A DNA stretch of 59,222 nucleotides from a virus. Taxonomy: Duplodnaviria > Caudoviricetes. Below are positions 1-59,222 of this stretch, piece by piece. How positions within the stretch are numbered: the stretch's first letter is position 1; every line of letters starts with the position of its first letter. Below the pieces are notes generated by a model. It made no database searches, had not been told where the DNA came from, and saw only the letters and a program-made list of their open reading frames with translations. The position numbers were made by a program, and so were the translations under genes. The stretch spans positions 1 through 59,222 of IMG/VR virus record IMGVR_UViG_3300043411_000192, one strand, 5' to 3'.

Positions 1-344
1 ATCTGGATGGGCTGGGGCACCGTGAACCAGTTGGCAGTTGACGACGGACGCTCCCACGGGCCGGGTGTGGCTGCGTCGAGCAGTCGGCGTGCTTCGGCGA
101 ACAGCTCGTCGCTGGTGCAGTCGCACGGCCCGATGATGTCGCCGTCAAGCGTGCAGACCATCCCCTCGTCGTTGCAGTGAGGGCAGGGCTTGCGCTCGTC
201 GCTGGTGTCGGGGTCGGCACGCAACAACCGGGCAGCGTCACGGAAAGTCGTGACCTCACTTGGTCCCGCAGGGATGGAGTAGCCATCCTCTGCCTCGACA
301 GCCATCCGTTCGAGTGCGTCTGCGATCTTCGTGCGGTCAGTCAT
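1..344 (-). CDS. Partial GC-rich early-type protein with CxxC motif and ATPGPW motif (Ead/Ea22-like); runs off the window edge
   Basis: Not in the ORF track. Read manually: ATG at 344 overlaps the TGA of the upstream ORF (ATGA). Translation MTDRTKIADALERMAVEAEDG...KPCPHCNDEG...LLDAATPGPWER stays open to position 1. Confidence 0.7.
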   Translation of the reverse strand, partial: MTDRTKIADALERMAVEAEDGYSIPAGPSEVTTFRDAARLLRADPDTSDERKPCPHCNDEGMVCTLDGDIIGPCDCTSDELFAEARRLLDAATPGPWERPSSTANWFTVPQPIQ

Positions 345-589
345 GATGCTAATCTCTCTAACTGTTCTGTCCATCCTAGATCTTCTAGTTCTTTAGTAAT
401 CTTACCATTCATCACTTCGTCAAGATGCTTTGCAAGAGTATAGAACTGTTCAGAATCTCTTTTCATGTGTGGACTTTTACCATTTTCGTCATTTACATAG
501 CAGTAGCCATTTTGGCATGGGATAATTCTACGGACATCTCCTGTCCACTCATATCCACCTTTTTTAGCTTTACCTTTTTTCTTACCCAT
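341..589 (-). CDS. Hypothetical protein
   Basis: 82-aa ORF downstream of a consensus leftward promoter; translationally coupled to the next gene. Confidence 0.7.
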   Translation of the reverse strand: MGKKKGKAKKGGYEWTGDVRRIIPCQNGYCYVNDENGKSPHMKRDSEQFYTLAKHLDEVMNGKITKELEDLGWTEQLERLAS

Positions 590-618
590 GACATTCTCTC
601 TTCGTTTTTAAAAATAAG

Positions 619-635
619 GACGATAACTATTATAG
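619..635 (+). promoter_or_regulatory. Putative late-promoter motif GACGAT-N7-ATAG
   Basis: GACGATaactattATAG upstream of the 671/883 (endolysin) genes; the same motif recurs before structural genes. Confidence 0.6.
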
Positions 636-657
636 CACAGGAATAAAGACATGTCAA
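629..657 (-). promoter_or_regulatory. Host sigma70/SigA-type promoter (leftward)
   Basis: Minus strand reads TTGACA-17 nt-TATAAT with extended -10 TG. Confidence 0.85.
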
Positions 658-670
658 GGAGACACTAAGA

Positions 671-889
671 ATGATCACAGACAGACAGGCACTCGACATC
701 ATCTTCCAAGCGATCATCGCTGAAGACGTTGTGAAGTTAAACTTAGAAGAGTTAGATGCAGTTTCCGAACTGTACTGGTATAATGATCCAGACGTTGAGT
801 TTGTAGAAATTGATTACACTCTTGAAGCTGGGCCAAATCTTCATGGTGTAAATACCGAAGAAGAGATGATGGAGACATACACATGTTAA
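671..889 (+). CDS. Small acidic hypothetical protein
   Basis: 72-aa ORF with AAGGAG RBS; overlaps the endolysin start. Confidence 0.65.
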   Translation: MITDRQALDIIFQAIIAEDVVKLNLEELDAVSELYWYNDPDVEFVEIDYTLEAGPNLHGVNTEEEMMETYTC

Positions 890-2703
890 GTCAATCGCAA
901 CTCCAATATGCCTGGGGTCCTGCATGTACCGGTTCAAGAGCAACAGTTTCTCTACACGGTAGAGGAAAGGTTACAGTTAGAACTTCTATAGTCGAAGCGA
1001 CTAAGGCTCTTAACTCTTGCTTGGTGAGATGGAACTACCAGACACGTTATGCTGATACTGGTGCGTATGTATGCCTGGCTGGAGAAACCGAAATATTAAC
1101 ACGGCAAGGGCTTAGAAAGATTGAAGACCTTGTTGGACAAGAAATTGAAGTATTAACTCGACGCTCTAAAGATGGCCACGGAAAAGGTGGCCCTGGAACT
1201 TGGGTGAAAACTCGTGTTGAATCATATGGAGATAATCCACTAAGGAAAATAACTCTTTTGTCTTCCGGTATTGAGAAGATTATATATGCAACATCTCACC
1301 ATAGATGGTATACTAAAGGTGATACAACAGATCCTAAAGTTGCTGAATTTGAATGCATTACAGATGACCTTATGCCAGGATTTAAGCTATCTTCGCTAAG
1401 ACCTCAAAGTATTGCTTCAAGAACAAATCCTTCTCCCGTTGGCATTGCTGCTGGTTTAGTTTTTGGTGATGGTACCTTAGATAACCAACAGGCCAGGATA
1501 CAACTTTTTGGTAGTAAAAATATTAAGTTCTTAAAGTATTTTTCTACCGAACAAACTGTAGATTACTACAACGATGATGAAAAATATTCAGAAGAATATT
1601 GTATTGTTAGAGGTCTTCCTAGGAGTTGGAAGACAAAGGGGCCAGATATTGAGGATGGTCCAGCTTATTTATATGGCTGGCTTGCTGGCTATTTTGCCGC
1701 TGATGGCAGAGTAACTAAAGAAGGTGCTGTTGAATTAAACTCATATAAAGAAGAAGATCTACAATTAGCTAGAGACATCGCTCTACGTTGTGGTATCACC
1801 ACTAGACCAATAACTAAGACGGAGAAAACAGTAACTCCACCTGGATCTGGTAAAGAATATGAAGTTACTCAATATAATCTTAATTTCCATAAAAAATATC
1901 TAGATGAATCTTTCTTTTTAGTTGATGAGCATAGAACCAGATTTATAGATTCGACTTCAGATCGTGAACCAAATAGATGGAAGGTTGTCTCTGTCGAAGA
2001 AACGGATCGCCTTGAAGAAGTTTATTGTGTTGATGTTCCCGAGACTGGATGTTTCACCTTGGCGGATGATATTCTAACTGGCAATTGCCGTCAAAAAGTT
2101 ACTGACACTGGTTGGTCTAACCATTCCTATGGAACTGCTATGGATCTTAACTGGCAGTTGAACCCTTATGGCGGTTCTCGCCACAATATCCCAACTGATC
2201 TAGCTGCGGCTATTTGTCGTATTAGAACAAATAATGGCAAGCAAGTTTGGAATTGGGGCGGATTCTGGTCTGGAACCCGTGACTGGATGCATTTCGAAGT
2301 GGTGTGCTCTCCAAGAGACATTGCTACTGGTATTAATTGGTCAACTGTAGCTGGTAACGTAGTTGTACCACCGACTCCTGTAGATCCAGTTGCATTACGC
2401 AAATGGGTTGCTGGTGATCTTTATAACCGTATTCAGACTGTCCCCGTTATGTGGCTGAATAACGCACCACATCCTCTTTATGTTGTAACTCTTCGTGAAG
2501 CTTTGAACCTTGTTCTTAACGAGAAATTACCTGTAGACGGGATTTACGATGCGGATATGGATTGGCAAGTACAGCGTTTCCAGCACAATGTAGAGTCGTT
2601 CTTGGGTGGCAATCCCATTCCTGAAAACCGTGGTACATTTGCTGATGCTACAAAGATGTATCTCGCCAAGGCTCTTGCCAACATCAGAGATGGTAAAGCA
2701 TGA
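883..2703 (+). CDS. Endolysin, M15-family Zn peptidase with C-terminal peptidoglycan-binding-like domain; contains an intein
   Basis: After intein removal: GAYV-CR...SNHSYGTAMDLN...WGG.W...DWMHFE (SxHxxGxAxD and DxxHFE motifs). C-terminal LPVDGIYD...VQRFQ resembles PG_binding_1. Confidence 0.85.
   Translation: MLSQSQLQYAWGPACTGSRATVSLHGRGKVTVRTSIVEATKALNSCLVRWNYQTRYADTGAYVCLAGETEILTRQGLRKIEDLVGQEIEVLTRRSKDGHGKGGPGTWVKTRVESYGDNPLRKITLLSSGIEKIIYATSHHRWYTKGDTTDPKVAEFECITDDLMPGFKLSSLRPQSIASRTNPSPVGIAAGLVFGDGTLDNQQARIQLFGSKNIKFLKYFSTEQTVDYYNDDEKYSEEYCIVRGLPRSWKTKGPDIEDGPAYLYGWLAGYFAADGRVTKEGAVELNSYKEEDLQLARDIALRCGITTRPITKTEKTVTPPGSGKEYEVTQYNLNFHKKYLDESFFLVDEHRTRFIDSTSDREPNRWKVVSVEETDRLEEVYCVDVPETGCFTLADDILTGNCRQKVTDTGWSNHSYGTAMDLNWQLNPYGGSRHNIPTDLAAAICRIRTNNGKQVWNWGGFWSGTRDWMHFEVVCSPRDIATGINWSTVAGNVVVPPTPVDPVALRKWVAGDLYNRIQTVPVMWLNNAPHPLYVVTLREALNLVLNEKLPVDGIYDADMDWQVQRFQHNVESFLGGNPIPENRGTFADATKMYLAKALANIRDGKA
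1072..2085 (+). mobile_element. Intein (338 aa) with LAGLIDADG homing endonuclease, in the endolysin
   Basis: Starts CLAGETEILT; block B ATSHHRW; motifs AAGLVFGDG and WLAGYFAADG; ends VYCVDV...DILTGN/C. Confidence 0.92.
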
Positions 2704-3095
2704 ACTGGCTAGATAGATTAAATTTAGTTTGTGACACCGCTAGATTCATTATGGATCTAGATGTGATAGATGTTTCTTTTGAATCTGGTCATTCTCTAGA
2801 GTTATACGTTGCCGTTTCTCAGAGAGACAGAGCACAGGGTCTATCTAACCTCAGTTCCTTAGATGTTGACGGTATGATCTTCTATTACCCAACTCCAACA
2901 TATGTTCCTTTTGGGATGAGAAACATGGAAATGGATCTTGATATAGGATGGTTCGATGCTAAAGGTAAAATGATTGGACACGGATCTTACGATAGGAATC
3001 ATAAGCATCCTATTGTCAGCCCACGACCTTTCAGCTATGTCATTGAAACGCCCAAAGGAACTCTCCCAATTTCAGATCTGAGCCTCAATGGCTAA
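2700..3095 (+). CDS. DUF192-family protein
   Basis: Motifs ELYVA...RAQGL...GMIF...MRNM..DLDI.WFD..G...YVIE. Confidence 0.75.
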   Translation: MNWLDRLNLVCDTARFIMDLDVIDVSFESGHSLELYVAVSQRDRAQGLSNLSSLDVDGMIFYYPTPTYVPFGMRNMEMDLDIGWFDAKGKMIGHGSYDRNHKHPIVSPRPFSYVIETPKGTLPISDLSLNG

Positions 3096-3264
3096 GGAAA
3101 AAGACTGGCTATATGAAGAAGACGGCTGTGCAGATTGCGGAGAAATAGAATATACAAATTCTAAAGTAGAAGGATTATGTCAAGAATGTCTTGATATAGA
3201 AACCGGAACAGGAGAAAGTAATGAAGTGGTTCAAGAAGTGGTGGAAGTCTATAATTCACTATAA
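3088..3264 (+). CDS. Small CxxC...CxxC (zinc-finger-like) protein, 58 aa
   Basis: Below the track cut-off. MAKEKDWLYEEDGCADCGEIEYTNSKVEGLCQECLDIE...; fills the gap between neighbouring genes. Confidence 0.55.
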   Translation: MAKEKDWLYEEDGCADCGEIEYTNSKVEGLCQECLDIETGTGESNEVVQEVVEVYNSL

Positions 3265-3487
3265 GAAGAAGTCTACCATCCTACAGGAGCGAATAGACTT
3301 TCTGATTAAGAAGATTGCCTACCTAGAAGGTGAATCTGATAGACTCCACAATGAGATAGTGATTTTAAAAGATAAAATTGACTATAAAGAAATAGTTCCG
3401 CAGGTAGAAACCCCAGAACTATTCGTCAATGGAAATAAAGTTGATCTAGTACAAGTTATGAATGTAACTAAAAAACCGGCCCCGTGA
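3221..3487 (+). CDS. Hypothetical coiled-coil protein
   Basis: 88-aa ORF with AGGAG RBS; ends inside the terminator hairpin. Confidence 0.65.
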   Translation: MKWFKKWWKSIIHYKKKSTILQERIDFLIKKIAYLEGESDRLHNEIVILKDKIDYKEIVPQVETPELFVNGNKVDLVQVMNVTKKPAP

Positions 3488-3497
3488 GGCCGGTTTT
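3470..3497. terminator. Bidirectional intrinsic terminator
   Basis: AAAACCGGCC...GGCCGGTTTT hairpin between convergent genes. Confidence 0.85.
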
Positions 3498-3498
3498 C

Positions 3499-3738
3499 TC
3501 ATTCGTCATCATCGTCGTCATCATCTAACATATAGATGGACTCCGCTATCTTTTCTCCCCTATAATAAATTGTTGGCATTGGCATAGTAGCTCTGAGAGA
3601 TTCTATCGCCATCTCCATTATAGTTGTTGCTAGGACGGGAGGACAATTATCTAAATGTACCTCAGGAGCGAGTTTCGCATTATCGCAAACAATGGTGATT
3701 ACCATTATCCCGGTGCCAAGATCATGAGCATCTTCCAT
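3499..3738 (-). CDS. Hypothetical protein with poly-Asp C-terminus
   Basis: 79-aa ORF with AAGGAG RBS. Confidence 0.7.
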   Translation of the reverse strand: MEDAHDLGTGIMVITIVCDNAKLAPEVHLDNCPPVLATTIMEMAIESLRATMPMPTIYYRGEKIAESIYMLDDDDDDDE

Positions 3739-3787
3739 AATGCAACTCCTTAAATTGTCGGCTATATGTTATATTTCGACAATTAAG

Positions 3788-5671
3788 TTATCCGTACATT
3801 TTTTCTAGCATTTCTAATGATATGAACTGTGGACTTTCACAAGATCCATTGTCAACATCATGTAGAACTATTATTCCTCTCCAATATCCTGTACCCTGTG
3901 GACCCATGTATCCTTCTTCGTGTTGATAGAAAGAACCAGCAGCGATTCCGATCTGTTGCTTACCACCGATGTATCTTGTAGCAAACTTTAATCCTTGCTG
4001 GTGTCCCATCACAAAAGATCTACCAATTATGTTTAGGCGGCCATCTAGTTGCCCACCATAAGACTTGGAAGTATTAGGATTATAGAAATAGTGGCAATTA
4101 TGTGAAGCATATCCGTCAGCTATAAATGTTTCAGTTGAAGTTGCTAGTTGTATAACTTCCTGTTCGCCTTCATAAGCAACATCTATAACTTTATCTGTTG
4201 GATAGCTATCACCAGATTGGACCCTTCCTAAACTATCAAATTTAGATTGAAGTTTTTTAATTAATCTATGAGTTCCTATTGATCCCATAAGTTTTAATTT
4301 ATCTCCAATTGATCCTAATATATAAACTTTCCCACAAGATTCCTCTGAATCGTCGGAAGGCCAATGAATATTATATTCATAGCCTAGTTTTTCTAGGATT
4401 AAAAGACTTTTTTCTAATACGATGTTATCGTTTTGGGCAAATCCCAATTGTAGACCTCCTTGTCCTTGATTGGATTTTGAGACATGTCCCTCTCCATCAA
4501 ATATACCAGCTAGGTAACCAGCTTCTTTGGTATCTAATTCATCCCATTCTGGAAATGGTCTACATATTGCAGAACTATTAACTTTAAGATCTTTAGTTGC
4601 TATCCAATCATACTGAGTTGTATAATATTTTCTAGCCAACCAACGATGATCTGCTGTAGATCTAAATATTTTACCACTTTCTAAAGTAATTCTATAAACA
4701 GGGGCTTTAATAGGATCAACAGCTAAAACAATACTTTCTCTATATTTCCTATGGTTATTGCCTAGTTTTTTATATTCATCAAAAGCTAAGAGTTTATCTC
4801 CTATTTTAACTTCACCAAGAGGAATATATTTTAAATCAGCATTAAGGACTCTATGATCTGGAGTTAGGCAATAACTTATACCATCTAAATCAACTGGTTC
4901 CAAAAAGTCATGGCGATGCCAGCCAGGAGTTAGCATATGATCCGTGCTTAATAGTCCCTGTAATTGGATATCAGAGTCAACGGTTTTATTCACACGGTTC
5001 TCATGGTTACCAATGATAAAGTGCTTACCCCAAGGCTTATCAGCTATTCTCGAATCTAGAAGTTCAAACGCTTCATTGCCAGAATCAATATCTGCAATGT
5101 ATCTACGACCCTCCATAGTGCCCTTACCTCTGTCATATGAGGATAAAGAACCCATGTTCCAGTGGTCGCCTAAGTGGATAAGTTTAACATTTTCAGCATG
5201 GATATGATCAGCCATGTACTGAGAAGCCCAGCCTAAGTGCTCTGTGGGCCTCCCAGGCTCTACCTGAGTGTCTGGAATAATGATATGGGTAGCTATACCA
5301 GAATTGTCTTTGCGAAGCTTCTGCGGCTTTCTAGACGCCTTAGGGAGCGATCTGATGTCGTCTTCGTCTTCTAGAATAGAATTAGGAGTGACTGAGATGG
5401 TAAATCCAGTTTTACTGACACTGATTCTATTTACCTTACCCAGAGCTTCCGCCTGCTCTATAGCTTCTTCGATGTCAGTAGACACTCTCTCAACTTTCTT
5501 TTTCTCATTCCAGTTTCTCTGACCATACTTAGCAAGAGCTTTACCGGAAATTGGTGGTAGGTTGTTATCCTCAATATACTGCAAGATACCTTTTTGTCGT
5601 AGCCCTGACTTCCAAAGATCTTCAAGTAGGTCGACATATTCGTAACTTGATATAGTACCTTGCTTGCTCAA
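3788..5671 (-). CDS. Calcineurin-like metallophosphoesterase with N-terminal extension; contains an intein
   Basis: Motifs IPDTQ, HLGDHWN, GNHE, (C)HYF and GHQQ; TTG start with AAGGAG RBS. Confidence 0.85.
   Translation of the reverse strand: MSKQGTISSYEYVDLLEDLWKSGLRQKGILQYIEDNNLPPISGKALAKYGQRNWNEKKKVERVSTDIEEAIEQAEALGKVNRISVSKTGFTISVTPNSILEDEDDIRSLPKASRKPQKLRKDNSGIATHIIIPDTQVEPGRPTEHLGWASQYMADHIHAENVKLIHLGDHWNMGSLSSYDRGKGTMEGRRYIADIDSGNEAFELLDSRIADKPWGKHFIIGNHENRVNKTVDSDIQLQGLLSTDHMLTPGWHRHDFLEPVDLDGISYCLTPDHRVLNADLKYIPLGEVKIGDKLLAFDEYKKLGNNHRKYRESIVLAVDPIKAPVYRITLESGKIFRSTADHRWLARKYYTTQYDWIATKDLKVNSSAICRPFPEWDELDTKEAGYLAGIFDGEGHVSKSNQGQGGLQLGFAQNDNIVLEKSLLILEKLGYEYNIHWPSDDSEESCGKVYILGSIGDKLKLMGSIGTHRLIKKLQSKFDSLGRVQSGDSYPTDKVIDVAYEGEQEVIQLATSTETFIADGYASHNCHYFYNPNTSKSYGGQLDGRLNIIGRSFVMGHQQGLKFATRYIGGKQQIGIAAGSFYQHEEGYMGPQGTGYWRGIIVLHDVDNGSCESPQFISLEMLEKMYG
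4097..4870 (-). mobile_element. Intein (258 aa) in the metallophosphoesterase
   Basis: Starts CLTPDHRVL; block B STADHRW; one clear LAGLIDADG motif (YLAGIFDGEG); ends FIADGYASHN/C. Confidence 0.9.
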
Positions 5672-5756
5672 TGTTTACTCCTTAGGTTTGAACGGTTTCC
5701 TCGTTATTACACGACTGTCGTTATTATAATCAACGACTGTATTGGTTATACCGACC

Positions 5757-5785
5757 ATTTTAACACACCTTGAGAGATTTGTCAA
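5757..5785 (-). promoter_or_regulatory. Host sigma70-type promoter (leftward, metallophosphoesterase)
   Basis: Minus strand reads TTGACA-17 nt-TAAAAT with extended TG. Confidence 0.75.
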
Positions 5786-5786
5786 T

Positions 5787-5815
5787 TTGACAAATGAAAT
5801 GATGTGTGTTATACT
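5787..5815 (+). promoter_or_regulatory. Host sigma70-type promoter (rightward, into the non-coding region)
   Basis: TTGACA-17 nt-TATACT with extended TG. Confidence 0.8.
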
Positions 5816-5820
5816 CCGTG

Positions 5821-6240
5821 GAAATTCGAATACAACTTACGAGTTCTGGGTTCGCAGCCTAGATTCTGACGAAGGATTCATCGGGCATCTTCGGATGTAG
5901 GGGTAGCTTCCTCCTTAAGTACCAGAAAGCACACCAGACATAATCAACTGTATGTAAAGGCAGACCTGGGTTACACGTTCGAAGTGTTGATTATGATACG
6001 TTCCGTCCTGACAGCTACGGCTGTATTTGACTAGGCTCCGTTCAGCTTCCATTACACTGGAAGGAATGGTTTTTAGTTGATTCCCTTGCACTTCTTGTCT
6101 CATCCTGAATTGCGGGGGGATTTAACTATTCACCGGTTTGCTAACCATTATCTAAAAGGAATAGGGGAAACAACCTCTCCTGCTTAAACTTCCTGAAAAC
6201 AATTCGGAATAAAATCCTCACTCTCAGCGTTAAAGCACAA
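5821..6240 (+). ncRNA. Candidate structured non-coding RNA of unknown class (~400 nt)
   Basis: Has its own consensus promoter and no credible ORF. Contains many helices, including UUCG and UACG tetraloop hairpins and long-range stems. Confidence 0.55.
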
Positions 6241-6242
6241 AC

Positions 6243-6271
6243 TTGACAGACCTGATAATCTATGGTATAAT
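6243..6271 (+). promoter_or_regulatory. Host sigma70-type promoter for the sigma factor / RNR operon
   Basis: Perfect TTGACA-17 nt-TATAAT with extended TG. Confidence 0.88.
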
Positions 6272-6306
6272 GATACCTATATCAAGTCGAAAGGAGTAGA
6301 GATACT

Positions 6307-7089
6307 TTGATTCTGAAAAACAAGAGGAAATTCTCTAAGCAAGAGAAGGAAGATCTTTGGGATTCTTATTACGAAAATCCTGATGATACTAAAGTTTTCA
6401 ATGAACTATTAGAAGCATACCTTCCGCTAGTAGAGATTATAGCCTCTAAAACTAAATCCAAACTTCCTGTTCAAATTGAGATAGGAGATCTTGTCAATGA
6501 CGGATTCTTTGGATTAGTTGATGCTATCCAAAAGTATGATGAATCAACAGGAAATAAGTTTGAAACTTATGCCTCTAACCGAATTCGTGGAGAGATTAAC
6601 GATAGGTTACGAGACTATGACTGGGTATCTCGCTATTCTCGTTTAAAGTTTAAACAGGTTTCTCAAACCGAAGCTCTTCTAGAAGAAGAGATGCAAGCTA
6701 GACCATCTTCTCAGGATATCGCTGATAGATTAGGATGGGACTTGGATGAGGTACTGAAGACTCAATCTTCGTATCTATCATCATTCTCAATAAATATTGA
6801 TGAGTATATCTCAGATTCAACCCACGAATCTTTTTCGCTGAAAGAAATGATTCCAGATTCTTCAGCTCCTGATGTTGGGTTCTCTCTAGAGTTATCAGAG
6901 ATTTCATCAGTGCTTGAAAAAAGTTTGTTTTCTCTCTCTGAACAGCAATCAATTATCGTATATCTCTATATTTACGAGGAAATGAAGCTAAATGAAATTG
7001 CTACACTCCTAGATATTAACATCAAACAAGTAAGTAAAATATACGATCAGGCATTAAAGCAAATGGAAAGTATGTTACACGTCATCTGA
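6307..7089 (+). CDS. Phage RNA polymerase sigma factor, FliA/WhiG (sigma-28) family
   Basis: Region 2 GLVDAIQKYD...KFETYASNRIRGEINDRLRDYDWVSR; region 3 QDIADRLGW; region 4 HTH YEEMKLNEIATLL. Confidence 0.9.
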   Translation: MILKNKRKFSKQEKEDLWDSYYENPDDTKVFNELLEAYLPLVEIIASKTKSKLPVQIEIGDLVNDGFFGLVDAIQKYDESTGNKFETYASNRIRGEINDRLRDYDWVSRYSRLKFKQVSQTEALLEEEMQARPSSQDIADRLGWDLDEVLKTQSSYLSSFSINIDEYISDSTHESFSLKEMIPDSSAPDVGFSLELSEISSVLEKSLFSLSEQQSIIVYLYIYEEMKLNEIATLLDINIKQVSKIYDQALKQMESMLHVI

Positions 7090-7135
7090 CGTTATCTATT
7101 CTACACTACAAAAATATCTAGGCAGGGAGTTCTCG

Positions 7136-9967
7136 TTGAAAATTAAGAAAAAAGGCACAAATCCAGAATACATAAATGAATTCTCTACAGCACTATTGGA
7201 TGGTTTCTACCTACAAGATGGGGAAACTTTTGATGATGCTATTGCTAGAGCGGCTGAGGCTTTCTGTTTCGGTGACTATGAACTCGCTCAGCGTGTTTAT
7301 GAAGCTGCTTGGAATGGCTGGTTCATGTTTGCTAGTCCCATTTTGAGTAATGCACCGAAGGGTTCTTGGTCTATTGATATGACTGATGCCTGGAAAGAAG
7401 ATGGGTTACTAACTAATGGCTTTACTGGTGAACATACCAAAGCTATGCCTATTAGCTGTTTCAGCATGTATATTCCTGACACTATTGATGGTCAGATGGA
7501 TGCTAACAAGGAACTAGCTGCACTTTCTGTAGCCGGTGGTGGTGTAGGTCTGCATAATGGCATTCGTGCCACTTCAGATAAAGCCCCTGGTCCTATTCCT
7601 TATATGAAAACAATGGATGGTCTAATTGGATACTATCAGCAAAGTAAAAACCGTCGTGGAGCGTGTGCATACTACATGGACATCTCGCACCCGGATATCA
7701 TCGAACATATTCGATTCAGAGTACCGTCCGGTGGAGACTCTGCGCGTAAATCTGATAACAGGAAGCAATTCCACTCAGCAGTTAATGTTACAGACGAGTT
7801 TATACAGGCCGTGCTCGCAGACGAAATGTTCAACCTTGTTGACCCGCACAGCAATGAAGTACGAGAGGTAATTCGTGCTCGTGATATCTGGGAAGAGCTA
7901 CTAGAGGTTCGTGCGCTAACAGGTGAGCCGTATATCTTCAAGATTGATACAGCCAACCGTGCACTTCCGCAAACCCAAAAAGACAAAGGTCTAAAGATCA
8001 ATGGTTCTAATATCTGTGTAACTCCAGAAACACCTATCCTTACTGACAAGGGTCATCTACCAATTGGGGCGCTTGATGGATTAACAGTGAATGTATGGAA
8101 TGGTGAAGAATTTACCGAAACAACTGTACATAAAACTGGTGATCTAGAACATGTTATAAGAGTTAATACATCAAAGGGTCACTTTATTGATTGCACGCCT
8201 ATGCATAGCTTTTATGTTGTGCGTTCATATGGCAAGAATGCAGAGCTTGTTAAGGCCCATGAACTTCAGCCAGGTGACAAATTAGAAAAATGTGATATGC
8301 CAGTTATTGAGGGAGAAAGAACTCTATTTAGAGCATATACTAACGGTTTCTATACTGGTGATGGTTGTGAAGTTAAGGGTAGATCGCGTATTTATCTCTA
8401 TGACCAGAAGCAAGCTCTAGCTGAGGATATTGAAGGTGTAGAGTCGTGGACTGTGCAGGAAGATTTTAATCGCATGTATGGATACGCAGAAGGTCTACAG
8501 GAAAAATACTTTATTCCAGATGCTACATATACTATTGCTAGTCGTGTTAAATGGCTTGCTGGCCTTATGGATTCTGATGGAACATTACTCAAAACGGGTA
8601 AGTCTCAATCAGAAACCGTACAGATAGGTAGCGCAAATCTTCCATTTCTTCAAGATGTCCAACTTATGCTCCAGACGCTAGGAGTAGATGCTAATATTTC
8701 TCTAATGCGTGAACGTGGATCTTGGTTGTTGCCAGCCAACGATTGGACTGGAGAACTCAAGGAATTTGATTGTGAAGAAGTTAATCGTCTTCTAATAAGC
8801 TCGTATGATCTTTACAGATTGTCTAAATTAGGTCTAAGCTGTAATCGTTTGCAAATTAGCGGGCGTAAGCCACAGCGTGAAGCTAAGGTTTTCAATGCTA
8901 TTGTTTCAGTTGAAGATTATAGTAGAGTTTCAGATGTTTATTGCTTCACAGAATCAGGTCGCAACAAGGGTATCTTTGGTGGCATATTAACGGGGCAGTG
9001 CATTGAAATTACTCTTCCTACTAGTGAAGACCGTACTTTTGTATGCTGCCTATCCTCTCTTAATCTTGAAAAGTATGATGAGTGGGCAGACACAACACTA
9101 GTTGCTGATCTAGTACGCTACCTAGATAACGTAATTCAGTTCTTCATAGAGAAGGCACCTGACTCCCTAGAGAAGGCGAAAATTTCTGCCGCTAAGGAAC
9201 GTGCTATTGGTATTGGAACAATGGGCTGGCACCACTACCTACAGAGCAAAGGTATTCCCTTCGAGGGTGGCGGCTTTGGATCTGGTATTCAGGAGACTCA
9301 CAAGATCTTCTCACATATCAAGGCACAAGCTGTTGCTGAGTCCGAGAAGCTAGCCATAGAGCGTGGAGAACCGGAAGACATGGTTGGCTCAGGACGTCGT
9401 AATAGTCATCTATTTGCTATCGCTCCTAACTCTAACAACTCAGTTATTCTTGGAACTTCACCTAGTATCGAACCAGTCTCTGGTAATACTTATTCTCAGT
9501 CAACTAGAGCAGGTACATTTACCGTGAAGAACCCTTATCTAGACAAGCTTCTATATTCTATTGCGCTAGGTCTAGATGGAATTTTCGAACCTGATGAATG
9601 GGTAACCGAACAGTGGAGAGATATCATTGCTCACGATGGGTCAGTACAACACCTGGAATATCTTTCAATTGAAGAAAAAGAAGTCTTCAAGACTGCCTTT
9701 GAGATTGATCAGCACTGGCTGATAGAGCAAGCAGATGCTCGTCAGCAGTATGTATGCCAGTCACAGAGTTTGAATCTTTTCTTCCCATCAGGCGTTTCTA
9801 GAACATATTATAATTCAGTACACCTTAAGGCTCTTACTTCAGAATATGTGAAGAGTCTATATTATTCAAGAATGGAGCGAGGCATTAATGCTGACGTGGT
9901 TAAAGAAATTGAAAGAAAAGTTATCGAAGACTGGGCAGGGGATGACTGTGTTGCCTGCTCCGGCTGA
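7136..9967 (+). CDS. nrdA: Ribonucleoside-diphosphate reductase class I, alpha subunit; contains an intein
   Basis: Motifs FASPILSN, ISCF, GGGVG, GEPY, SNI/CIEI, IAPNSNNS, SLYY and C-terminal CVACSG. Confidence 0.95.
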   Translation: MKIKKKGTNPEYINEFSTALLDGFYLQDGETFDDAIARAAEAFCFGDYELAQRVYEAAWNGWFMFASPILSNAPKGSWSIDMTDAWKEDGLLTNGFTGEHTKAMPISCFSMYIPDTIDGQMDANKELAALSVAGGGVGLHNGIRATSDKAPGPIPYMKTMDGLIGYYQQSKNRRGACAYYMDISHPDIIEHIRFRVPSGGDSARKSDNRKQFHSAVNVTDEFIQAVLADEMFNLVDPHSNEVREVIRARDIWEELLEVRALTGEPYIFKIDTANRALPQTQKDKGLKINGSNICVTPETPILTDKGHLPIGALDGLTVNVWNGEEFTETTVHKTGDLEHVIRVNTSKGHFIDCTPMHSFYVVRSYGKNAELVKAHELQPGDKLEKCDMPVIEGERTLFRAYTNGFYTGDGCEVKGRSRIYLYDQKQALAEDIEGVESWTVQEDFNRMYGYAEGLQEKYFIPDATYTIASRVKWLAGLMDSDGTLLKTGKSQSETVQIGSANLPFLQDVQLMLQTLGVDANISLMRERGSWLLPANDWTGELKEFDCEEVNRLLISSYDLYRLSKLGLSCNRLQISGRKPQREAKVFNAIVSVEDYSRVSDVYCFTESGRNKGIFGGILTGQCIEITLPTSEDRTFVCCLSSLNLEKYDEWADTTLVADLVRYLDNVIQFFIEKAPDSLEKAKISAAKERAIGIGTMGWHHYLQSKGIPFEGGGFGSGIQETHKIFSHIKAQAVAESEKLAIERGEPEDMVGSGRRNSHLFAIAPNSNNSVILGTSPSIEPVSGNTYSQSTRAGTFTVKNPYLDKLLYSIALGLDGIFEPDEWVTEQWRDIIAHDGSVQHLEYLSIEEKEVFKTAFEIDQHWLIEQADARQQYVCQSQSLNLFFPSGVSRTYYNSVHLKALTSEYVKSLYYSRMERGINADVVKEIERKVIEDWAGDDCVACSG
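8015..8998 (+). mobile_element. Intein (328 aa) with LAGLIDADG domain and C-terminal Gln, in nrdA
   Basis: Starts CVTPETPILT; block B CTPMHSF; motifs NGFYTGDG and WLAGLMDSDG; ends VYCFTE...GILTGQ/C. Confidence 0.92.
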
Positions 9968-10138
9968 ATTCACTAAAATTTATTCAATCTATGAACGTTC
10001 ACCTATTGGATACGTAATTGATGGGGTATTTTATGAGTCTAACTAAATGGGAAACTGCACCATTCTATTCATCTGATAAAGTTGAATGGGCCAAAGAGCT
10101 TCTTTCACTGTATGAACCAGAAAGTTTAAGGAGTTATA

Positions 10139-11110
10139 ATGCCATTGACCAAGTATAGTACCGTTTACACCCCCGAGTATTTACATTTCTGTGAGATAGC
10201 AATTAAACATGAGCGGGTGCACTGGACGGAGCAAGATGCTAAGCTAGGCATCGACGTTACCCAGTGGAAGAACGGAAAGATTACTGAGGATGAGAAGAAC
10301 CTCATCTCAAATATTCTCCGTCTCTTCACTCAATCAGATGTAAACGTAGGTCAGGCATACTACGACAAGCTTATTCCAGTCATTAAGAATAATGAAGCTC
10401 GTAATATGTTTGGTTCGTTTGCGGCTCGTGAAGCTATCCATCAGCGTGCTTATGCCCTACTCTCAGATACCCTTGGATTCGGAGAGAAGTTTTACTTCGA
10501 GTTTCTAGAGTATAACCAGATGAAGGAAAAGCATGAGTTCATGATCGAGAATATCGGTAAGACTCAGCATGACTTTGCGGTCTATCTAGCGAAGCAAACA
10601 ATGATGGAAGGAATCAGTCTCTTTGCGAGTTTCGCTATGCTACTGAACTTTGACCGTCTAGGTAAGCTACCTGGAATGTGCGATATCGTACGATGGTCAA
10701 TGGTGGATGAGTCTATTCATATTGAGGGTAACTGCGCTCTGTTCAGAGAATTCTTAGAAGAACATCCTAGCATTGTAAATGATGTGTTCAAAAAAGAAGT
10801 ATATAGAACCGCTAGAAAGCTTGTGAAGTTAGAGGATTCTTTCATAGATAGGGCATTTAAGCTCGGGGGCGTCGATAACTTAGATAAGGAAGACGTTAAG
10901 AAATATGTTAGATATGTCGCAGACTACAGACTCCAACAGTTAGGCTTTAAGAAAAATTGGCACGTTAAAGAGAATCCGTTAGAATGGATTGACTCAATGA
11001 TGGGTAAGACATTTGGTAACTTTTTCGAGAGAGAGGTTGTTGAATATTCTAAAGCAAATCTAGAAGGGGAATTCTCTGACGCATATTTAATGTATCAGGA
11101 GGTTGAATGA
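10139..11110 (+). CDS. nrdB: Ribonucleotide reductase class I, beta subunit
   Basis: Di-iron ligand motifs FTQSD, EAIHQRAY, MEGISLF and DESIH. Confidence 0.95.
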   Translation: MPLTKYSTVYTPEYLHFCEIAIKHERVHWTEQDAKLGIDVTQWKNGKITEDEKNLISNILRLFTQSDVNVGQAYYDKLIPVIKNNEARNMFGSFAAREAIHQRAYALLSDTLGFGEKFYFEFLEYNQMKEKHEFMIENIGKTQHDFAVYLAKQTMMEGISLFASFAMLLNFDRLGKLPGMCDIVRWSMVDESIHIEGNCALFREFLEEHPSIVNDVFKKEVYRTARKLVKLEDSFIDRAFKLGGVDNLDKEDVKKYVRYVADYRLQQLGFKKNWHVKENPLEWIDSMMGKTFGNFFEREVVEYSKANLEGEFSDAYLMYQEVE

Positions 11111-11469
11111 GAAAGAATAAAGAAGTATCTAAATTTCTTGATCTAGGTCCAACCAAAGAAGGTAAAGGACGTAGAGGATATAACCCAGAACAGATCTATC
11201 AATATCTTTACGATAACATTGACAGAACTGGTGTTATAATGTATACTCAGAAAGATATGGCAGAAGCCATTGATATGAGTAGAGAAGCAATTGGTAATTT
11301 TTATAAAGATTTTGAAACTCTAGGGTTTCTTGAAAAGGTTGATAGGTGGAATTTTAAGGTTCTTTACAAGCCCGAAGAAATTGTTTGGGACAGAGAACTT
11401 TATGATAGATTCTTCCAACTCCGAAAGAGACATCAACCGGCTTATACAAATAAAGAAAAAGGAGAATAA
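11107..11469 (+). CDS. Winged-HTH DNA-binding protein
   Basis: YTQKDMAEAIDMSREAIGNFYKDFETLGFLEK. Confidence 0.7.
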   Translation: MRKNKEVSKFLDLGPTKEGKGRRGYNPEQIYQYLYDNIDRTGVIMYTQKDMAEAIDMSREAIGNFYKDFETLGFLEKVDRWNFKVLYKPEEIVWDRELYDRFFQLRKRHQPAYTNKEKGE

Positions 11470-11471
11470 AT

Positions 11472-11792
11472 ATGCAAGACGTACTAAATCAGGTGTCTGT
11501 CTGGTTGCCATTTCTAGCATTTTTCCTACCTTTGGTAATTGGTTTAGTAACTAAATCAACACTATCAGAGAAGGGTAAAACTGTAGTCATGCTTGTACTT
11601 ACAGGTGTTGCTGCGCTATTGAGTCAGGTAGATGCCAACGCTGGCCTTCTAACTGTAGAAATGTTAACTACATGGGTAGGCACTGTCGTTGTTACAATCG
11701 CTTCATACTATGGTGTATGGAAGCCCATCGGTGCGGGCAATGTGGCCCCCAAGGTTGGTGTCGGTCCATCAGACGATACTTATCAAGGCTAG
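11472..11792 (+). CDS. Probable holin
   Basis: 106 aa with about 3 hydrophobic helices and the motif IASYYGVWKP, typical of actinophage holins. Confidence 0.7.
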   Translation: MQDVLNQVSVWLPFLAFFLPLVIGLVTKSTLSEKGKTVVMLVLTGVAALLSQVDANAGLLTVEMLTTWVGTVVVTIASYYGVWKPIGAGNVAPKVGVGPSDDTYQG

Positions 11793-11799
11793 GAGTCTT

Positions 11800-11822
11800 G
11801 GGAGGGGTGAGATTCCCCTCCC
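11800..11822 (+). terminator. GC-rich hairpin after the holin (possible terminator or processing site)
   Basis: GGGAGGGG-tgagatt-CCCCTCCC; weak U tail. Confidence 0.45.
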
Positions 11823-11831
11823 TCTCACCTT

Positions 11832-12131
11832 ATGGAATCTAAAGAGATTTTTATTAATTTAATTGATGAGCTAACAGGGGCACTAGATGAATTAGGGCTT
11901 TACGTTATTGACACCAACCTCAGTATGGTTGGTAAAGATAGTTATGAATCTTATGATCATTTGCGACAGGAAATTATCAATAGGAAAACGATTGGCTATG
12001 TAGATGTAGATTGCTTTATAGGGAATCAGGCTTGGAGAGTCCCAGAAGAACCTGAGCTGTTCCTTGATATGTCAGAAATCAAAGTTACTGATATAGCTCA
12101 ATATCTGCAAGAGAGAATGAAAGAGATGTAA
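11832..12131 (+). CDS. Hypothetical protein
   Basis: 99-aa ORF coupled to the next gene (TAATG). Confidence 0.65.
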   Translation: MESKEIFINLIDELTGALDELGLYVIDTNLSMVGKDSYESYDHLRQEIINRKTIGYVDVDCFIGNQAWRVPEEPELFLDMSEIKVTDIAQYLQERMKEM

Positions 12132-12556
12132 TGGCTGGACCCAAGAAGAAAAAGAAGCAAACGCTTACTTCTGTGGGTCGCCGTTTAGATGTACTAGCTC
12201 GACATATATGTAAGGAATTAGCAGAATATACCTGTCAGCGATGTGGAAGAGTCGGAGATAGTTCTAGTATAGAATGGGCGCATATAGAGAAAAGAAGTAA
12301 GAAAGCTATACGTTGGTCCCAGATGAACTGTTTAGCTTTATGTAATTCTAAACTAAATAATTGTCATTATTGGTTTGACAATAACAGAGCAGTTTCGATG
12401 AAGTGGTTAGAGGAAAACTTTCCAGAGAAACATGCATGGTTAATAGAAGAGGAAATGGGAATACCTAGAGCGCAGATGCTGTCTACGGACACACTTGATG
12501 ATAGGTTAGTCTTAGAGGAATCTCTCAAAGAGATTAAAAGGAGATTAAGTGATTGA
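12131..12556 (+). CDS. NinG/Rap-like HNH-fold nuclease
   Basis: LD...CQRCG...WAHIEKR....RW...NCLALC....CH. Confidence 0.7.
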   Translation: MAGPKKKKKQTLTSVGRRLDVLARHICKELAEYTCQRCGRVGDSSSIEWAHIEKRSKKAIRWSQMNCLALCNSKLNNCHYWFDNNRAVSMKWLEENFPEKHAWLIEEEMGIPRAQMLSTDTLDDRLVLEESLKEIKRRLSD

Positions 12557-13250
12557 TATTATTATTGGATGTCCAACAAGAAATAGAACTTGGATACTTC
12601 CAACATGGAAAAAATATGTAGAGGAAGCAGTACCTGATGATTGGTATTGCTCTTATGTTTTTGTTGTTGGAGAAGATGACGAAGAGACTATTGAGATGCT
12701 ATCATCTTGGGATTCTACTAAGATTATCAAAGTTACTGAACCGGAAATCCCAGAGGAAAGATCCTGGGGAAATAAAGAGCGATTCCGTCATATGGCTTTC
12801 TTGCGGAATACAATGTTGGACTACGTAAGGAAACAATCTCCTGATCTATTCCTGTCTCTTGATTCGGATATATTAATTAATCCAAAAACTATTTGCAATT
12901 TGTATGAAACTGTGGTACAATGTAATGCAGATGCAGTTGGTGGGTTAACATACTTTGATCAAATGGATCAACGGACTACAAATGTTGCGAGTTGGAACGA
13001 TAAAAGATCAAAGATGGGCTTCAAGAGAATTGTTTCTGATGGAGTATTCCCTGTAGATATCATAATGGGTATCAAGATGATGACTGACTCAGCCTATAAT
13101 GTGGACTATGAATACCACAATAACGGCGAAGATCTAGGTTGGGCAATAGCGGCTAGTGAATTAAATATTTACTACGATGGTCGGTCTGCCAGTAAACATG
13201 TTATGTATAAGAATTGGTTAGACCGAAAAGATATTAGAGTTGGATACTGA
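12549..13250 (+). CDS. Glycosyltransferase, GT-A/GT2-like
   Basis: IIIGCPTRNR, LRN, DxD motif LSLDSD, and GED. Confidence 0.8.
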   Translation: MIDIIIGCPTRNRTWILPTWKKYVEEAVPDDWYCSYVFVVGEDDEETIEMLSSWDSTKIIKVTEPEIPEERSWGNKERFRHMAFLRNTMLDYVRKQSPDLFLSLDSDILINPKTICNLYETVVQCNADAVGGLTYFDQMDQRTTNVASWNDKRSKMGFKRIVSDGVFPVDIIMGIKMMTDSAYNVDYEYHNNGEDLGWAIAASELNIYYDGRSASKHVMYKNWLDRKDIRVGY

Positions 13251-13251
13251 A

Positions 13252-13374
13252 ATGCTTACCTGTAATTTATGTGGTATTAGATATCCTAGAACTAGACAAT
13301 TTTTTTATTATCGTGATAGTGATAAAATAAAGGTAAGAAATCCATGTATTAAATGTTTTAAGAGATTGGAATAA
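13252..13374 (+). CDS. 40-aa CxxC...CxxC zinc-ribbon peptide
   Basis: Read manually: MLTCNLCGIRYPRTRQFFYYRDSDKIKVRNPCIKCFKRLE; exactly fills the gap between two GT genes. Confidence 0.5.
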   Translation: MLTCNLCGIRYPRTRQFFYYRDSDKIKVRNPCIKCFKRLE

Positions 13375-13378
13375 AGAG

Positions 13379-14158
13379 TTGGGTACTAGCAGTATAGATT
13401 TAGTAATGGTGAACTATAAGACTTATGATCTGATGGATAATTTCATTAAATCATATGAGAAGTTTACACCTCAAAGCAATCCAAGATTAATTATCATAGA
13501 TAATGAGACTAACTCAGAGAAGTTATATAAAGTAGATACCTCTTCTGCAACGGTCTTCCCGTTTAAGGAGAATCTTGGTTATGCAAAGGCATGTAACTTC
13601 GGAGCAAGTCTTAGTGATTCAGACTACATAGCATTTCTTAATTCAGACACGGAATTTATTAATGATGACTGTGTTGACAAATGCGTAGAGTACATGGATA
13701 ATAATCCCGACGTGGCTATTGTTGGTCCGATGCAATACGCATCAGATGGCAAGATAACCCACGGCGGTATTTTAGGTTCTAACGAGAAACCACAACACAG
13801 AGGCTGGGGTAATAAGAACAAAGAAAACTACAGAGATATCCAAGAAGCTGTTACTGTTTCAGGTTCCGCATACTTTACAAGAAGAAAGGTATGGGAAGAG
13901 ATGATGCAGTGTAGTATCTACAAAGAGATGTTCCCAGATTCTGTAGGTGCGTGGCCTCCATTTAAGCACTTCTTTGAAGAGACTCTATATAGCTACCATG
14001 TGACTGCTCACGATTATAAGTGTGTGTACCTGGGGACGGCTGAGATGATCCACGAGTGGCATAAATCTAGCCCAATAGGATCACAGGACGATAACTTCAA
14101 AAACGGACAGAAGAGTTTTAGAGAGTTTTGCGAAAGGCACGGAATCTTACATGACTAG
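13379..14158 (+). CDS. GT2 glycosyltransferase (WbbL/rhamnosyltransferase-like)
   Basis: VMVNYKT, IIDN, NLGYAKACN.GA, FLNSD, VSGS and FFEE. Confidence 0.85.
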   Translation: MGTSSIDLVMVNYKTYDLMDNFIKSYEKFTPQSNPRLIIIDNETNSEKLYKVDTSSATVFPFKENLGYAKACNFGASLSDSDYIAFLNSDTEFINDDCVDKCVEYMDNNPDVAIVGPMQYASDGKITHGGILGSNEKPQHRGWGNKNKENYRDIQEAVTVSGSAYFTRRKVWEEMMQCSIYKEMFPDSVGAWPPFKHFFEETLYSYHVTAHDYKCVYLGTAEMIHEWHKSSPIGSQDDNFKNGQKSFREFCERHGILHD

Positions 14159-14888
14159 ACTAATAGGTTCTATGGTAATCAAGAATGAGAAGGACCGCTA
14201 TTTAGAAGATTGTATTAATCACGCCTTTACATTCTTGAATGAAATCTTCGTCTATGATGACAGATCAACTGACGGCTCAGCAGAACTCGCTATGGATTTA
14301 GGGTGCCGTGTTGTTCGTCGCCCAGATAGTAGACCTTCATTCCTGAATCACGAGGGGAAGTTCCGTTACGCTGCATGGAGAGCTTTTGAGCAGGTTATGA
14401 AACCTAATTTAGCTGATTGGATTCTCTCCTTCGATGCAGATGAATTTCCAGTAGCATCACAAGATGTCAGAAAAACACTAGAGGCGGCTATTGGTCGTGC
14501 AGAGTCAAATGGGTCTGTCGGTATTAGCCTTCCCTTCCCTGAGATATTTAAGGTAGACGAACAGGGATTCTGGGCACGCACTGATGGACTGTGGAATACG
14601 ATTAGAGGCCCACGTCTTTTCAAGTATGATCTTAATGGTCAGTGGAGCGATAAACCTATGGGTTGTGGTTCTGAGCCTGATTATGTTGCTAAAGGGAAGA
14701 TCAGTGACCAGAATTATGGAATTAATGTTCTTCATTTGGGATATGCTAAAGACGAAGACAAGCAGAATAAATACAAAAGATACTCTTCTCTAGTACAACA
14801 TGGACATAATAACTCTCATATAGAATCAATTATCAAAGAGCCTAAGTTAGAATTATGGCAGGGCATAACGCCGAAGGTTACATTATGA
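14151..14888 (+). CDS. GT2 glycosyltransferase
   Basis: MVIKNE, YDDRSTDGS, WILSFDADE and HLGY. Confidence 0.85.
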   Translation: MTRLIGSMVIKNEKDRYLEDCINHAFTFLNEIFVYDDRSTDGSAELAMDLGCRVVRRPDSRPSFLNHEGKFRYAAWRAFEQVMKPNLADWILSFDADEFPVASQDVRKTLEAAIGRAESNGSVGISLPFPEIFKVDEQGFWARTDGLWNTIRGPRLFKYDLNGQWSDKPMGCGSEPDYVAKGKISDQNYGINVLHLGYAKDEDKQNKYKRYSSLVQHGHNNSHIESIIKEPKLELWQGITPKVTL

Positions 14889-15712
14889 AGCACTTAATAA
14901 TTGGCGCTGGTGGCATCGTAGGTCAGGAGATGAAAGCTTCAGTGCCTAATGGAGTAGAGGCAGTCTTTACCAGAACACAAGATCTTAATATCACTTCTGA
15001 ATCTGTTATTACTGAATATCTAGATTATGTAAAGCCTGATGCTATTCTTAATCTGTCAGGTCAGAACAATGTTGATATCGTAGAGAAAGATCCTGATAAG
15101 TATATATTTATCAACCAAGAGGCTCCAGCTATTATAAGTAGATGGTGTGATGATAATAATGTTTACATGATACAGGCAAGTACGCAGGGAGTATTCTCTG
15201 GGGAGAATCCTCGTTACTCTTATAATGACATTCCTAATCCGATTACTGAATATGGTAAACAAAAAAGAAATGCAGAGATAGCAGTTTCTAATTTAGAGAA
15301 TGCATTGATTGCTAGATTAACTTTTGTTTACGGTATTAGACCAGATATTACATTTGGTAGAGCAAATCCATTAGAGCAGATGATGGCTGAGGAAAACCAG
15401 TTACAAGTGAATGATCGTTTCTTCTCGCCATTATGGTCTAGAGATGCAGCTAGTATCTTGTGGGATTTTCTGCTAGGGCGGCCGAACGGAATAGTTCATC
15501 TTGGTCAACCAATCAGAGTTTCTAGATATGATCTTGCATGTCATTGTGCCTGGGACACTGCTAGAGTTTTACATATCAAGAGCGTTTCTCACGAATTCTT
15601 TAAGGGGATAGCTCAAAGGCCACATGATACAACATGGGATCGTGGAAGTTTATACAAGACATCAATCGAAGAAGCAATACTGACATCATATTTAGAATGG
15701 AGCAAGAAATGA
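14885..15712 (+). CDS. RmlD-like NDP-4-keto-6-deoxysugar reductase (extended SDR)
   Basis: GAGGIVG, ST..VFSG, P.P..EYGKQK and QVNDRFFSP. Start moved to ATG 14885 (ATGA overlap). Confidence 0.85.
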   Translation: MKHLIIGAGGIVGQEMKASVPNGVEAVFTRTQDLNITSESVITEYLDYVKPDAILNLSGQNNVDIVEKDPDKYIFINQEAPAIISRWCDDNNVYMIQASTQGVFSGENPRYSYNDIPNPITEYGKQKRNAEIAVSNLENALIARLTFVYGIRPDITFGRANPLEQMMAEENQLQVNDRFFSPLWSRDAASILWDFLLGRPNGIVHLGQPIRVSRYDLACHCAWDTARVLHIKSVSHEFFKGIAQRPHDTTWDRGSLYKTSIEEAILTSYLEWSKK

Positions 15713-16431
15713 GCAGAACTACAGAACAACGAGCAGAGGAAATATCTTCATTCCTCGGAGAGCCTTATGCGGAGGTTCTAGATAGAATCCAAAAAGGTTT
15801 CCATCATAATCACGCACTGGTAGCTAAAGATTTTAATGATGCTCAGACAAACGTAAATGATCCAGATTCACTTCTACATTGGTATCGAACAACAGATTCA
15901 TATATCTTTGAGTTAACAGCATATCACCTAGAAGAAGGTTTCAACTATTCTGGAATGTGTGAAGGTATAGTAAATCACTGCATCGCTAATAATTGGGATG
16001 ATGTCATTTCTCTTGGTGATGGTATAGGCGATCTTGTTTTTGATCTTAAAGCCGCAGGGCTAAATCCAACTTACCACGACCTTGAAGGTGGGAAAAATGC
16101 TGGGTATGTAGCATATGTAGATCCAGAAGTTCCTATGATCCTCAGTGGAGACTGGGTACCAGAATTTGAAGAGTCTTCTTATGACGCCGTTGTAGCTCTT
16201 GACTTCTTTGAGCACTTAGTCAATGTAGAGGAATGGGCCTATGCAGTCTATAGCATGCTTCGCCCCGGTGGCGGCTTCTTGGCTCAGAATGCTTTTGCTA
16301 TAGGTGATGAAGAACATGGCAACAGTATCCCTATGCATCTTGCTATCAATAACAAGTATGCTGACGAGTGGTCTTCTCTAATGTTGGAGATTGGATTCAA
16401 GTCCGATCCTAGTGGATGGTGGATTAAATGA
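15709..16431 (+). CDS. Class I SAM-dependent methyltransferase
   Basis: SLGDGIG, YDAVVALDFFEHL and LRPGG. Start at the ATGA overlap, 15709. Confidence 0.82.
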   Translation: MSRTTEQRAEEISSFLGEPYAEVLDRIQKGFHHNHALVAKDFNDAQTNVNDPDSLLHWYRTTDSYIFELTAYHLEEGFNYSGMCEGIVNHCIANNWDDVISLGDGIGDLVFDLKAAGLNPTYHDLEGGKNAGYVAYVDPEVPMILSGDWVPEFEESSYDAVVALDFFEHLVNVEEWAYAVYSMLRPGGGFLAQNAFAIGDEEHGNSIPMHLAINNKYADEWSSLMLEIGFKSDPSGWWIK

Positions 16432-17306
16432 GTTTAGATATAGGGATAGCAAGTTATGAGAACCCAGGAGAATTAGCTGCTACCTTAGATGCTTTAAGAA
16501 AGAGAACTAGTGGCGAGTGGAGATGTCTAGTCGTAGACAGTAACTCACAAGATCCTGCGGTTCGACAAATACTAGATAAGCACGCCGAAGAAGATTCTAG
16601 AATCATTCCTAAATATCTTGACTACAATGCTGGGTACTCTGGTGCTATGAATATCTTTTTTGACTGGGCGGAATCTGAATATATTGCATACTGTGATAAC
16701 GATGCTAAGGTTCTTACTGAGAGATGGAATACTAAGCTCGCCGCTAAACTAGATGAGCACCCAGAGATTTCAATGATATTTCCAGTTGGTCACGGTACTG
16801 GCTCAGCTTACCCGATTAAGAGAGATGGCTGGACAGAGGTTCTATGGGGCGTTGGGTGTTTCTGGATGCTCCGCCGCTCTGACCAGGAGAAGGTCGGTTA
16901 TTTCGATAACTCACTTGGGCATCAAGACGAAGTTGATTTCCAAACACGTCTTCGTATGGCTGGTGGACGTATGGCTGTAGAGAGTGATGTTAAGATACAT
17001 CATAATGCTACAGCGTCTAGAAGTCCAGAAGCTCAGGAACGAATCAATAACGGAATCATCAATTGGGTTAATAAGTGGTGTAAGATATTCACTGGTGAAC
17101 TAGTTAATTATCATTCTGAGAATGTTATTCGATATGAAGATTGGCCACCTAACGCTTTATATCTAGAAGAATTTTATAAGCAATTCATTCCAGATATTAA
17201 TGACAATCCAGAACAGGTCATTATTGAGGGTAGAGAGTACGATTTGAATAGGGTTCCTCGTGCAGCTTATGGCGGCGGAACAATGTATAGAGGGAGAATA
17301 ATTTGA
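16428..17306 (+). CDS. GT2 glycosyltransferase
   Basis: VVDSNSQD, NAGYSGAMN, YCDND, VGYFD and DEVD. Confidence 0.85.
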   Translation: MSLDIGIASYENPGELAATLDALRKRTSGEWRCLVVDSNSQDPAVRQILDKHAEEDSRIIPKYLDYNAGYSGAMNIFFDWAESEYIAYCDNDAKVLTERWNTKLAAKLDEHPEISMIFPVGHGTGSAYPIKRDGWTEVLWGVGCFWMLRRSDQEKVGYFDNSLGHQDEVDFQTRLRMAGGRMAVESDVKIHHNATASRSPEAQERINNGIINWVNKWCKIFTGELVNYHSENVIRYEDWPPNALYLEEFYKQFIPDINDNPEQVIIEGREYDLNRVPRAAYGGGTMYRGRII

Positions 17307-17833
17307 TCACGCCTAAGGTAGATCCAAATGGAGTTAATGTCATTATAGGAACTCGACATTGGCTCGGCCCAGAGTGGCTACATGTCGATGCCGATAGAAG
17401 CCCACTCGTTGATGAGCATGGAAAACAACATGCTGTTGATGTGGTATGTGACGCTAGAAAACTAGACCTTCCAGATAGACATGCTGACTTCGTATTTAAT
17501 TCAGAGTGCCTAGAACACTTCCCTTGGAAAGACACATTTAATGTTCTAGCTGAATGGTGTAGGATTGTCAAGGTTGGTGGTGTCATTCGTGTAGAGGTTC
17601 CTGACTTCATCCTAGCTTGCCAGCAGGTTCTTGGGACTGACACTTTAGAGTGTGACTTAGCGATGAGACAGATTTTCTATGGTGGTCAGATTAATGAATA
17701 TGATTTTCATTACACAGGTATTACTCATAGAATGCTTCAGGCATGGCTAGAGGAATTAGACTTTGAGGTTATTAACCTTGAACGTGGTAATGAGTGTGGA
17801 TGGTTACGAGTAGACGGGAAACGCCTTAAGTGA
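17303..17833 (+). CDS. SAM-dependent methyltransferase (Methyltransf_11-like)
   Basis: WLHVD, CDARKL, ECLEH, and WCRIVKVGG.IRVEVPD. Confidence 0.82.
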   Translation: MITPKVDPNGVNVIIGTRHWLGPEWLHVDADRSPLVDEHGKQHAVDVVCDARKLDLPDRHADFVFNSECLEHFPWKDTFNVLAEWCRIVKVGGVIRVEVPDFILACQQVLGTDTLECDLAMRQIFYGGQINEYDFHYTGITHRMLQAWLEELDFEVINLERGNECGWLRVDGKRLK

Positions 17834-18411
17834 AATGGTCTATACTAATTCCTTCAATGCCAGATAGGAGAGAGCAACGACGTAGAGTTCTCATGCTTCT
17901 TGAGCCACAATTAGAGAAGTATGATGATATAGAGTTGCTTATCTTGGAAGACAACTGCAAAAGAAAGTATGGTCCGAAGCTACAGGCGATGGTGGATATT
18001 GCTCAGGGAGACTATATCTCATTTATTGATGACGATGATTTGGTATCTGAAAGGTATGTGGAATTAATCTATCCTCATCTCAATGGCACGGTTGACTGCG
18101 TTGGCTTTACTGGTCACATTTCCATTAACGACGGACCTATCATGCCTGTCTTTTATTCGATAAAAAATAAGACGCCAGAGAATAGATTTGATGGGTGCTA
18201 CAGATATGTCCAACATGTCAATCCTATCAAAAGATCTATAATACAACAGGTTCCATATGATGGGCATTTTGGTGCAGACACTGAGTGGTCAGATCAGGTA
18301 AGTGAGCTAAATCTCCTAAATGTAGAGGCTTATGTCCCAGAAGTTATGTATATGTATTTAGCTTCAACCACTGAAAATAGAGAGGTTTGGAACGATGGTC
18401 TTGGAGATTAA
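17830..18411 (+). CDS. GT2 glycosyltransferase
   Basis: WSILIPS, AQGDYISFIDDDD and GAD..W. Confidence 0.82.
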   Translation: MKWSILIPSMPDRREQRRRVLMLLEPQLEKYDDIELLILEDNCKRKYGPKLQAMVDIAQGDYISFIDDDDLVSERYVELIYPHLNGTVDCVGFTGHISINDGPIMPVFYSIKNKTPENRFDGCYRYVQHVNPIKRSIIQQVPYDGHFGADTEWSDQVSELNLLNVEAYVPEVMYMYLASTTENREVWNDGLGD

Positions 18412-18422
18412 ATTCGTTTTCT

Positions 18423-18439
18423 GCCGATAAACAATATAT
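18423..18439 (+). promoter_or_regulatory. Putative late-promoter motif
   Basis: GCCGATaaacaatATAT (contains the sigma-28-like GCCGATAA) before the packaging genes. Confidence 0.6.
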
Positions 18440-18460
18440 ACGTTTAAGAAAGGAAAACAG

Positions 18461-19126
18461 TTGCCACCCAAAGTACCTAATTTCACAGGTGTAGATATAG
18501 AAGATGATTTAGAGTTTGAAGATCATGAAGTAGTAATGATTTCAACTCCATCTGGCGCAGAGATGGCCCTTCTTTCAGATGAAGAAGCTGACTTTTATAA
18601 TAAGATTGCTAACCAATATCAGGAGCATAATAAGTTTAAAAACATTTCAGATTTACTAGAGTTAGATAGAGTTCTTAATTTAGAAGTTCTCTGCTTTAGG
18701 CAATCCCGTTGGGTTCTCCAAGAGAGAGATTACGATGGTAATCCCATTGGTAAAGACCTTCAGAAGAATATCAAAGAGTTATCTAGAGAGATTAGAGATA
18801 TTAAATCTGGTCTTGGTATAGATAAGAAGACCCGTGATGCTGGCCAAGGTGATACCTTCGCTGACCGCTGGTCTAATATTCTTACTCGTGCCAAAGAGTT
18901 TACTTACATGCGTAATGAACAGGTCATCAAGGCTATCGACCTTTGGAAAGAGTTGCAGGCTAAAATCACTCTTTACAAGAACTGCACTGATACTGAAAGA
19001 ACAGAATTTGAATGCCATATTGGTGATATCATTAATTGGTTAGATGAGAAGTTTGAAGAGTTCGATGAGATTGATGCTGCATTCCAGAGATCGCAGCAAT
19101 ACTGGATTAGAGAGATTGCTGAATGA
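18461..19126 (+). CDS. Hypothetical protein, possibly terminase small subunit
   Basis: Helical/coiled-coil protein two genes upstream of TerL; call rests on synteny. Confidence 0.5.
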   Translation: MPPKVPNFTGVDIEDDLEFEDHEVVMISTPSGAEMALLSDEEADFYNKIANQYQEHNKFKNISDLLELDRVLNLEVLCFRQSRWVLQERDYDGNPIGKDLQKNIKELSREIRDIKSGLGIDKKTRDAGQGDTFADRWSNILTRAKEFTYMRNEQVIKAIDLWKELQAKITLYKNCTDTERTEFECHIGDIINWLDEKFEEFDEIDAAFQRSQQYWIREIAE

Positions 19127-19641
19127 CAAAGAAAGATAAGATACAGGCCAAGATTGATAAAGCTAAGGAAGCGAATCCTCATTTGCAGAATATAAACTGG
19201 GGAGAGATTCTTCAAAGAGAGCCTGATGTTTTAAACAACATTCTCGGTGATGTTGCTAGATCAGACACTAAACGAAGATCTAAAATAGATAGAAAAACTG
19301 GCACTCAAAAGCTACAGGCAATGTCTGGCACTGATCATTCAGAGAGAGAATTCAGATATGCATTCGCTTCGATATGTGGAAAAGAATCTTTTAGGAAGAC
19401 GGCGACCAAGTTAAATATCTCTGCTGCACATGTATATAATCTTAAAGAGGGCAAGGCTCAGCCTACGCTTGAACTCATGGAGAAGATAGCTGAAGTCTAT
19501 AATAGAAGACCTTCTTACTTCTTGGAATATAGAGTGGGAATGGTTTTGATGTCTATAGAGTCTTACCTTACAAGAAATCCAGAGACTGCTACTGTATGGT
19601 ATTCTAAAGTTCAATCCAATTCGGGGATTATTATCAAATGA
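19123..19641 (+). CDS. XRE-type HTH DNA-binding protein
   Basis: SFRKTATKLNISAAHVYNLKEGKAQPTLELMEKIAEVY. Confidence 0.75.
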   Translation: MTKKDKIQAKIDKAKEANPHLQNINWGEILQREPDVLNNILGDVARSDTKRRSKIDRKTGTQKLQAMSGTDHSEREFRYAFASICGKESFRKTATKLNISAAHVYNLKEGKAQPTLELMEKIAEVYNRRPSYFLEYRVGMVLMSIESYLTRNPETATVWYSKVQSNSGIIIK

Positions 19642-22352
19642 TTTATTCAGACTTATCCGAAGAAGAACTATGTCTATTCGTGCTGTTCACAGATGAGACT
19701 GGACTAGATCAAGCAGAGTTCTGTATGGTCGATGAGCGTAACAAGCAGACAGGTCTTTTCAGAGCTTGGCCTGTTCAGCAGTTCTGGTGGAGAAAGAAAT
19801 CAAAGAAGATTATTAGTCAAGGTAGTCGTTCTATTGGTAAGAGCCTCTCAGCTAAACTGAGAGCTTTTGCTTTCCCATTTGTGCATCCCGGTGGAGAGTT
19901 GGTTATCACCGCTCCTGAGGGTCTGCATTTGGATGCTTTGACTGACAATATCGAATCGTTGTACCTCAGAAATAGAATTGCTGAATCCATGCTTGCTAAG
20001 GATCAGCGAGGTAGAATTAAGCATAGACCTTTCCATATCAACTTCGCAAACGGTGGCCGTATTATGGCTCGTCTGCCTAAGTTTGACGGTTCGGGAGTGA
20101 GAGGGACGCATCCAGACTGGCTAATTCAAGATGAGTCTTGTTTTCCGGGTAATACTTTAGTTCTTACTTATCAAGGTTATAAGAAAATTAAAGATGTTGA
20201 AGTTGGTGATTTTGTCTTAACTCATAAAGGTAACTGGAAGAAAGTTCTTAATGTCATAGATAATGGTCTACGAGAAGTAATAGAGTTAAAAGGTCAAGGA
20301 CATTATGGGTTAAAAGTGACTTCTAATCATAGATTCTGGGCGCAGGAAGTTTTGGATTATAATGATAGAAAAAATAAGTGGGGTATTAAAAAGAAATCTG
20401 ATTTTAAGTGGATTCGTGCCGAACACATGGTTGACAATTTATGGTCCACTCCTACTGTAATTCCATATTTTGATATTCCAAAAAGTATTCAAGCTTCTAA
20501 TATCTCAACGAGCTATGAAATAGACATACTTTCAGATGATTTTCTTTGGTGTCTTGGTTTGTATATTGCCGAGGGATCGACCTCTAGTTCTTATGGGTCG
20601 GGCGGTAAGCTTAATAAGACCACATGGTCTGTTCATTCCAAAGAAGTTGAATTTGTAACTTCTAAGCTAACAGCTGCTGGTATCCACTGGTTTGTTCAAC
20701 CTGTTCAATCTAGCGAGAATTGTAAAAATATTGTTGTCACACATATTGATTTAGCAAGATTTATGAAAGAAAATTGTGGAACTAGTTGTTATGAAAAAGT
20801 AATTCCTCTTTGGGTTCATGCCCTAACCCCACATCAACGTCAAATGGTATATGATGGTTTAATTTATGGCGATGGCTGTGACATTAAGGATGATAGATAT
20901 AAAGAAGGTAATCAAGCTTTATCTACAACATCTAAGAAGTTGGCTTTCGATTTTCAGTTATTAGCTAGATCAATTGGAAGAACAGCATCATTAACATATT
21001 ATTCTGGTAATAAGGTTGGAATAATAAGAGGTAGAGAATTTATATCTAGTCCTTCGTATGATATAAGATCAAGATTACAAGGTCAAGGGATTAAAATAGA
21101 TGATAAAGTTCTTCATAAGGTTAAGTCTTCTAGAGATGCTGGCATTGAACGTGTTTATGATTTAACCGTTGAAGATGATCATTCATTTATAGCAGAGGGA
21201 ATTATAGTTCATAATTCATTCTATCCTGAGCCAGCTTGGAAAGAGTTGATTGAAACTCTAATCATTAATGACGATCCTGAGCACGATAACTCTAGATGGT
21301 TCTCCCACGGAGTAACCGTAGGTCCCGGTAATACTTTTGATGATAAGATTAGCGGTAAGGATAGTACATGGGAAGTGGTTCCTCTCCCTGCTATGTATAG
21401 ACCTAATTGGAGCGATAAGGAACGGCAGGATAAAATTATTGAATATGGTGGTGAGGATTCTCCTGACTATCGTAGAAATGTTAAGGGTCTATCGGCTAAC
21501 GCTGGTACACCTCTTCTTGTAATGCATAGGCTTATGGAAGCAGTTGATTCTGATGAAATGTCTGCTTACAACCTAGAAGAATATTCTATCTGTAATATCA
21601 ACGATGCTCAGGTCCGAGAAGTTGGAAGTATATTGGACTTGTTCGATCCGCCAATCTCCCATACTAAGTATGGCAAGGTATGGATTGGAATGGATTATGG
21701 TCTAACCACATCTAACTCCTGTTTAGTAATATTTGCAGAGACTAAAGAGAAGGGTGACGACCACGGACGATTAAGATTACTGTCAAAGATAACATTAACT
21801 CGTATCCCGACTGAGGATCAGGTTGCTCTTATTAAACATATCATGGAGATATATAGACCTACAGCTTTCGTATTTGATGCTCACGGTATCGGACAGCCAG
21901 CCTACGACTGGTTACAGAAAGAAGTAAGAGAAGACGAAAATGTTGCCTGGATGCTTGACAGAATCAAGGGATACTCATTCTCTAAGAAGATGATAGTCCA
22001 GTTCGATCCTAACATAGAAATCTCTGAAGACGATCCAGATGGCTGGAAGGCTGCGGCTATAGAGCGCCTAGGATCTGAGGCTTCTATTGATTCACTCAGA
22101 TTAATGGTTGATAGTCACAGACTGAGACTGCCATATGACAAGGATCTTATCGGAGAACTACAGGCTGTCCAAAGAAAAGAGCCAGTTCGTTTCGATGAGT
22201 ATGGTAAACCAAAGAGAAAACAGGGTCAGCACACGCTCGACGCTATTAGATTTGCCCTTCTTGGATACAATCAGCATGTAATCGAGGAGATTGTGAAATC
22301 TTATGAGGATAGTTGGTCACCTCCTGAGATGATCATAATGGATTACATTTAG
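19638..22352 (+). CDS. terL: Terminase large subunit; contains an intein
   Basis: Walker A GSRSIGKS, Walker B LIQDE, nuclease IGMDYG, DAHGIG and HTLDAIRF. Confidence 0.9.
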   Translation: MIYSDLSEEELCLFVLFTDETGLDQAEFCMVDERNKQTGLFRAWPVQQFWWRKKSKKIISQGSRSIGKSLSAKLRAFAFPFVHPGGELVITAPEGLHLDALTDNIESLYLRNRIAESMLAKDQRGRIKHRPFHINFANGGRIMARLPKFDGSGVRGTHPDWLIQDESCFPGNTLVLTYQGYKKIKDVEVGDFVLTHKGNWKKVLNVIDNGLREVIELKGQGHYGLKVTSNHRFWAQEVLDYNDRKNKWGIKKKSDFKWIRAEHMVDNLWSTPTVIPYFDIPKSIQASNISTSYEIDILSDDFLWCLGLYIAEGSTSSSYGSGGKLNKTTWSVHSKEVEFVTSKLTAAGIHWFVQPVQSSENCKNIVVTHIDLARFMKENCGTSCYEKVIPLWVHALTPHQRQMVYDGLIYGDGCDIKDDRYKEGNQALSTTSKKLAFDFQLLARSIGRTASLTYYSGNKVGIIRGREFISSPSYDIRSRLQGQGIKIDDKVLHKVKSSRDAGIERVYDLTVEDDHSFIAEGIIVHNSFYPEPAWKELIETLIINDDPEHDNSRWFSHGVTVGPGNTFDDKISGKDSTWEVVPLPAMYRPNWSDKERQDKIIEYGGEDSPDYRRNVKGLSANAGTPLLVMHRLMEAVDSDEMSAYNLEEYSICNINDAQVREVGSILDLFDPPISHTKYGKVWIGMDYGLTTSNSCLVIFAETKEKGDDHGRLRLLSKITLTRIPTEDQVALIKHIMEIYRPTAFVFDAHGIGQPAYDWLQKEVREDENVAWMLDRIKGYSFSKKMIVQFDPNIEISEDDPDGWKAAAIERLGSEASIDSLRLMVDSHRLRLPYDKDLIGELQAVQRKEPVRFDEYGKPKRKQGQHTLDAIRFALLGYNQHVIEEIVKSYEDSWSPPEMIIMDYI
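20139..21215 (+). mobile_element. Intein (359 aa) with LAGLIDADG domain, in TerL
   Basis: Starts CFPGNTLVLT; block B VTSNHRF; motifs LGLYIAEG and DGLIYGDG; ends VYDLTVEDDHSFIAEGIIVHN/S. Confidence 0.93.
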
Positions 22353-22388
22353 TTTAAAGACGTTAATAATAAGTAGAGAGGCACTTAA

Positions 22389-22679
22389 TTGGAAGTAAAA
22401 GAAGTTATCGAAACATGGCGACCAGAAATCCTTGGTTATCTGATTGACATGAGAGACTTTCACCAAGAAGAAGACTGTAGATTGATACTCCGTAATCTTT
22501 CTGCATACTCAGCGAGAGCAAGTTATATGAGAAATTTTGCATCTCGTTCCAATAATGAGAAGATCAATAGATTCAGAATTGATGAACTTGATCCATTCTT
22601 AGTAGAAGTTGAGAGACAGTTTAAGATCTACAGTAGACTAATATCAGCGAACCAGTTCGAATTTGATTTAACAAAGTGA
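22389..22679 (+). CDS. Hypothetical protein
   Basis: 96-aa ORF between TerL and the portal; GAGG RBS, TTG start. Confidence 0.7.
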   Translation: MEVKEVIETWRPEILGYLIDMRDFHQEEDCRLILRNLSAYSARASYMRNFASRSNNEKINRFRIDELDPFLVEVERQFKIYSRLISANQFEFDLTK

Positions 22680-22687
22680 GGGAATGA

Positions 22688-24382
22688 ATGGAAGCTTCAG
22701 AACTTGGTATCGACTTAGAGATACTAGATGAATTAGAAGAGGGCGGAACTATTCTGCTCGACAACCAGTCTGGGCTTCCTGACGATGCTGTCCAAGAGGC
22801 GATTGAGAGACAGTATCCTGAACTTATCTCTAGAGCGGACATTTCTAAGCTAGACGAATGGATCGGTCGATCAACTGGACGCCAACGTGCTGGTGGTATC
22901 TTCAGCCAGAATAAGTATGTTGCCCCAGAGAAGATCTTCGATCAGTTCAGGGCGGCAGCTAAAGCTGCGAGAGATGATGATATTTTCTCCAATGCCGTAG
23001 AGACAACAGAACAACTTGCTTTCAAGGCAGTTACTATTGAGTCCAAGTCCAATGAAGAAGATGAGTCTAGTATCTGGGATCAGATCAAAGACAATATGAA
23101 GCTAGAGCAGAAGATGAGAGAAATTTGGCGTGAGCTTTTTGTTCTCTCTCAGTGCTACGTTGCTACTATCTGGGAGCGTAAAGACTTTAAGGTTAAGGGT
23201 ACAACAGATACGGGTAAGAAGAAAAAGAAAGTCTATAAGAGCCTGTTGGTCCCCAAGGGGCTTACCATCCTCGACCCATGCAAGGTTATCCCTGTTGGTA
23301 ACTTCATGTTTGGCCAGGAAAGACTTATCTACATTGCTGATCCCTTTGAATCTAAAGAACTTCAGACTACTTTAGCTGGACCAAATAGTTCTGATCTTGT
23401 AGTGAGTCAGCTTATCGAAGACCAGTATATCCCAGACATCCAAGAGGAAATGGAGCTTGGCAGAATCACTGGACAGTATGGTTTAAGAGATAGACTCTTC
23501 CTACTCAAAGAAGACAATGTTTGGCGTATTACATCAACACGTCCAGACTACCAGCGATTTGCTGACGTTCGTGCAATGTCAGTATTCCCTTGGTTGGATA
23601 TGAAGCATAACCTTCAGGAGATGGATCGTACAGATATCCTTGGTAACCTGAACGCTATCATCCTTGTTAAGAAGGGTACAGATGACAAGCCAGCTAAGCC
23701 TGGAGAAATCGCCCAGGCTGGTGCTCAGGTTCAACAGTCATCTCGTATTCCTATTATTGTATCAGACCACCGTTTAGAGATTGAGATTATCACTCGTAAG
23801 ACAGATAAGACTCTAGCTGCTGAAAGGTACAACGCTATCGACTCTAGAGTCACAGCGAGACTTTTCCAGATTCTACAGACTGGTAACTATGCCGCTGGTA
23901 CAGCTACAGATACTTCAGGTGGTCTATTCAAGATCATCGCTTCTACTATGGAAGCCCGTCGTGACAATATTGCTGATTCTATTATGGCTCATGTAATGAA
24001 TAAGACCTTTGAAAGAAATGATCAACTAATAGGTGAGCCAGTTCTTAAGATGCGTAGAATCGCTCTTGACTTCGATCCTCACTTTGCTCAATACATGCTT
24101 GATCTGTTTGCTCTTAACCAAATCTCTCAATCTACTGTTCTTGCAGAGGTTGACGTTGATATAGCTGATGAGGTTATCAAGAAACGTAGAGAGAAGGAAC
24201 TTTACTCTGATGTCTTCAGTCCTCCGATTGCTCCCGGTACTGCCGTGCCCGGAGAGGGTAATAACTCCACAGGTAGCCCTGGATCAGATGGTCGTGTTGG
24301 TGGAGGTAACTCAAATGGTGGCGGAAGTAACCAGCAATCATTTAACTCTACACCGAAAACTGGCAAAGGTGACGACAAATAA
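22688..24382 (+). CDS. Portal protein
   Basis: 564 aa after TerL and before protease/scaffold/capsid; Gly-rich C-terminal tail. Based on synteny and size. Confidence 0.75.
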   Translation: MEASELGIDLEILDELEEGGTILLDNQSGLPDDAVQEAIERQYPELISRADISKLDEWIGRSTGRQRAGGIFSQNKYVAPEKIFDQFRAAAKAARDDDIFSNAVETTEQLAFKAVTIESKSNEEDESSIWDQIKDNMKLEQKMREIWRELFVLSQCYVATIWERKDFKVKGTTDTGKKKKKVYKSLLVPKGLTILDPCKVIPVGNFMFGQERLIYIADPFESKELQTTLAGPNSSDLVVSQLIEDQYIPDIQEEMELGRITGQYGLRDRLFLLKEDNVWRITSTRPDYQRFADVRAMSVFPWLDMKHNLQEMDRTDILGNLNAIILVKKGTDDKPAKPGEIAQAGAQVQQSSRIPIIVSDHRLEIEIITRKTDKTLAAERYNAIDSRVTARLFQILQTGNYAAGTATDTSGGLFKIIASTMEARRDNIADSIMAHVMNKTFERNDQLIGEPVLKMRRIALDFDPHFAQYMLDLFALNQISQSTVLAEVDVDIADEVIKKRREKELYSDVFSPPIAPGTAVPGEGNNSTGSPGSDGRVGGGNSNGGGSNQQSFNSTPKTGKGDDK

Positions 24383-24409
24383 CAGAGGGACAAAATGAAA
24401 GGTGATTAA

Positions 24410-25177
24410 ATGACAACACTAATTGAGGGTAAGAATTCATTCTTTCTAAATAGTCCTGCTATTATTATTGATGAAGGTAAGGACGTAGCCTCTAACTGGG
24501 CGTCTGAGCACATCGTTGCCAATACTGCTATTAAGTGGATTCTCGCTAAATATGTAGAGGCCGACAATGCTAACAGCAATGGTCAGTATTGGACTCTAGA
24601 TGATTTAAGACTATCCAAGCCTACCATCCAGCACTCACCTATGAATATAGACCACCACTCTTCAGAGATTGTTGGCACATGGACTGCGGCTGAATTGCTA
24701 TACCCTACAGAGGGTGCGAATATCATCAACCCATACATTGAGACTCTTGGAGCCTTCTGGAAACATTATTTCCCAGAGAAGATGTCTGTGGTAGAGGAAG
24801 CATTCAATACAGGTCAGCTATATGTTTCTATGGAATGTGTTGGTGACTCTGTTACTTGTGTAGGAACTGATGACGCTTGTGGTCAAAGCTTCGCTTACAA
24901 GGGTCCATTCGATGATAGCTACTGTGATCACATTAAAGAACGTGCAGCTCACCGCCAGATCAACAATCCTCACTTCCTTGGTGGAGCCTTAATCGTGCCA
25001 CCTAATAAGCCGGGTTGGAAGTCTGCTTCGGTGAACGAATTGTCATCTCTAGATACAGATAAACTTGTTGAATCTATTGCTAATGACAACCCAGAAGGTT
25101 CCGAGGAACAGTGGATTACCACTATGAATTCCCTAATCTTCAGAGCTACGTTAGATCGCTTTAGTAAAATCTCCTGA
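24410..25177 (+). CDS. Probable prohead (capsid maturation) protease
   Basis: N.NG, MNIDH and VSME motifs; lies between portal and scaffold. Confidence 0.65.
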   Translation: MTTLIEGKNSFFLNSPAIIIDEGKDVASNWASEHIVANTAIKWILAKYVEADNANSNGQYWTLDDLRLSKPTIQHSPMNIDHHSSEIVGTWTAAELLYPTEGANIINPYIETLGAFWKHYFPEKMSVVEEAFNTGQLYVSMECVGDSVTCVGTDDACGQSFAYKGPFDDSYCDHIKERAAHRQINNPHFLGGALIVPPNKPGWKSASVNELSSLDTDKLVESIANDNPEGSEEQWITTMNSLIFRATLDRFSKIS

Positions 25178-25202
25178 AAAAAGGTTTATGAAAAATAAAC
25201 AT

Positions 25203-25219
25203 GCCGATATTTTTCATAG
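25203..25219 (+). promoter_or_regulatory. Putative late-promoter motif
   Basis: GCCGATatttttcATAG before the scaffold/capsid genes. Confidence 0.65.
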
Positions 25220-25238
25220 ACAAGGAAAGGGCTTAATT

Positions 25239-25985
25239 ATGGATGAACTTCGTAAACAACATGACGATCTTCTTGCTAACAAGCCAGAAGAAATGTCTGA
25301 TGGAGAGTTCGCTGCATTGATCGAAGATCATGCAAAGACCTGCCCATTCTGTAATGATAAATTAATTGCTGAAGATAATAACGATACTGACCCAGAAGGG
25401 GGTGACATGGATAAAACATTTACTCAAGAAGAATTAGATGCCGCTGTACTCGCAGCTGTTGCCCCAATTCAAGCCGAACTACAGTCTTTCAAAGACTCTG
25501 CGGTCGAGGGTGAAGTAGAGGCCCGTGTTGCTGAGGCGAAAGCCGAAAGCGATGCAGAAAAGGCTGACCTACAGGCTAAACTAGATGAAGCCGTAAACGC
25601 AAAGGGTGCTGCTGAGACAGAGCTAGCGAATGTACTTGCATTTCTAGCAACTGAATCAGAGGCCGCAGAACTAGCTGAGTGGTTCACTGCTATCAAAGCT
25701 GAGCGTAAAGCACAGATTGAAGAAGTAGCTAATTTCCCAGCAGATTATCTAGAAGCAAATCTAGATCGCTGGTGCGAGAAAGACGATGCAGAGTTTGCAG
25801 CTATGATTGCAGACTGGAAGATCGCTTCCGCTCCAAAGGCCGTAGAGCCAGCAGGTGAAGAAGCTGCTCGTGAAACTGCTATGAAAAACATCCGTCCCGT
25901 CGAATCAGGTTCAACTGTGCTAAAGGGAGATCTAGCAAATCTCTTTGGTGCTGCTGACGCTGGTATCGACATCCGTAAAGTCTGA
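25239..25985 (+). CDS. Scaffolding protein
   Basis: Acidic, Ala/Glu-rich coiled coil with KTFTQEELDA. Start moved to ATG 25239 (GGAAAGG RBS, downstream of the promoter motif). Confidence 0.7.
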   Translation: MDELRKQHDDLLANKPEEMSDGEFAALIEDHAKTCPFCNDKLIAEDNNDTDPEGGDMDKTFTQEELDAAVLAAVAPIQAELQSFKDSAVEGEVEARVAEAKAESDAEKADLQAKLDEAVNAKGAAETELANVLAFLATESEAAELAEWFTAIKAERKAQIEEVANFPADYLEANLDRWCEKDDAEFAAMIADWKIASAPKAVEPAGEEAARETAMKNIRPVESGSTVLKGDLANLFGAADAGIDIRKV

Positions 25986-25997
25986 AAGGGGAAATAA

Positions 25998-26570
25998 ATG
26001 TTCCGTAACGCACAATTTCGTGTATCTCCCCGTCATGGCGAAAGAGGCAGCCGCTACGTTCTAGACACAGCGTCAGATCCATTACCACAGTTCGTACCTG
26101 TTGTAGTGACTGGTGCAAATGATGGTCTAGGTCGAGCTGTTGTTGAACTAGCTACTGATTCTGGAGGAAACCTTGACAAGCCACTACCCGGCCAAGGTGG
26201 AATTCTAATCTATGAGCAGTTCCGCTACGATGGTAACGATACTGCAATTACCACATACTCTGATATGGATACTGTTCCTGCTGGTAAAGCTGTTCAGGTA
26301 ATCACTGGTGCAAATCATGTAAAGATTGCTTACCGCAACACCTCAGAAACAACATTCTATACTCGTGAAGATTACCCAACTGCTCGTGTAATGGTTGCCG
26401 GTGTAAGCCTTGCAACTCCTACTGTAGCTGTTGGTAACATGCTAACTCCCGGTACCGGTGACGATACTGATGGTTATTGGAAGGAAACTTCCGATGCAGC
26501 CGAGGCATGGCTAATCGTAACATCCGTCGATGCTTCAACAGACACTGTTGAAGTTGTTCTAAACTTCTGA
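25998..26570 (+). CDS. Probable capsid decoration/cement protein
   Basis: 190-aa beta-rich protein between scaffold and capsid; strongly biased codon use. Confidence 0.55.
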   Translation: MFRNAQFRVSPRHGERGSRYVLDTASDPLPQFVPVVVTGANDGLGRAVVELATDSGGNLDKPLPGQGGILIYEQFRYDGNDTAITTYSDMDTVPAGKAVQVITGANHVKIAYRNTSETTFYTREDYPTARVMVAGVSLATPTVAVGNMLTPGTGDDTDGYWKETSDAAEAWLIVTSVDASTDTVEVVLNF

Positions 26571-26584
26571 TAGGGGGGTCTAAA

Positions 26585-27520
26585 ATGAGTACACTATTTA
26601 CAAAAGCAGATCCTCTAGCCGAAGAGCTTGCAGGTATCAAGGCACGCATCAATGCGGAAGCCGCAGATAACTACCAAAATAAAGAATGGCGCATGGAAGT
26701 TGCCCAGGAAATTACCGAAGGTATCTACCAAGGTTACAATACCAATAACTTCATTGACCTAATGACTGAGACACTACAGCTTCCACTAGATGGCCGCTTT
26801 GTGATCGAAGAAGTTCGTGGTCTAGACGCATTTTGGCATGGCCGTGGTGGTTACATCGAAGAGTCTGACCTATGGAAAGATTCATTCGAAATCGGCGCCG
26901 ACACAATCGGTTTCCACCTAGTACAGTCGGAAGATCGCCTTCGTACAGGTTTCGCTGAAACCGCTGAGACTCTAGTTCGTCTAGGTCGCCAGCGTCTAAC
27001 TGCTGAACTTAACAAGCGTGTTCTTTCAACTTATCAGGCTGCTGTGCAGTCAGGTGATGACTCATACGTTGGTGTTTCTGGTCTATCTCTAGCCAACCTT
27101 AACTCCGCACTATCTGGCGTCCGTGACGCTTCAGAGAGTGACGAGGTTGTAATCGTAGGTCGTCATACAATGACAGACAAGATCGTTGATGCCCTAACAG
27201 GTAACAACACTTACGCTCTGTTCACTCCTGAGACTAACGAGCAACTACTTCGCACAGGTGTTCAGGGTTCATACCGTAGAGCACGTATCATCACTCTACC
27301 TAACGTAGTTGATGCTTACAGCACTAGCCAATTCCCAGCCAACGAGCTATGGATCATCGGTCGTGACGCAGGTAAAGCTGCTTACTTCGGTGAGTCACAG
27401 TTCAAGGAATTCATCGAAGATGATAACTGGAACTGGCACTACATCTACCGTCAGGACTTCGCTTCTACCCTTATCTACAAGGACAGAGTACGTCGAATCG
27501 TAGATTCAACAGTAACTTGA
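26585..27520 (+). CDS. Major capsid protein
   Basis: 311 aa, strongly biased codons, followed by a strong terminator; synteny. Confidence 0.75.
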   Translation: MSTLFTKADPLAEELAGIKARINAEAADNYQNKEWRMEVAQEITEGIYQGYNTNNFIDLMTETLQLPLDGRFVIEEVRGLDAFWHGRGGYIEESDLWKDSFEIGADTIGFHLVQSEDRLRTGFAETAETLVRLGRQRLTAELNKRVLSTYQAAVQSGDDSYVGVSGLSLANLNSALSGVRDASESDEVVIVGRHTMTDKIVDALTGNNTYALFTPETNEQLLRTGVQGSYRRARIITLPNVVDAYSTSQFPANELWIIGRDAGKAAYFGESQFKEFIEDDNWNWHYIYRQDFASTLIYKDRVRRIVDSTVT

Positions 27521-27546
27521 TCTAGGTAAAAATTGATTCCTACTAG

Positions 27547-27571
27547 ACCGGCCCTTCGGGGCCGGTTTTTT
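27547..27571 (+). terminator. Intrinsic terminator
   Basis: ACCGGCCC-TTCG-GGGCCGGT-TTTTT. Confidence 0.92.
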
Positions 27572-27579
27572 AGTTATAG

Positions 27580-27596
27580 GACGATGTATAGTATAG
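27580..27596 (+). promoter_or_regulatory. Putative late-promoter motif
   Basis: GACGATgtatagtATAG immediately after the capsid terminator. Confidence 0.7.
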
Positions 27597-27627
27597 GAAT
27601 CACTAAACGTTTTAAAAGGAGAAAGTA

Positions 27628-28161
27628 ATGGCTAAAAGAGAAGAACTAGAAGTTTGGGAAAACCGCAATCGTAGCGAGATTTGGGTTGAGGTCGAGGATG
27701 TTTCTGGCCGCCCAGTCTCCCGTCGTGTCGGTCCTGGCCAGCGTATTGAGCTGTCCAGTTATGATCGGCAACTTAATCAGGAAGCTGCCCGAAACGGCGC
27801 TGGACCTGATTATGACTGGTTCACTAATGGTGCGCTGTCTAATGTTCGCCTACTAGACACAGCAGACGACTACGAAGAGATTAAGAGTAACGTCAATACT
27901 AAATCGGAAACAGAGATTCGTGACCTTCTTAAGCTCAATGCGAATGAACTAAAGAAAGAACTTGCTGAGATTACCAGCCCGCTAGTTGTAGCTAGACTGA
28001 AGAATTTTCTTGAGTCTGACGACGCCGACAAGGCTGAGTCGATTACGGTAGCTAAGGTCAAGGCTGTAAATGCTCGCTATGACGAACTACATCCACAGGT
28101 GACCGGCAAGGTTTTCGACACATACGAAGAAGCGATCGCCAAGCCCCAGAAGCTGCGATAA
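27628..28161 (+). CDS. Hypothetical virion-associated protein
   Basis: 177-aa ORF with AAGGAG RBS. Confidence 0.7.
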   Translation: MAKREELEVWENRNRSEIWVEVEDVSGRPVSRRVGPGQRIELSSYDRQLNQEAARNGAGPDYDWFTNGALSNVRLLDTADDYEEIKSNVNTKSETEIRDLLKLNANELKKELAEITSPLVVARLKNFLESDDADKAESITVAKVKAVNARYDELHPQVTGKVFDTYEEAIAKPQKLR

Positions 28162-28172
28162 TTTCGATTACG

Positions 28173-28204
28173 AAGGCCGCCTAGGGTTCGCTCTAAGCGG
28201 CCTT
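28173..28204 (+). terminator. Stem-loop (probable terminator or processing site)
   Basis: AAGGCCGC-c-TAGGG-TTCG-CTCTA-a-GCGGCCTT. Confidence 0.6.
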
Positions 28205-28237
28205 ACTATTTATTAGCCCTAGTGTAAGGAGATTACG

Positions 28238-28747
28238 TTGGCATCTGTAGATTTAGAAGATCTGGTACCAGACCTTATTATTGAAGTTAATCAGCCCGGT
28301 ACTGACCAGTATGCTACCGTAAGTTCTCCCGAATGGGTATCTGAACTAAGAAACGCTTTCTGGAATGCTCACTTAGATGGGCTTATGAACGGCTGGACCG
28401 AATCAGATGGTATCATCAGCAAGTTGAATGATCCAACTGCTGACGCCATGACTCGTGACCAGCAACAGCTTATTATTCTGTACGCCTACATGAAGATTGT
28501 TAAGAATCAGATTCTCAATACTGATACGGTCTTCAGAGCTAAAGCTGGTCCGGTTGAATATGAAACTCAGAAGTCGGCACAGGTTTACAGAGCCATCCTT
28601 GAAGATCTAAATGTACGCATCTCTCGTGTTCTTGATCGTCTAGCTGATGAGGGTTCTGCAACAGATATCATCTACATTGATACTTACGCCGCACGACAAT
28701 CCGCTATCGCTTATGGCTTTATCGACTGGGTTGGGAGTGAGTGGTAA
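28238..28747 (+). CDS. Probable head-to-tail adaptor
   Basis: 169 aa with the KAGPVEYE motif; synteny. Confidence 0.55.
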   Translation: MASVDLEDLVPDLIIEVNQPGTDQYATVSSPEWVSELRNAFWNAHLDGLMNGWTESDGIISKLNDPTADAMTRDQQQLIILYAYMKIVKNQILNTDTVFRAKAGPVEYETQKSAQVYRAILEDLNVRISRVLDRLADEGSATDIIYIDTYAARQSAIAYGFIDWVGSEW

Positions 28748-29205
28748 TGGCTCAGCCGACTGACCCTACGTTTGGATCTAGCTTTAATCCAGACACCTTT
28801 AGGGATAAGATCAAATCAGCTATGCAAATGGGTAGCCCCAACGCAACCCAGGAGAAGGTCACCTTTAGGTGGGTTAGTCAGAAAACTTATAGTGTGAAGA
28901 CAGATCCAACTGGTCGTCCTTATGACCTAGCTTCTGCTGCTGTAAGTATCAATGAGCAAGATGATGTCCAAGTGGATTGTGCTGTTGAGTTTATTTATAG
29001 AAACCCAACAGGTAGTCCTATTGGCGAATTTGATACCCCAAGAGTTGTTATTACATTATTAGATACAGATTATGCACAGATAGAAGGAGCAACTAAAGTA
29101 TTACTTGGAGGTAATACTTACGATGTTCAGTTTGTGGAACCACCAGTAGGGCTATTTAGTGTGACTGTATATACGGTTCATGCAATTGCCGTAGACGAAT
29201 CCTAG
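28747..29205 (+). CDS. Probable head-to-tail stopper/closure protein
   Basis: Beta-rich ~152 aa; TAATG coupling; synteny. Confidence 0.5.
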   Translation: MAQPTDPTFGSSFNPDTFRDKIKSAMQMGSPNATQEKVTFRWVSQKTYSVKTDPTGRPYDLASAAVSINEQDDVQVDCAVEFIYRNPTGSPIGEFDTPRVVITLLDTDYAQIEGATKVLLGGNTYDVQFVEPPVGLFSVTVYTVHAIAVDES

Positions 29206-29213
29206 GAGTTATT

Positions 29214-29735
29214 ATGAGTCAAGTTGTTGGTGGTCTAAGACGAAGACTAATCAAAGATAATTTCTATTGGATGGTGCATAGTTCCTTAAGTGAATTAGGC
29301 TGGTTTAATGGTGGACTGTCTACCTCAGATGTCACATTGCTTTCAGATCAGGTAGACCCAAGAACAGAGATTAAACCAAACAAGGTGTCTATCTCAGCGG
29401 AAGAACTATCTTCGGATGAGATAGAAATGGGTTCTAATCTTGAACAATATAACTGGGACGTTTACTTAGATATTTTCGCAGAAGATGAATCTGTTGGGGT
29501 TCATCTAACTGGCGATATATATGATATACTGAGAGGTAAAATGGAGAGCATCGGTCGTACCGGTCCCTCATTTAAAGTTTATGACTTGAGAATTGAAGAT
29601 GAACCTTATTTATTTACTTGTCAGTTAGAAAACATTGAAGAAAGTCGAGTTAGAGAATGGGATGCACCTTTCAATAAATATTGGTGGGTTATTGCCGTTA
29701 CTATAGTTGATACTTATTATGGAGAAGGTGGTTAA
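29214..29735 (+). CDS. Probable tail terminator
   Basis: 173 aa with a DIFAE...DIYDIL pattern; synteny. Confidence 0.5.
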   Translation: MSQVVGGLRRRLIKDNFYWMVHSSLSELGWFNGGLSTSDVTLLSDQVDPRTEIKPNKVSISAEELSSDEIEMGSNLEQYNWDVYLDIFAEDESVGVHLTGDIYDILRGKMESIGRTGPSFKVYDLRIEDEPYLFTCQLENIEESRVREWDAPFNKYWWVIAVTIVDTYYGEGG

Positions 29736-29737
29736 TT

Positions 29738-30094
29738 ATGGCTACAATTTTTAACAACGTTGATAGAGTTGCAGGCGATCCACTCTCTTCTGTGCTCGTT
29801 ACTATAGTTCTTTTATGGGATACTTCTGAAAGCCCTATGGCTAAGATAGAAGATGAAGATACTATTGTTCGTGGAACATATGGTACTTCTACCGATCTTG
29901 ATGGACATTGGGAAGTCGATCTAGTTCCCAACGATGAAATTACTCCTGTTGATTCTGTTTATAAAATCACAGAACGTTTATCAACAAATAATGATTCTAT
30001 AACTTATTATATTTCTGTACCAGATAGCGCTACTCCAACATCATGGATTGGTGATATTATCTTGTCACAGGAAGAACTTCCATCATGGATTTAG
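29738..30094 (+). CDS. Hypothetical beta-sandwich virion protein
   Basis: 118 aa containing TDLDGHWEVDLVPN. Confidence 0.55.
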   Translation: MATIFNNVDRVAGDPLSSVLVTIVLLWDTSESPMAKIEDEDTIVRGTYGTSTDLDGHWEVDLVPNDEITPVDSVYKITERLSTNNDSITYYISVPDSATPTSWIGDIILSQEELPSWI

Positions 30095-30140
30095 CACTAT
30101 CATATTTAAAAAATACTAATATAACCGGAATGGATTTGAT

Positions 30141-30524
30141 ATGAAACCTGTTAAACAGAACCTTGAAATTTGGCAAGGTAAAACATATGAAGAACCTTTT
30201 ACTTTTGGTCGTGCTGTTAAAAATGAAGCAGGTGAATTGGTAGATATTATTGCAACTAATCTTTCTGGCTACACAGGCAGAATGCAACTTCGTACATCAA
30301 TTGATTCTGAAGATGTTGTTATTGAATTAACAACAGAAAATGACCGCATTATCATTGACGCAGACAATGGTATTGTCACTCTATATATCAGCGATGAAGA
30401 TACGGCCCTTTTGCCTGTTGGTTCATACAAATACGACCTAGAGCTTATCACTGCTTCTGGTCGTGTTTATGGTCCTCTGTACGGTACTGTAAAAGTCAAG
30501 GCCGAGGTGACACGCGATGCCTAG
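30141..30524 (+). CDS. Ig-like fibre-anchoring protein (BppU N-terminal-like)
   Basis: L.I.QG.T...LSGYT.RMQLR...G...L.I....T..L..G.YKYDLEL...G.V; precedes the collagen fibre gene. Confidence 0.6.
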
Positions 30525-32226
30525 TTATATCCAAGATGAAGATAATGATATCATTCTTCTTGGTGAAGAGGTTGTTGAAACACAAGTTCTTTCTGACGAT
30601 AGTGGCGATAGCTTTGTTATCCAAGTTGGCATACAGGGTCCTGAAGGTTCTCAGGGGGTTACGGGTCCTACTGGACCACAGGGAATTCCTGGTCCTACCG
30701 GAGCTACTGGTCCAACTGCTGCAACTGGACCTACTGGTCCTCAGGGAACGACTGGACCTATTGGTGAGCAGGGATTTACAGGTTCTACGGGTCCTGTAGC
30801 TTCTACGGGTCCTACCGGCCCGCAGGGTAACACTGGTAGCACCGGACCTACTGGTGAGACTGGTCCTATTGGTTTGACCGGCAGCACAGGGCCACAAGGT
30901 ATTACTGGTGCTACTGGCGTACAAGGTTTAGTAGGTGGCACAGGCTCTACTGGCCCTGTTGCTGCTACTGGGCCTACGGGACCGCAGGGCTTAACTGGAG
31001 CTACTGGCGCAACTGGTTTAACTGGCGTTCAGGGTTTCACCGGCCCTCAAGGTGAAACTGGGCCGGTTGGCCTAACTGGATCTACTGGCCCAGAAGGACC
31101 AACAGGCGCTACAGGTCCAGCGGGTAGTGATGCAACCGTACAAGGCGCTACTGGCCCAACCGGTCCAGTGGGTGCTAGCGGAACTATTGGTATTGATGGC
31201 TTTACCGGTGCCACTGGTCCAGCAGGCGTAGATGGCGCTACTGGCGCTACAGGGCCTGCTGGTACGGATGGGGAAATGAAGTCCGTTAAAGCTGCTACAA
31301 CTGCGAATATTACTCTGTCGGGCACGCAGACAATTGATGGTGTGGCGCTGTCGGTAGACGATCTTGTGCTTGTAAAGAATCAAGTGACTACGGCAGATAA
31401 TGGTGTTTATGCTGTTAAGTCTGGGGCTTGGGTAGAAGAATCATGGTCTACAGCTAATGTTGTTGTTGCAGTTGATCAGGGCGCAGTTAATGGTGGAAAT
31501 CTTTACACTAACCTCGTGAGCACAACTCCATTGGAGCGCAACTTCTCTGGTGATCAAATTACTACTGGCACTATTCCTGCTGGAGTTATTCCCGATCTTG
31601 ATGCTGCTAAGATTACTACTGGCGAACTAAATCCTCTTGTTTTACCAAGAAAGCTCATGTACGCTAACACGGGTGGTGTGTTCGCTGCGAACACCGCATG
31701 GGGTAGACATTCACCACTAACTTGTCTAGTTCTCCAGAGCGCTGCTATGAATGCCTCGCAAGCTACTTATGCTGTGTGGTATCCATTTTTTATCCCCCGC
31801 CAAACTGCTGTGACCTTGAGTTTAAGCTGTGCAACGTTGCAGGCAAGTAGTTTTATTCGGGTTGCCATGTTCTCTGCCGATGAGGGCACCTTGCTGCCGG
31901 TAGCCAGAACTGAAGACGTTGGTACGGTTTCTGGTGCATCTACTGGCACAAAACAAATTACCACTGCTGGTACCTATCAAGGTCTTGTCTATGTTGCTCT
32001 GTGGTTGAGTAATCATGCGACTGTTCGTTGGATAAGGCTGGCAGCAGATAGTTCTGCTATGAATCCATTTGGTAGTGCGGGCACAAACGCCAGAATCCCC
32101 TATGGCTGGATTGCGACGGGCTTGGACTATTCAGCTTCATGGCCTGCCGGTTCACCACCAGCTCTTACGCTAGCTAATCATGCGGATCACCTTAATGGTC
32201 CGGCTGTATGGATGGAGTGGGCATGA
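30517..32226 (+). CDS. Collagen-like fibre protein (G-X-T/G-X-Q repeats) with C-terminal beta-sandwich domain
   Basis: About 70 GXY triplets (GPT/GAT/GST), then [20 protein letters not shown] and a C-terminal domain. Confidence 0.8.
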
Positions 32227-32612
32227 GAACTGATGAGAAATACTTCCTTGGTGGATATGATCCCGAGCATCCTAATGACAACGTTCAGTACCGTCTTATT
32301 GATAATGGCGACGGTACTGGTACGTACTATGAATATGATGTTGACGGTACTCTTCTTGTTCAAGAAGAAGTCACAGATCTAGAGATTCCCGACCCACCAG
32401 CAATAGATATTACGGCCATGCTCTCTCAGTTAAGTCCCGAAGAGTTCCAAAGAGTTCTCTTGCTCGGCATAGCCATTACTCACCCAGAGTCAGTTTATGC
32501 CTTGGAGTATTCAGTAGTAGCAGAAGATCCACTTGTTGGTATTCAGGTCGTAAGAGATGCCGCTTTAACCGCACTAAACATTACAGAAGAGGAGGTGCAG
32601 GAGAATGGCTAA
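32223..32612 (+). CDS. Small fibre-associated protein (paralog of 39187-39468)
   Basis: [21 protein letters not shown]...[12 protein letters not shown]; ATGA overlap. Confidence 0.65.
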
Positions 32613-33024
32613 CCAAGATATATTCCTCCCAGTAACAGGACAGGGCGCACACGCTGCTCAGCACCTTGTGGGGGGCGCTGACCCGCTTTCTATGGCGATC
32701 CTGTTCCCAGCACCCGTAACTCTTTCTGACGGCGCTACGATCAGCACAGATGCCTCTCTGGGTATTCACTTCAGGGTAACCCTAGGTGGTAACAGAACTC
32801 TAGCTAATCCTACTGGTGCAACAGATGGTCAACGTATCACTTGGGAGATTATCCAAGATGGTACTGGTTCACGTACTCTCAGCTATGACACCAAGTTTAC
32901 GTTTGGTACAGATGTAACTTCTCCTGTTCTTTCAACTACTGCCGGTAAAAGAGATTTCATTGGTGCTGTCTATAATTCAACTGCTGACAAGTTTTATGTT
33001 GTGGCATTTGCGCGTGGTTATTAG
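32605..33024 (+). CDS. Hypothetical tail-fibre-associated protein
   Basis: VTLGGNRTLANPT...GQ....IIQDGTGSRTL, a pattern seen in fibre C-terminal domains. Confidence 0.6.
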   Translation: MANQDIFLPVTGQGAHAAQHLVGGADPLSMAILFPAPVTLSDGATISTDASLGIHFRVTLGGNRTLANPTGATDGQRITWEIIQDGTGSRTLSYDTKFTFGTDVTSPVLSTTAGKRDFIGAVYNSTADKFYVVAFARGY

Positions 33025-33032
33025 GAGTAATT

Positions 33033-36000
33033 GTGGCAACTAGATATTGGGTTGGATCGGGAACGTGGAACGCAGCGAGTACCGCTAATTGGTCCGCTAC
33101 TTCGACTACTGGGCCAACTGGAGCTTCTGTTCCGACTGCGGCTGACGACGTTGTATTTGATGCTTCTTCTGGTAATTGTGATTTAGCTCCCGGTGGTAGA
33201 CTCTGCCGCAGCTTGGACGCAAGCACCTACACGGGGGCGATGGTCTTTTCTTCTGGTGGTACGGCAACGCTGTCTGTGGGTGACAGCGTGCCCGGTCCCG
33301 GCAATGTTGCCTTTCGGTTGTCGGCGGCAATGACGTTCACCACGGGCGGCGTGTCGTTTCCTTCCACGATCACGTTTGCGTCCACGTCGACTACGGCGCA
33401 GACGATCACCACGAACGGTAAGACACTCCCCAACGTCACGTTCAACGGTGCCGGGGGGAAGTGGCAGCTTCAGGACGCCCTGACAAGCTCGGGCATGATC
33501 ACGACCACGGCGGGCGGTTTCTTCGGCAACGGGCAGACCATCACCGCAGCATCGTTCAACGGCGGGACGACAGGTGTTCGCACGGTCGACATCACGAACT
33601 GCTCGATCACCCTCACAGTGGGCGGCGGCACACCGTGGAACATGGGCTTCACCCCTTCCAACCTGACGTTCGTGAGCACCGGGTCGACCATCACGTTCAC
33701 CGGGTCGCTGGGTCTGGAGTTCCGTGGCGGTGCCCTGACGTACAACAACTTCGTCAACACGATGACCACCGGCACCACCCCGATCCAGATGTCGGCGGTT
33801 AATACGTTCAACAACCTGACGTTCACCGGGGCGGCGGGTACGGCCTGTCAGGTCATGCTTGCTGCGAACCAGATTGTCGCCGGCACCCTCACGATCACCG
33901 GCAACTCGGCGACGAACCGGGTCCTCTGCTACTCCGAGACGCTCGGTACACCTCGGGTCATCACTGCTGCCGCCACTGCTCTCACCGATGTTGATTTTAT
34001 GGATATCGCTATAGTTGGTCCTACTGGATCTACTATTACATCAGATAGCTTTAACAGAAGTAATGGCGCACTACATGGATCTACGTCTGATGCCGCTGCC
34101 GGTGGGAGTGGCTTAACTTGGTCTACTGGAAGTAATTTCAATATTGCTTCTAACGCATCTACGGCTAATAGTAGTAGTTCCTATATCACCATACCTGTTG
34201 CTACTTCTAATATGGAAGTTTCAGCGACCGTGCCAACATTGGTCACGAGTGGACATGCTGGTGTGGCGGCTAGAATATCTAGCATAACTAATTTCGTATT
34301 TTATGGTGTATCTAATGCCTCAACCCAATCCGTGCTAATGTATCAGATTGGATCAACGTCTAGTTCTGTTTCCTGTGGTCTAGTCGCTGCCGGGTCTACA
34401 ATCTCTTTAAGAGTAATAGATCAAATAGCTGTTGCTTTAGTTAATGGAACAGTCGTGGGAACGCTTGCTATTCCCCCGGCTTCTTCGTTCACTTCACCAA
34501 ATAATGCTGGTCTTCAGCAGATGAGTACGGGCACTATTGATGACTTTGCAGTGAAGAATCTCGCTTCAGTAACTGGCACCCGGCTCGGTGACTGCCTCGG
34601 CAACTCGGGCATCACCTTCACCACAGCTTCTGGTACAGCTAGAGATGGTGGTGGCGCTGGAGTAAAGAGATATGCTGTAGCTGCTGGTAACTGGTCCTCG
34701 ACAGCAACGTGGTCGGAGTCGGACGGCGGCGCGCCGGGAGCGTCGGTTCCTCTCCCGCAGGACGACGTGTACATCAAGCGTTCCTTCTCCAGTGAAACTA
34801 TTACAATAGACATGCCGAGGCTGTGTCGTCTGTTGGATTTCACTGGCTCTACTGGCACACTTCATACCTCACAGCTTGTAACGACTGCAACGATCTTTGG
34901 ATCGTTGGTACTAGCAAATATTCCCGGTAATCTACTAGCTTCTAATATAAGACTTCTCGGAAAGTCGAATACGATTACAACCAATAGTAGAACTTTTATA
35001 AATGCTAATGCAGCCCTTGTTATTGATGGTTCATATACGATGACCGACCAACTCTTCGTTGGTGGAGATTTAAGTTCCATATATGGCAGTCTTAATACGG
35101 GAAGTTATGCTATATCCTGCGGTAGATTTATGTTCTCGTATAGTGGCACTTTAAACCTTGGCTCTAGTAGTATCACTATTACACAAACGGGAGCCGCTAC
35201 TCCAGCGTGGACTGTCAGTTCGCTAGTAAATCTTAGTGCGGCTTCATCAACGATCACATTTGCTTTGGATGCGCCCATTGGTGGCGCCACCTCAAGTGCC
35301 GCAGCTACCCATACATTTGCTGGCGGAGATAAGAGTTACGGCACTCTCACCTACACGGTCGCTGACTCGCCCGGTGCTCTAACAATCACTGGCTCTAACA
35401 CTTTCGGCACAGTCAACATTGGTTCTGGTAGATCACTGAAACTTACTTCTGGTACTACACAGAAGATAGGTACATTAAATCTTAATGGTGTACCTAGAGG
35501 TGGAGTCAGGTTGCCGGGAGTTGGTGGCACATATTTGTCCACACCGGATTCGGCAGCAGTATCAGTTACTGGTGACATCGACATCAGGTGCAGGGTGGCG
35601 TTGACCGACTACACCGCTGCGTCGGAAGGTGCTCTCGTCACCAAGTTCGGCGCAGCAGGCCAACGGTCCTTCCGCTTCTACTTCGATTCGGTGGGACGGT
35701 TGAACTTCAACATGAGCACCGACGGGACCGCCAACACGGGGTTGCAGTGGCAGGCAGGGCCGACGTTCGTTGACGGGACGACCTACTGGGTGAGGACCAC
35801 AAGAACCGCCGCAGGGACGCTCAGGTTCTTCTACGCCGCCGATCAGCCGACGATGCCAACGTCATGGACCGAGGCTGGGTTGTCACAGACCCTTTCTGCT
35901 GGGCAGAACATTTTCGACTCCACCTCGCCGGTCGAGATCGGGTCGATGACTCTCGGCACGGCCTACCTCGCCAATGGCGTGTTCTACCGGGCGCAGATCC

Positions 36001-36344
36001 GCAACAACGTGTTGGACGACGGCTCTGGCATCGTGTTCGACACCGACTTCTCCCCAGCACGATTCTGGCCGTTCTTCCTCGACTCGGCCAACGGCGCAGC
36101 GGTTACTCCGTCGACCACGCTGGCGAACGTCGGGGACGGCAGGGTCGTCATCGAATCCTCCACCGCAGGCACAGGGGCCACTCTTGAAGTTGGTTCTGTT
36201 ACCGGCATGAATTATGTTGACCTGAAGGATGTTGTTATGAATGGTGCCGATACATATATTGAGGCTACTTCCGTAATAAGAAGTAACGTCAAGGGTGTGC
36301 GTCGAGGCCCACAAACCGGCATGTCGATGATGATGGGAGTTTAG
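33033..36344 (+). CDS. Large Thr/Gly/Ser-rich virion appendage protein with a duplicated module and LamG/concanavalin-like domain(s)
   Basis: 1103 aa; two RY..G.W.....WS....G..GASVP...DDV units; [16 protein letters not shown] LamG-like module. Confidence 0.7.
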
Positions 36345-36345
36345 G

Positions 36346-37656
36346 ATGACAACGTATATAGTGACACAAGGAATTCAAGGTCCAGAGGGTGCTCAGGGGC
36401 CTGCTGGCGCTACTGGTCCTGATTCCACTGTTCCCGGTCCTACCGGCGCTCAGGGGGCTACTGGTGCGGGCGCTACGGGTCCTCAGGGTCCAACTGGACC
36501 AGAGGGGGCAACTGGCCCACAGGGCGCTTCCGGTGTTGGTGCTCAAGGATTCACCGGCCCGCAGGGAGCTACGGGTGCATCTGGAGAAAATGGTTTAGCC
36601 GGTTCTACTGGCGCTACGGGTCCACAGGGGGCGACTGGTGTGACCGATCACGGGCTGTTGACCGGGCTGTCCGACGACGACCACACCCAGTACGCGAAGA
36701 AGGCATCGAACCTGTCAGACCTCGCCTCGGCCGCGACGGCACGAACCAACCTTGGTTTGGGCACGGCGGCGGTGGCTGCGACCGGGGACTTCGACGCCGC
36801 AGGCACGGCGGCAGGACTGGTTGATGACCTGTCGGGTGTGTCGAACCAGGCGACCGCCCGCGCGAACCTCGGACTCGGTACCGCGGCGACGGCGGCGACT
36901 GGCGACTTTGCTGCTGCGTCGCACACGCACACCGGTACTCAGGTCACGGTCGATGCGTCGGGGTTCAACGGCAACCTCACCACATCGGACGACACGTTGC
37001 AGGAGGTCGCGCAGAAACTCGACGACCTCGCGGTTGGTGGGTCGGAGACGTTGGCTGCGTCGATCATCGACGCCAAAGGCGACCTCATCGTCGGCACAGC
37101 GAACGACACTGCGGGACGCCTGCCTGTGTCCGCGACGAACGGCGCTGTCCTCGTTTCGGATTCCGCTGCGAGCACCGGGTTGAACTGGGCGGTCGACCCG
37201 TTCATCGTCACGCTGCCTGGCGCGAGCCCGACGCTCCTCGCTGCGATCGCCAACTACGCCTTCGCGATGCGGGTGTTCGGTGCCGGGACCATCTCGAAGG
37301 TCGCCCTGCAGATCGGCACGTCGTCGGGCAACATCTGCGTCGGCGTCTACTCGAACACTGGTGTCGGTTACAACGCCACCCCGAACGCCCGCCTCGCCAC
37401 GTCCGGTTCGGTGGCGTGCCCGTCCACCGGCTACCAAGAAGTCGCTCTTGGGTCGTCGGTTGAGGTGCGAACCGGTGACTGGCTTGTCGTCGCGTTCGAC
37501 AACGCCAGCGCCACGTTCTACGGCGTCGCAGCACCAGGGTCAGGGTTGGCGAACAACGGCCTGGTCCGCACCGCGAACTCGTCGTTCCCGCTGCCCACCA
37601 CGTTCACCGCGCTCAGCAGCCATGATCGCTCGGTGCGCCTGTGGGGAATTCCGTGA
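36346..37656 (+). CDS. Collagen-like fibre protein
   Basis: GXY repeats, [23 protein letters not shown] repeats, [10 protein letters not shown] and a C-terminal beta-sandwich. Confidence 0.8.
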
Positions 37657-38672
37657 TCGGACGGGGCCGCCCCGTCCCACCCGCCGACACCGCGGACCTG
37701 TTCGTGTCGCCGTCGGGCACTGGTGACGGATCGACCGAAGCAACCCCCGACAGCCTCTACGACGCGATTACCACGGCGACCACCGGGCAGACGATCGCGA
37801 TGCTGCCCGGTGCGTATGCGGGCGCCGGGTCGTTCGACAAGCAGGTGACGATCCGGCCGCGCACCGGCAACATCGGGTACAGCGTCACGCAGACCACCGG
37901 GCTGTGCTACCCGGCGCGCGGGTCGCTCGGCTCGATCGTGCTCGACGGCGTGAAGATCACGTCGATGGTCGGCACCGCAGGCGGCACCGAATACTGGACG
38001 CTCGCCACCCCATCCGAATACACCTCTGGCTCGAAGATGGGTGTCATCTACTGCCACGGCGCGACCGGCGACGAAACCCAGCCGTGGGCGTCGTGGCCGT
38101 TCGCTCTCGGCAACATCATCCGCTCCGTCATCCAGACAGGGTTTCCGGTGCTGTCGATCCACGGCGGCGGCGACACCTGGGGCAACGCCACGTTCAAGGC
38201 CCGCATGGACGAAGCGGTCGCAGCGTTCCCCGGCCTCGGCGCCAAGGACGCTCCCGTCGCCGTGATGGGCGGGTCGATGGGCGCCCTGTCGCTCAACTGG
38301 GTGAAGGACCACCTGGCCGACACCGCCTGTTTCGTCGGCATCACCCCCGTCACCGACGTGTCCGACATCCACACGAACAACCGTTCGAGTCTCGCCGGGT
38401 CGATCAATACCGCCTACTCCACATGGTCCGAAGCGACCTACGGGGCGACCTACAACCCCAAGACCTACGCAGCCGGGTCGCTCACCGGCCTCGACTACAA
38501 GGCGTGGTACGGGGCATCGGACAGCATCGTCATCACCACCACCGTGACCGACATCGTGACCGCGATCGGTGGCACCGCCTCCGCAGTCTCGGTCACCGGG
38601 GACCACACGTCCGCTCTCGGCAACATCCCCGCCGCCGATGTCGTCGCGTTCCTCGTCGCGAACCAGTCGTAG
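37653..38672 (+). CDS. Alpha/beta-hydrolase (esterase-like) with N-terminal beta-helix-like leader
   Basis: YCHG, nucleophile elbow GGSMG, GASD and GDH; GTGA overlap start; GC-rich codons. Confidence 0.75.
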
Positions 38673-38680
38673 GAGCTCTC

Positions 38681-39190
38681 ATGCCGCCGTTCCTCACCTC
38701 CACCGTCATCCCCGGCGAGATGCTCGCCGGTACCCGCCTCCTGTCAGCGAACACGCTGTACTACATCCCGTTCCCATGCATGAGAACCACAACGTTCGAC
38801 CGCATCCAGTCCTATTGCGGGGCGTCTGGGCACAGCATCCGAATGGGCATCTACGAATCCGGCAGCGACGGGTTGCCGGGCGCGTTGCTGTTGGACGCCG
38901 GGGCTGCGACCGCGCCCGTCGCCTCCACGGCCCTCACCATCACCATTTCGCAGGCGTTGGTCGGCGGCACCCTGTACTGGCTCGGGCTGGTCTCGGACAG
39001 CGCGGCGACGGTCGTGAAGTGTTCGCCGATCGGTTCGCAGGCGTTCGGTCTAGCAAGCGCGATGGGCACCGGCGGCAACCAGGCAGTCATCTCGCAGTCC
39101 CACACGTACGGCGCGTTGCCGTCGAACGCGTCGGGGCTGTCGTACACAAACTCGGGGGATCTGCCAGCGATCGGAGTGAGGGCATCATGA
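38681..39190 (+). CDS. Stand-alone beta-sandwich domain paralogous to the fibre C-termini
   Basis: True start MPPFLTST after AGGAG; the longer track ORF from 37904 is an overlap artefact. IRMGIY...G.PGALL...YWLGL. Confidence 0.7.
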   Translation: MPPFLTSTVIPGEMLAGTRLLSANTLYYIPFPCMRTTTFDRIQSYCGASGHSIRMGIYESGSDGLPGALLLDAGAATAPVASTALTITISQALVGGTLYWLGLVSDSAATVVKCSPIGSQAFGLASAMGTGGNQAVISQSHTYGALPSNASGLSYTNSGDLPAIGVRAS

Positions 39191-39468
39191 GAACGGTCAT
39201 CACCTACGGCGTCGGCGGCTACAACCCTGATTTGCCGAACGGCAACATCGTCGAACAGACGGTCGACAACCTCGACGGCACCGGCACGAGGACCACCTAC
39301 GACGCCGACGGCAACGTCACCAGCGTCGAACAACTCACCGGGCTACCGATCCCCGTGCCACCCGAGCCGACCGCGGAGGAACGACTCGCGACCCTGCTCG
39401 CGGCGTTGACCGACGCGCAGTCGCTCGAAGAGATCCGTGATGCCGCTGCTGCGGCAGGGGGCAACTGA
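39187..39468 (+). CDS. Small fibre-associated protein (paralog of 32223-32612)
   Basis: MRTVITYGVGGYNPDLPNGNIV...DNLDGTGT..YD.DG; ATGA overlap. Confidence 0.7.
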   Translation: MRTVITYGVGGYNPDLPNGNIVEQTVDNLDGTGTRTTYDADGNVTSVEQLTGLPIPVPPEPTAEERLATLLAALTDAQSLEEIRDAAAAAGGN

Positions 39469-39750
39469 TGGCAACCAAGCGTGAACGGCTCGACAGCCTG
39501 ACGGCGAAGATTCGGGGCAATATCGACGTGGACATTCAACATCGAACCTTGGAGCAGTCTTGTTGTGAGGAACTATAAGATCAACAACTTTACTGCTGGC
39601 TGGTCTAGGGGTCAGGTTGTGTTCTCTGGTGGACCCGATTTCAACTGTCAAGTGTTTGATGTTGATTTTACTAATCTTGTTGTAACTGATCCTAGGGGTG
39701 AGACTAACGACTTTAGCATTGCAGCTTGTGCTGATATTATGATAAAATAA
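39468..39750 (+). pseudogene. Frame-disrupted or chimeric ORF at the GC-rich/AT-rich junction
   Basis: The ATG at 39468 (TGATG coupling) stops after about 36 codons, while the +1 frame is open from 39502 to 39750. Confidence 0.4.
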
Positions 39751-39771
39751 ACTATAAAAAGGAAAAAGGAT

Positions 39772-40011
39772 ATGTTTGGAAGAGATAAGGAATTTTTAGG
39801 TAAACGTAGAGATAGAGCAATAGCAATTATTCTCTCATATAAAGAGAGAGAATGTGACGACTATTTACCTGACTACGTTTCTAGAGAATTAAGGAAAGTT
39901 GTTTTAGATCAAATAAATGATATTTGTGATTTAGCTATGGATCTAATGAATGACGATATAGATTTTAACGAGGAGTTTCTAAATAAATTGGATGAGATTC
40001 TAGAACGATAG
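39772..40011 (+). CDS. Hypothetical protein
   Basis: 79-aa ORF with AAGGA RBS. Confidence 0.65.
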   Translation: MFGRDKEFLGKRRDRAIAIILSYKERECDDYLPDYVSRELRKVVLDQINDICDLAMDLMNDDIDFNEEFLNKLDEILER

Positions 40012-40020
40012 AGGTGAATT

Positions 40021-40803
40021 ATGGCTCGCAAAGGTAACACGACCGTTACTCTAGATATTAGATATATTCTTGAAGACGTTGCTAAGCAAGCGAATAAAGA
40101 ATTAGCTAAGGAGCTACGTCTATGGGCCAGAACAGCTAAAAGAAATGTTACTCGCGCCTCTGGGCTGAAGCAGTTAAATCAAAAGGTTGCTGACAAAGCT
40201 AGAGAGAGAGTTATTAATTCTTACGAGTCTAGTTCTATTGGTGAGAGAAAATCATATAGATACAATGACCGTGGAAAGTTCCGTCGTTATGCTAATGGTA
40301 GAATGGAAAAGGCTCTAAGAGATCCTAAAACAATTACTGCTGATGAGCATGGAATTAAGTTTATTGATGCTAGCAGAATGGACTACTGGGCTAAGCAGTG
40401 GTACAGACTGAACTTCGGTACGAAGGGTGGTAACACTAAGAGAGCACCATCTGCTCAGTCGATGAACTTCTTTGGTGTCCAGACTGGTGTGAGAGTAAGT
40501 TTAGACCAGTACCCAGCATCTAAGGACTTTAGAATTCCTAAAGGTTTTTTCTCTATGACCTTCGCTCCGAAGACAGCAGGAACAAAACTTAGAAAGCCTC
40601 GTGGTGCAAATGATGCCTTCTATGCTGCCCGTAAAGATAAAAGACAACGAGCGATTCCAAGCAAGACTACACCATTCTTTTCTGGGAAAGCCAGCGCAAG
40701 TATTAGTGGTCAGCGATTCCTAGATTCCGGTGCTTCTTATATAAACGCTTATTATGGTAGACAGTTTGCGGCGCTTGCACGATCTTGGCTTGAAATAAAA
40801 TGA
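40021..40803 (+). CDS. Basic hypothetical protein (possible neck/tail-completion protein)
   Basis: 260 aa, Arg/Lys-rich, GAGGTG RBS, upstream of the tail tube. Confidence 0.55.
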   Translation: MARKGNTTVTLDIRYILEDVAKQANKELAKELRLWARTAKRNVTRASGLKQLNQKVADKARERVINSYESSSIGERKSYRYNDRGKFRRYANGRMEKALRDPKTITADEHGIKFIDASRMDYWAKQWYRLNFGTKGGNTKRAPSAQSMNFFGVQTGVRVSLDQYPASKDFRIPKGFFSMTFAPKTAGTKLRKPRGANDAFYAARKDKRQRAIPSKTTPFFSGKASASISGQRFLDSGASYINAYYGRQFAALARSWLEIK

Positions 40804-40806
40804 TAG

Positions 40807-40823
40807 GACGATAACTACTATAG
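40807..40823 (+). promoter_or_regulatory. Putative late-promoter motif
   Basis: GACGATaactactATAG; 16 of 17 nt identical to the copy at 619-635. Confidence 0.7.
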
Positions 40824-40870
40824 GAAGCAGAGCAAAGGTTCTGCGATTCATATATTAGTCGGAGGAAGTC

Positions 40871-41701
40871 TTGTTATATGTTTATGGTCTACTAGATCCT
40901 GAGACAAAAATAATAAGGTATGTAGGCCAGACTAATAAACTTCAGAAAAGATTGAACGATCATATCTCTGAAGCTAAGTACAGTTCAAAATTTAACAGAA
41001 AGAATAATTGGATTAGGTTTTTATTAAAGAATAACTTAAAACCTGAAATGATAGTTCTGGAAGAATTTAAAGATAGATATTCTTGTAATAAAGGTGAAGT
41101 ATTTCATATTTCTCAATTACTAGATTGTGGCTTCGATTTAACAAATGCGACTTCTGGCGGTGATAGTTTTTATACTAGGTCGGCAGAGTCAATCCAAAGA
41201 GCTTCTAATTCTAAACTGGGTAAGAAACTCTCTGAAGAGACAAAGCATAAAATGAAAGAGTCTGCTAAAAGAAGAATTAACCCTGATGAAATAGAAAGAT
41301 TAAGATCTATATCAAATGGAACTCCACCAAACTTTAAAGGTGAAGAAGTCTTAAATTCAAAACTCAAGGAAAAAGATGTCATCTGCATAAGAAGACAATT
41401 AAATTCTGGTTTTAGATTAACAGATATCTGTAAAGAATTTCCAAATATATCTGTTTCCACAATTCATAATGCAGCAATAGGTAAAACTTGGGCGCATGTG
41501 AATGAACCATTTTTTAAGCCACGGAAAGCGGTTAAATTAACTAAAGAAAATGTTATAGAAATTAGGTCGTTGTTAAACGAAAATATTTCTCAAACTGAAA
41601 TTGCCATTAGGTATAGTATAGATCCTTCAACCGTTTCTAATATCAAAACTGGCAAAAGACGTAAAAACGTAAAATCTACTGTTACTAAAACAGTCTCATA
41701 A
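40871..41701 (+). mobile_element. Free-standing GIY-YIG homing endonuclease with NUMOD3-like and HTH DNA-binding modules
   Basis: YVYGL...IRYVGQT...KRL..H, LTN...GG, GKKLSEETKHKM and C-terminal HTHs; very AT-rich. Confidence 0.85.
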
Positions 41702-41713
41702 GGAGGTAGAACA

Positions 41714-42967
41714 ATCGCTCTAAGTGGTGGTCAAATTATTACACAAGCAGGTAAGTATGTTCTAGACCGTATCCAGACCGGTGGTCCTGGCGATCTAAAC
41801 ATCCCTGAAGAAAAAATCTACGAACTAGGTAACTACGAAAGTATCGCTACCATTCGTGACATTCCAGAAATTTCATTCGACCTAGAGTCATTCGATATGA
41901 CAACAGAGTTTGAAGCGATCCTCGTAAATGAAGATCCCTCAACATTCTCTTCAACTGTCGGCTCTAACGAGATTGATTTCCGTGACGCTGTTCCAATCGA
42001 CATCGTTTCACCTTGGAAGTCTCGCCGTGGTCAGTTCGACATCGTTAAGGGTGTAGTTATCCCTTATCTAACTCTAGAGTCAGCAACATACCGTTTCGGT
42101 GTTGGTGAGTCGAGCACACAGTCATTCACAATGCGTGGTGACTCAATCTTCTATACTCCTGGTCAGCCTTACATTCAGGAAGAGACAAACGTCGGTGTGG
42201 GTCCATACACCCTAGATCGTACAGCTTCTCTATACGACCAGAACGGTGATAGCATTTACGCTCTAAGCGTTTGTTTAGTAGACTCAACATCTAAGGCATA
42301 CAAGAGACTATTCTTCGATGACTCTGGTGACACTGGCTACCTAAACACTGCTACAACTCTAACTCTAGCTGACGATGATTCAGCTACTTACGATACTGTT
42401 CGTATCACATATGGTTCTCTAACTACAACCAACTACACTCAGACAGGTAACAACCCTGAAGGACAGAAGATTCACGCTACAACTTCTGTTAAACCTGCTG
42501 CGGTTCGTGGTAAAGACATCGACGTATACATCGGTTCAACTGATGCTACTCCAGTCTTCACTCGTCTAAACTCCGTACAGAGCTTTGAGACAACTTGGAC
42601 AGCCAACCTAGAGAACGATGAGGAACTAGGTAACGAGCGTTATGTTTCAACAGAATATGACGTACCTGAGGTAAACGGTTCAATTGGTGTTAAGCCATTC
42701 GATCCAGCCGATCTTTTCACTAAGATTTCTCAGATCACAGGCGTAAGCGCTTCTGAGGTTATCGGCCCCAACATCACAACCCCAGTACCTCTAGAAATTC
42801 GTGTATCTCACCCAGATACAGGTGCTCGTCTAAAGACTCTATACATCCCAGATGCTCGCTTCAGCGTTCCAGGCTACTCAGGTCAGGCTAACACTAAGCT
42901 AGAGACTTCAATGAACTTCACCTCAGACGGTGGTAACCTTTACATCTACAACGGAAGTCGAGTATAA
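41714..42967 (+). CDS. Major tail (tube) protein with apparent ATC start
   Basis: The frame of track ORF 41897 extends 61 codons upstream to ATC 41714, which sits 6 nt after AGGAGGT. Codon bias resembles the capsid gene, and a terminator follows. Confidence 0.75.
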   Translation: MALSGGQIITQAGKYVLDRIQTGGPGDLNIPEEKIYELGNYESIATIRDIPEISFDLESFDMTTEFEAILVNEDPSTFSSTVGSNEIDFRDAVPIDIVSPWKSRRGQFDIVKGVVIPYLTLESATYRFGVGESSTQSFTMRGDSIFYTPGQPYIQEETNVGVGPYTLDRTASLYDQNGDSIYALSVCLVDSTSKAYKRLFFDDSGDTGYLNTATTLTLADDDSATYDTVRITYGSLTTTNYTQTGNNPEGQKIHATTSVKPAAVRGKDIDVYIGSTDATPVFTRLNSVQSFETTWTANLENDEELGNERYVSTEYDVPEVNGSIGVKPFDPADLFTKISQITGVSASEVIGPNITTPVPLEIRVSHPDTGARLKTLYIPDARFSVPGYSGQANTKLETSMNFTSDGGNLYIYNGSRV

Positions 42968-43013
42968 TTAATAGGTTCAAGAGTCTGATAGATTCTAAAT
43001 CTAAATCTTACTG

Positions 43014-43051
43014 AGAGGGAAGAAGACCTAAAAGTCTTCTTCCCTCTTTTT
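43014..43051 (+). terminator. Intrinsic terminator
   Basis: AGAGGGAAGAAGAC-ctaaaa-GTCTTCTTCCCTCT-TTTT. Confidence 0.92.
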
Positions 43052-43072
43052 GTTTCATTAAGGAGATTTTAA

Positions 43073-43339
43073 ATGGGTGCTCATTCCTGGGGTTGCAGAA
43101 ACCTATATAGAACTAAGAAAACAAATTATAATAAACCTTATCTAGTGTATCGAAAAGATTATTGTGAAAATCTTGAATGCACAGCAACTATAGTTGACAA
43201 ATGTCAACTTGATGTTCATCATATAGATGGTGATCATTTAAACAATGATATAGAAAATTTACAAACTTTATGTTCTAATTGTCATCGGCTGGTGACTAAA
43301 CTAAATATGGAATATGTTAATAAGATTTATCACCCCTAG
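43073..43339 (+). CDS. Small HNH endonuclease
   Basis: C....C...LDVHHIDGDHLNN..ENLQTLCSNCH. Confidence 0.85.
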   Translation: MGAHSWGCRNLYRTKKTNYNKPYLVYRKDYCENLECTATIVDKCQLDVHHIDGDHLNNDIENLQTLCSNCHRLVTKLNMEYVNKIYHP

Positions 43340-43355
43340 TCATGGGGGTCTTTTT
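43332..43355 (+). terminator. Intrinsic terminator
   Basis: ACCCC-tagtcat-GGGGGT-CTTTTT. Confidence 0.6.
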
Positions 43356-43364
43356 CTTGTTTAT

Positions 43365-43381
43365 GCCGATCTATAGAATAG
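43365..43381 (+). promoter_or_regulatory. Putative late-promoter motif
   Basis: GCCGATctatagaATAG after a terminator and before the chaperone gene. Confidence 0.7.
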
Positions 43382-43419
43382 GACACAGGTTAACATCAAG
43401 GATACAAGGAGAAATATTA

Positions 43420-44211
43420 ATGTCTAATATTGACGTTCGTAAAGAGAAGATTATTGCACCTAAAGAGCGTAGACTCTCAGAGCTGTATGTTACAGGTCGT
43501 GAGGTTGTATTTGACGACGGTGAGGGTGAGCCTCTAGAGCTATGGCTACAGAAGCTAACACCTGCTGAAACGCAGGAAGCTGTGAACCGTTCTCGTCCAG
43601 CTAAGTCGAGAATCACTTCCATTAAGAGACTACCTGACGATGCTTCAGAGCGTATGCTTTACTTCGATCAGATGGATGAATATGGCATCTATACAACAGA
43701 TGAAATGATCGCATTTCTTATCCAGCCTAAACTCAACCAGTATGCTCTATCAGCAGAAGCTCGTGTAGCTGATGAAAAAGAATGGTCTGAGGATGATTAC
43801 CTAACTGGTCTTCAGAATGCTTGGAACGAAGGTCTTAAAGATACATATGCAGCAGACCCAGAAGACGCTGATGCTGCTCGTGTGTTTGGTGAACTCCGTA
43901 AGTATACGGATCAGGTACAGGCTGAGATTGACGCTGAAGAGAGAGAGCTTACATACGAGCTTCAGGATCTTGAAGAAGATGAATTGCGTAAACGAATCGT
44001 AAACAAGCTTATTGAGGATCATGGTGACAATGCGCTCATCGAAGAGTTCCGTCGTCAACAGCTATTTTTCGCAACTCGTCTTGGTTCAGACCATTCCAAG
44101 AGATACTTCCAGTCTCGTGAAGAAGTAGATTCATGCCAAGGTCCTGTATATAACAAACTCGTCCTAACATACATTGAGCTTTCAGTAGATTCATTTGAGG
44201 GAAAAGACTAG
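43420..44211 (+). CDS. Tail assembly chaperone (gpG-like)
   Basis: Lies between tail tube and tape measure; start moved to ATG 43420 (AAGGAG RBS); ends with a slippery site. Confidence 0.8.
   Translation: MSNIDVRKEKIIAPKERRLSELYVTGREVVFDDGEGEPLELWLQKLTPAETQEAVNRSRPAKSRITSIKRLPDDASERMLYFDQMDEYGIYTTDEMIAFLIQPKLNQYALSAEARVADEKEWSEDDYLTGLQNAWNEGLKDTYAADPEDADAARVFGELRKYTDQVQAEIDAEERELTYELQDLEEDELRKRIVNKLIEDHGDNALIEEFRRQQLFFATRLGSDHSKRYFQSREEVDSCQGPVYNKLVLTYIELSVDSFEGKD
44199..44205 (+). other. Programmed -1 frameshift site G GGA AAA
   Basis: The -1 frame from 44199 is open and in frame with ORF 44229-44555. Confidence 0.85.
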
Positions 44212-44555
44212 CGGGCACACCTCATTTTTTGAGGATGGCGTCCACCACTAAGTCAACAGGATCTGGTCACCTGATGTGGCCGGAAGGAATGAATGTTGAA
44301 ACTATTCATAATGACTTGTTTGTTGTTATTGAACATGCTTTGCGTGTCCTGTCTTGGCAGGAGAATCTAACATCGGATGAATGCCCTCCTTCTTGGATGT
44401 GGCATCTTGACTGGGAAATCGAAACTTGGTTCAAGAAGATCCAGTCCGAAAGAGACTCCAAATACGGAGGAAATAAGAACAAAACCATTGATGAGGACGA
44501 TGGAGGAATGTGGGAAGAGAACGTTTACTTTGAACGTATGAAGGAATCCTTATAA
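44199..44555 (+). CDS. Tail assembly chaperone, frameshift extension (gpGT-like)
   Basis: In the -1 frame relative to the chaperone gene; precedes the tape measure. Confidence 0.8.
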   Translation, partial: GKRLAGTPHFLRMASTTKSTGSGHLMWPEGMNVETIHNDLFVVIEHALRVLSWQENLTSDECPPSWMWHLDWEIETWFKKIQSERDSKYGGNKNKTIDEDDGGMWEENVYFERMKESL

Positions 44556-44572
44556 GACGATATCTTAAATAG
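44556..44572 (+). promoter_or_regulatory. Putative late-promoter motif
   Basis: GACGATatcttaaATAG before the tape measure gene. Confidence 0.7.
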
Positions 44573-44606
44573 GAAAAGCTTTAAGGAAAAGGGGTGTTAC
44601 TAAAAT

Positions 44607-47600
44607 ATGGCTAATAATAAAGTTATGATTGATCTATTAGTAAACCCCAAGACCGCTAAGGCTGGGTTGAATGAGCTTGAATCATACCTCAATAAGCTTC
44701 AACGTAGTGCCGGTGGAAGTAGCACCGCTAAAGTAGCCCAGCTACCTCGTGAAGCGAAATCTCGCCTACTTGACACAAAACAGGTTGTCAATGGTAAAGA
44801 TACTGCCGAGCTAAAGAAGCAAGAGCAACTGCTTATGCGTATGGCTCGTGAGCGTGGTAAGCTTCTAGGTCTTGCACAGGCTGAGCTTACTGTTGCAGCT
44901 AAGGCTGCTGGAAAACAAGCTTCTTCTATTGAAGTTGGAAAACTAAAGAAAGTATCTTCTGCGGCCTTTGCTACTAGCTTAGGTCTAGATGCGTTGCCTG
45001 TTGCTATTCAGAAGGAATTTGACAAGGTAGCTCAACAGACACGTCTTGCTGTAAATAAGGCTGTTGGTAAACTCTCTGGCGTAGCTGCTCAGAAAGAATT
45101 TAGAACACAGTCAAACCAAATACTAAATGAAGTTGGCGTAACCAAGCCAACTCGTGTTCGTTCGGCTGCTCGTGTTGCGGCAGAGACTCCACGCAGAGTA
45201 GCTGGAACTCCTACCCCTCAGCAAGAGCGCCCTAAAAAGGTTCGCTCTGCTAAGCCTCTAGACACGTCTACAAGCGATTCTAGAACCCAGAAGGCAGCGG
45301 ACTCCAACGCCAAAGATGCAGAGCGTTCAGCGGCCTCTCAGAAGGCTTCACGTCAACGTTCAGATAAGGCTCTCGCTGCCAAAGCTGCATCCGATGAGAG
45401 GGCAGCTAAACTCTCTTCCCAGAGAGAAAAGTCAGGCGAGAGGGCTGCCAAAAAAGCAGAAGCAGGCTTGGGTACAACCTCTAAGGTTGAGTCACCAAAA
45501 TGGCGTGGGAATTTTCCAAAGGAACAAGTTGCAGCGGCTCAAAAGAATGCAGAAAAGCTTTTAGCTACCAGAATTCCGGTTGATGCTCTTGATGATGTTT
45601 TAAAGAATGGTCTTAAGACTCAGTTTGAAGACATCAGAACTCAGGGTGGTAACAGTAAAGGTGCAAGAGATAGAACCGAATCTTTCTGGGGTGTTCCAAA
45701 AGATGCTCGACCAGATCAAAGACCAAAGTATGGTTTCCTTGCAGACAAGAAGGGTCTTTCAAAAACTTCTGGTTATGGACAGGTTCTTTTAAATCTTGAA
45801 CTTGATCCTGGTCAAGTCTCCGTTACTCTTGGAGACTCTGGTTCAGATGTTCCTTCGGATGTAGTATCTCTTAAGGACTTTAAAGAAAAAGAATATGATG
45901 ACCTAGCAAGATATTCCAACCCAAGAGATGACTATATTGAAACGCAGATGCGTGGAAATATTGGCAGAGAACAAATTAAGTCTGTTGAGTTTCTGCCTGA
46001 GGCAATGGCAACTAAGGCTGATTTAAATAAACTTCTTGATGTAGCTGATGTTGCCAATCGTGCCGGTCTTCCACTTAAGGTTACACAACAGCCAGGAGAT
46101 ATTCTAGAGCCAGCCCAAAACACTCAACAAAGATTGAGTGGGGTTGTTGAGGCATTAAAGGCTAAAGGTCTAGATATTGAGCTAACTCCTCTTAATGAAG
46201 CCGTTGAAAGATTCGGAACTAAGCTTAAGTCAGTTACCGATCTTCCTTCAAAGGCTTTAGCTCCTATTTATGCAGAAGACGCAGCAAAGATTCCTTCACA
46301 AGTTGAAGGTTTTCAAAAGGACATTGATCAAGATACTAGATTCTCCAAGGCTAAAGAAGCTGAAGAGGTTAAACAGGTAGCTGCTGAAAAAAGAGTCACA
46401 AAAGCTACGGAAAAAGAAGCACAGATTCTTGCAGCTAAAACATCTGCTGCTGCACAAGCTCCTGCACAAACTGCTGCACCACAACAGTCTCTTATCCCAG
46501 AACAACGTCCAGTTAAAGATATCAATGCTGAGACTATGGCAAAGCTCAAAGCTTTGCAAGACGAGTATCTACAGACTTGGAAAAAGAAAGTAATACTTGA
46601 AAGAGCTGGCCAGGAAAGTCGCAACAAAGTTTACCAAATTGAAAAGCAAATAGAGGTAACAAAAGATCAAGAGCGTATTACAGCATTGAAGGCTCTTCGT
46701 TCTAGAGAGCAGTCTATTCAAAAGAGCATTACCGCTGAGTCCCGAAAAGTTGGCGATGCAATCGATTCAATAAGAGAAGAAGCCTTTACTCTCCCTGACA
46801 TTGATCAGTCAGAAAAGTTTATGTCAAATTACCCGGCCAGAGAAATTTTCCAGAGTCAGGCTGGGACGCTTGAAAGAAAAGCAAGAGAACAATTAGAACA
46901 AGAGGCTGGCTTAACTAAGGGAGTTAAGACTAATTTTGATGCTGAAATAGAAGCAGAACTTAAGAAGCAACTAGGTGACGAAAAAACTCTAACTAATCTG
47001 ACTGAAACTGAAGTTAGTATCCGTCGTAGATCAGTAGGTTCTGAACTTGCTACAACTAAAGCAAGCAGAAGACGAGCAGAAGCTCTTAAGGTTGATGAGG
47101 TTATTCCTCCAACTCCACGTAGAGCTGATATTGTTCCAACCGCTCCACCACCAGTTATTGAAGCTCAAAGCGTAACTAAAGCTGAGAAGCGTAGAATCGT
47201 TCAGGGTCGTGGACAGGAAAGAGCAGACTACTTCGCTAGAGGAAGTCGTGGCGTTGATCCTATCGTTGTTGATGGTGAAGAACGTAAGGCTCTAGAGGCT
47301 AAAACCAGAGAGCGTGTAGCTTCAGAAACTCAGGCCGATGTAGCCACTCGTGGTGCTGCAAGCCTACAACAACTAGAGGCACTAGAAGCTGCCGAAGCCG
47401 CTAAGCAACTCGCTGCTGAGCGTCAAATCACTGCTGTCGTAGAACAAGAAGCTATCGACAGAAAAACATTCTACAGCCGTGGTGGCAGAACCCGTGCTGA
47501 AACAAACGCTGCTGAACGTGAACGCCGTGCTGGTGTTCGTGCTGACCAGGGTGACTACGTTAAGGATCTAGAAGATCAGTATGGTCCTCAGGTAGTCAAA

Positions 47601-50600
47601 GAAGCTAAGGTTCGCCGTAAGGCTGAGTTCCCAGATTTTAGACAGGGACTCCAACAACAACTAGATGACGTAACAGAAGATTTCATCAAGACATATTCTG
47701 GTGGTCTTCGTGGTGATGTCGAAAAGGTTAATCCAAGAACGAACAAGAAGTATAAAGTTCGTGAAGATCCACTAGGAGAGGTTAGAAGAACCGTACAGGA
47801 TGGTCTTGCTCATACTCTAGGTGCTGAATATGATTTCATTAAAAGTGACCTTATAGAAGCTTACGCTCCCGCTCCTGGCCGTAAGGGCGTTAAGTCTGAT
47901 CGTCTAAGATTATTTGAAAAGTATTCTAAAGAATTCTCTATTGGTCTTGAATCATTTGGTGATCCTCTTCTAGATAGCCTTAATCCAGAAGATATGATGC
48001 AGCAACTGCAACAGATCGAAACTCTTCGTCAACAGGTGCGGGCACCCAATAAAGCCCAGCCCGATCTTGGAACATATGCAGCACGTATTGAGCAGGAAAA
48101 AGCTGACATTGCAGACCAGCAACAAAAGGCACGTCTTGCTGAAGCAGAGAAGCGTCAGCGTGCATATGAAAATGATGACCGTCAAGCTCGTCGTAGTGAC
48201 GACACAGAGCGTAGAGCTATTAGAGATATCCCAGATGCACCTGTCCGCAAGGGTGGAGCATTTGACGATGCTGAATCCAGATCACTTCTTGCTGCTGCTA
48301 ATAGCCAGATGGCAGAAGAGTGGACCGAGCAGGTAGCCTACGAAAGAGTCACTACTGCTGCTGTTAAATCTGTTGCTGATACGCAGCAGACAAGAGCCGT
48401 TCTCAATAAGAAGATCACTGCTGCACAAGCTAAAGCTCTGGACATCATCAATACAACTCCCGGTATTACTTCAGACGAACTGAGAAACCGTGGAGTTAGA
48501 TCATCGACTCTTACTTCGCTACAGGAGAAAGGTCTAGTTTCTAGATCCGGTGAACAATATAACACAACCAACATTGCTGACGATGAAGACGGATTAGTAA
48601 GTGCGCTACAGCGTAAGATCCGAGCACTGAATGCTCAGGCTACTGTTCTCGAAAATAAGCTTACTCCATTCACTGTTGCGGAGAATGAGCTTATTAAGGC
48701 TCTTCACAATAAAGCTAATGCTCTTAATAACCAGACTGCTGCTTCTAAGAAGTCTAATCCTTTCGATGCCCCAGAGCCTTCTAAGAAGTCTAAGAGAGGT
48801 TCATCTGGTGATGAAGATTCTGAGCCACGCAAGCAACCAGACGGAATACCATTCCCTAATGTAAATGAAGACTTCGATCCTGAAGATGGATGGAATGCTA
48901 CTCAGGCTGCGATGCAGAAGGTTAACGCTGCATGGATGCAACAGGCTACTCTTCTAGAGCTTTACAACACTGAAATCCAGCCACTTATGGCACAGCAGTT
49001 TGCTGCATATCAGGCTGTTACGCTAGCTCTTACTAAACAACTAGCTGGCGCTACGATGATGGACATCGCCAATGACCCCAATGGTCTTGGTGCGATGTAT
49101 GCTCAGGGATTAACTGATACAAGAATCGCTGATACTGAGCTAAGAGGATTAAGTGCAGAACAAATTGCTGGCGACCCGGCTACAGCTAAGAGACTGATTG
49201 AGGCTGAGGGTAAGCTTGCTGGTCTAACCAACGAGGAAGCCACACGAAGAGCCGAGCATATTCTTAAGTCTCCACAGCTTCTTAAGTCAGAGATAGAACT
49301 GATTCTTGTTAACCAGAAGGTTGCTGCTGCCCGTGCTGCCCTTCTGAATAGTCCACAGTTCAGAGACAACTATATTGGTTCAAAGGTAGCCGAGAGAGCA
49401 CCTAAGTTTGTTCTTGATACAGACGTACAGGCTGCACTAGGTGACCGTGAAGATGTCAAAGATGCTAGAGCACGCCGTCGTGTTCAAAACAATACTGCTC
49501 GTGCAGAAACTACACGCCGTGTTCAGAATGATCCCGCTCTTGCTAGTGAGGATCTAGCTGCTGCTGTATCTCTACATCTTTCAAGAGTTCAGTCTTCATC
49601 TGCTAAGTGGCTACAGATTGCAAGCTACTCTTCTGTAATTGCTACTGATGCGGCAGAGGAAAAGGCTGCTAGAGATAAACTAACTAAAGCTATCAACGAT
49701 GAATACTTCATGCGTAAAGCTTCTAATGAAGGTTTAACTCCAAATGCAGCAACGGGTCGAGGTCTAGCAGACGTAGAGAAGCTAGAAGAAAAAGCAGGCA
49801 CAAGAAGTGCCATTGCTGATGATGATACCCTAGAGGCTCGTTACGTTCGCTCTCAGGTAGATTTAATTGAAGCTAACAACAAGCTTGCTGCGAAGGTTGA
49901 AGCTCTAGCTGCTAGCACTCCTTCAATTCTACAGTCAAGACTTGAAAAAGTTACCGCTCAAAGAACTTCTAAGATTGATCTTGAAGAGGCTTATCTTGCA
50001 ACCCCAGAAGGTCAAGATGAAGTCCGTCGTCGTGCTGCTCTAAACCAGCAACGTAGACAGCTTACTGGCACAACAAGAGAAACACCTTACCAGAAGGCAA
50101 AGGCTAACCCCGGAGAATTCTTCGGTGGCGGTGCGCTATCATCTCTACGTTACGGTCTGCCATCAATGCTTCTTTACGGAGCCGGTTCTGGTCTAATGAA
50201 CACAATCAGGGAAGCTGAGGAACTACAGGTTGCTCTAGCTAAACTTGAAAGTCAGTTCAATGCTGTATTCCAGGGACAGGATTTCGCTCCTGTTCGTCAA
50301 CAGATTCTTGACGTAGCCCAGGATACTGGTCTTGCTGCCGATGAGATTGCCAACCTACAAATTCAGATTACTGGTGCGTTCTCCGGTAAGGATACCAAGG
50401 GTAAGCAGATCTCAATTGGTGGAGACTCTGGACAGGTTCTAGTTGAAAAGCAAGTTGCTTCTGCCGCTAAGCTAGCACAGACTGTAGGTCTACCTCTTGC
50501 AGAAATCACTGACGGTTTAACTGCTGCCTCTCTAGCTTTCGATACTAGCTTTGAGAAGATCGGTGACGTTGCCCTAGCGATTGAGCAAGAGTCTGGTGTG

Positions 50601-53600
50601 CTTGCTAAGGAAACAATTTCCTTCATCGGTGACATCGCCCCTGTAGCCCAGGAGGCTGGTTACTCTCTAGAAGAATTCGCTTCTATCGCTGCGGTTGCCC
50701 AGCAAAGATCGGGTCGTTCTGGTGCTGCCCTAGCTGAGTCATTCGGTCGTGTGATCCCAGCTATTACAGAACAGAAAGATAAGCTATTAGAATTAGCTTC
50801 CATCGCTCCATCTCTAGGAGGCGATGAGTTTGTTGACGCTATCCGTAGCTCTGATCCAAAGGCTATCCTTGATGCTATTGGTAGATCATATGCTGGATTG
50901 AATAAAGAGGCCCAGCAAACAATCGTCACTCTACTAGGTGGTCGTCGTGAGGCTCAGGCTCTTATCCCTGCTCTAGCTAACCAGGGTCTAACAGACAGAC
51001 TAGAAGACGTTGCGAAGAACAGTGCCGGAACTCTAGATGAGCGTTTCCAGAAGATTAAGACAACAATCACTAACACTCTACAGCGTATCACCGAGCTTGT
51101 TCGTCAAGTTGGTGTTGAGCTTCTAGAGGCTGGTTTCGCTGATGCGTTCTTGAATGCTCTTAAGGGAGCCAAGCTGTTCCTTAACATCCTTACTCCTGTT
51201 GCGAAGATCATCTCAACAATCAATGACGCATTTGGCGGGCTTCCTGTTCAGATCCTACTAGGTGTTGCTGCTCTTAAGGTAATGCAGGCTCTTCTTACAA
51301 AGACTGCTGCCGATGGAACAACTTCACTTATCGGTGGTAGAGTTACAAACTCTATCTTTGGTCCACAAGGATTACTACAGAACGCTACTGCCGGCTACAG
51401 CGGTGGATTCAAGAATAACTTCCGTCAAGGAGTATTACAGTCTAGAGGAATCTCCCCAACTTCTGCCGCAGGGCAGAGCTTAAGAACATCTTCTCTTCTT
51501 GGTTCTGCTGGTCTTGGTGGTGGGATCAAGGCCACTGGCCGTGGCGCTCTTTCTGTCCTTGGAGGTGGCTCAGTTGCCCTGGGTGCTGGCTTCGTAGGCA
51601 TTACTGCACTAGCCGCTCTATACGGTAAGGTAAATTCTGAGATTGATAAGTCTGAAGCGCAACTACAAGAACTTCGTGACGAAATTGAGCAGGGTAATGA
51701 AAACATTGATCTGGAAGATGTAGATCTACGCAGTGATAGAATTGCAGATCTTACAGCAAGAGCGGAATCTGAAAGTAAAAGAGTTGAAGAATGGTATGAG
51801 GGCTGGAATGGATTCCTGATCCAGCTTGGCGTTGTGCAAAGTAAGGCTGAGATTCTAGCAACTGAAGCACAGGTGCTGGAGAACTTCGATACTAAGACTA
51901 ATGAATTTTTCCAGTATGCAGATACCACAACACTAAAGGCCACTAGTGAATTAGTAAGACCAAAACTTGGAAGACCAACTGGAAACTTCAGAGATGCAAT
52001 AACTGGATCTGGTGGTATCTTTGGAAGTGAAGGAACTAAAAAGTTCGTTTACGATAAAGAGGGAGAGATACGTCGGGACACGAGTGAAACTGGGGCTGAA
52101 GCTAACCAGATTAAGCTTAAAGAAGATGAACAGCGTTTTATTGAAGAATCAGCTCGTTTAGCTGGAGTTAAAGTTCCAGAACTTGATCCAAGAATTGTAT
52201 CTCTATTACTCGACCCCGGTAATAACCCAGGTGAATTAATCAAAGAAGCTGCTGAGGGGAATGGTAAATATGCAGAGTATGGAGAGAAATTCGTTGAGCA
52301 GGCAGGTGTAGTAAGAAAAGCATTTGCTGACGCTGGGTATAGCGATAAGGAAATTGCTAACTTTATTGAGTCAGCTAAAGGAACTGACCTTAGCCCAATT
52401 GAGGCTAATGCTCTTAATCTTGAACAGATTAAGGCAGCATTTGACGTGGGCGTTATCTCCTTCGATGAGTATGCAAGAAGACTACGAGAGAAACTAGATC
52501 AGCGTAGACAGATTCTAGCTTCTGGGGATCAGACCGAGGCTTCAGAACTTGAAATGCTTCAGGTGGCTCAGCAAGAAGCTGAACTAAACAAGCAACTCTC
52601 TGAATCTGTTCTTGCTGGTCAGGAACGACTACAGGCTATTGACGATGCATATGGAACTGGACAGAACAATACTGATGCCAGAACCCTTATGGTCAACCTT
52701 GATAACCTTAACAACCCTAACTTCCAAGATAAAGATCTAAGATTACAAGCTGCTCTTAATGTTATTGAAGCGCAGAAGAGAATTGATATTGACCTTGCTT
52801 TGGCGACTGGGAGTATTGATGAGGTGCTTAAGGTCCTTAACGAGGGAAGCAAAGTTAATGCTACTGCTAGATCCGTAATAGCCTTTAACCAACTAGAGCA
52901 AAGTCAAACATTCAAGGATGCTAGGGGCGAGCTAATAAAGGCATTCCGATACCTATTTGATTTAGATGTCACCAGCGCCGATATTGACAAGTTCTATCAA
53001 ACAATCTTCACAGATGTTTTCGATGATGGTGCTCTAAATGCTGAGAACTCTGCGAACCTTCAGACCCGCCTAGATGATGTTATTGGTCAGATTAATGCTA
53101 AGGGATTTGATCCAGATTCTGACGCTGGTGAAGCTGCTCTTACAGCATTCGATTCTTTCATTCAGCTTCTTAACTTCTCAGGAGTCAGTAGAGAGAAACT
53201 TCTAGAGGCTCTAAAGAGAAATAGCCAGTATGCTAACATGACACCAGAACAGCTAAATGCTGAACTGGATGCAATACTAAGCGCACAAATTCTGCCAGAC
53301 CCAGCGGCAGTAGCTAAGGCAAATAGAGATACTGCACTAGGTGATATCAATGATGCCTTCACTCCAAGTAGAACTAGTGCTGAAAGTAATTCTGTAGCTC
53401 AGGCTCTTTATGCTAAGCAGCAAGCTGATGCTGAACTAGCTTACTTAAAGGACCCCAAGAATGGTGCCACTCAAAAAGAAATCAATGACGCTATCCAGAA
53501 GCAACAAGAAGCAGAGAATGAATTAGCTGCCGCTTTCGCAAGTGCAGCTAGCTCTATGTTTGATCTTGCAGCTACTGAACAAAGAATCGCTGGTGATATA

Positions 53601-54914
53601 GTTGGGTCTATTAATAGTGAGATTGCGGCGATAGATGTTCAAATAGAAGCTGCTGCGGCTGCCCAGGATTGGGTTGCTGTAAATAATCTTAATGCACAGA
53701 AAGCGCAGAAATACGAGGAACTGAGAAAGCAGTATGTTTCAGAGGCTAATGCTGTCTCTCAGCTTAACGCTGGACTTGCCACTATCAATGGTGACCTAGT
53801 AGGGGCTGCTCTATATGCTCTACAAGAGGCAGACAATAATGTTAATGCTGCCCGCTCTCCCGAAGAGAAGGCTTCTGCCCTACTTGCTCAGGCTCAGGCA
53901 CGAGACAACCTAAGAAAGCAACAGCTAGAAGATCAACTTGCTCCTTACAGCGTGTTCGCTGCATACCTAGAAGGAGAGGGAGATAGTCTTAACGCTGCAA
54001 TCACTCGTCAGAAGGAAGCTCAGATTCGTCTGGACAATGCCAAGGGACCACAGGAGCGTGCGGCTGCTGAGGTTGCGAAGCTTGCTGCTGACCAGCAGGT
54101 ACGTCAGGAGAGAGCAACAATTAGAGATGCTTCTTACGCTCTGTTCTCTTCAGAAATCGCAGGTAACGATCCTGTTGCTCAGGCAAAGGTTGCTGAAGCT
54201 CTAGCTAGACAGCAATTGAAAGATGCTCGTGGTGTTGTTGAAAAGGCTAACGCACAGGTCAACCTAAATAACGCTCAAAAGGCATTGAACGATGCCATGA
54301 ACGAAGCTAGATACTCAGTCTACAACCTACGCCAAGCTGAACTACAAGCTATGGATGATGACGTAGGCGCTGCTCAACTTGCTGCTGAACTAGCAAGAAT
54401 CCAGCTTAACGATGCCATCAAGGCTGGTGCAGGAACCGCTGCAATCAACCAGCTAAGAGGTCAGGTTATCACAGCCGACAAGGCTGCTCGTGATATGGTA
54501 ATCAACGAGAAGCTAGATGAATACAAGTGGCTACTTGACATGGGACAGATCACTCAGTCTCAATACATCAAGTATCTAGAGTCACTACAGTCAACTCTAG
54601 CTCCTGGCTCTAAGCAATTCAAGGATCTAGCTCTTACCATTAAGCAACTTAAAGATGGTATCTCTAGTGATCTTCAGGCCAATCTACCTACATCATTGAG
54701 ACTTCCGACGTTATATGAAGTAAGAAGATTCGATCAGACTGGTGCTTCTTCTGGCGGTGCAACTGCTGGAATAGGTTATCAGGACAATCGACAGGTAAGT
54801 ATTCAGATCGAAGTGAACAACGCAGATCAAGATACTCAGGGTATCGTGCTTCAGACTATCGAGGAAGCTCTTGGTACTGGACGAAACGGATACGGATCGA
54901 GAAGATATGGCTAG
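44607..54914 (+). CDS. Tape measure protein (3435 aa) with a very long N-terminal extension carrying extra domains
   Basis: Follows the frameshifted chaperones; Ala/Glu/Gln-rich helical sequence. The TMP-like core starts near 50100, with hydrophobic segments at about 51150-51620. Confidence 0.88.
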   Translation: MANNKVMIDLLVNPKTAKAGLNELESYLNKLQRSAGGSSTAKVAQLPREAKSRLLDTKQVVNGKDTAELKKQEQLLMRMARERGKLLGLAQAELTVAAKAAGKQASSIEVGKLKKVSSAAFATSLGLDALPVAIQKEFDKVAQQTRLAVNKAVGKLSGVAAQKEFRTQSNQILNEVGVTKPTRVRSAARVAAETPRRVAGTPTPQQERPKKVRSAKPLDTSTSDSRTQKAADSNAKDAERSAASQKASRQRSDKALAAKAASDERAAKLSSQREKSGERAAKKAEAGLGTTSKVESPKWRGNFPKEQVAAAQKNAEKLLATRIPVDALDDVLKNGLKTQFEDIRTQGGNSKGARDRTESFWGVPKDARPDQRPKYGFLADKKGLSKTSGYGQVLLNLELDPGQVSVTLGDSGSDVPSDVVSLKDFKEKEYDDLARYSNPRDDYIETQMRGNIGREQIKSVEFLPEAMATKADLNKLLDVADVANRAGLPLKVTQQPGDILEPAQNTQQRLSGVVEALKAKGLDIELTPLNEAVERFGTKLKSVTDLPSKALAPIYAEDAAKIPSQVEGFQKDIDQDTRFSKAKEAEEVKQVAAEKRVTKATEKEAQILAAKTSAAAQAPAQTAAPQQSLIPEQRPVKDINAETMAKLKALQDEYLQTWKKKVILERAGQESRNKVYQIEKQIEVTKDQERITALKALRSREQSIQKSITAESRKVGDAIDSIREEAFTLPDIDQSEKFMSNYPAREIFQSQAGTLERKAREQLEQEAGLTKGVKTNFDAEIEAELKKQLGDEKTLTNLTETEVSIRRRSVGSELATTKASRRRAEALKVDEVIPPTPRRADIVPTAPPPVIEAQSVTKAEKRRIVQGRGQERADYFARGSRGVDPIVVDGEERKALEAKTRERVASETQADVATRGAASLQQLEALEAAEAAKQLAAERQITAVVEQEAIDRKTFYSRGGRTRAETNAAERERRAGVRADQGDYVKDLEDQYGPQVVKEAKVRRKAEFPDFRQGLQQQLDDVTEDFIKTYSGGLRGDVEKVNPRTNKKYKVREDPLGEVRRTVQDGLAHTLGAEYDFIKSDLIEAYAPAPGRKGVKSDRLRLFEKYSKEFSIGLESFGDPLLDSLNPEDMMQQLQQIETLRQQVRAPNKAQPDLGTYAARIEQEKADIADQQQKARLAEAEKRQRAYENDDRQARRSDDTERRAIRDIPDAPVRKGGAFDDAESRSLLAAANSQMAEEWTEQVAYERVTTAAVKSVADTQQTRAVLNKKITAAQAKALDIINTTPGITSDELRNRGVRSSTLTSLQEKGLVSRSGEQYNTTNIADDEDGLVSALQRKIRALNAQATVLENKLTPFTVAENELIKALHNKANALNNQTAASKKSNPFDAPEPSKKSKRGSSGDEDSEPRKQPDGIPFPNVNEDFDPEDGWNATQAAMQKVNAAWMQQATLLELYNTEIQPLMAQQFAAYQAVTLALTKQLAGATMMDIANDPNGLGAMYAQGLTDTRIADTELRGLSAEQIAGDPATAKRLIEAEGKLAGLTNEEATRRAEHILKSPQLLKSEIELILVNQKVAAARAALLNSPQFRDNYIGSKVAERAPKFVLDTDVQAALGDREDVKDARARRRVQNNTARAETTRRVQNDPALASEDLAAAVSLHLSRVQSSSAKWLQIASYSSVIATDAAEEKAARDKLTKAINDEYFMRKASNEGLTPNAATGRGLADVEKLEEKAGTRSAIADDDTLEARYVRSQVDLIEANNKLAAKVEALAASTPSILQSRLEKVTAQRTSKIDLEEAYLATPEGQDEVRRRAALNQQRRQLTGTTRETPYQKAKANPGEFFGGGALSSLRYGLPSMLLYGAGSGLMNTIREAEELQVALAKLESQFNAVFQGQDFAPVRQQILDVAQDTGLAADEIANLQIQITGAFSGKDTKGKQISIGGDSGQVLVEKQVASAAKLAQTVGLPLAEITDGLTAASLAFDTSFEKIGDVALAIEQESGVLAKETISFIGDIAPVAQEAGYSLEEFASIAAVAQQRSGRSGAALAESFGRVIPAITEQKDKLLELASIAPSLGGDEFVDAIRSSDPKAILDAIGRSYAGLNKEAQQTIVTLLGGRREAQALIPALANQGLTDRLEDVAKNSAGTLDERFQKIKTTITNTLQRITELVRQVGVELLEAGFADAFLNALKGAKLFLNILTPVAKIISTINDAFGGLPVQILLGVAALKVMQALLTKTAADGTTSLIGGRVTNSIFGPQGLLQNATAGYSGGFKNNFRQGVLQSRGISPTSAAGQSLRTSSLLGSAGLGGGIKATGRGALSVLGGGSVALGAGFVGITALAALYGKVNSEIDKSEAQLQELRDEIEQGNENIDLEDVDLRSDRIADLTARAESESKRVEEWYEGWNGFLIQLGVVQSKAEILATEAQVLENFDTKTNEFFQYADTTTLKATSELVRPKLGRPTGNFRDAITGSGGIFGSEGTKKFVYDKEGEIRRDTSETGAEANQIKLKEDEQRFIEESARLAGVKVPELDPRIVSLLLDPGNNPGELIKEAAEGNGKYAEYGEKFVEQAGVVRKAFADAGYSDKEIANFIESAKGTDLSPIEANALNLEQIKAAFDVGVISFDEYARRLREKLDQRRQILASGDQTEASELEMLQVAQQEAELNKQLSESVLAGQERLQAIDDAYGTGQNNTDARTLMVNLDNLNNPNFQDKDLRLQAALNVIEAQKRIDIDLALATGSIDEVLKVLNEGSKVNATARSVIAFNQLEQSQTFKDARGELIKAFRYLFDLDVTSADIDKFYQTIFTDVFDDGALNAENSANLQTRLDDVIGQINAKGFDPDSDAGEAALTAFDSFIQLLNFSGVSREKLLEALKRNSQYANMTPEQLNAELDAILSAQILPDPAAVAKANRDTALGDINDAFTPSRTSAESNSVAQALYAKQQADAELAYLKDPKNGATQKEINDAIQKQQEAENELAAAFASAASSMFDLAATEQRIAGDIVGSINSEIAAIDVQIEAAAAAQDWVAVNNLNAQKAQKYEELRKQYVSEANAVSQLNAGLATINGDLVGAALYALQEADNNVNAARSPEEKASALLAQAQARDNLRKQQLEDQLAPYSVFAAYLEGEGDSLNAAITRQKEAQIRLDNAKGPQERAAAEVAKLAADQQVRQERATIRDASYALFSSEIAGNDPVAQAKVAEALARQQLKDARGVVEKANAQVNLNNAQKALNDAMNEARYSVYNLRQAELQAMDDDVGAAQLAAELARIQLNDAIKAGAGTAAINQLRGQVITADKAARDMVINEKLDEYKWLLDMGQITQSQYIKYLESLQSTLAPGSKQFKDLALTIKQLKDGISSDLQANLPTSLRLPTLYEVRRFDQTGASSGGATAGIGYQDNRQVSIQIEVNNADQDTQGIVLQTIEEALGTGRNGYGSRRYG

Positions 54915-55320
54915 GTCAGCATGGAGATTTATTGACCCAATCACGACTGAAGAATATGCATGGCCGGTTAATCCTCGTGAGGATTCCGGCTCGCATACTA
55001 TCACTCGTTCTACTAACTATGCTTCTGTTGCTGCACAGCGTAGAACTTCTGCAAATGTTGACACTATAGATACGGTCATTCATCAAAAGAATATGGAACA
55101 ACAGACCTTTAGTTATACTGGTTATGTATATAATCAACAGCAGTATGATGCTTTAGAATCTTGGGCATCAAAGGATTATGCCGTTGAATTATATGACGAC
55201 CTTGGTAGAGGGTTCCTTATCTACACAACAGATATAAGTTTTTCAAGGGTTCGTTCTAATCAGAATCCGTATAAGCATGATTATACTTTTACTGGAATCA
55301 TTTTGGAAAGAATAGTATAG
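54907..55320 (+). CDS. Minor tail protein (distal-tail/Dit-like), paralog 1
   Basis: Follows the TMP; W...D....EY...VNP...FS..G...DDL.R motif shared with 58425-58880. Confidence 0.6.
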   Translation: MARSAWRFIDPITTEEYAWPVNPREDSGSHTITRSTNYASVAAQRRTSANVDTIDTVIHQKNMEQQTFSYTGYVYNQQQYDALESWASKDYAVELYDDLGRGFLIYTTDISFSRVRSNQNPYKHDYTFTGIILERIV

Positions 55321-55329
55321 GAGTTTATT

Positions 55330-57315
55330 ATGAGTTGGCCCCCATTTGGATATCCATTTACAGACGGCGTTAAAGACGTAGAAGCTGCTGACGTTAATGA
55401 TATTGTTTCTCAGCTTGTTGCCCACTTGGCTGATGTTACTAGCGTTCATGGCATTACCGATACTGGTAATCTTGTTACTTTTTCTGGCGGTGGAGATTTA
55501 GAAGAACTAGCTGAAGACATTGTTGCTGCTATGTTCTCTTCAGGAACGCACACAGGGCTGTCTGTTAGCTACAATGATACTACTGGGGCACTGAGCTTAA
55601 CTGTTACAGGAACGGGCGCCACTGGGCCACAGGGGCCACCTGGGGCTACTGGTCCACAAGGCTTCACTGGTTCTCCCGGCGCTAGTGTTCAAGGTGCTAC
55701 TGGTGCTGGTGTAACAGGCGCAACAGGACCTATTGGTAATACTGGTGTACACGGATTTACTGGACCTACTGGTGAAACCGGTCCTCAGGGTTCAACTGGT
55801 GCTACTGGCGCTCCCGGTAGTCCCGGTGGTGCTTCTGGTCCAACCGGCCCAACTGGTGTCCAAGGGGCTACTGGCGCTCAAGGTACGACAGGTACAGCAG
55901 GTACAGATGGCGCTACAGGTGCTACTGGACCGATTACCGATCTAACTCCTTCGGACGCTTGGTCTGGCTCAAGCGTATCGTACAGTGTTGGCGATGTTGT
56001 TATGTATATTTCGGTTTCGCCACCATTTACTATTAGCACTTGGTATTGCTACAACGCTCACACTTCTAGTGGTACTAACTTCCCAACTATAAGTGGTGAC
56101 GGTGCTGCTTATTGGACAGCTTTATCTACACATGCCCCCGGCGCTACAGGTTCCACGGGACCAGTAGGTGCTTCGGGTTCACCCGGCGGCGCAACAGGAC
56201 CAACTGGTCCCGTCGGTTCTACAGGTTCTCCTGGTGGCGCTACCGGGGCTACAGGACCCGGTGGCGGAGCTGCTGGCTTTGTTTATAACTCGGCTCTTAC
56301 TCCAAGTGACAATGTATTCGATGACTGGTCCACTTTAATGACTGCAATCTCAACTATCGAGAACCCAGTTGAAATCTTTATTCAGCAATCTGAGGTTATT
56401 CCATCAGGCACTTGGGATCTTACTAATGTAACTATCACTGGTATGTTTGATTTCACAGGCACTCCAGCAACAACGGCTTTGCTCTGCGAGGATGGCGCAG
56501 TTATAACAGGCAACCACATCACTCTTCGTAATATGACTTTGCAAACAGAGTCAACAGACTACGTTTATGTTGTTAGTGGCTACGCTTACTGGTACCTAGA
56601 TGGGGCAACAATCCAGTCTTCTGGTGATCCTTTCTTCCATGTTCCGCTAGCAGATATTCTAGTAGTAAATGTAGATAGACTATATAGCGATACCGCAGGT
56701 TTTAAGTCTGAGGGATCATTCAACCAACCTGTTCTTGAAATTAATGGAACAGCAGGATTTAACTTGGGTGATAAGACTATCATTGACACCGATACTGTGA
56801 TTGGTGATGGCTTCTTAGCAATAATTTGTTCAGAAACAGGCACAGCTTCGTTGGGGGAGCAAAATACTTACACCGGAACCTTTGACTTTGATGCACATGA
56901 ATCAAACCCAGGTATGTCTCAGTTCATTACTAAAGATATGTTGAGAGTTACATATCCACTAACAACTAACAACATTGAAACCGCAGCAGGTACAGATGCT
57001 GTGCTTACGGTTACGGGTTCTCAAGCCGCAGGTAAGATCACTATTCTGGCTGGTACGGCTTCTCTTTCTGCTGGACTACAGGCTTCGATCACTCAGGCTA
57101 ACTGGTTCCAATGGGGGCCACAGATGGTAGATACATTTACAGATGTGGATATTGCTGTAACGTTAACTCCTGCCAACGCAGCGGCAGCAGACTTCACAGG
57201 TGTATACGTCACAACAACTGCTGGGTGGATGGAGATTAGAACTACAGCAGCATTCACAGCGGAAGAAACATATGAATGGTATTACCAAGTAATTGATAGT
57301 AGCGGCTGGGTGTAA
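55330..57315 (+). CDS. Collagen-like minor tail/fibre protein
   Basis: Two G-X-T collagen blocks flanking a small W...SY.VGDVV module, followed by a beta-rich C-terminus. Confidence 0.78.
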
Positions 57316-57318
57316 GCC

Positions 57319-58425
57319 ATGCCGTTAACATCTAGTCAAGTTGGAGATATCAATAAGGCATACATTCTTGATGATTTTATTACATCAAATGGTTCCATCA
57401 CGCCAAACAACATGTATAATAGATTTCCAGACTACTTTAGACGAGATGCTGCATTCTATATAGACAACACAACGTATGACCCTAGATACAATAACTATAA
57501 TATTGGAAATCTATATGTTGACAGTGGTAATCTCGGTTGGGTGACAAACACTACAAATCCTAATGATTATCAAACAGTTACATTTGGAAGTACCGCACTG
57601 CTCGGAGCTAACTATCTTCAGGTGAATGAAGCGCAGCGAGGCGAGCTTTCTACGTCTTATGGTGGAAATATCATTTGGAAAATGTTAGATTTAACTGTTG
57701 ATCTTTCCTATGCAACTGGATTCACTAAAATTATACCACTTATGGCTAATACCAGAGAGAGCATTCAAGCCACAGACAGAGATAATCCCGGATGGAGAGC
57801 ACAGATAGAGGGTGGTGGTGCTTTGATAGAAGTTATGCCGGGTAGCGGTTTAGAGTGGACTGGATTAAGTGCTCAGTTTACGGCGGGCCTTATCATTAAC
57901 AATTCGAATCCACTTATAGAAGAATTTCTGAGTACCATGTTTGGTTACGTGCCTAAAAATTTAATAAGTATAAGTTGTACGGGACAAGAAGCAACAGGTG
58001 TTGGTGATTTACCAGAAAATGCTGTTGGAGGCGTAACCTATTGGGCTAATAGTAGAATTATTCCTATAGATTCTGAAGTTGTAAGTATATATGTTGAAGC
58101 TACCACTCACAAAGCTAGCGGTGTTCAGTATGAAATTCTAGTCAATGGTTCTCCAGCAAATAGTGTTCAGGTACCATGGGATCTTGTGTTAGAAAATGTT
58201 GGTGAACTACCTCCCGATGCGAAGATCAGAAAATCCATAGCCACACCCAATAGACTATCTATTAGAAATCGTAGATTTGAATATAATTGGTATGATAATG
58301 ATATTTCTTATACCCTGTTAAGTCCAGCCTATGCAGAAACTATCTATCATAAAGCTGGGATCGGTATAGGTTCAGATGCTGGATATTACAATGGAAATAC
58401 AGGTTGGAAAGTAGGAGCAATATAA
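57319..58425 (+). CDS. Hypothetical minor tail protein
   Basis: 368-aa beta-rich ORF in the tail module. Confidence 0.6.
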   Translation: MPLTSSQVGDINKAYILDDFITSNGSITPNNMYNRFPDYFRRDAAFYIDNTTYDPRYNNYNIGNLYVDSGNLGWVTNTTNPNDYQTVTFGSTALLGANYLQVNEAQRGELSTSYGGNIIWKMLDLTVDLSYATGFTKIIPLMANTRESIQATDRDNPGWRAQIEGGGALIEVMPGSGLEWTGLSAQFTAGLIINNSNPLIEEFLSTMFGYVPKNLISISCTGQEATGVGDLPENAVGGVTYWANSRIIPIDSEVVSIYVEATTHKASGVQYEILVNGSPANSVQVPWDLVLENVGELPPDAKIRKSIATPNRLSIRNRRFEYNWYDNDISYTLLSPAYAETIYHKAGIGIGSDAGYYNGNTGWKVGAI

Positions 58426-58880
58426 TGGCTAAATACGGAACATTCAAATATGGTGACGGAACTCTTTACGGTGATGGAGAGGCTATTTTTCCTATTCCCG
58501 GTTTGACTAGGGTGCCTTGGATATTAAAGGATCTTGCAGGGAACGACGAATATGAATTCGCTGTTAATCCCCTAGATGCTGATGTGCCTGTGGCTAAGAA
58601 GTCTGTCTCTACAAATTATACGTCAGCAGGGTTAGCCATCAACTGGGAAGGTCGAGAGCAACCTCAAACCATGTCCTTCTCCGGTACCATTCTTACCGAA
58701 GAGCATTATGAGATTATGATTGAGTGGGTTAATAAATCTACTCAGGTTAATATTTCTGACGACCTTGATAGAAAATATTGGGTACTGTTGACTTCTTTTT
58801 CTCCTAAAAGAGTTTATGTTCCAGAGTATCCTTGGAGGCACGAATATACCGCCGAGGCAACAATTCTATCTTGGAACTAG
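58425..58880 (+). CDS. Minor tail protein (distal-tail/Dit-like), paralog 2
   Basis: ATG 58425 (TAATG overlap, AGGAG RBS); similar to 54907-55320. Confidence 0.6.
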   Translation: MAKYGTFKYGDGTLYGDGEAIFPIPGLTRVPWILKDLAGNDEYEFAVNPLDADVPVAKKSVSTNYTSAGLAINWEGREQPQTMSFSGTILTEEHYEIMIEWVNKSTQVNISDDLDRKYWVLLTSFSPKRVYVPEYPWRHEYTAEATILSWN

Positions 58881-58893
58881 CATCTCATAACTA

Positions 58894-58910
58894 GTCGTAA
58901 TATAGAATAG
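58894..58910 (+). promoter_or_regulatory. Variant late-promoter motif
   Basis: GTCGTAatatagaATAG in the intergenic gap. Confidence 0.45.
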
Positions 58911-58933
58911 GATGCAAAGGAAATAGGAGAAAA

Positions 58934-59222
58934 ATGAGATTTACCCCAAGTATTTTTGATGGTGCAAAATCTAGAAACTTTATTGGTAATAATGCCAATC
59001 ATGGACGTGTGACTGTAGATCCTTACTGGCAGCTAAAAACAACGCCCCCAGTTTACGGTTCTTCTTATCGTGGACCCTTCCGTTATTACACTGACGGCGC
59101 TCCTATTGAATATGAAGTTCCTTCTATTAAGACTATCTCTTGGAATAGATCGAACACGCAGGATCTAGCTTCTTGTAATATCTCCATGTATAATACTTGG
59201 CACAATCTGAATGAAGAAGAAC
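58934..59222 (+). CDS. Partial minor tail protein (possibly baseplate hub/Tal-like); runs off the window edge
   Basis: AGGAG RBS, then MRFTPSIFDGAKSRNF...IKTISWNRSNTQDLASCNISMYN, open to the end. Confidence 0.6.
   Translation, partial: MRFTPSIFDGAKSRNFIGNNANHGRVTVDPYWQLKTTPPVYGSSYRGPFRYYTDGAPIEYEVPSIKTISWNRSNTQDLASCNISMYNTWHNLNEEE

Follow-up and report, generated by a model that had tools for sequence, protein, structure and literature searches.

The DNA analysed here (the window) is a linear IMG/VR virus record of 59,222 bases, with an estimated completeness of ~52%, and the locus of interest is a 635-nt gap in its list of open reading frames, lying between the end of a minus-strand gene at 5671 and the start of a sigma factor gene at 6307. 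The leftward gene (3788-5671, minus strand) was annotated by Pfam/PHROG-type matches as a metallophosphoesterase with an intein, and the rightward gene (6307-7089, plus strand) as a sigma-70 family member with regions 2, 3 and 4. An initial annotation of the record had described the region 5821-6240 as the largest non-coding gap of the genome, and this holds if a spurious antisense ORF of 62 aa is left aside: homologous sequences have indels of 23 and 19 nt within this ORF, and alignment together with a frame check found no open frame in the gap that is common to the homologs.

Three promoters were recognised in the gap. That of the leftward gene (5757-5785, minus strand; TTGACA-17-TAAAAT) stands back to back with a plus-strand promoter, P1 (5787-5815; TTGACA-17-TATACT), which matched 11 of 12 positions in a consensus scan and has a TG upstream. 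The structured stretch had originally been placed just after this promoter, which is indeed a near-consensus sigma-70 sequence, and spacing from P1 predicts an RNA start at about 5821-5823. The third, P2 (6243-6271, plus strand; TTGACA-17-TATAAT), precedes the sigma gene and matched at all 12 positions. Of the 11 loci scanned, 10 have promoter P2, matching at 10 to 12 of the 12 positions, whichever element precedes it (locus L195 had none at that cut-off), in agreement with the earlier view that a second promoter at 6243 frees the sigma gene from needing the RNA as a leader. Sites with 11 or 12 of 12 matches number eight in the first 20 kb of the window, the three promoters of the gap among them. 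The region is also bracketed by inverted repeats (5607-5623 with 6349-6365, 15 of 17 bases; 5645-5655 with 6277-6287, 11 of 11), which connect the beginning of the leftward gene to the region where the sigma gene starts, and one of which encodes EDLW in both proteins. By a rough estimate a chance origin of these repeats is unlikely, and they may be recombination or regulatory sites.

Several other features of the window were recorded. LAGLIDADG or intein signatures occur in an M15 peptidase-like gene (883-2703, LAGLIDADG only), in the metallophosphoesterase gene (3788-5671) and in the gene for the ribonucleotide reductase large subunit (7136-9967), and in a terminase-like gene (19638-22352) a segment with matches to reductase and helicase PHROGs has been inserted; these insert regions are not the same in the window and in two related records, L001 and L194. 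From about 36000 to 39500 the GC content rises to 0.65-0.67 from a level of ~0.40 elsewhere, several phases have open frames, and the adjoining ORFs match collagen-like tail-fibre PHROGs. An ORF of 3435 aa (44607-54914) gave no PHROG match at E up to 1e-5.

Related IMG/VR loci were reached through the sigma protein, and further ones through motif scans. Alignments, nhmmer and pair counts defined a conserved core, here called type A, at 5822-6165 on the plus strand. Four copies were found (the window, L194, L002 and L014), in three divergent lineages, with an identity to the window of about 93% for L194 and about 70% each for L002 and L014, and with nhmmer E values of 1e-103 to 1e-120. The order of leftward promoter, P1, RNA, P2 and sigma gene is identical in all four, as are the back-to-back arrangement of the first two promoters and the 11 of 12 matches of P1. 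L194 was the sole near-identical copy from the genome-contig scan. Its contig (G002:C6, 149 kb) was binned in a bacterial MAG, but phage-type genes were seen in the three other regions sampled, and its genes include those for a helicase, endonuclease VII, PhoH, an RNA ligase, a methyltransferase and a glycosyltransferase. The contig is probably a large phage genome that was mis-binned and, given its phage-type genes, the MAG label should not be taken as the host.

Wider searches added little to this family. GenBank phages gave no type-A match in a 'distant' blastn search, scans of IMG/VR with motifs from four type-A blocks returned only L002/L005 and L014, and among 101 stretches from one type-A motif scan nhmmer confirmed no new copy. 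A metagenome scan with the sigma alignment yielded 434 relatives, of which 80 were kept, with no new type-A copy among them by nhmmer; only L015-L018 were close, the others being sigma factors of ~35% identity. No RNA before a phage sigma gene was described in the literature searched, including the accessible parts of PMC10690425 and 10.64898/2026.09.22.753630. The supplements of PMC10690425 are given there as holding more than 10,000 candidate phage RNAs from IMG/VR, and that list could contain type A.

The comparison of these copies revealed a compact, multi-branched fold. In the alignment of the window with L002, invariant blocks of 11-23 nt lie between stems whose two sides co-vary, and RNAalifold, applied to the three lineages, predicted 69-72 pairs, 21-23 of them with compensatory change. 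Helices were also enumerated as every stack of at least four columns in which all sequences pair. The top two stacks were a 10-bp helix, P5 (5939-48/5986-95, spanning 5939-5995), in which 6 of the 10 pairs changed on both sides, and a 6-bp helix, PK1, formed by UUCGAA at 5825-5830 with 5978-5983, in which four pairs changed on both sides and all four sequences are paired. The 3' strand of PK1 lies inside the 37-nt loop of P5, together with the invariant GGCAGACCUGG, so PK1 constitutes a pseudoknot. Its 5' strand begins ~3 nt past the predicted RNA start; from the -10 hexamer it is 10 nt away in the window, 16 nt in L002 and 10 nt in L014. The first bases beyond the predicted start are seen, by comparison of the copies, to pair into the core, making the predicted 5' end part of the fold.

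The remaining helices of the 5' half are short hairpins. Hairpin P2 (UCUGGG/CCUAGA, 5845-5863) was recognised by eye, with GCAGAG/CUCUGU in L002 and GCAAGG/CCUUGU in L014; it is misaligned by MAFFT, so that only two of its pairs entered the pair count given below. Hairpin P3 (GCAUC-UUCG-GAUGU, 5885-5898) shows one change from U-A to C-G and a closing G-U in all four copies, and hairpin P4 (AGGGG/CUCCU, 5899-5915), within the most conserved sequence block, shows a swap of G-C to C-G and likewise a G-U in all four. Further downstream, hairpin P7 (ACAGC-UACG-GCUGU, 6011-6024) has two pairs changed on both sides. Helix P8 (6029-32/6075-78, spanning 6029-6078), with one compensatory and two one-sided changes in its 4 bp, encloses an invariant UAGGCUCC-UUCAG block and a lineage-variable hairpin (6046-51/6058-63), and crosses helix P10, giving a possible but weakly supported second pseudoknot. 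P10 (GAAUG 6064-68 with UAUUC 6127-31, spanning 6064-6131) is identical in all four copies and is, because of this invariance, uninformative for covariation. It closes P11, a long G-U-rich hairpin (6079-90/6111-22) that forms in every lineage, with a distal part that differs in sequence and length. L002 and L014 have an additional hairpin between AUAC and GUUCC. The last conserved element is a second GAAUA(G) copy (6159-6164), which in all lineages can pair with the same UAUUC as an alternative to P10. Two copies of AA(G/A)GAAU(G/A), at 6064-6069 and 6159-6164, thus flank UAUUC, and either can pair with it; in L002 both GAAU copies carry a G-to-A change together with a C-to-U change in their UAUUC partner. 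This coordinated change, seen in a single lineage, hints that the two copies could support two alternative conformations.

Most of the helices proposed in the initial annotation were recovered. Those at 5885-89/5894-98 and 6011-15/6020-24 are present and still pair in the homologs, as does the 10-bp helix at 5939-48/5986-95 with its six compensatory pairs, and the alternative CTATTC/GAATAG pairing (6126-31/6159-64) can form in all lineages, in competition with GAAUG/UAUUC. The hairpin CTTCCA/TGGAAG (6046-63) occurs in the window and L194 but is replaced by a different hairpin in L014, and the fold of L002 has no comparable one, while of the G-U-rich stem drawn at 6074-90/6111-28 the part 6079-90/6111-22 was retained and the distal part proved variable. 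The pairing AATGGTT/AACCATT (6065-71/6143-49) was rejected, because by eye it has no counterpart in L014 and because it clashes with the invariant GAAUG/UAUUC.

The 3' limit of the element differs from the original description, in which an RNA of ~400 nt spanned 5821-6240. Its first part stands, as the core at 5822-6165, but 6166-6240 diverges even in the 93%-identical relative. The whole tail (6166-6242, plus strand) has diverged between the window and L194 and is absent or different in L002 and L014, and a hairpin that is plausible in the window tail is broken in L194. Since conservation stops at about 6165, the core measures about 345 nt. No conserved terminator or defined 3' end was found among the type-A loci, the only terminator-like site of the gap being inside the RNA (6046-63), and no sequence is conserved in these loci between the end of the RNA and the ribosome-binding site of the sigma gene. 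Given the lack of a conserved terminator, transcripts from P1 probably continue through P2 into the sigma gene.

Support for the fold came mainly from compensatory change, which the initial annotation had named as a check on its proposal. When 41 curated pairs in 8 helices were read across the four sequences, all 164 cells were paired and 17 pairs had changed on both sides, compared with only 0-5 two-sided changes in slid controls, in which partners were shifted by 1-3 columns; none of 500 shuffles matched the observed values. The curated helices had been picked because they pair, which makes the pair count partly circular and a shuffling of columns the fairer test, although this correction extends to no more than the two best helices. 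Over 200 column shuffles, 4 compensatory pairs in a helix was the maximum, a value reached once, and 6 was never reached. Compensatory changes among the homologs thus exceed both the slid and the shuffled controls, with the covariation drawn from only three independent lineages. As to strand, G-U pairs occupy 19 of the 164 cells by a reading of the pair table, three G-U pairs being invariant, and helices with at least two compensatory pairs number five under plus-strand rules and two under minus-strand rules. As had been argued earlier from G-U pairs in the window, both counts place the RNA on the plus strand.

Folding energy gave no such support. It had been put forward as a measure by which the RNA might fail, and it was no better than that of dinucleotide shuffles in any lineage, with z values of -1.35, -1.69, -1.49 and -1.08; for the whole stretch z was -1.35 on the plus strand and -0.46 on the minus strand, and the single-sequence fold of the window misses the 10-bp helix. 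No run recorded as RNA was found to contain the stretch; four wastewater runs labelled as RNA-Seq, which are probably DNA, gave contigs covering parts of it. One of 411 nt corresponds exactly to 5819-6229 and others cross both borders, but contig ends cannot show transcript ends. On comparative sequence grounds, positions 5822-6165 of the plus strand are a conserved, non-coding, structured RNA with a fold under selection, and the first proposal of a promoter-driven structured RNA on this strand is upheld by P1, the covariation and the G-U pairs.

The RNA could not be assigned to a known class. Rfam 15 comprises 4227 models, including tRNA, tmRNA, RNase P, SRP, 6S, riboswitches and group I/II introns, as well as self-cleaving ribozymes, GOLLD, ROOL, HEARO, raiA and OLE, and the whole window gave no match at the gathering score. 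A permissive search of 5600-6400 (E up to 10) returned only microRNA, snoRNA or plastid-intron models at chance level, the best with 24.3 bits against a gathering score of 90 and the lowest E being 0.32. No match at E up to 1 was seen for L001-L004 and L014, and L016-L018 and L194 gave one chance snoRNA match. ARAGORN found no tRNA or tmRNA gene in the window. These results accord with the earlier failure to recognise a tRNA, tmRNA, RNase P, SRP RNA or intron by eye. Type A is a real, previously uncatalogued, pseudoknotted phage RNA, and its family is very small.

Particular candidates were also considered and rejected. A cobalamin riboswitch was considered because of the ribonucleotide reductase genes downstream and because of AGGCAGACCUGG, which presumably resembles a B12 box, but there was no Cobalamin, AdoCbl or AdoCbl-variant match at E up to 10, no conservation is seen in the sequence from the RNA to the next gene, which is served by a promoter of its own. 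The RNA lies between two promoters and inside no gene, and no intron model matched, which speaks against a group I intron. The 6S RNA imitates an open promoter by means of the central bubble in its single long, irregular hairpin of ~180 nt; the consensus fold of type A is multi-branched with a pseudoknot, and there was no Rfam 6S match. An anti-Shine-Dalgarno-like CCUCC (5911-15), a possible mimic of the 16S rRNA 3' end, is unconserved, being GUCC in L002 and L014, as is a T-loop-like UUCGCAG in hairpin P2. A CsrA-type sponge was dismissed since the GGA motifs are missing from L002 and L014, and AAGGCAGA, common to this RNA and 4.5S RNA, found no echo in the SRP model.

Comparison with the closest relatives of the window revealed that the RNA belongs to an exchangeable segment. 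L001 is 99.5% identical to the window in the left flank, up to 5738, and 96.6% identical in the right flank, from 6306, but the 567 nt between them in the window (5739-6305, comprising the three promoters and the RNA) are replaced in L001 by 1012 nt that are unrelated by blastn. The type-A RNA and its promoters have, by this comparison, been exchanged as a unit. The L001 segment (L001:1988-2999) consists of a different non-coding element of about 600-650 nt, type B, and a small ORF of 106 aa (2684-3004) that lies between this element and the sigma gene. The ORF has a CxxC...HH...HxxxH arrangement that appears HNH-like by eye, no Pfam match, and a match to PHROG 8060 (unknown function) only; judged by this motif, it may encode a homing endonuclease that is free-standing and responsible for the swap. 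Over its first 20 kb the window is otherwise collinear with the L001 record, save in the part of the reductase gene with the intein and in a short segment that follows, from which it can be concluded that no gene for a partner protein was swapped with the RNA in that region, apart from the 106-aa ORF.

Type B also occurs, at the identical position, in L003 (about 2400-2990), L004 (about 2330-2985), L018/L196 (in L018 about 1030-1545) and, weakly, L195 (about 320-745). It is conserved and non-coding, with a length of about 330-650 nt, an invariant CTAATGGTTTTTCCC at one end, and ACCCACCG with a GTCATCNGG...CCNGG hairpin at the other. Rfam gave no match for it, and types A and B showed no similarity by nhmmer or blastn on either strand. 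A type-B motif scan of IMG/VR returned 52 stretches with only 5 type-B elements. A second swap was seen between L017 and L018, where flanks of 98.9% and 98.4% identity enclose unrelated middles of 440 and 344 nt (L017:1902-2341 and L018:1054-1397). The filling of L017, type C, is GC-richer, has no relative among the loci compared, and has only a promoter-proximal hairpin in common with type B. In L016 the filling is different again and contains an ORF of 95 aa. A minus-strand promoter with 10-11 of 12 matches stands back to back with P2 in four of the six type-B/C loci (L003, L004, L018 and L017), and no comparable plus-strand promoter precedes the element in these four. This position next to P2 suggests that type-B/C elements are probably transcribed leftwards, an assignment favoured by promoter positions only, as RNAalifold was equally weak on both strands of type B and the column-based helix search used poor alignments. 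Two swaps between near-identical phages mark the locus as a hot spot for promoter-equipped RNA cassettes, and argue against a role tied specifically to the sigma gene.

The explanation favoured here, though held tentatively, is that 5822-6165 of the plus strand specifies a stand-alone, compact pseudoknotted non-coding RNA of ~345 nt, from a small undescribed family, that would act in trans as an accessory. Host RNA polymerase would transcribe it from P1 right after infection, and the RNA would be freed from, or would outlast, read-through transcripts, as its ends are buried in structure. It would then work in trans as a folded particle, binding either a host protein or a phage protein that all of these phages share, and its role would be accessory, serving host take-over or counter-defence and not forming a core step in the expression of sigma. 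An accessory role is likelier than a sigma-linked one because near-identical phages carry unrelated elements, probably in the opposite orientation, because in 10 of the 11 loci scanned the sigma gene has a promoter of its own, and because no expression platform is conserved. The lack of a conserved terminator or 3' end would be just as expected of a leader.

It is possible, if rather less likely, that the RNA is a cis-acting leader of the sigma/ribonucleotide-reductase transcript that starts at P1. Such a leader would act by antitermination via the polymerase, or by protecting the transcript from 5'-end-dependent decay, and P1 transcripts would then behave unlike P2 transcripts. With no conserved terminator between the RNA and the sigma gene, and with the RNA facing that gene in all four type-A loci, a role in cis stays a serious rival. 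The tandem layout of promoter, RNA, promoter and gene is conserved, the 5' end of the RNA is buried in the pseudoknot, and the minus-strand promoter of type-B/C loci aims the element at the leftward gene, a mirror layout that could serve the other operon. A folded RNA just after an early promoter, upstream of an operon and without a terminator of its own, is also what is found in the HK022 put RNAs and the EAR RNA, which are cis-acting processive antitermination RNAs of about 70-120 nt. Type A differs from these in that it has no Rfam match and is followed by no excess of terminators, the terminator-like sites downstream being at chance level (12, compared with 11.6 expected, in 20 kb), and its ~345 nt with several conserved unpaired blocks lie far above the sizes of known antitermination RNAs. 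Against a leader stand also the absence of a conserved expression platform, the unconserved sequence from the end of the RNA to the start of the sigma gene, and the near-identical phages that manage without the RNA.

It is improbable that type A is a selfish or mobile RNA, or the remnant of one, in the sense of a cassette, ribozyme- or intron-like, that a homing endonuclease nearby would spread and that would not benefit the phage. The genome is rich in mobile elements (LAGLIDADG or intein signatures in three genes and an insert in a fourth, the terminase-like gene), the swap boundaries are sharp, and the L001 cassette carries the 106-aa ORF with its HNH-like Cys/His motif seen by eye, but Pfam gave no match for that ORF, and the one PHROG it matches has no assigned function. 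Nor does type A itself resemble such an element: no Rfam intron or ribozyme matched at E up to 10, it interrupts no gene and has no endonuclease gene of its own, and its promoter is its own and of consensus type, while selection has kept its fold in three lineages.

Even less credence is given to a replication element, in which the folded P1 transcript would serve as a primer for DNA synthesis or would open an origin where the promoters diverge, in the manner of ColE1 RNA II and the promoter-dependent origins of T4. Such a function would be in keeping with the strength of the promoter and with a transcript that is structured and lacks a terminator, and the strand switch coincides with a local minimum of cumulative GC skew; however, the skew there simply tracks gene orientation, no iterons were found, DnaA boxes number 15 in the window compared with 14.9 expected, with none inside the gap, and no AT-rich unwinding region follows the RNA (GC 0.37-0.46). 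The unrelated replacements in near-identical phages, in whose replication genes no change was seen within the first 20 kb, are also difficult to reconcile with such a role. That the locus is merely a conserved promoter region with incidental hairpins and no function at the RNA level is very improbable, since compensatory changes, including those of the long-range pseudoknot, go far beyond the controls and invariant blocks of 11-23 bases extend to about 340 nt past the promoter, even though the folding energy is no better than that of shuffles and only three lineages are available.

Returning to type A as a stand-alone RNA, its closest parallels are of two kinds. GOLLD and ROOL, which have Rfam families, are longer than the ~345 nt of type A. 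Type A resembles these 'ornate' phage and prophage RNAs (cryo-EM preprint 10.1101/2024.12.08.627333) in its large intricate fold with conserved unpaired blocks; like them it is phage-encoded, lacks an assigned function, and has beside it no gene for a partner that would account for it. It differs in having no sequence or structure match to them, only four copies, its own consensus promoter and a swap-prone locus. The locus itself recalls the 'moron' or anti-defence hot spots of phages, in which unrelated promoter-bearing inserts occupy one position between conserved genes. There too such inserts distinguish near-identical phages, but they are protein-coding, whereas the cargo of the present locus is mainly long, non-coding and apparently structured RNA. 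A broader proposal, which is unlikely but would follow this likeness, is that the locus may swap unrelated structured RNAs of several hundred bases, each with its own host-type promoter and in either orientation, as anti-defence islands do with proteins; at least types A, B and C would belong to this set, and the RNAs would be early accessory or counter-defence weapons, type A being one of them.

Large structured RNAs with no assigned role offer rare openings into new RNA biochemistry, and in phages they have a rich source that is still under-sampled. Type A offers an experimental handle, with a strong host-type promoter, a predicted 5' end and a pseudoknotted core of ~345 nt, and the relatives that differ almost only in the cassette, natural knock-outs by replacement, are ready controls. 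If the reading of the locus as a site of exchangeable cassettes is true, accessory functions at phage hot spots would be carried by RNA as well as by protein.

Follow-up and report, generated by a model that had tools for sequence, protein, structure and literature searches.

A divergent SopF-branch ADP-ribosyltransferase-fold domain lies in a recently exchanged cassette of a giant phage tape measure protein

The giant tape measure protein (TMP) encoded in the window, by which we mean the whole 59,222-nt stretch of phage DNA analysed here, carries a domain that belongs to the DUF3626/SopF branch of the ADP-ribosyltransferase (ART) superfamily and is divergent within it. The domain sits within an in-frame cassette (aa 254–585) that was recently exchanged between phage variants. 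The best explanation, to which we give a probability of roughly 45%, is that this divergent ART is presumably borne by the virion, ejected at infection and used to ADP-ribosylate a host protein, and that related phages exchange such modules. The coordinates of the features are collected in Table 1.

Table 1 Features of the TMP gene and of the ART-fold domain within it (positions in the window)
Feature	Position	Strand	Basis
Giant TMP ORF, 3435 aa	44607-54914	+	One uninterrupted open frame; core found in segment scan
Conserved N-terminal segment, aa 1-253, ahead of cargo slot	44607-45365	+	Homology to relatives; 98% identity to P0067
In-frame cassette, aa 254-585, with the ART-fold domain inside	45366-46361	+	Replaced in P0067; near-identical in L002 and X2
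DUF3626/SopF-like ART-fold domain, aa ~316-495	45552-46091	+	62 homologues, SopF profile match, AF2 model
Y375 (RPKYG), aligned with SopF Y224, nicotinamide contact	45729-45731	+	A1/SopF alignment; Y in 82/84 family domains
Y390 (YG motif), aligned with SopF Y240	45774-45776	+	A1/SopF alignment; Y in 84/84 domains
E445 (YIETQ), aligned with SopF catalytic Glu E325	45939-45941	+	A1/SopF alignment; E in 82/83 domains
Helical segment of variable length, aa 606-807, 3' of cassette	46422-47027	+	Sequence differs in L002, X2 and X4
TMP core, aa 1857-2226	50175-51284	+	TIGR01760 47.7 bits (cut-off 28.8); PF10145 43.9 bits (cut-off 33.2)

The 3435-aa ORF is a TP901-type TMP. Whole-protein scans detected neither TIGR01760 nor PF10145, and both were found when the segment aa 1831–2330 was scanned, TIGR01760 over aa 1857–2226 and PF10145 over aa 1897–2110. 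The preliminary description had counted about 1800 aa ahead of the core, which is correct, as the TIGR01760 match begins at aa 1857. This core is common to 60 related giant TMPs, and aa 1–253 were matched at the extreme N-terminus of 13 of these 60. Collagen-like tail fibre genes at 30517–32226, 36346–37656 and 55330–57315 place the TMP within a tail gene block, while its immediate neighbours were without a family match among the neighbours scanned. Elsewhere in the same TMP a winged-helix domain was recognised beside the one enzyme-like domain, and no peptidase domain was found in Pfam scans of the whole protein and of its segments. An ESM Atlas search with aa 985–1140 gave no usable match, and the window holds no tRNA genes. 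Among 50,697 phage records, the TMP core and the ORF at 22688–24382 matched only one, the metagenome-assembled “Caudovirales GX15bay”. The source phage is uncultured and comes from freshwater/wastewater, and its record is metagenome-derived with an estimated completeness of 52%.

A globular island inside the TMP had been placed at 45564–45995 of the plus strand, and this stretch (aa 320–463 of the ORF) translated without a stop to exactly the 144 residues quoted. The island is real, but its end had been set too early, because the AlphaFold (AF2) model and the family alignment both include one more helix and one more strand. The QFE, RPKYG, YG, GDS and YIETQ motifs were all found, and in an alignment of 85 family domains they occupy the columns with the highest conservation. 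It had also been noticed by eye that leucine codons in the island are mostly CTT or TTA, in contrast to a CTA-rich core. This was true but the effect was modest: CTT and TTA together made up 18 of the 20 leucine codons in aa 316–495 against 147 of 305 in the rest of the ORF (Fisher p 2.8e-4), and CTA made up 1/20 against 114/305 (Fisher p 2.7e-3), with CTA at 23/48 in the TMP core. When 109 sliding windows of 180 codons were compared, the four with the highest share of CTT plus TTA (0.79–0.89) all overlapped the island, and the next windows had 0.77. The GC3 of the island was 0.24 against 0.29–0.37 in the five other parts of the ORF measured, and among the sliding windows it was one of the eight lowest, not the lowest.

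The family assignment came from homologues and profiles. A phmmer search with aa 290–570 against 1.84 billion representatives returned 62 proteins at E<=1e-3, with a best non-self E of 2.7e-20, and all the matches fell on query residues ~10–240, mostly 25–176. Of the 20 best homologues, 18 scored above the cut-off of the Pfam family PF12294, which 25 of the 28 members of our alignment A1 carry as well, and in 12 of those 18 homologues the best listed PF12294 stretch lay inside the phmmer match to the island. The profile built from A1, with the island included, matched SopF among the PDB sequences (7DN8, E 5.7e-10; 7DN9, E 1.5e-8) over profile positions 118–231. Direct searches were far less productive. 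No Pfam family matched aa 320–463 at E<=1, and PF12294 gave no match at E<=1 with the whole protein, nor at E<=0.01 with aa 310–498; the NCBIfam scan of the island returned nothing, and PHROGs gave only phrog_8314 (E 0.035) without a stretch of its own. Searched as a single sequence with phmmer, the island brought up nothing among PDB sequences beyond one row at chance level (E 2.3), and tblastn of the island against the 50,697 phage records gave no match. Thus, the link to DUF3626 proposed earlier holds by transitive and profile homology but not by a direct Pfam match, and the island is a divergent member of this branch.

The fold was assessed on an AF2 model of the domain with a pLDDT of 81.1 and a pTM of 0.80, which could be expected to adopt the family fold because family members were in its alignment. 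With this model, Foldseek found DarT (7yk3, E 4.9e-4) and SopF (7dn9, E 7.5e-4). VIA-align gave Z 11.2 and rmsd 3.4 over 163 aligned residues for DarT (7omy), and Z 9.8 and rmsd 3.9 over 172 aligned residues with 17% identity for SopF (7dn8). In a Foldseek-independent search of 48,161 chains, only six reached Z>=8, namely four of DarT, Tpt1 and SopF. Their Z values (DarT 10.4–11.2, SopF 9.5–9.8, Tpt1 9.7) differ by less than about 1.5 and are to be read as nearly tied. The top matches of Foldseek and VIA-align were all proteins of the ART superfamily, so three fold searches favour the earlier idea of an ART fold, and the model supports this fold for the island.

We then compared the cassette with its counterparts in other phages. 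The TMP of the relative P0067 was 98% identical to that of the window over aa 1–253 and 90% identical from aa 586 on, but homology broke at aa 253 and 265 unrelated residues stood in place of aa 254–585. L002, a second IMG/VR contig with the same domain inside a 3667-aa TMP, differed from the window by only 1 mismatch in 996 nt (0.1%) in the cassette and by 43 in 759 nt (5.7%) just upstream, and it had 434 other residues where the window has aa 606–807. Contig X2 showed 0 differences over 45051–46391 with flanks 3.7–6.7% different. Contigs from independent runs spanned both cassette junctions (X4, 44400–46576; X2, 45051–46391), and in both the segment at aa 606–807 was replaced or diverged; neither in the window nor in L002 did this variable segment match a Pfam family. 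The near-identical cassette was present in runs of 11 studies, one of which is possibly the source. These data show that aa 254–585 are an in-frame cassette that was recently exchanged, and because it is near-identical in diverged backbones, they suggest that payloads move between phages quickly. At the cassette boundaries only short, low-identity families of direct DNA repeats were present. A motif of 20 residues that occurs at aa 585 and again at aa 929 was considered as a boundary repeat and rejected as marginal, since its score was 53 and the best of 30 local shuffles reached 51. No RNA datasets were listed as holding the stretch, and expression from two presumed-RNA runs was not accepted, as these gave short contigs over parts with adapter-like loose ends.

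Relatives carry other cargo. Among the 60 related TMPs, four have a GNAT domain, three an Arr-ms-like ART and one an HhH (DNA-binding) domain; so the survey of relatives for swapped cargo was positive, with other sequence in P0067 and GNAT or Arr-like ART in sister TMPs. The SopF-like domain itself was found only in the window TMP and its close variant L002, among 61 related TMPs plus L002, and is therefore dispensable for the lineage. Outside this lineage, the same domain occurs in phage polyvalent and head-ejection proteins as fusions with MuF, GNAT, ADPrib_exo_Tox and ParB. The closest homologues are proteins of 850–3745 aa with one to three copies of the domain beside GNAT, ADPrib_exo_Tox, PolyA_pol, MuF or an ATLF-like peptidase. 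A TMP core of this family was found in none of 68 other DUF3626-bearing proteins (family-specific core HMM, best E 0.15), and of the seven long proteins retrieved, none was recorded with a TMP family. No published example of a SopF-like ART within a TMP turned up in literature searches.

Whether the domain could still be an active enzyme was judged from its aligned residues. The three NAD-contact residues of SopF are kept as Y375, Y390 and E445, and the SopF mutants Y224A, Y240A and E325A largely lose activity (PMC11937434); the NAD-bound SopF entry 7DN9 has D at the E325 position. The island also retains 20 further columns whose conservation across the 85 domains is about 80% or higher, and these include Q339, E341, R354, E358, R372, P373, D410, S411 and Q447. 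The motifs are of the Y-Y-E type, as in SopF, and not R-S-E. Directly before Y375 the island has K, at a position taken by I or V in the family and in SopF, and the SopF triad has been termed “I-Y-E” in a review (PMC10333799). The step from fold to active enzyme is weakened because four near-invariant residues of the family are replaced: R403 by Q (R in 81/84 domains, Q in no other), H449 by R (H in 71/83, R in one other), G451 by N (G in 76/83, N in no other) and D456 by Q (D in 79/83, Q in no other).

These replacements speak for a domain that has kept its ART fold while losing transferase activity, and that would instead bind NAD+, ADP-ribose or a host protein, or simply be tolerated as a structural insert. 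SopF retains the equivalents of H449 and D456, and the divergence of the island beyond the reach of the Pfam model and the absence of the domain from 60 of the 61 related TMPs also speak for this reading. On the other hand, all three residues required by the SopF mutation data are kept together with the 20 further columns, the equivalent of R403 is absent from SopF, which is active nevertheless, and the cassette is near-identical across the runs of 11 studies. We hold a loss of transferase activity to be rather unlikely.

The structural matches raise another reading, in which the domain would be active but modify nucleic acid like DarT, either host DNA, which would stop replication, or the phage's own entering DNA, which would be masked from nucleases. 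DarT chains gave the best matches, level with or slightly above SopF and Tpt1, and a winged-helix domain in the same TMP and the HhH domain of one relative would fit a nucleic acid target. But the sequence homology is to SopF/DUF3626, whose sole characterised member modifies a protein side chain (PMC10333799), and the Z values are nearly tied. DarT, the DNA ADP-ribosyltransferase of the DarTG toxin-antitoxin system, shares only 8–12% identity in the aligned rows and gave no Pfam match at E<=1 in the TMP, no DarG-like macrodomain partner was found among the neighbours scanned, and the fold alone is common. DarT is also a host defence toxin and not a component of the phage virion. Modification of nucleic acid seems unlikely to us.

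It is similarly improbable that the N-terminal extension with the ART-fold domain does not reach the next host, being cleaved in tail assembly or acting at a late stage in the cell that produces the phage; the ruler itself would then begin closer to the core. Some phages are known to process their TMP, and the lengths in the related TMPs fit a part free of the ruler constraint, since the region before the core varies from 404 to 2464 aa (sd 484) and the region after it is far steadier (794–1492 aa, sd 144). However, the stretch between the cassette and the core contains neither a stop nor a recognisable start of an internal gene, and no peptidase domain was found there. In other proteins this domain family is joined to anchors for virion delivery, MuF among them, which points to delivery.

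A bolder form of the delivery reading is one that we also doubt. It takes the extension before the core as a dedicated, fast-evolving payload slot in which co-circulating phages swap SopF-like and Arr-like ART and GNAT modules by recombination on short time-scales, and has the SopF-like module act where the phage enters through the membrane. The module would then be directed at a host factor of the membrane or of the injection stage, for example a TMP-sensing defence nuclease like SNIPE, or the ATP synthase proteolipid ring, the bacterial counterpart of the V-ATPase target of SopF. That the island is an assembly chimera or a chance resemblance, which might be suspected in a metagenome-derived record estimated to be 52% complete, is refuted by the same domain in the TMP of L002, by the contigs of other runs bridging both junctions and by homologue E-values down to 2.7e-20.

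Our preferred reading, the delivery of a protein-modifying ART, draws on what TMPs do, and from this we infer that the domain is catalytically active, present in the virion, ejected into the cell and directed at a host target. TMPs exit the tail at infection and help the genome across the inner membrane (PMC13190303). Synthesised within the TMP, the domain would be incorporated into the tail and would leave it together with the TMP when infection starts. At the site of entry or close to it, the domain might then use NAD+ to ADP-ribosylate a host protein, for early takeover or counter-defence, and related phages would swap such modules (GNAT, Arr-like ART and SopF-like) through recombination. 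Against this reading count that a folded domain of ~20 kDa would have to find room in or on the tail, and that the scans of the TMP found no processing peptidase.

TMPs with embedded cell-wall hydrolase motifs, such as those of the mycobacteriophage TM4 type and T5 pb2, also carry an in-frame enzyme presumed to act on entry, and to our knowledge the known enzymatic inserts in TMPs are cell-wall hydrolases. These act on peptidoglycan outside the membrane, whereas the island has the predicted fold of an NAD-dependent transferase and would have to reach the cytoplasm or the inner membrane face because NAD+ is cytoplasmic. SopF, an effector of the Salmonella T3SS, is like the island in profile-level family, in fold and in the three aligned NAD-contact residues, and both are borne by an injection device. 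But SopF is a free-standing effector of 374 aa, and the alignment does not cover its N-terminal part up to about residue 123. In the island the H and D common to SopF and the family are replaced (H449R, D456Q), and K stands where SopF has I. The activators of SopF are eukaryotic ARF GTPases and its target is the V-ATPase subunit ATP6V0C (PMC10333799), and a bacterial host has neither. The polyvalent and MuF-fused effectors (Iyer et al. 2017, PMC5512222) include the closest homologues of the island and follow the same logic of an enzyme delivered with the DNA, and the pairing of GNAT and ART described there was seen again among the sister TMPs. Their carrier is a head or conjugation protein and here it is a TMP; the term “tape measure” is absent from the main text of that paper. 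Polyvalent proteins have at least two effector-type domains in one delivered polypeptide, often with a releasing peptidase. In this TMP one enzyme-like domain and a winged helix were recognised and no peptidase family was found in the Pfam scans, with much of the 1850-aa extension lacking a domain assignment. The ART family described in PMC5512222 is of the H-Y-D type (Tox-ART-HYD2), which the motifs of the island probably do not fit. The comparison with T4 Alt in the preliminary description stands in that Alt is a virion-packed ART injected with the DNA, but it is an analogy only, as Alt belongs to the different R-S-E (Alt/VIP2) clade and travels in the head (PMC5512222); its family PF03496 had no match in the TMP (Pfam, E<=1).

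An NAD-dependent protein modifier of the cytoplasmic type on a TMP would extend the idea of polyvalent effectors from the head to the tail, and if the extension should indeed be a payload slot, the tape measure would be the tail-borne counterpart of the head-borne polyvalent effectors. If the preferred reading is true, counter-defence or takeover enzymes would be pre-made and act ahead of any phage gene expression, and a large, uncharacterised phage branch of the SopF family would gain a testable role. The fast movement of payloads suggested by the cassette bears on phage–host arms races in wastewater and freshwater communities, where such a phage may deliver, along with its DNA, an enzyme that is ready to modify the host.

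Homologue searches and structure modelling support the reading of the globular island in the tape measure protein (TMP) as a divergent relative of the DUF3626/SopF family with an ADP-ribosyltransferase (ART) fold, lying below Pfam's threshold. The 144 residues quoted in the preliminary description were recovered as a stop-free translation of the TMP frame, and the AlphaFold (AF2) model and the family alignment extended the domain to aa ~316-495, which means one helix and one strand beyond the end first given. When aa 290-570 were searched by phmmer against 1.84 billion representatives, 62 proteins matched at E ≤ 1e-3, one of them a fragment of the same phage, and the best match outside this phage had an E value of 2.7e-20 and 32% identity. 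A local re-run showed that the matches covered query residues ~25-176, some out to ~200-237, and that many long proteins contained two or three copies of the domain. The conserved pieces in an alignment of 85 domains were K-x-Q-F-E, R...E...G-x-P, R-P-[IV]-Y-G, Y-G, R-T-T-x-T-x-G-D-S and Y-x-E-A-Q-x-H-G-G.

The assignment to DUF3626 held through the homologues and their profile, but the island itself gave no match to Pfam. PF12294 (DUF3626) exceeded its cut-off in 18 of the top 20 homologues, and for 12 of these 18 its best listed stretch fell inside the phmmer match. Of the 28 sequences in alignment A1 (the island and 27 stand-alone homologues), 25 also carried it. Residues 178-338 of Salmonella SopF are DUF3626 (PMC6682159), and SopF, whose structures are 7DN8 and 7DN9, acts as an ADP-ribosyltransferase (PMC10333799). 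Among 177,635 PDB sequences the A1 profile found SopF with an E value of 5.7e-10 and no other match below E 0.4. The AF2 model of the island built from A1 had a pLDDT of 81.1 and a pTM of 0.80, and its only two Foldseek matches at E ≤ 1e-3 were M. tuberculosis DarT and SopF, which supports the ART fold proposed earlier, with the caveat that A1 is made up of family members. A Foldseek-independent search of 48,161 chains returned six at Z ≥ 8 (four DarT, Tpt1 and SopF), and nearly all of the best 50 rows listed were ART-superfamily proteins. The VIA-align values were Z 11.2, rmsd 3.4 and 163 aligned residues for DarT (7omy), Z 9.8, 3.9 and 172 for SopF (7dn8; 17% identity, SopF residues 124-374), and Z 9.7, 3.3 and 107 for Tpt1.

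In SopF, NAD+ is contacted by E325 at the N-ribose and by Y224 and Y240 at the nicotinamide, alanine mutants of all three largely lose activity, and the printed primers put these residues in the RPIY (Y224), SAYGK (Y240) and YIEAH (E325) motifs (PMC11937434). Alignment of SopF with the A1 profile showed that the island retains the equivalents Y375, Y390 and E445; in 7DN9, the NAD-bound entry, D takes the place of this Glu. Also retained were G335, K337, Q339, F340, E341, G347, R354, E358, G362, R372, P373, G376, G391, D410, S411, Y443, Q447 and G450. That the island is an active enzyme which the TMP would deliver is plausible, but this reading is weakened by R403Q, H449R, G451N and D456Q, at columns where the other domains have R in 81/84, H in 71/83, G in 76/83 and D in 79/83, and where the island's replacements are rare or absent among these 83-84 domains. 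SopF also lacks R at the R403 column, but has H (449) and D (456). The residue preceding Y375 is K in the island, whereas it is I or V in the family and SopF.

The full-length TMP gave no significant match to Pfam, PHROGs or NCBIfam. When aa 1831-2330 were scanned alone, TIGR01760 (tape_meas_TP901) reached 47.7 bits (cut-off 28.8) at aa 1857-2226 and PF10145 (PhageMin_Tail) 43.9 bits (cut-off 33.2) at aa 1897-2110, in agreement with the earlier estimate that some 1800 aa precede the core. Thus whole-protein hmmscan missed a core that passes curated cut-offs in a 500-aa segment, which indicates that the domain content of such long, compositionally biased proteins is under-reported in precomputed annotations. 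The core (query aa 1840-2640) was common to 60 other giant proteins of 1890-4125 aa in a search limited to the size range 1889-6012 aa. Genes for collagen-like tail fibres lie on both sides of the TMP frame, and the record (59,222 bases) has a completeness estimate of 52%.

Features of the window and their positions
Feature	Window position	Strand	TMP residues
TMP ORF, single open frame	44607-54914	+	3435 aa
Island as first quoted	45564-45995	+	320-463
Cassette enclosing the island	45366-46361		254-585
20-residue motif, first copy	46359-46418		585-604
Length-variable helical low-complexity segment	46422-47027		606-807
20-residue motif, second copy	47391-47450		929-948
Winged-helix (MarR/MotA-like) domain	48411-48569		~1269-1321
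Intein/LAGLIDADG region	883-2703
Intein/LAGLIDADG region	3788-5671	-
Intein/LAGLIDADG region	7136-9967
Intein/LAGLIDADG region	19638-22352
Free-standing homing/HNH endonuclease gene	40871-41701
Free-standing homing/HNH endonuclease gene	43073-43339
Glycosyltransferase run	13379-18411

A local search with the family HMM found the domain in 1 of 61 related TMPs, namely the window's own. The related TMP P0067 (3375 aa) shared 98% identity with the window's TMP in aa 1-253 and 90% from aa 586 onward, with 265 unrelated residues in between. The 3667-aa TMP of L002, a second IMG/VR contig and close variant, carried the island with 100% identity over 281 residues (query aa 290-570), but had 434 different residues where the window's TMP has aa 606-807. 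At the DNA level the window and L002 differed at 43/759 positions in the first 253 TMP codons, 1/996 in the cassette and 0/540 in the domain, and the last cluster of differences ended at 45338-45392, where the homology to P0067 also breaks. Among four sequencing runs aligned, one contig (X4) spanned 44400-46576 in one piece, and another (X2) showed no difference over 45051-46391, with flanks 3.7% and 6.7% different. Leucine codon use and GC3 of the island differed slightly from the rest. Taken together, the P0067 break, the L002 identity, the X2 and X4 contigs and the codon offset point to diverged backbones having exchanged the cassette recently. Stretch 45200-46600 was present (at least half of sampled words) in 18 runs from freshwater, wastewater and activated-sludge metagenomes; the 20 rows carrying it came from 11 studies, one possibly the source.

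The variable segment measured 202 aa in the window and 434 aa in near-identical L002 (4656-5957), was replaced or diverged in the X2 and X4 contigs, and part of its L002 version reappeared in P0067; total TMP length thus varies between close relatives (3375, 3435 and 3667 aa). An A/E/K-rich 20-residue motif occurred at the downstream cassette boundary and again further along the extension. Its score of 53 against 51 for the best of 30 local shuffles is marginal, and the motif may mark a junction or have arisen by chance; a check for repeats bounding the cassette yielded nothing stronger.

A survey of relatives for swapped cargo, as proposed earlier, did find other domains in the pre-core extension: GNAT acetyltransferase in 4/60 (P0070-P0073) and an Arr-ms-like domain, of the rifampin-ART family and not the island's, in 3/60 (P0090, P0093 and P0101), with HhH also in P0101; the Pfam scan covered 14 relatives, each taken as a whole protein, an approach of low sensitivity for such sequences. 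Three of the inserts lay at aa ~316-573, directly behind an N-terminal segment conserved in 13/60. Pre-core length ranged from 404 to 2464 aa (sd 484; some entries possibly 5'-truncated) versus 794-1492 aa (sd 144) post-core, and different pieces of the window's extension were common to different subsets of relatives. The extension also contains a winged helix, modelled by AF2 as blocks of pLDDT 73-89 between long helices, with weak but consistent Foldseek matches to the T4 MotA activation domain (E 7.5e-3) and then MarR family proteins; this stretch (aa 1250-1330) was common to 11/60 relatives.

Elsewhere, inteins and LAGLIDADG endonuclease domains were unusually many, including a LAGLIDADG-bearing intein interrupting the ribonucleotide reductase large subunit, two more ORFs with intein or Hint matches, and a LAGLIDADG domain within an M15 peptidase ORF. 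The free-standing endonuclease genes lay in the tail block directly upstream of the TMP, and the second was also found in L002. At least four glycosyltransferase family 2 genes, together with an RmlD-like reductase and two or three methyltransferases, suggest a sugar-modification cluster.

The closest island homologues were multi-domain proteins with MuF, ADPrib_exo_Tox, GNAT, PolyA_pol, HeH or ATLF-like domains. BFVD contained 19 viral structures at E ≤ 1e-3, including a Nodularia phage 'DUF3626 domain-containing protein', a 'minor capsid protein' of an uncultured siphovirus, and proteins of Bacillus phages SP-15 and CP-51, Mycobacterium phage Larenn and several giant eukaryotic viruses. Literature naming DUF3626 contained nothing on phages and PF12294 was not named, and no published TMP-borne SopF-like ART was found in searches that reached few subscription journals. 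Among papers mentioning both tape measure proteins and ADP-ribosyltransferases, none had the two together in its title or abstract, and in one of them the ART was a MuF fusion, not a TMP fusion; judged by title and abstract, none of the papers retrieved dealt with TMP cargo. Polyvalent proteins (Iyer et al., PMC5512222) provide the same setting as that of the closest homologues, but tape measure proteins are absent from the main text of that paper, which describes an ART family of the H-Y-D type. SopF-family ARTs and virion-delivered effectors are both known kinds, and the island would be a new variant that combines them.
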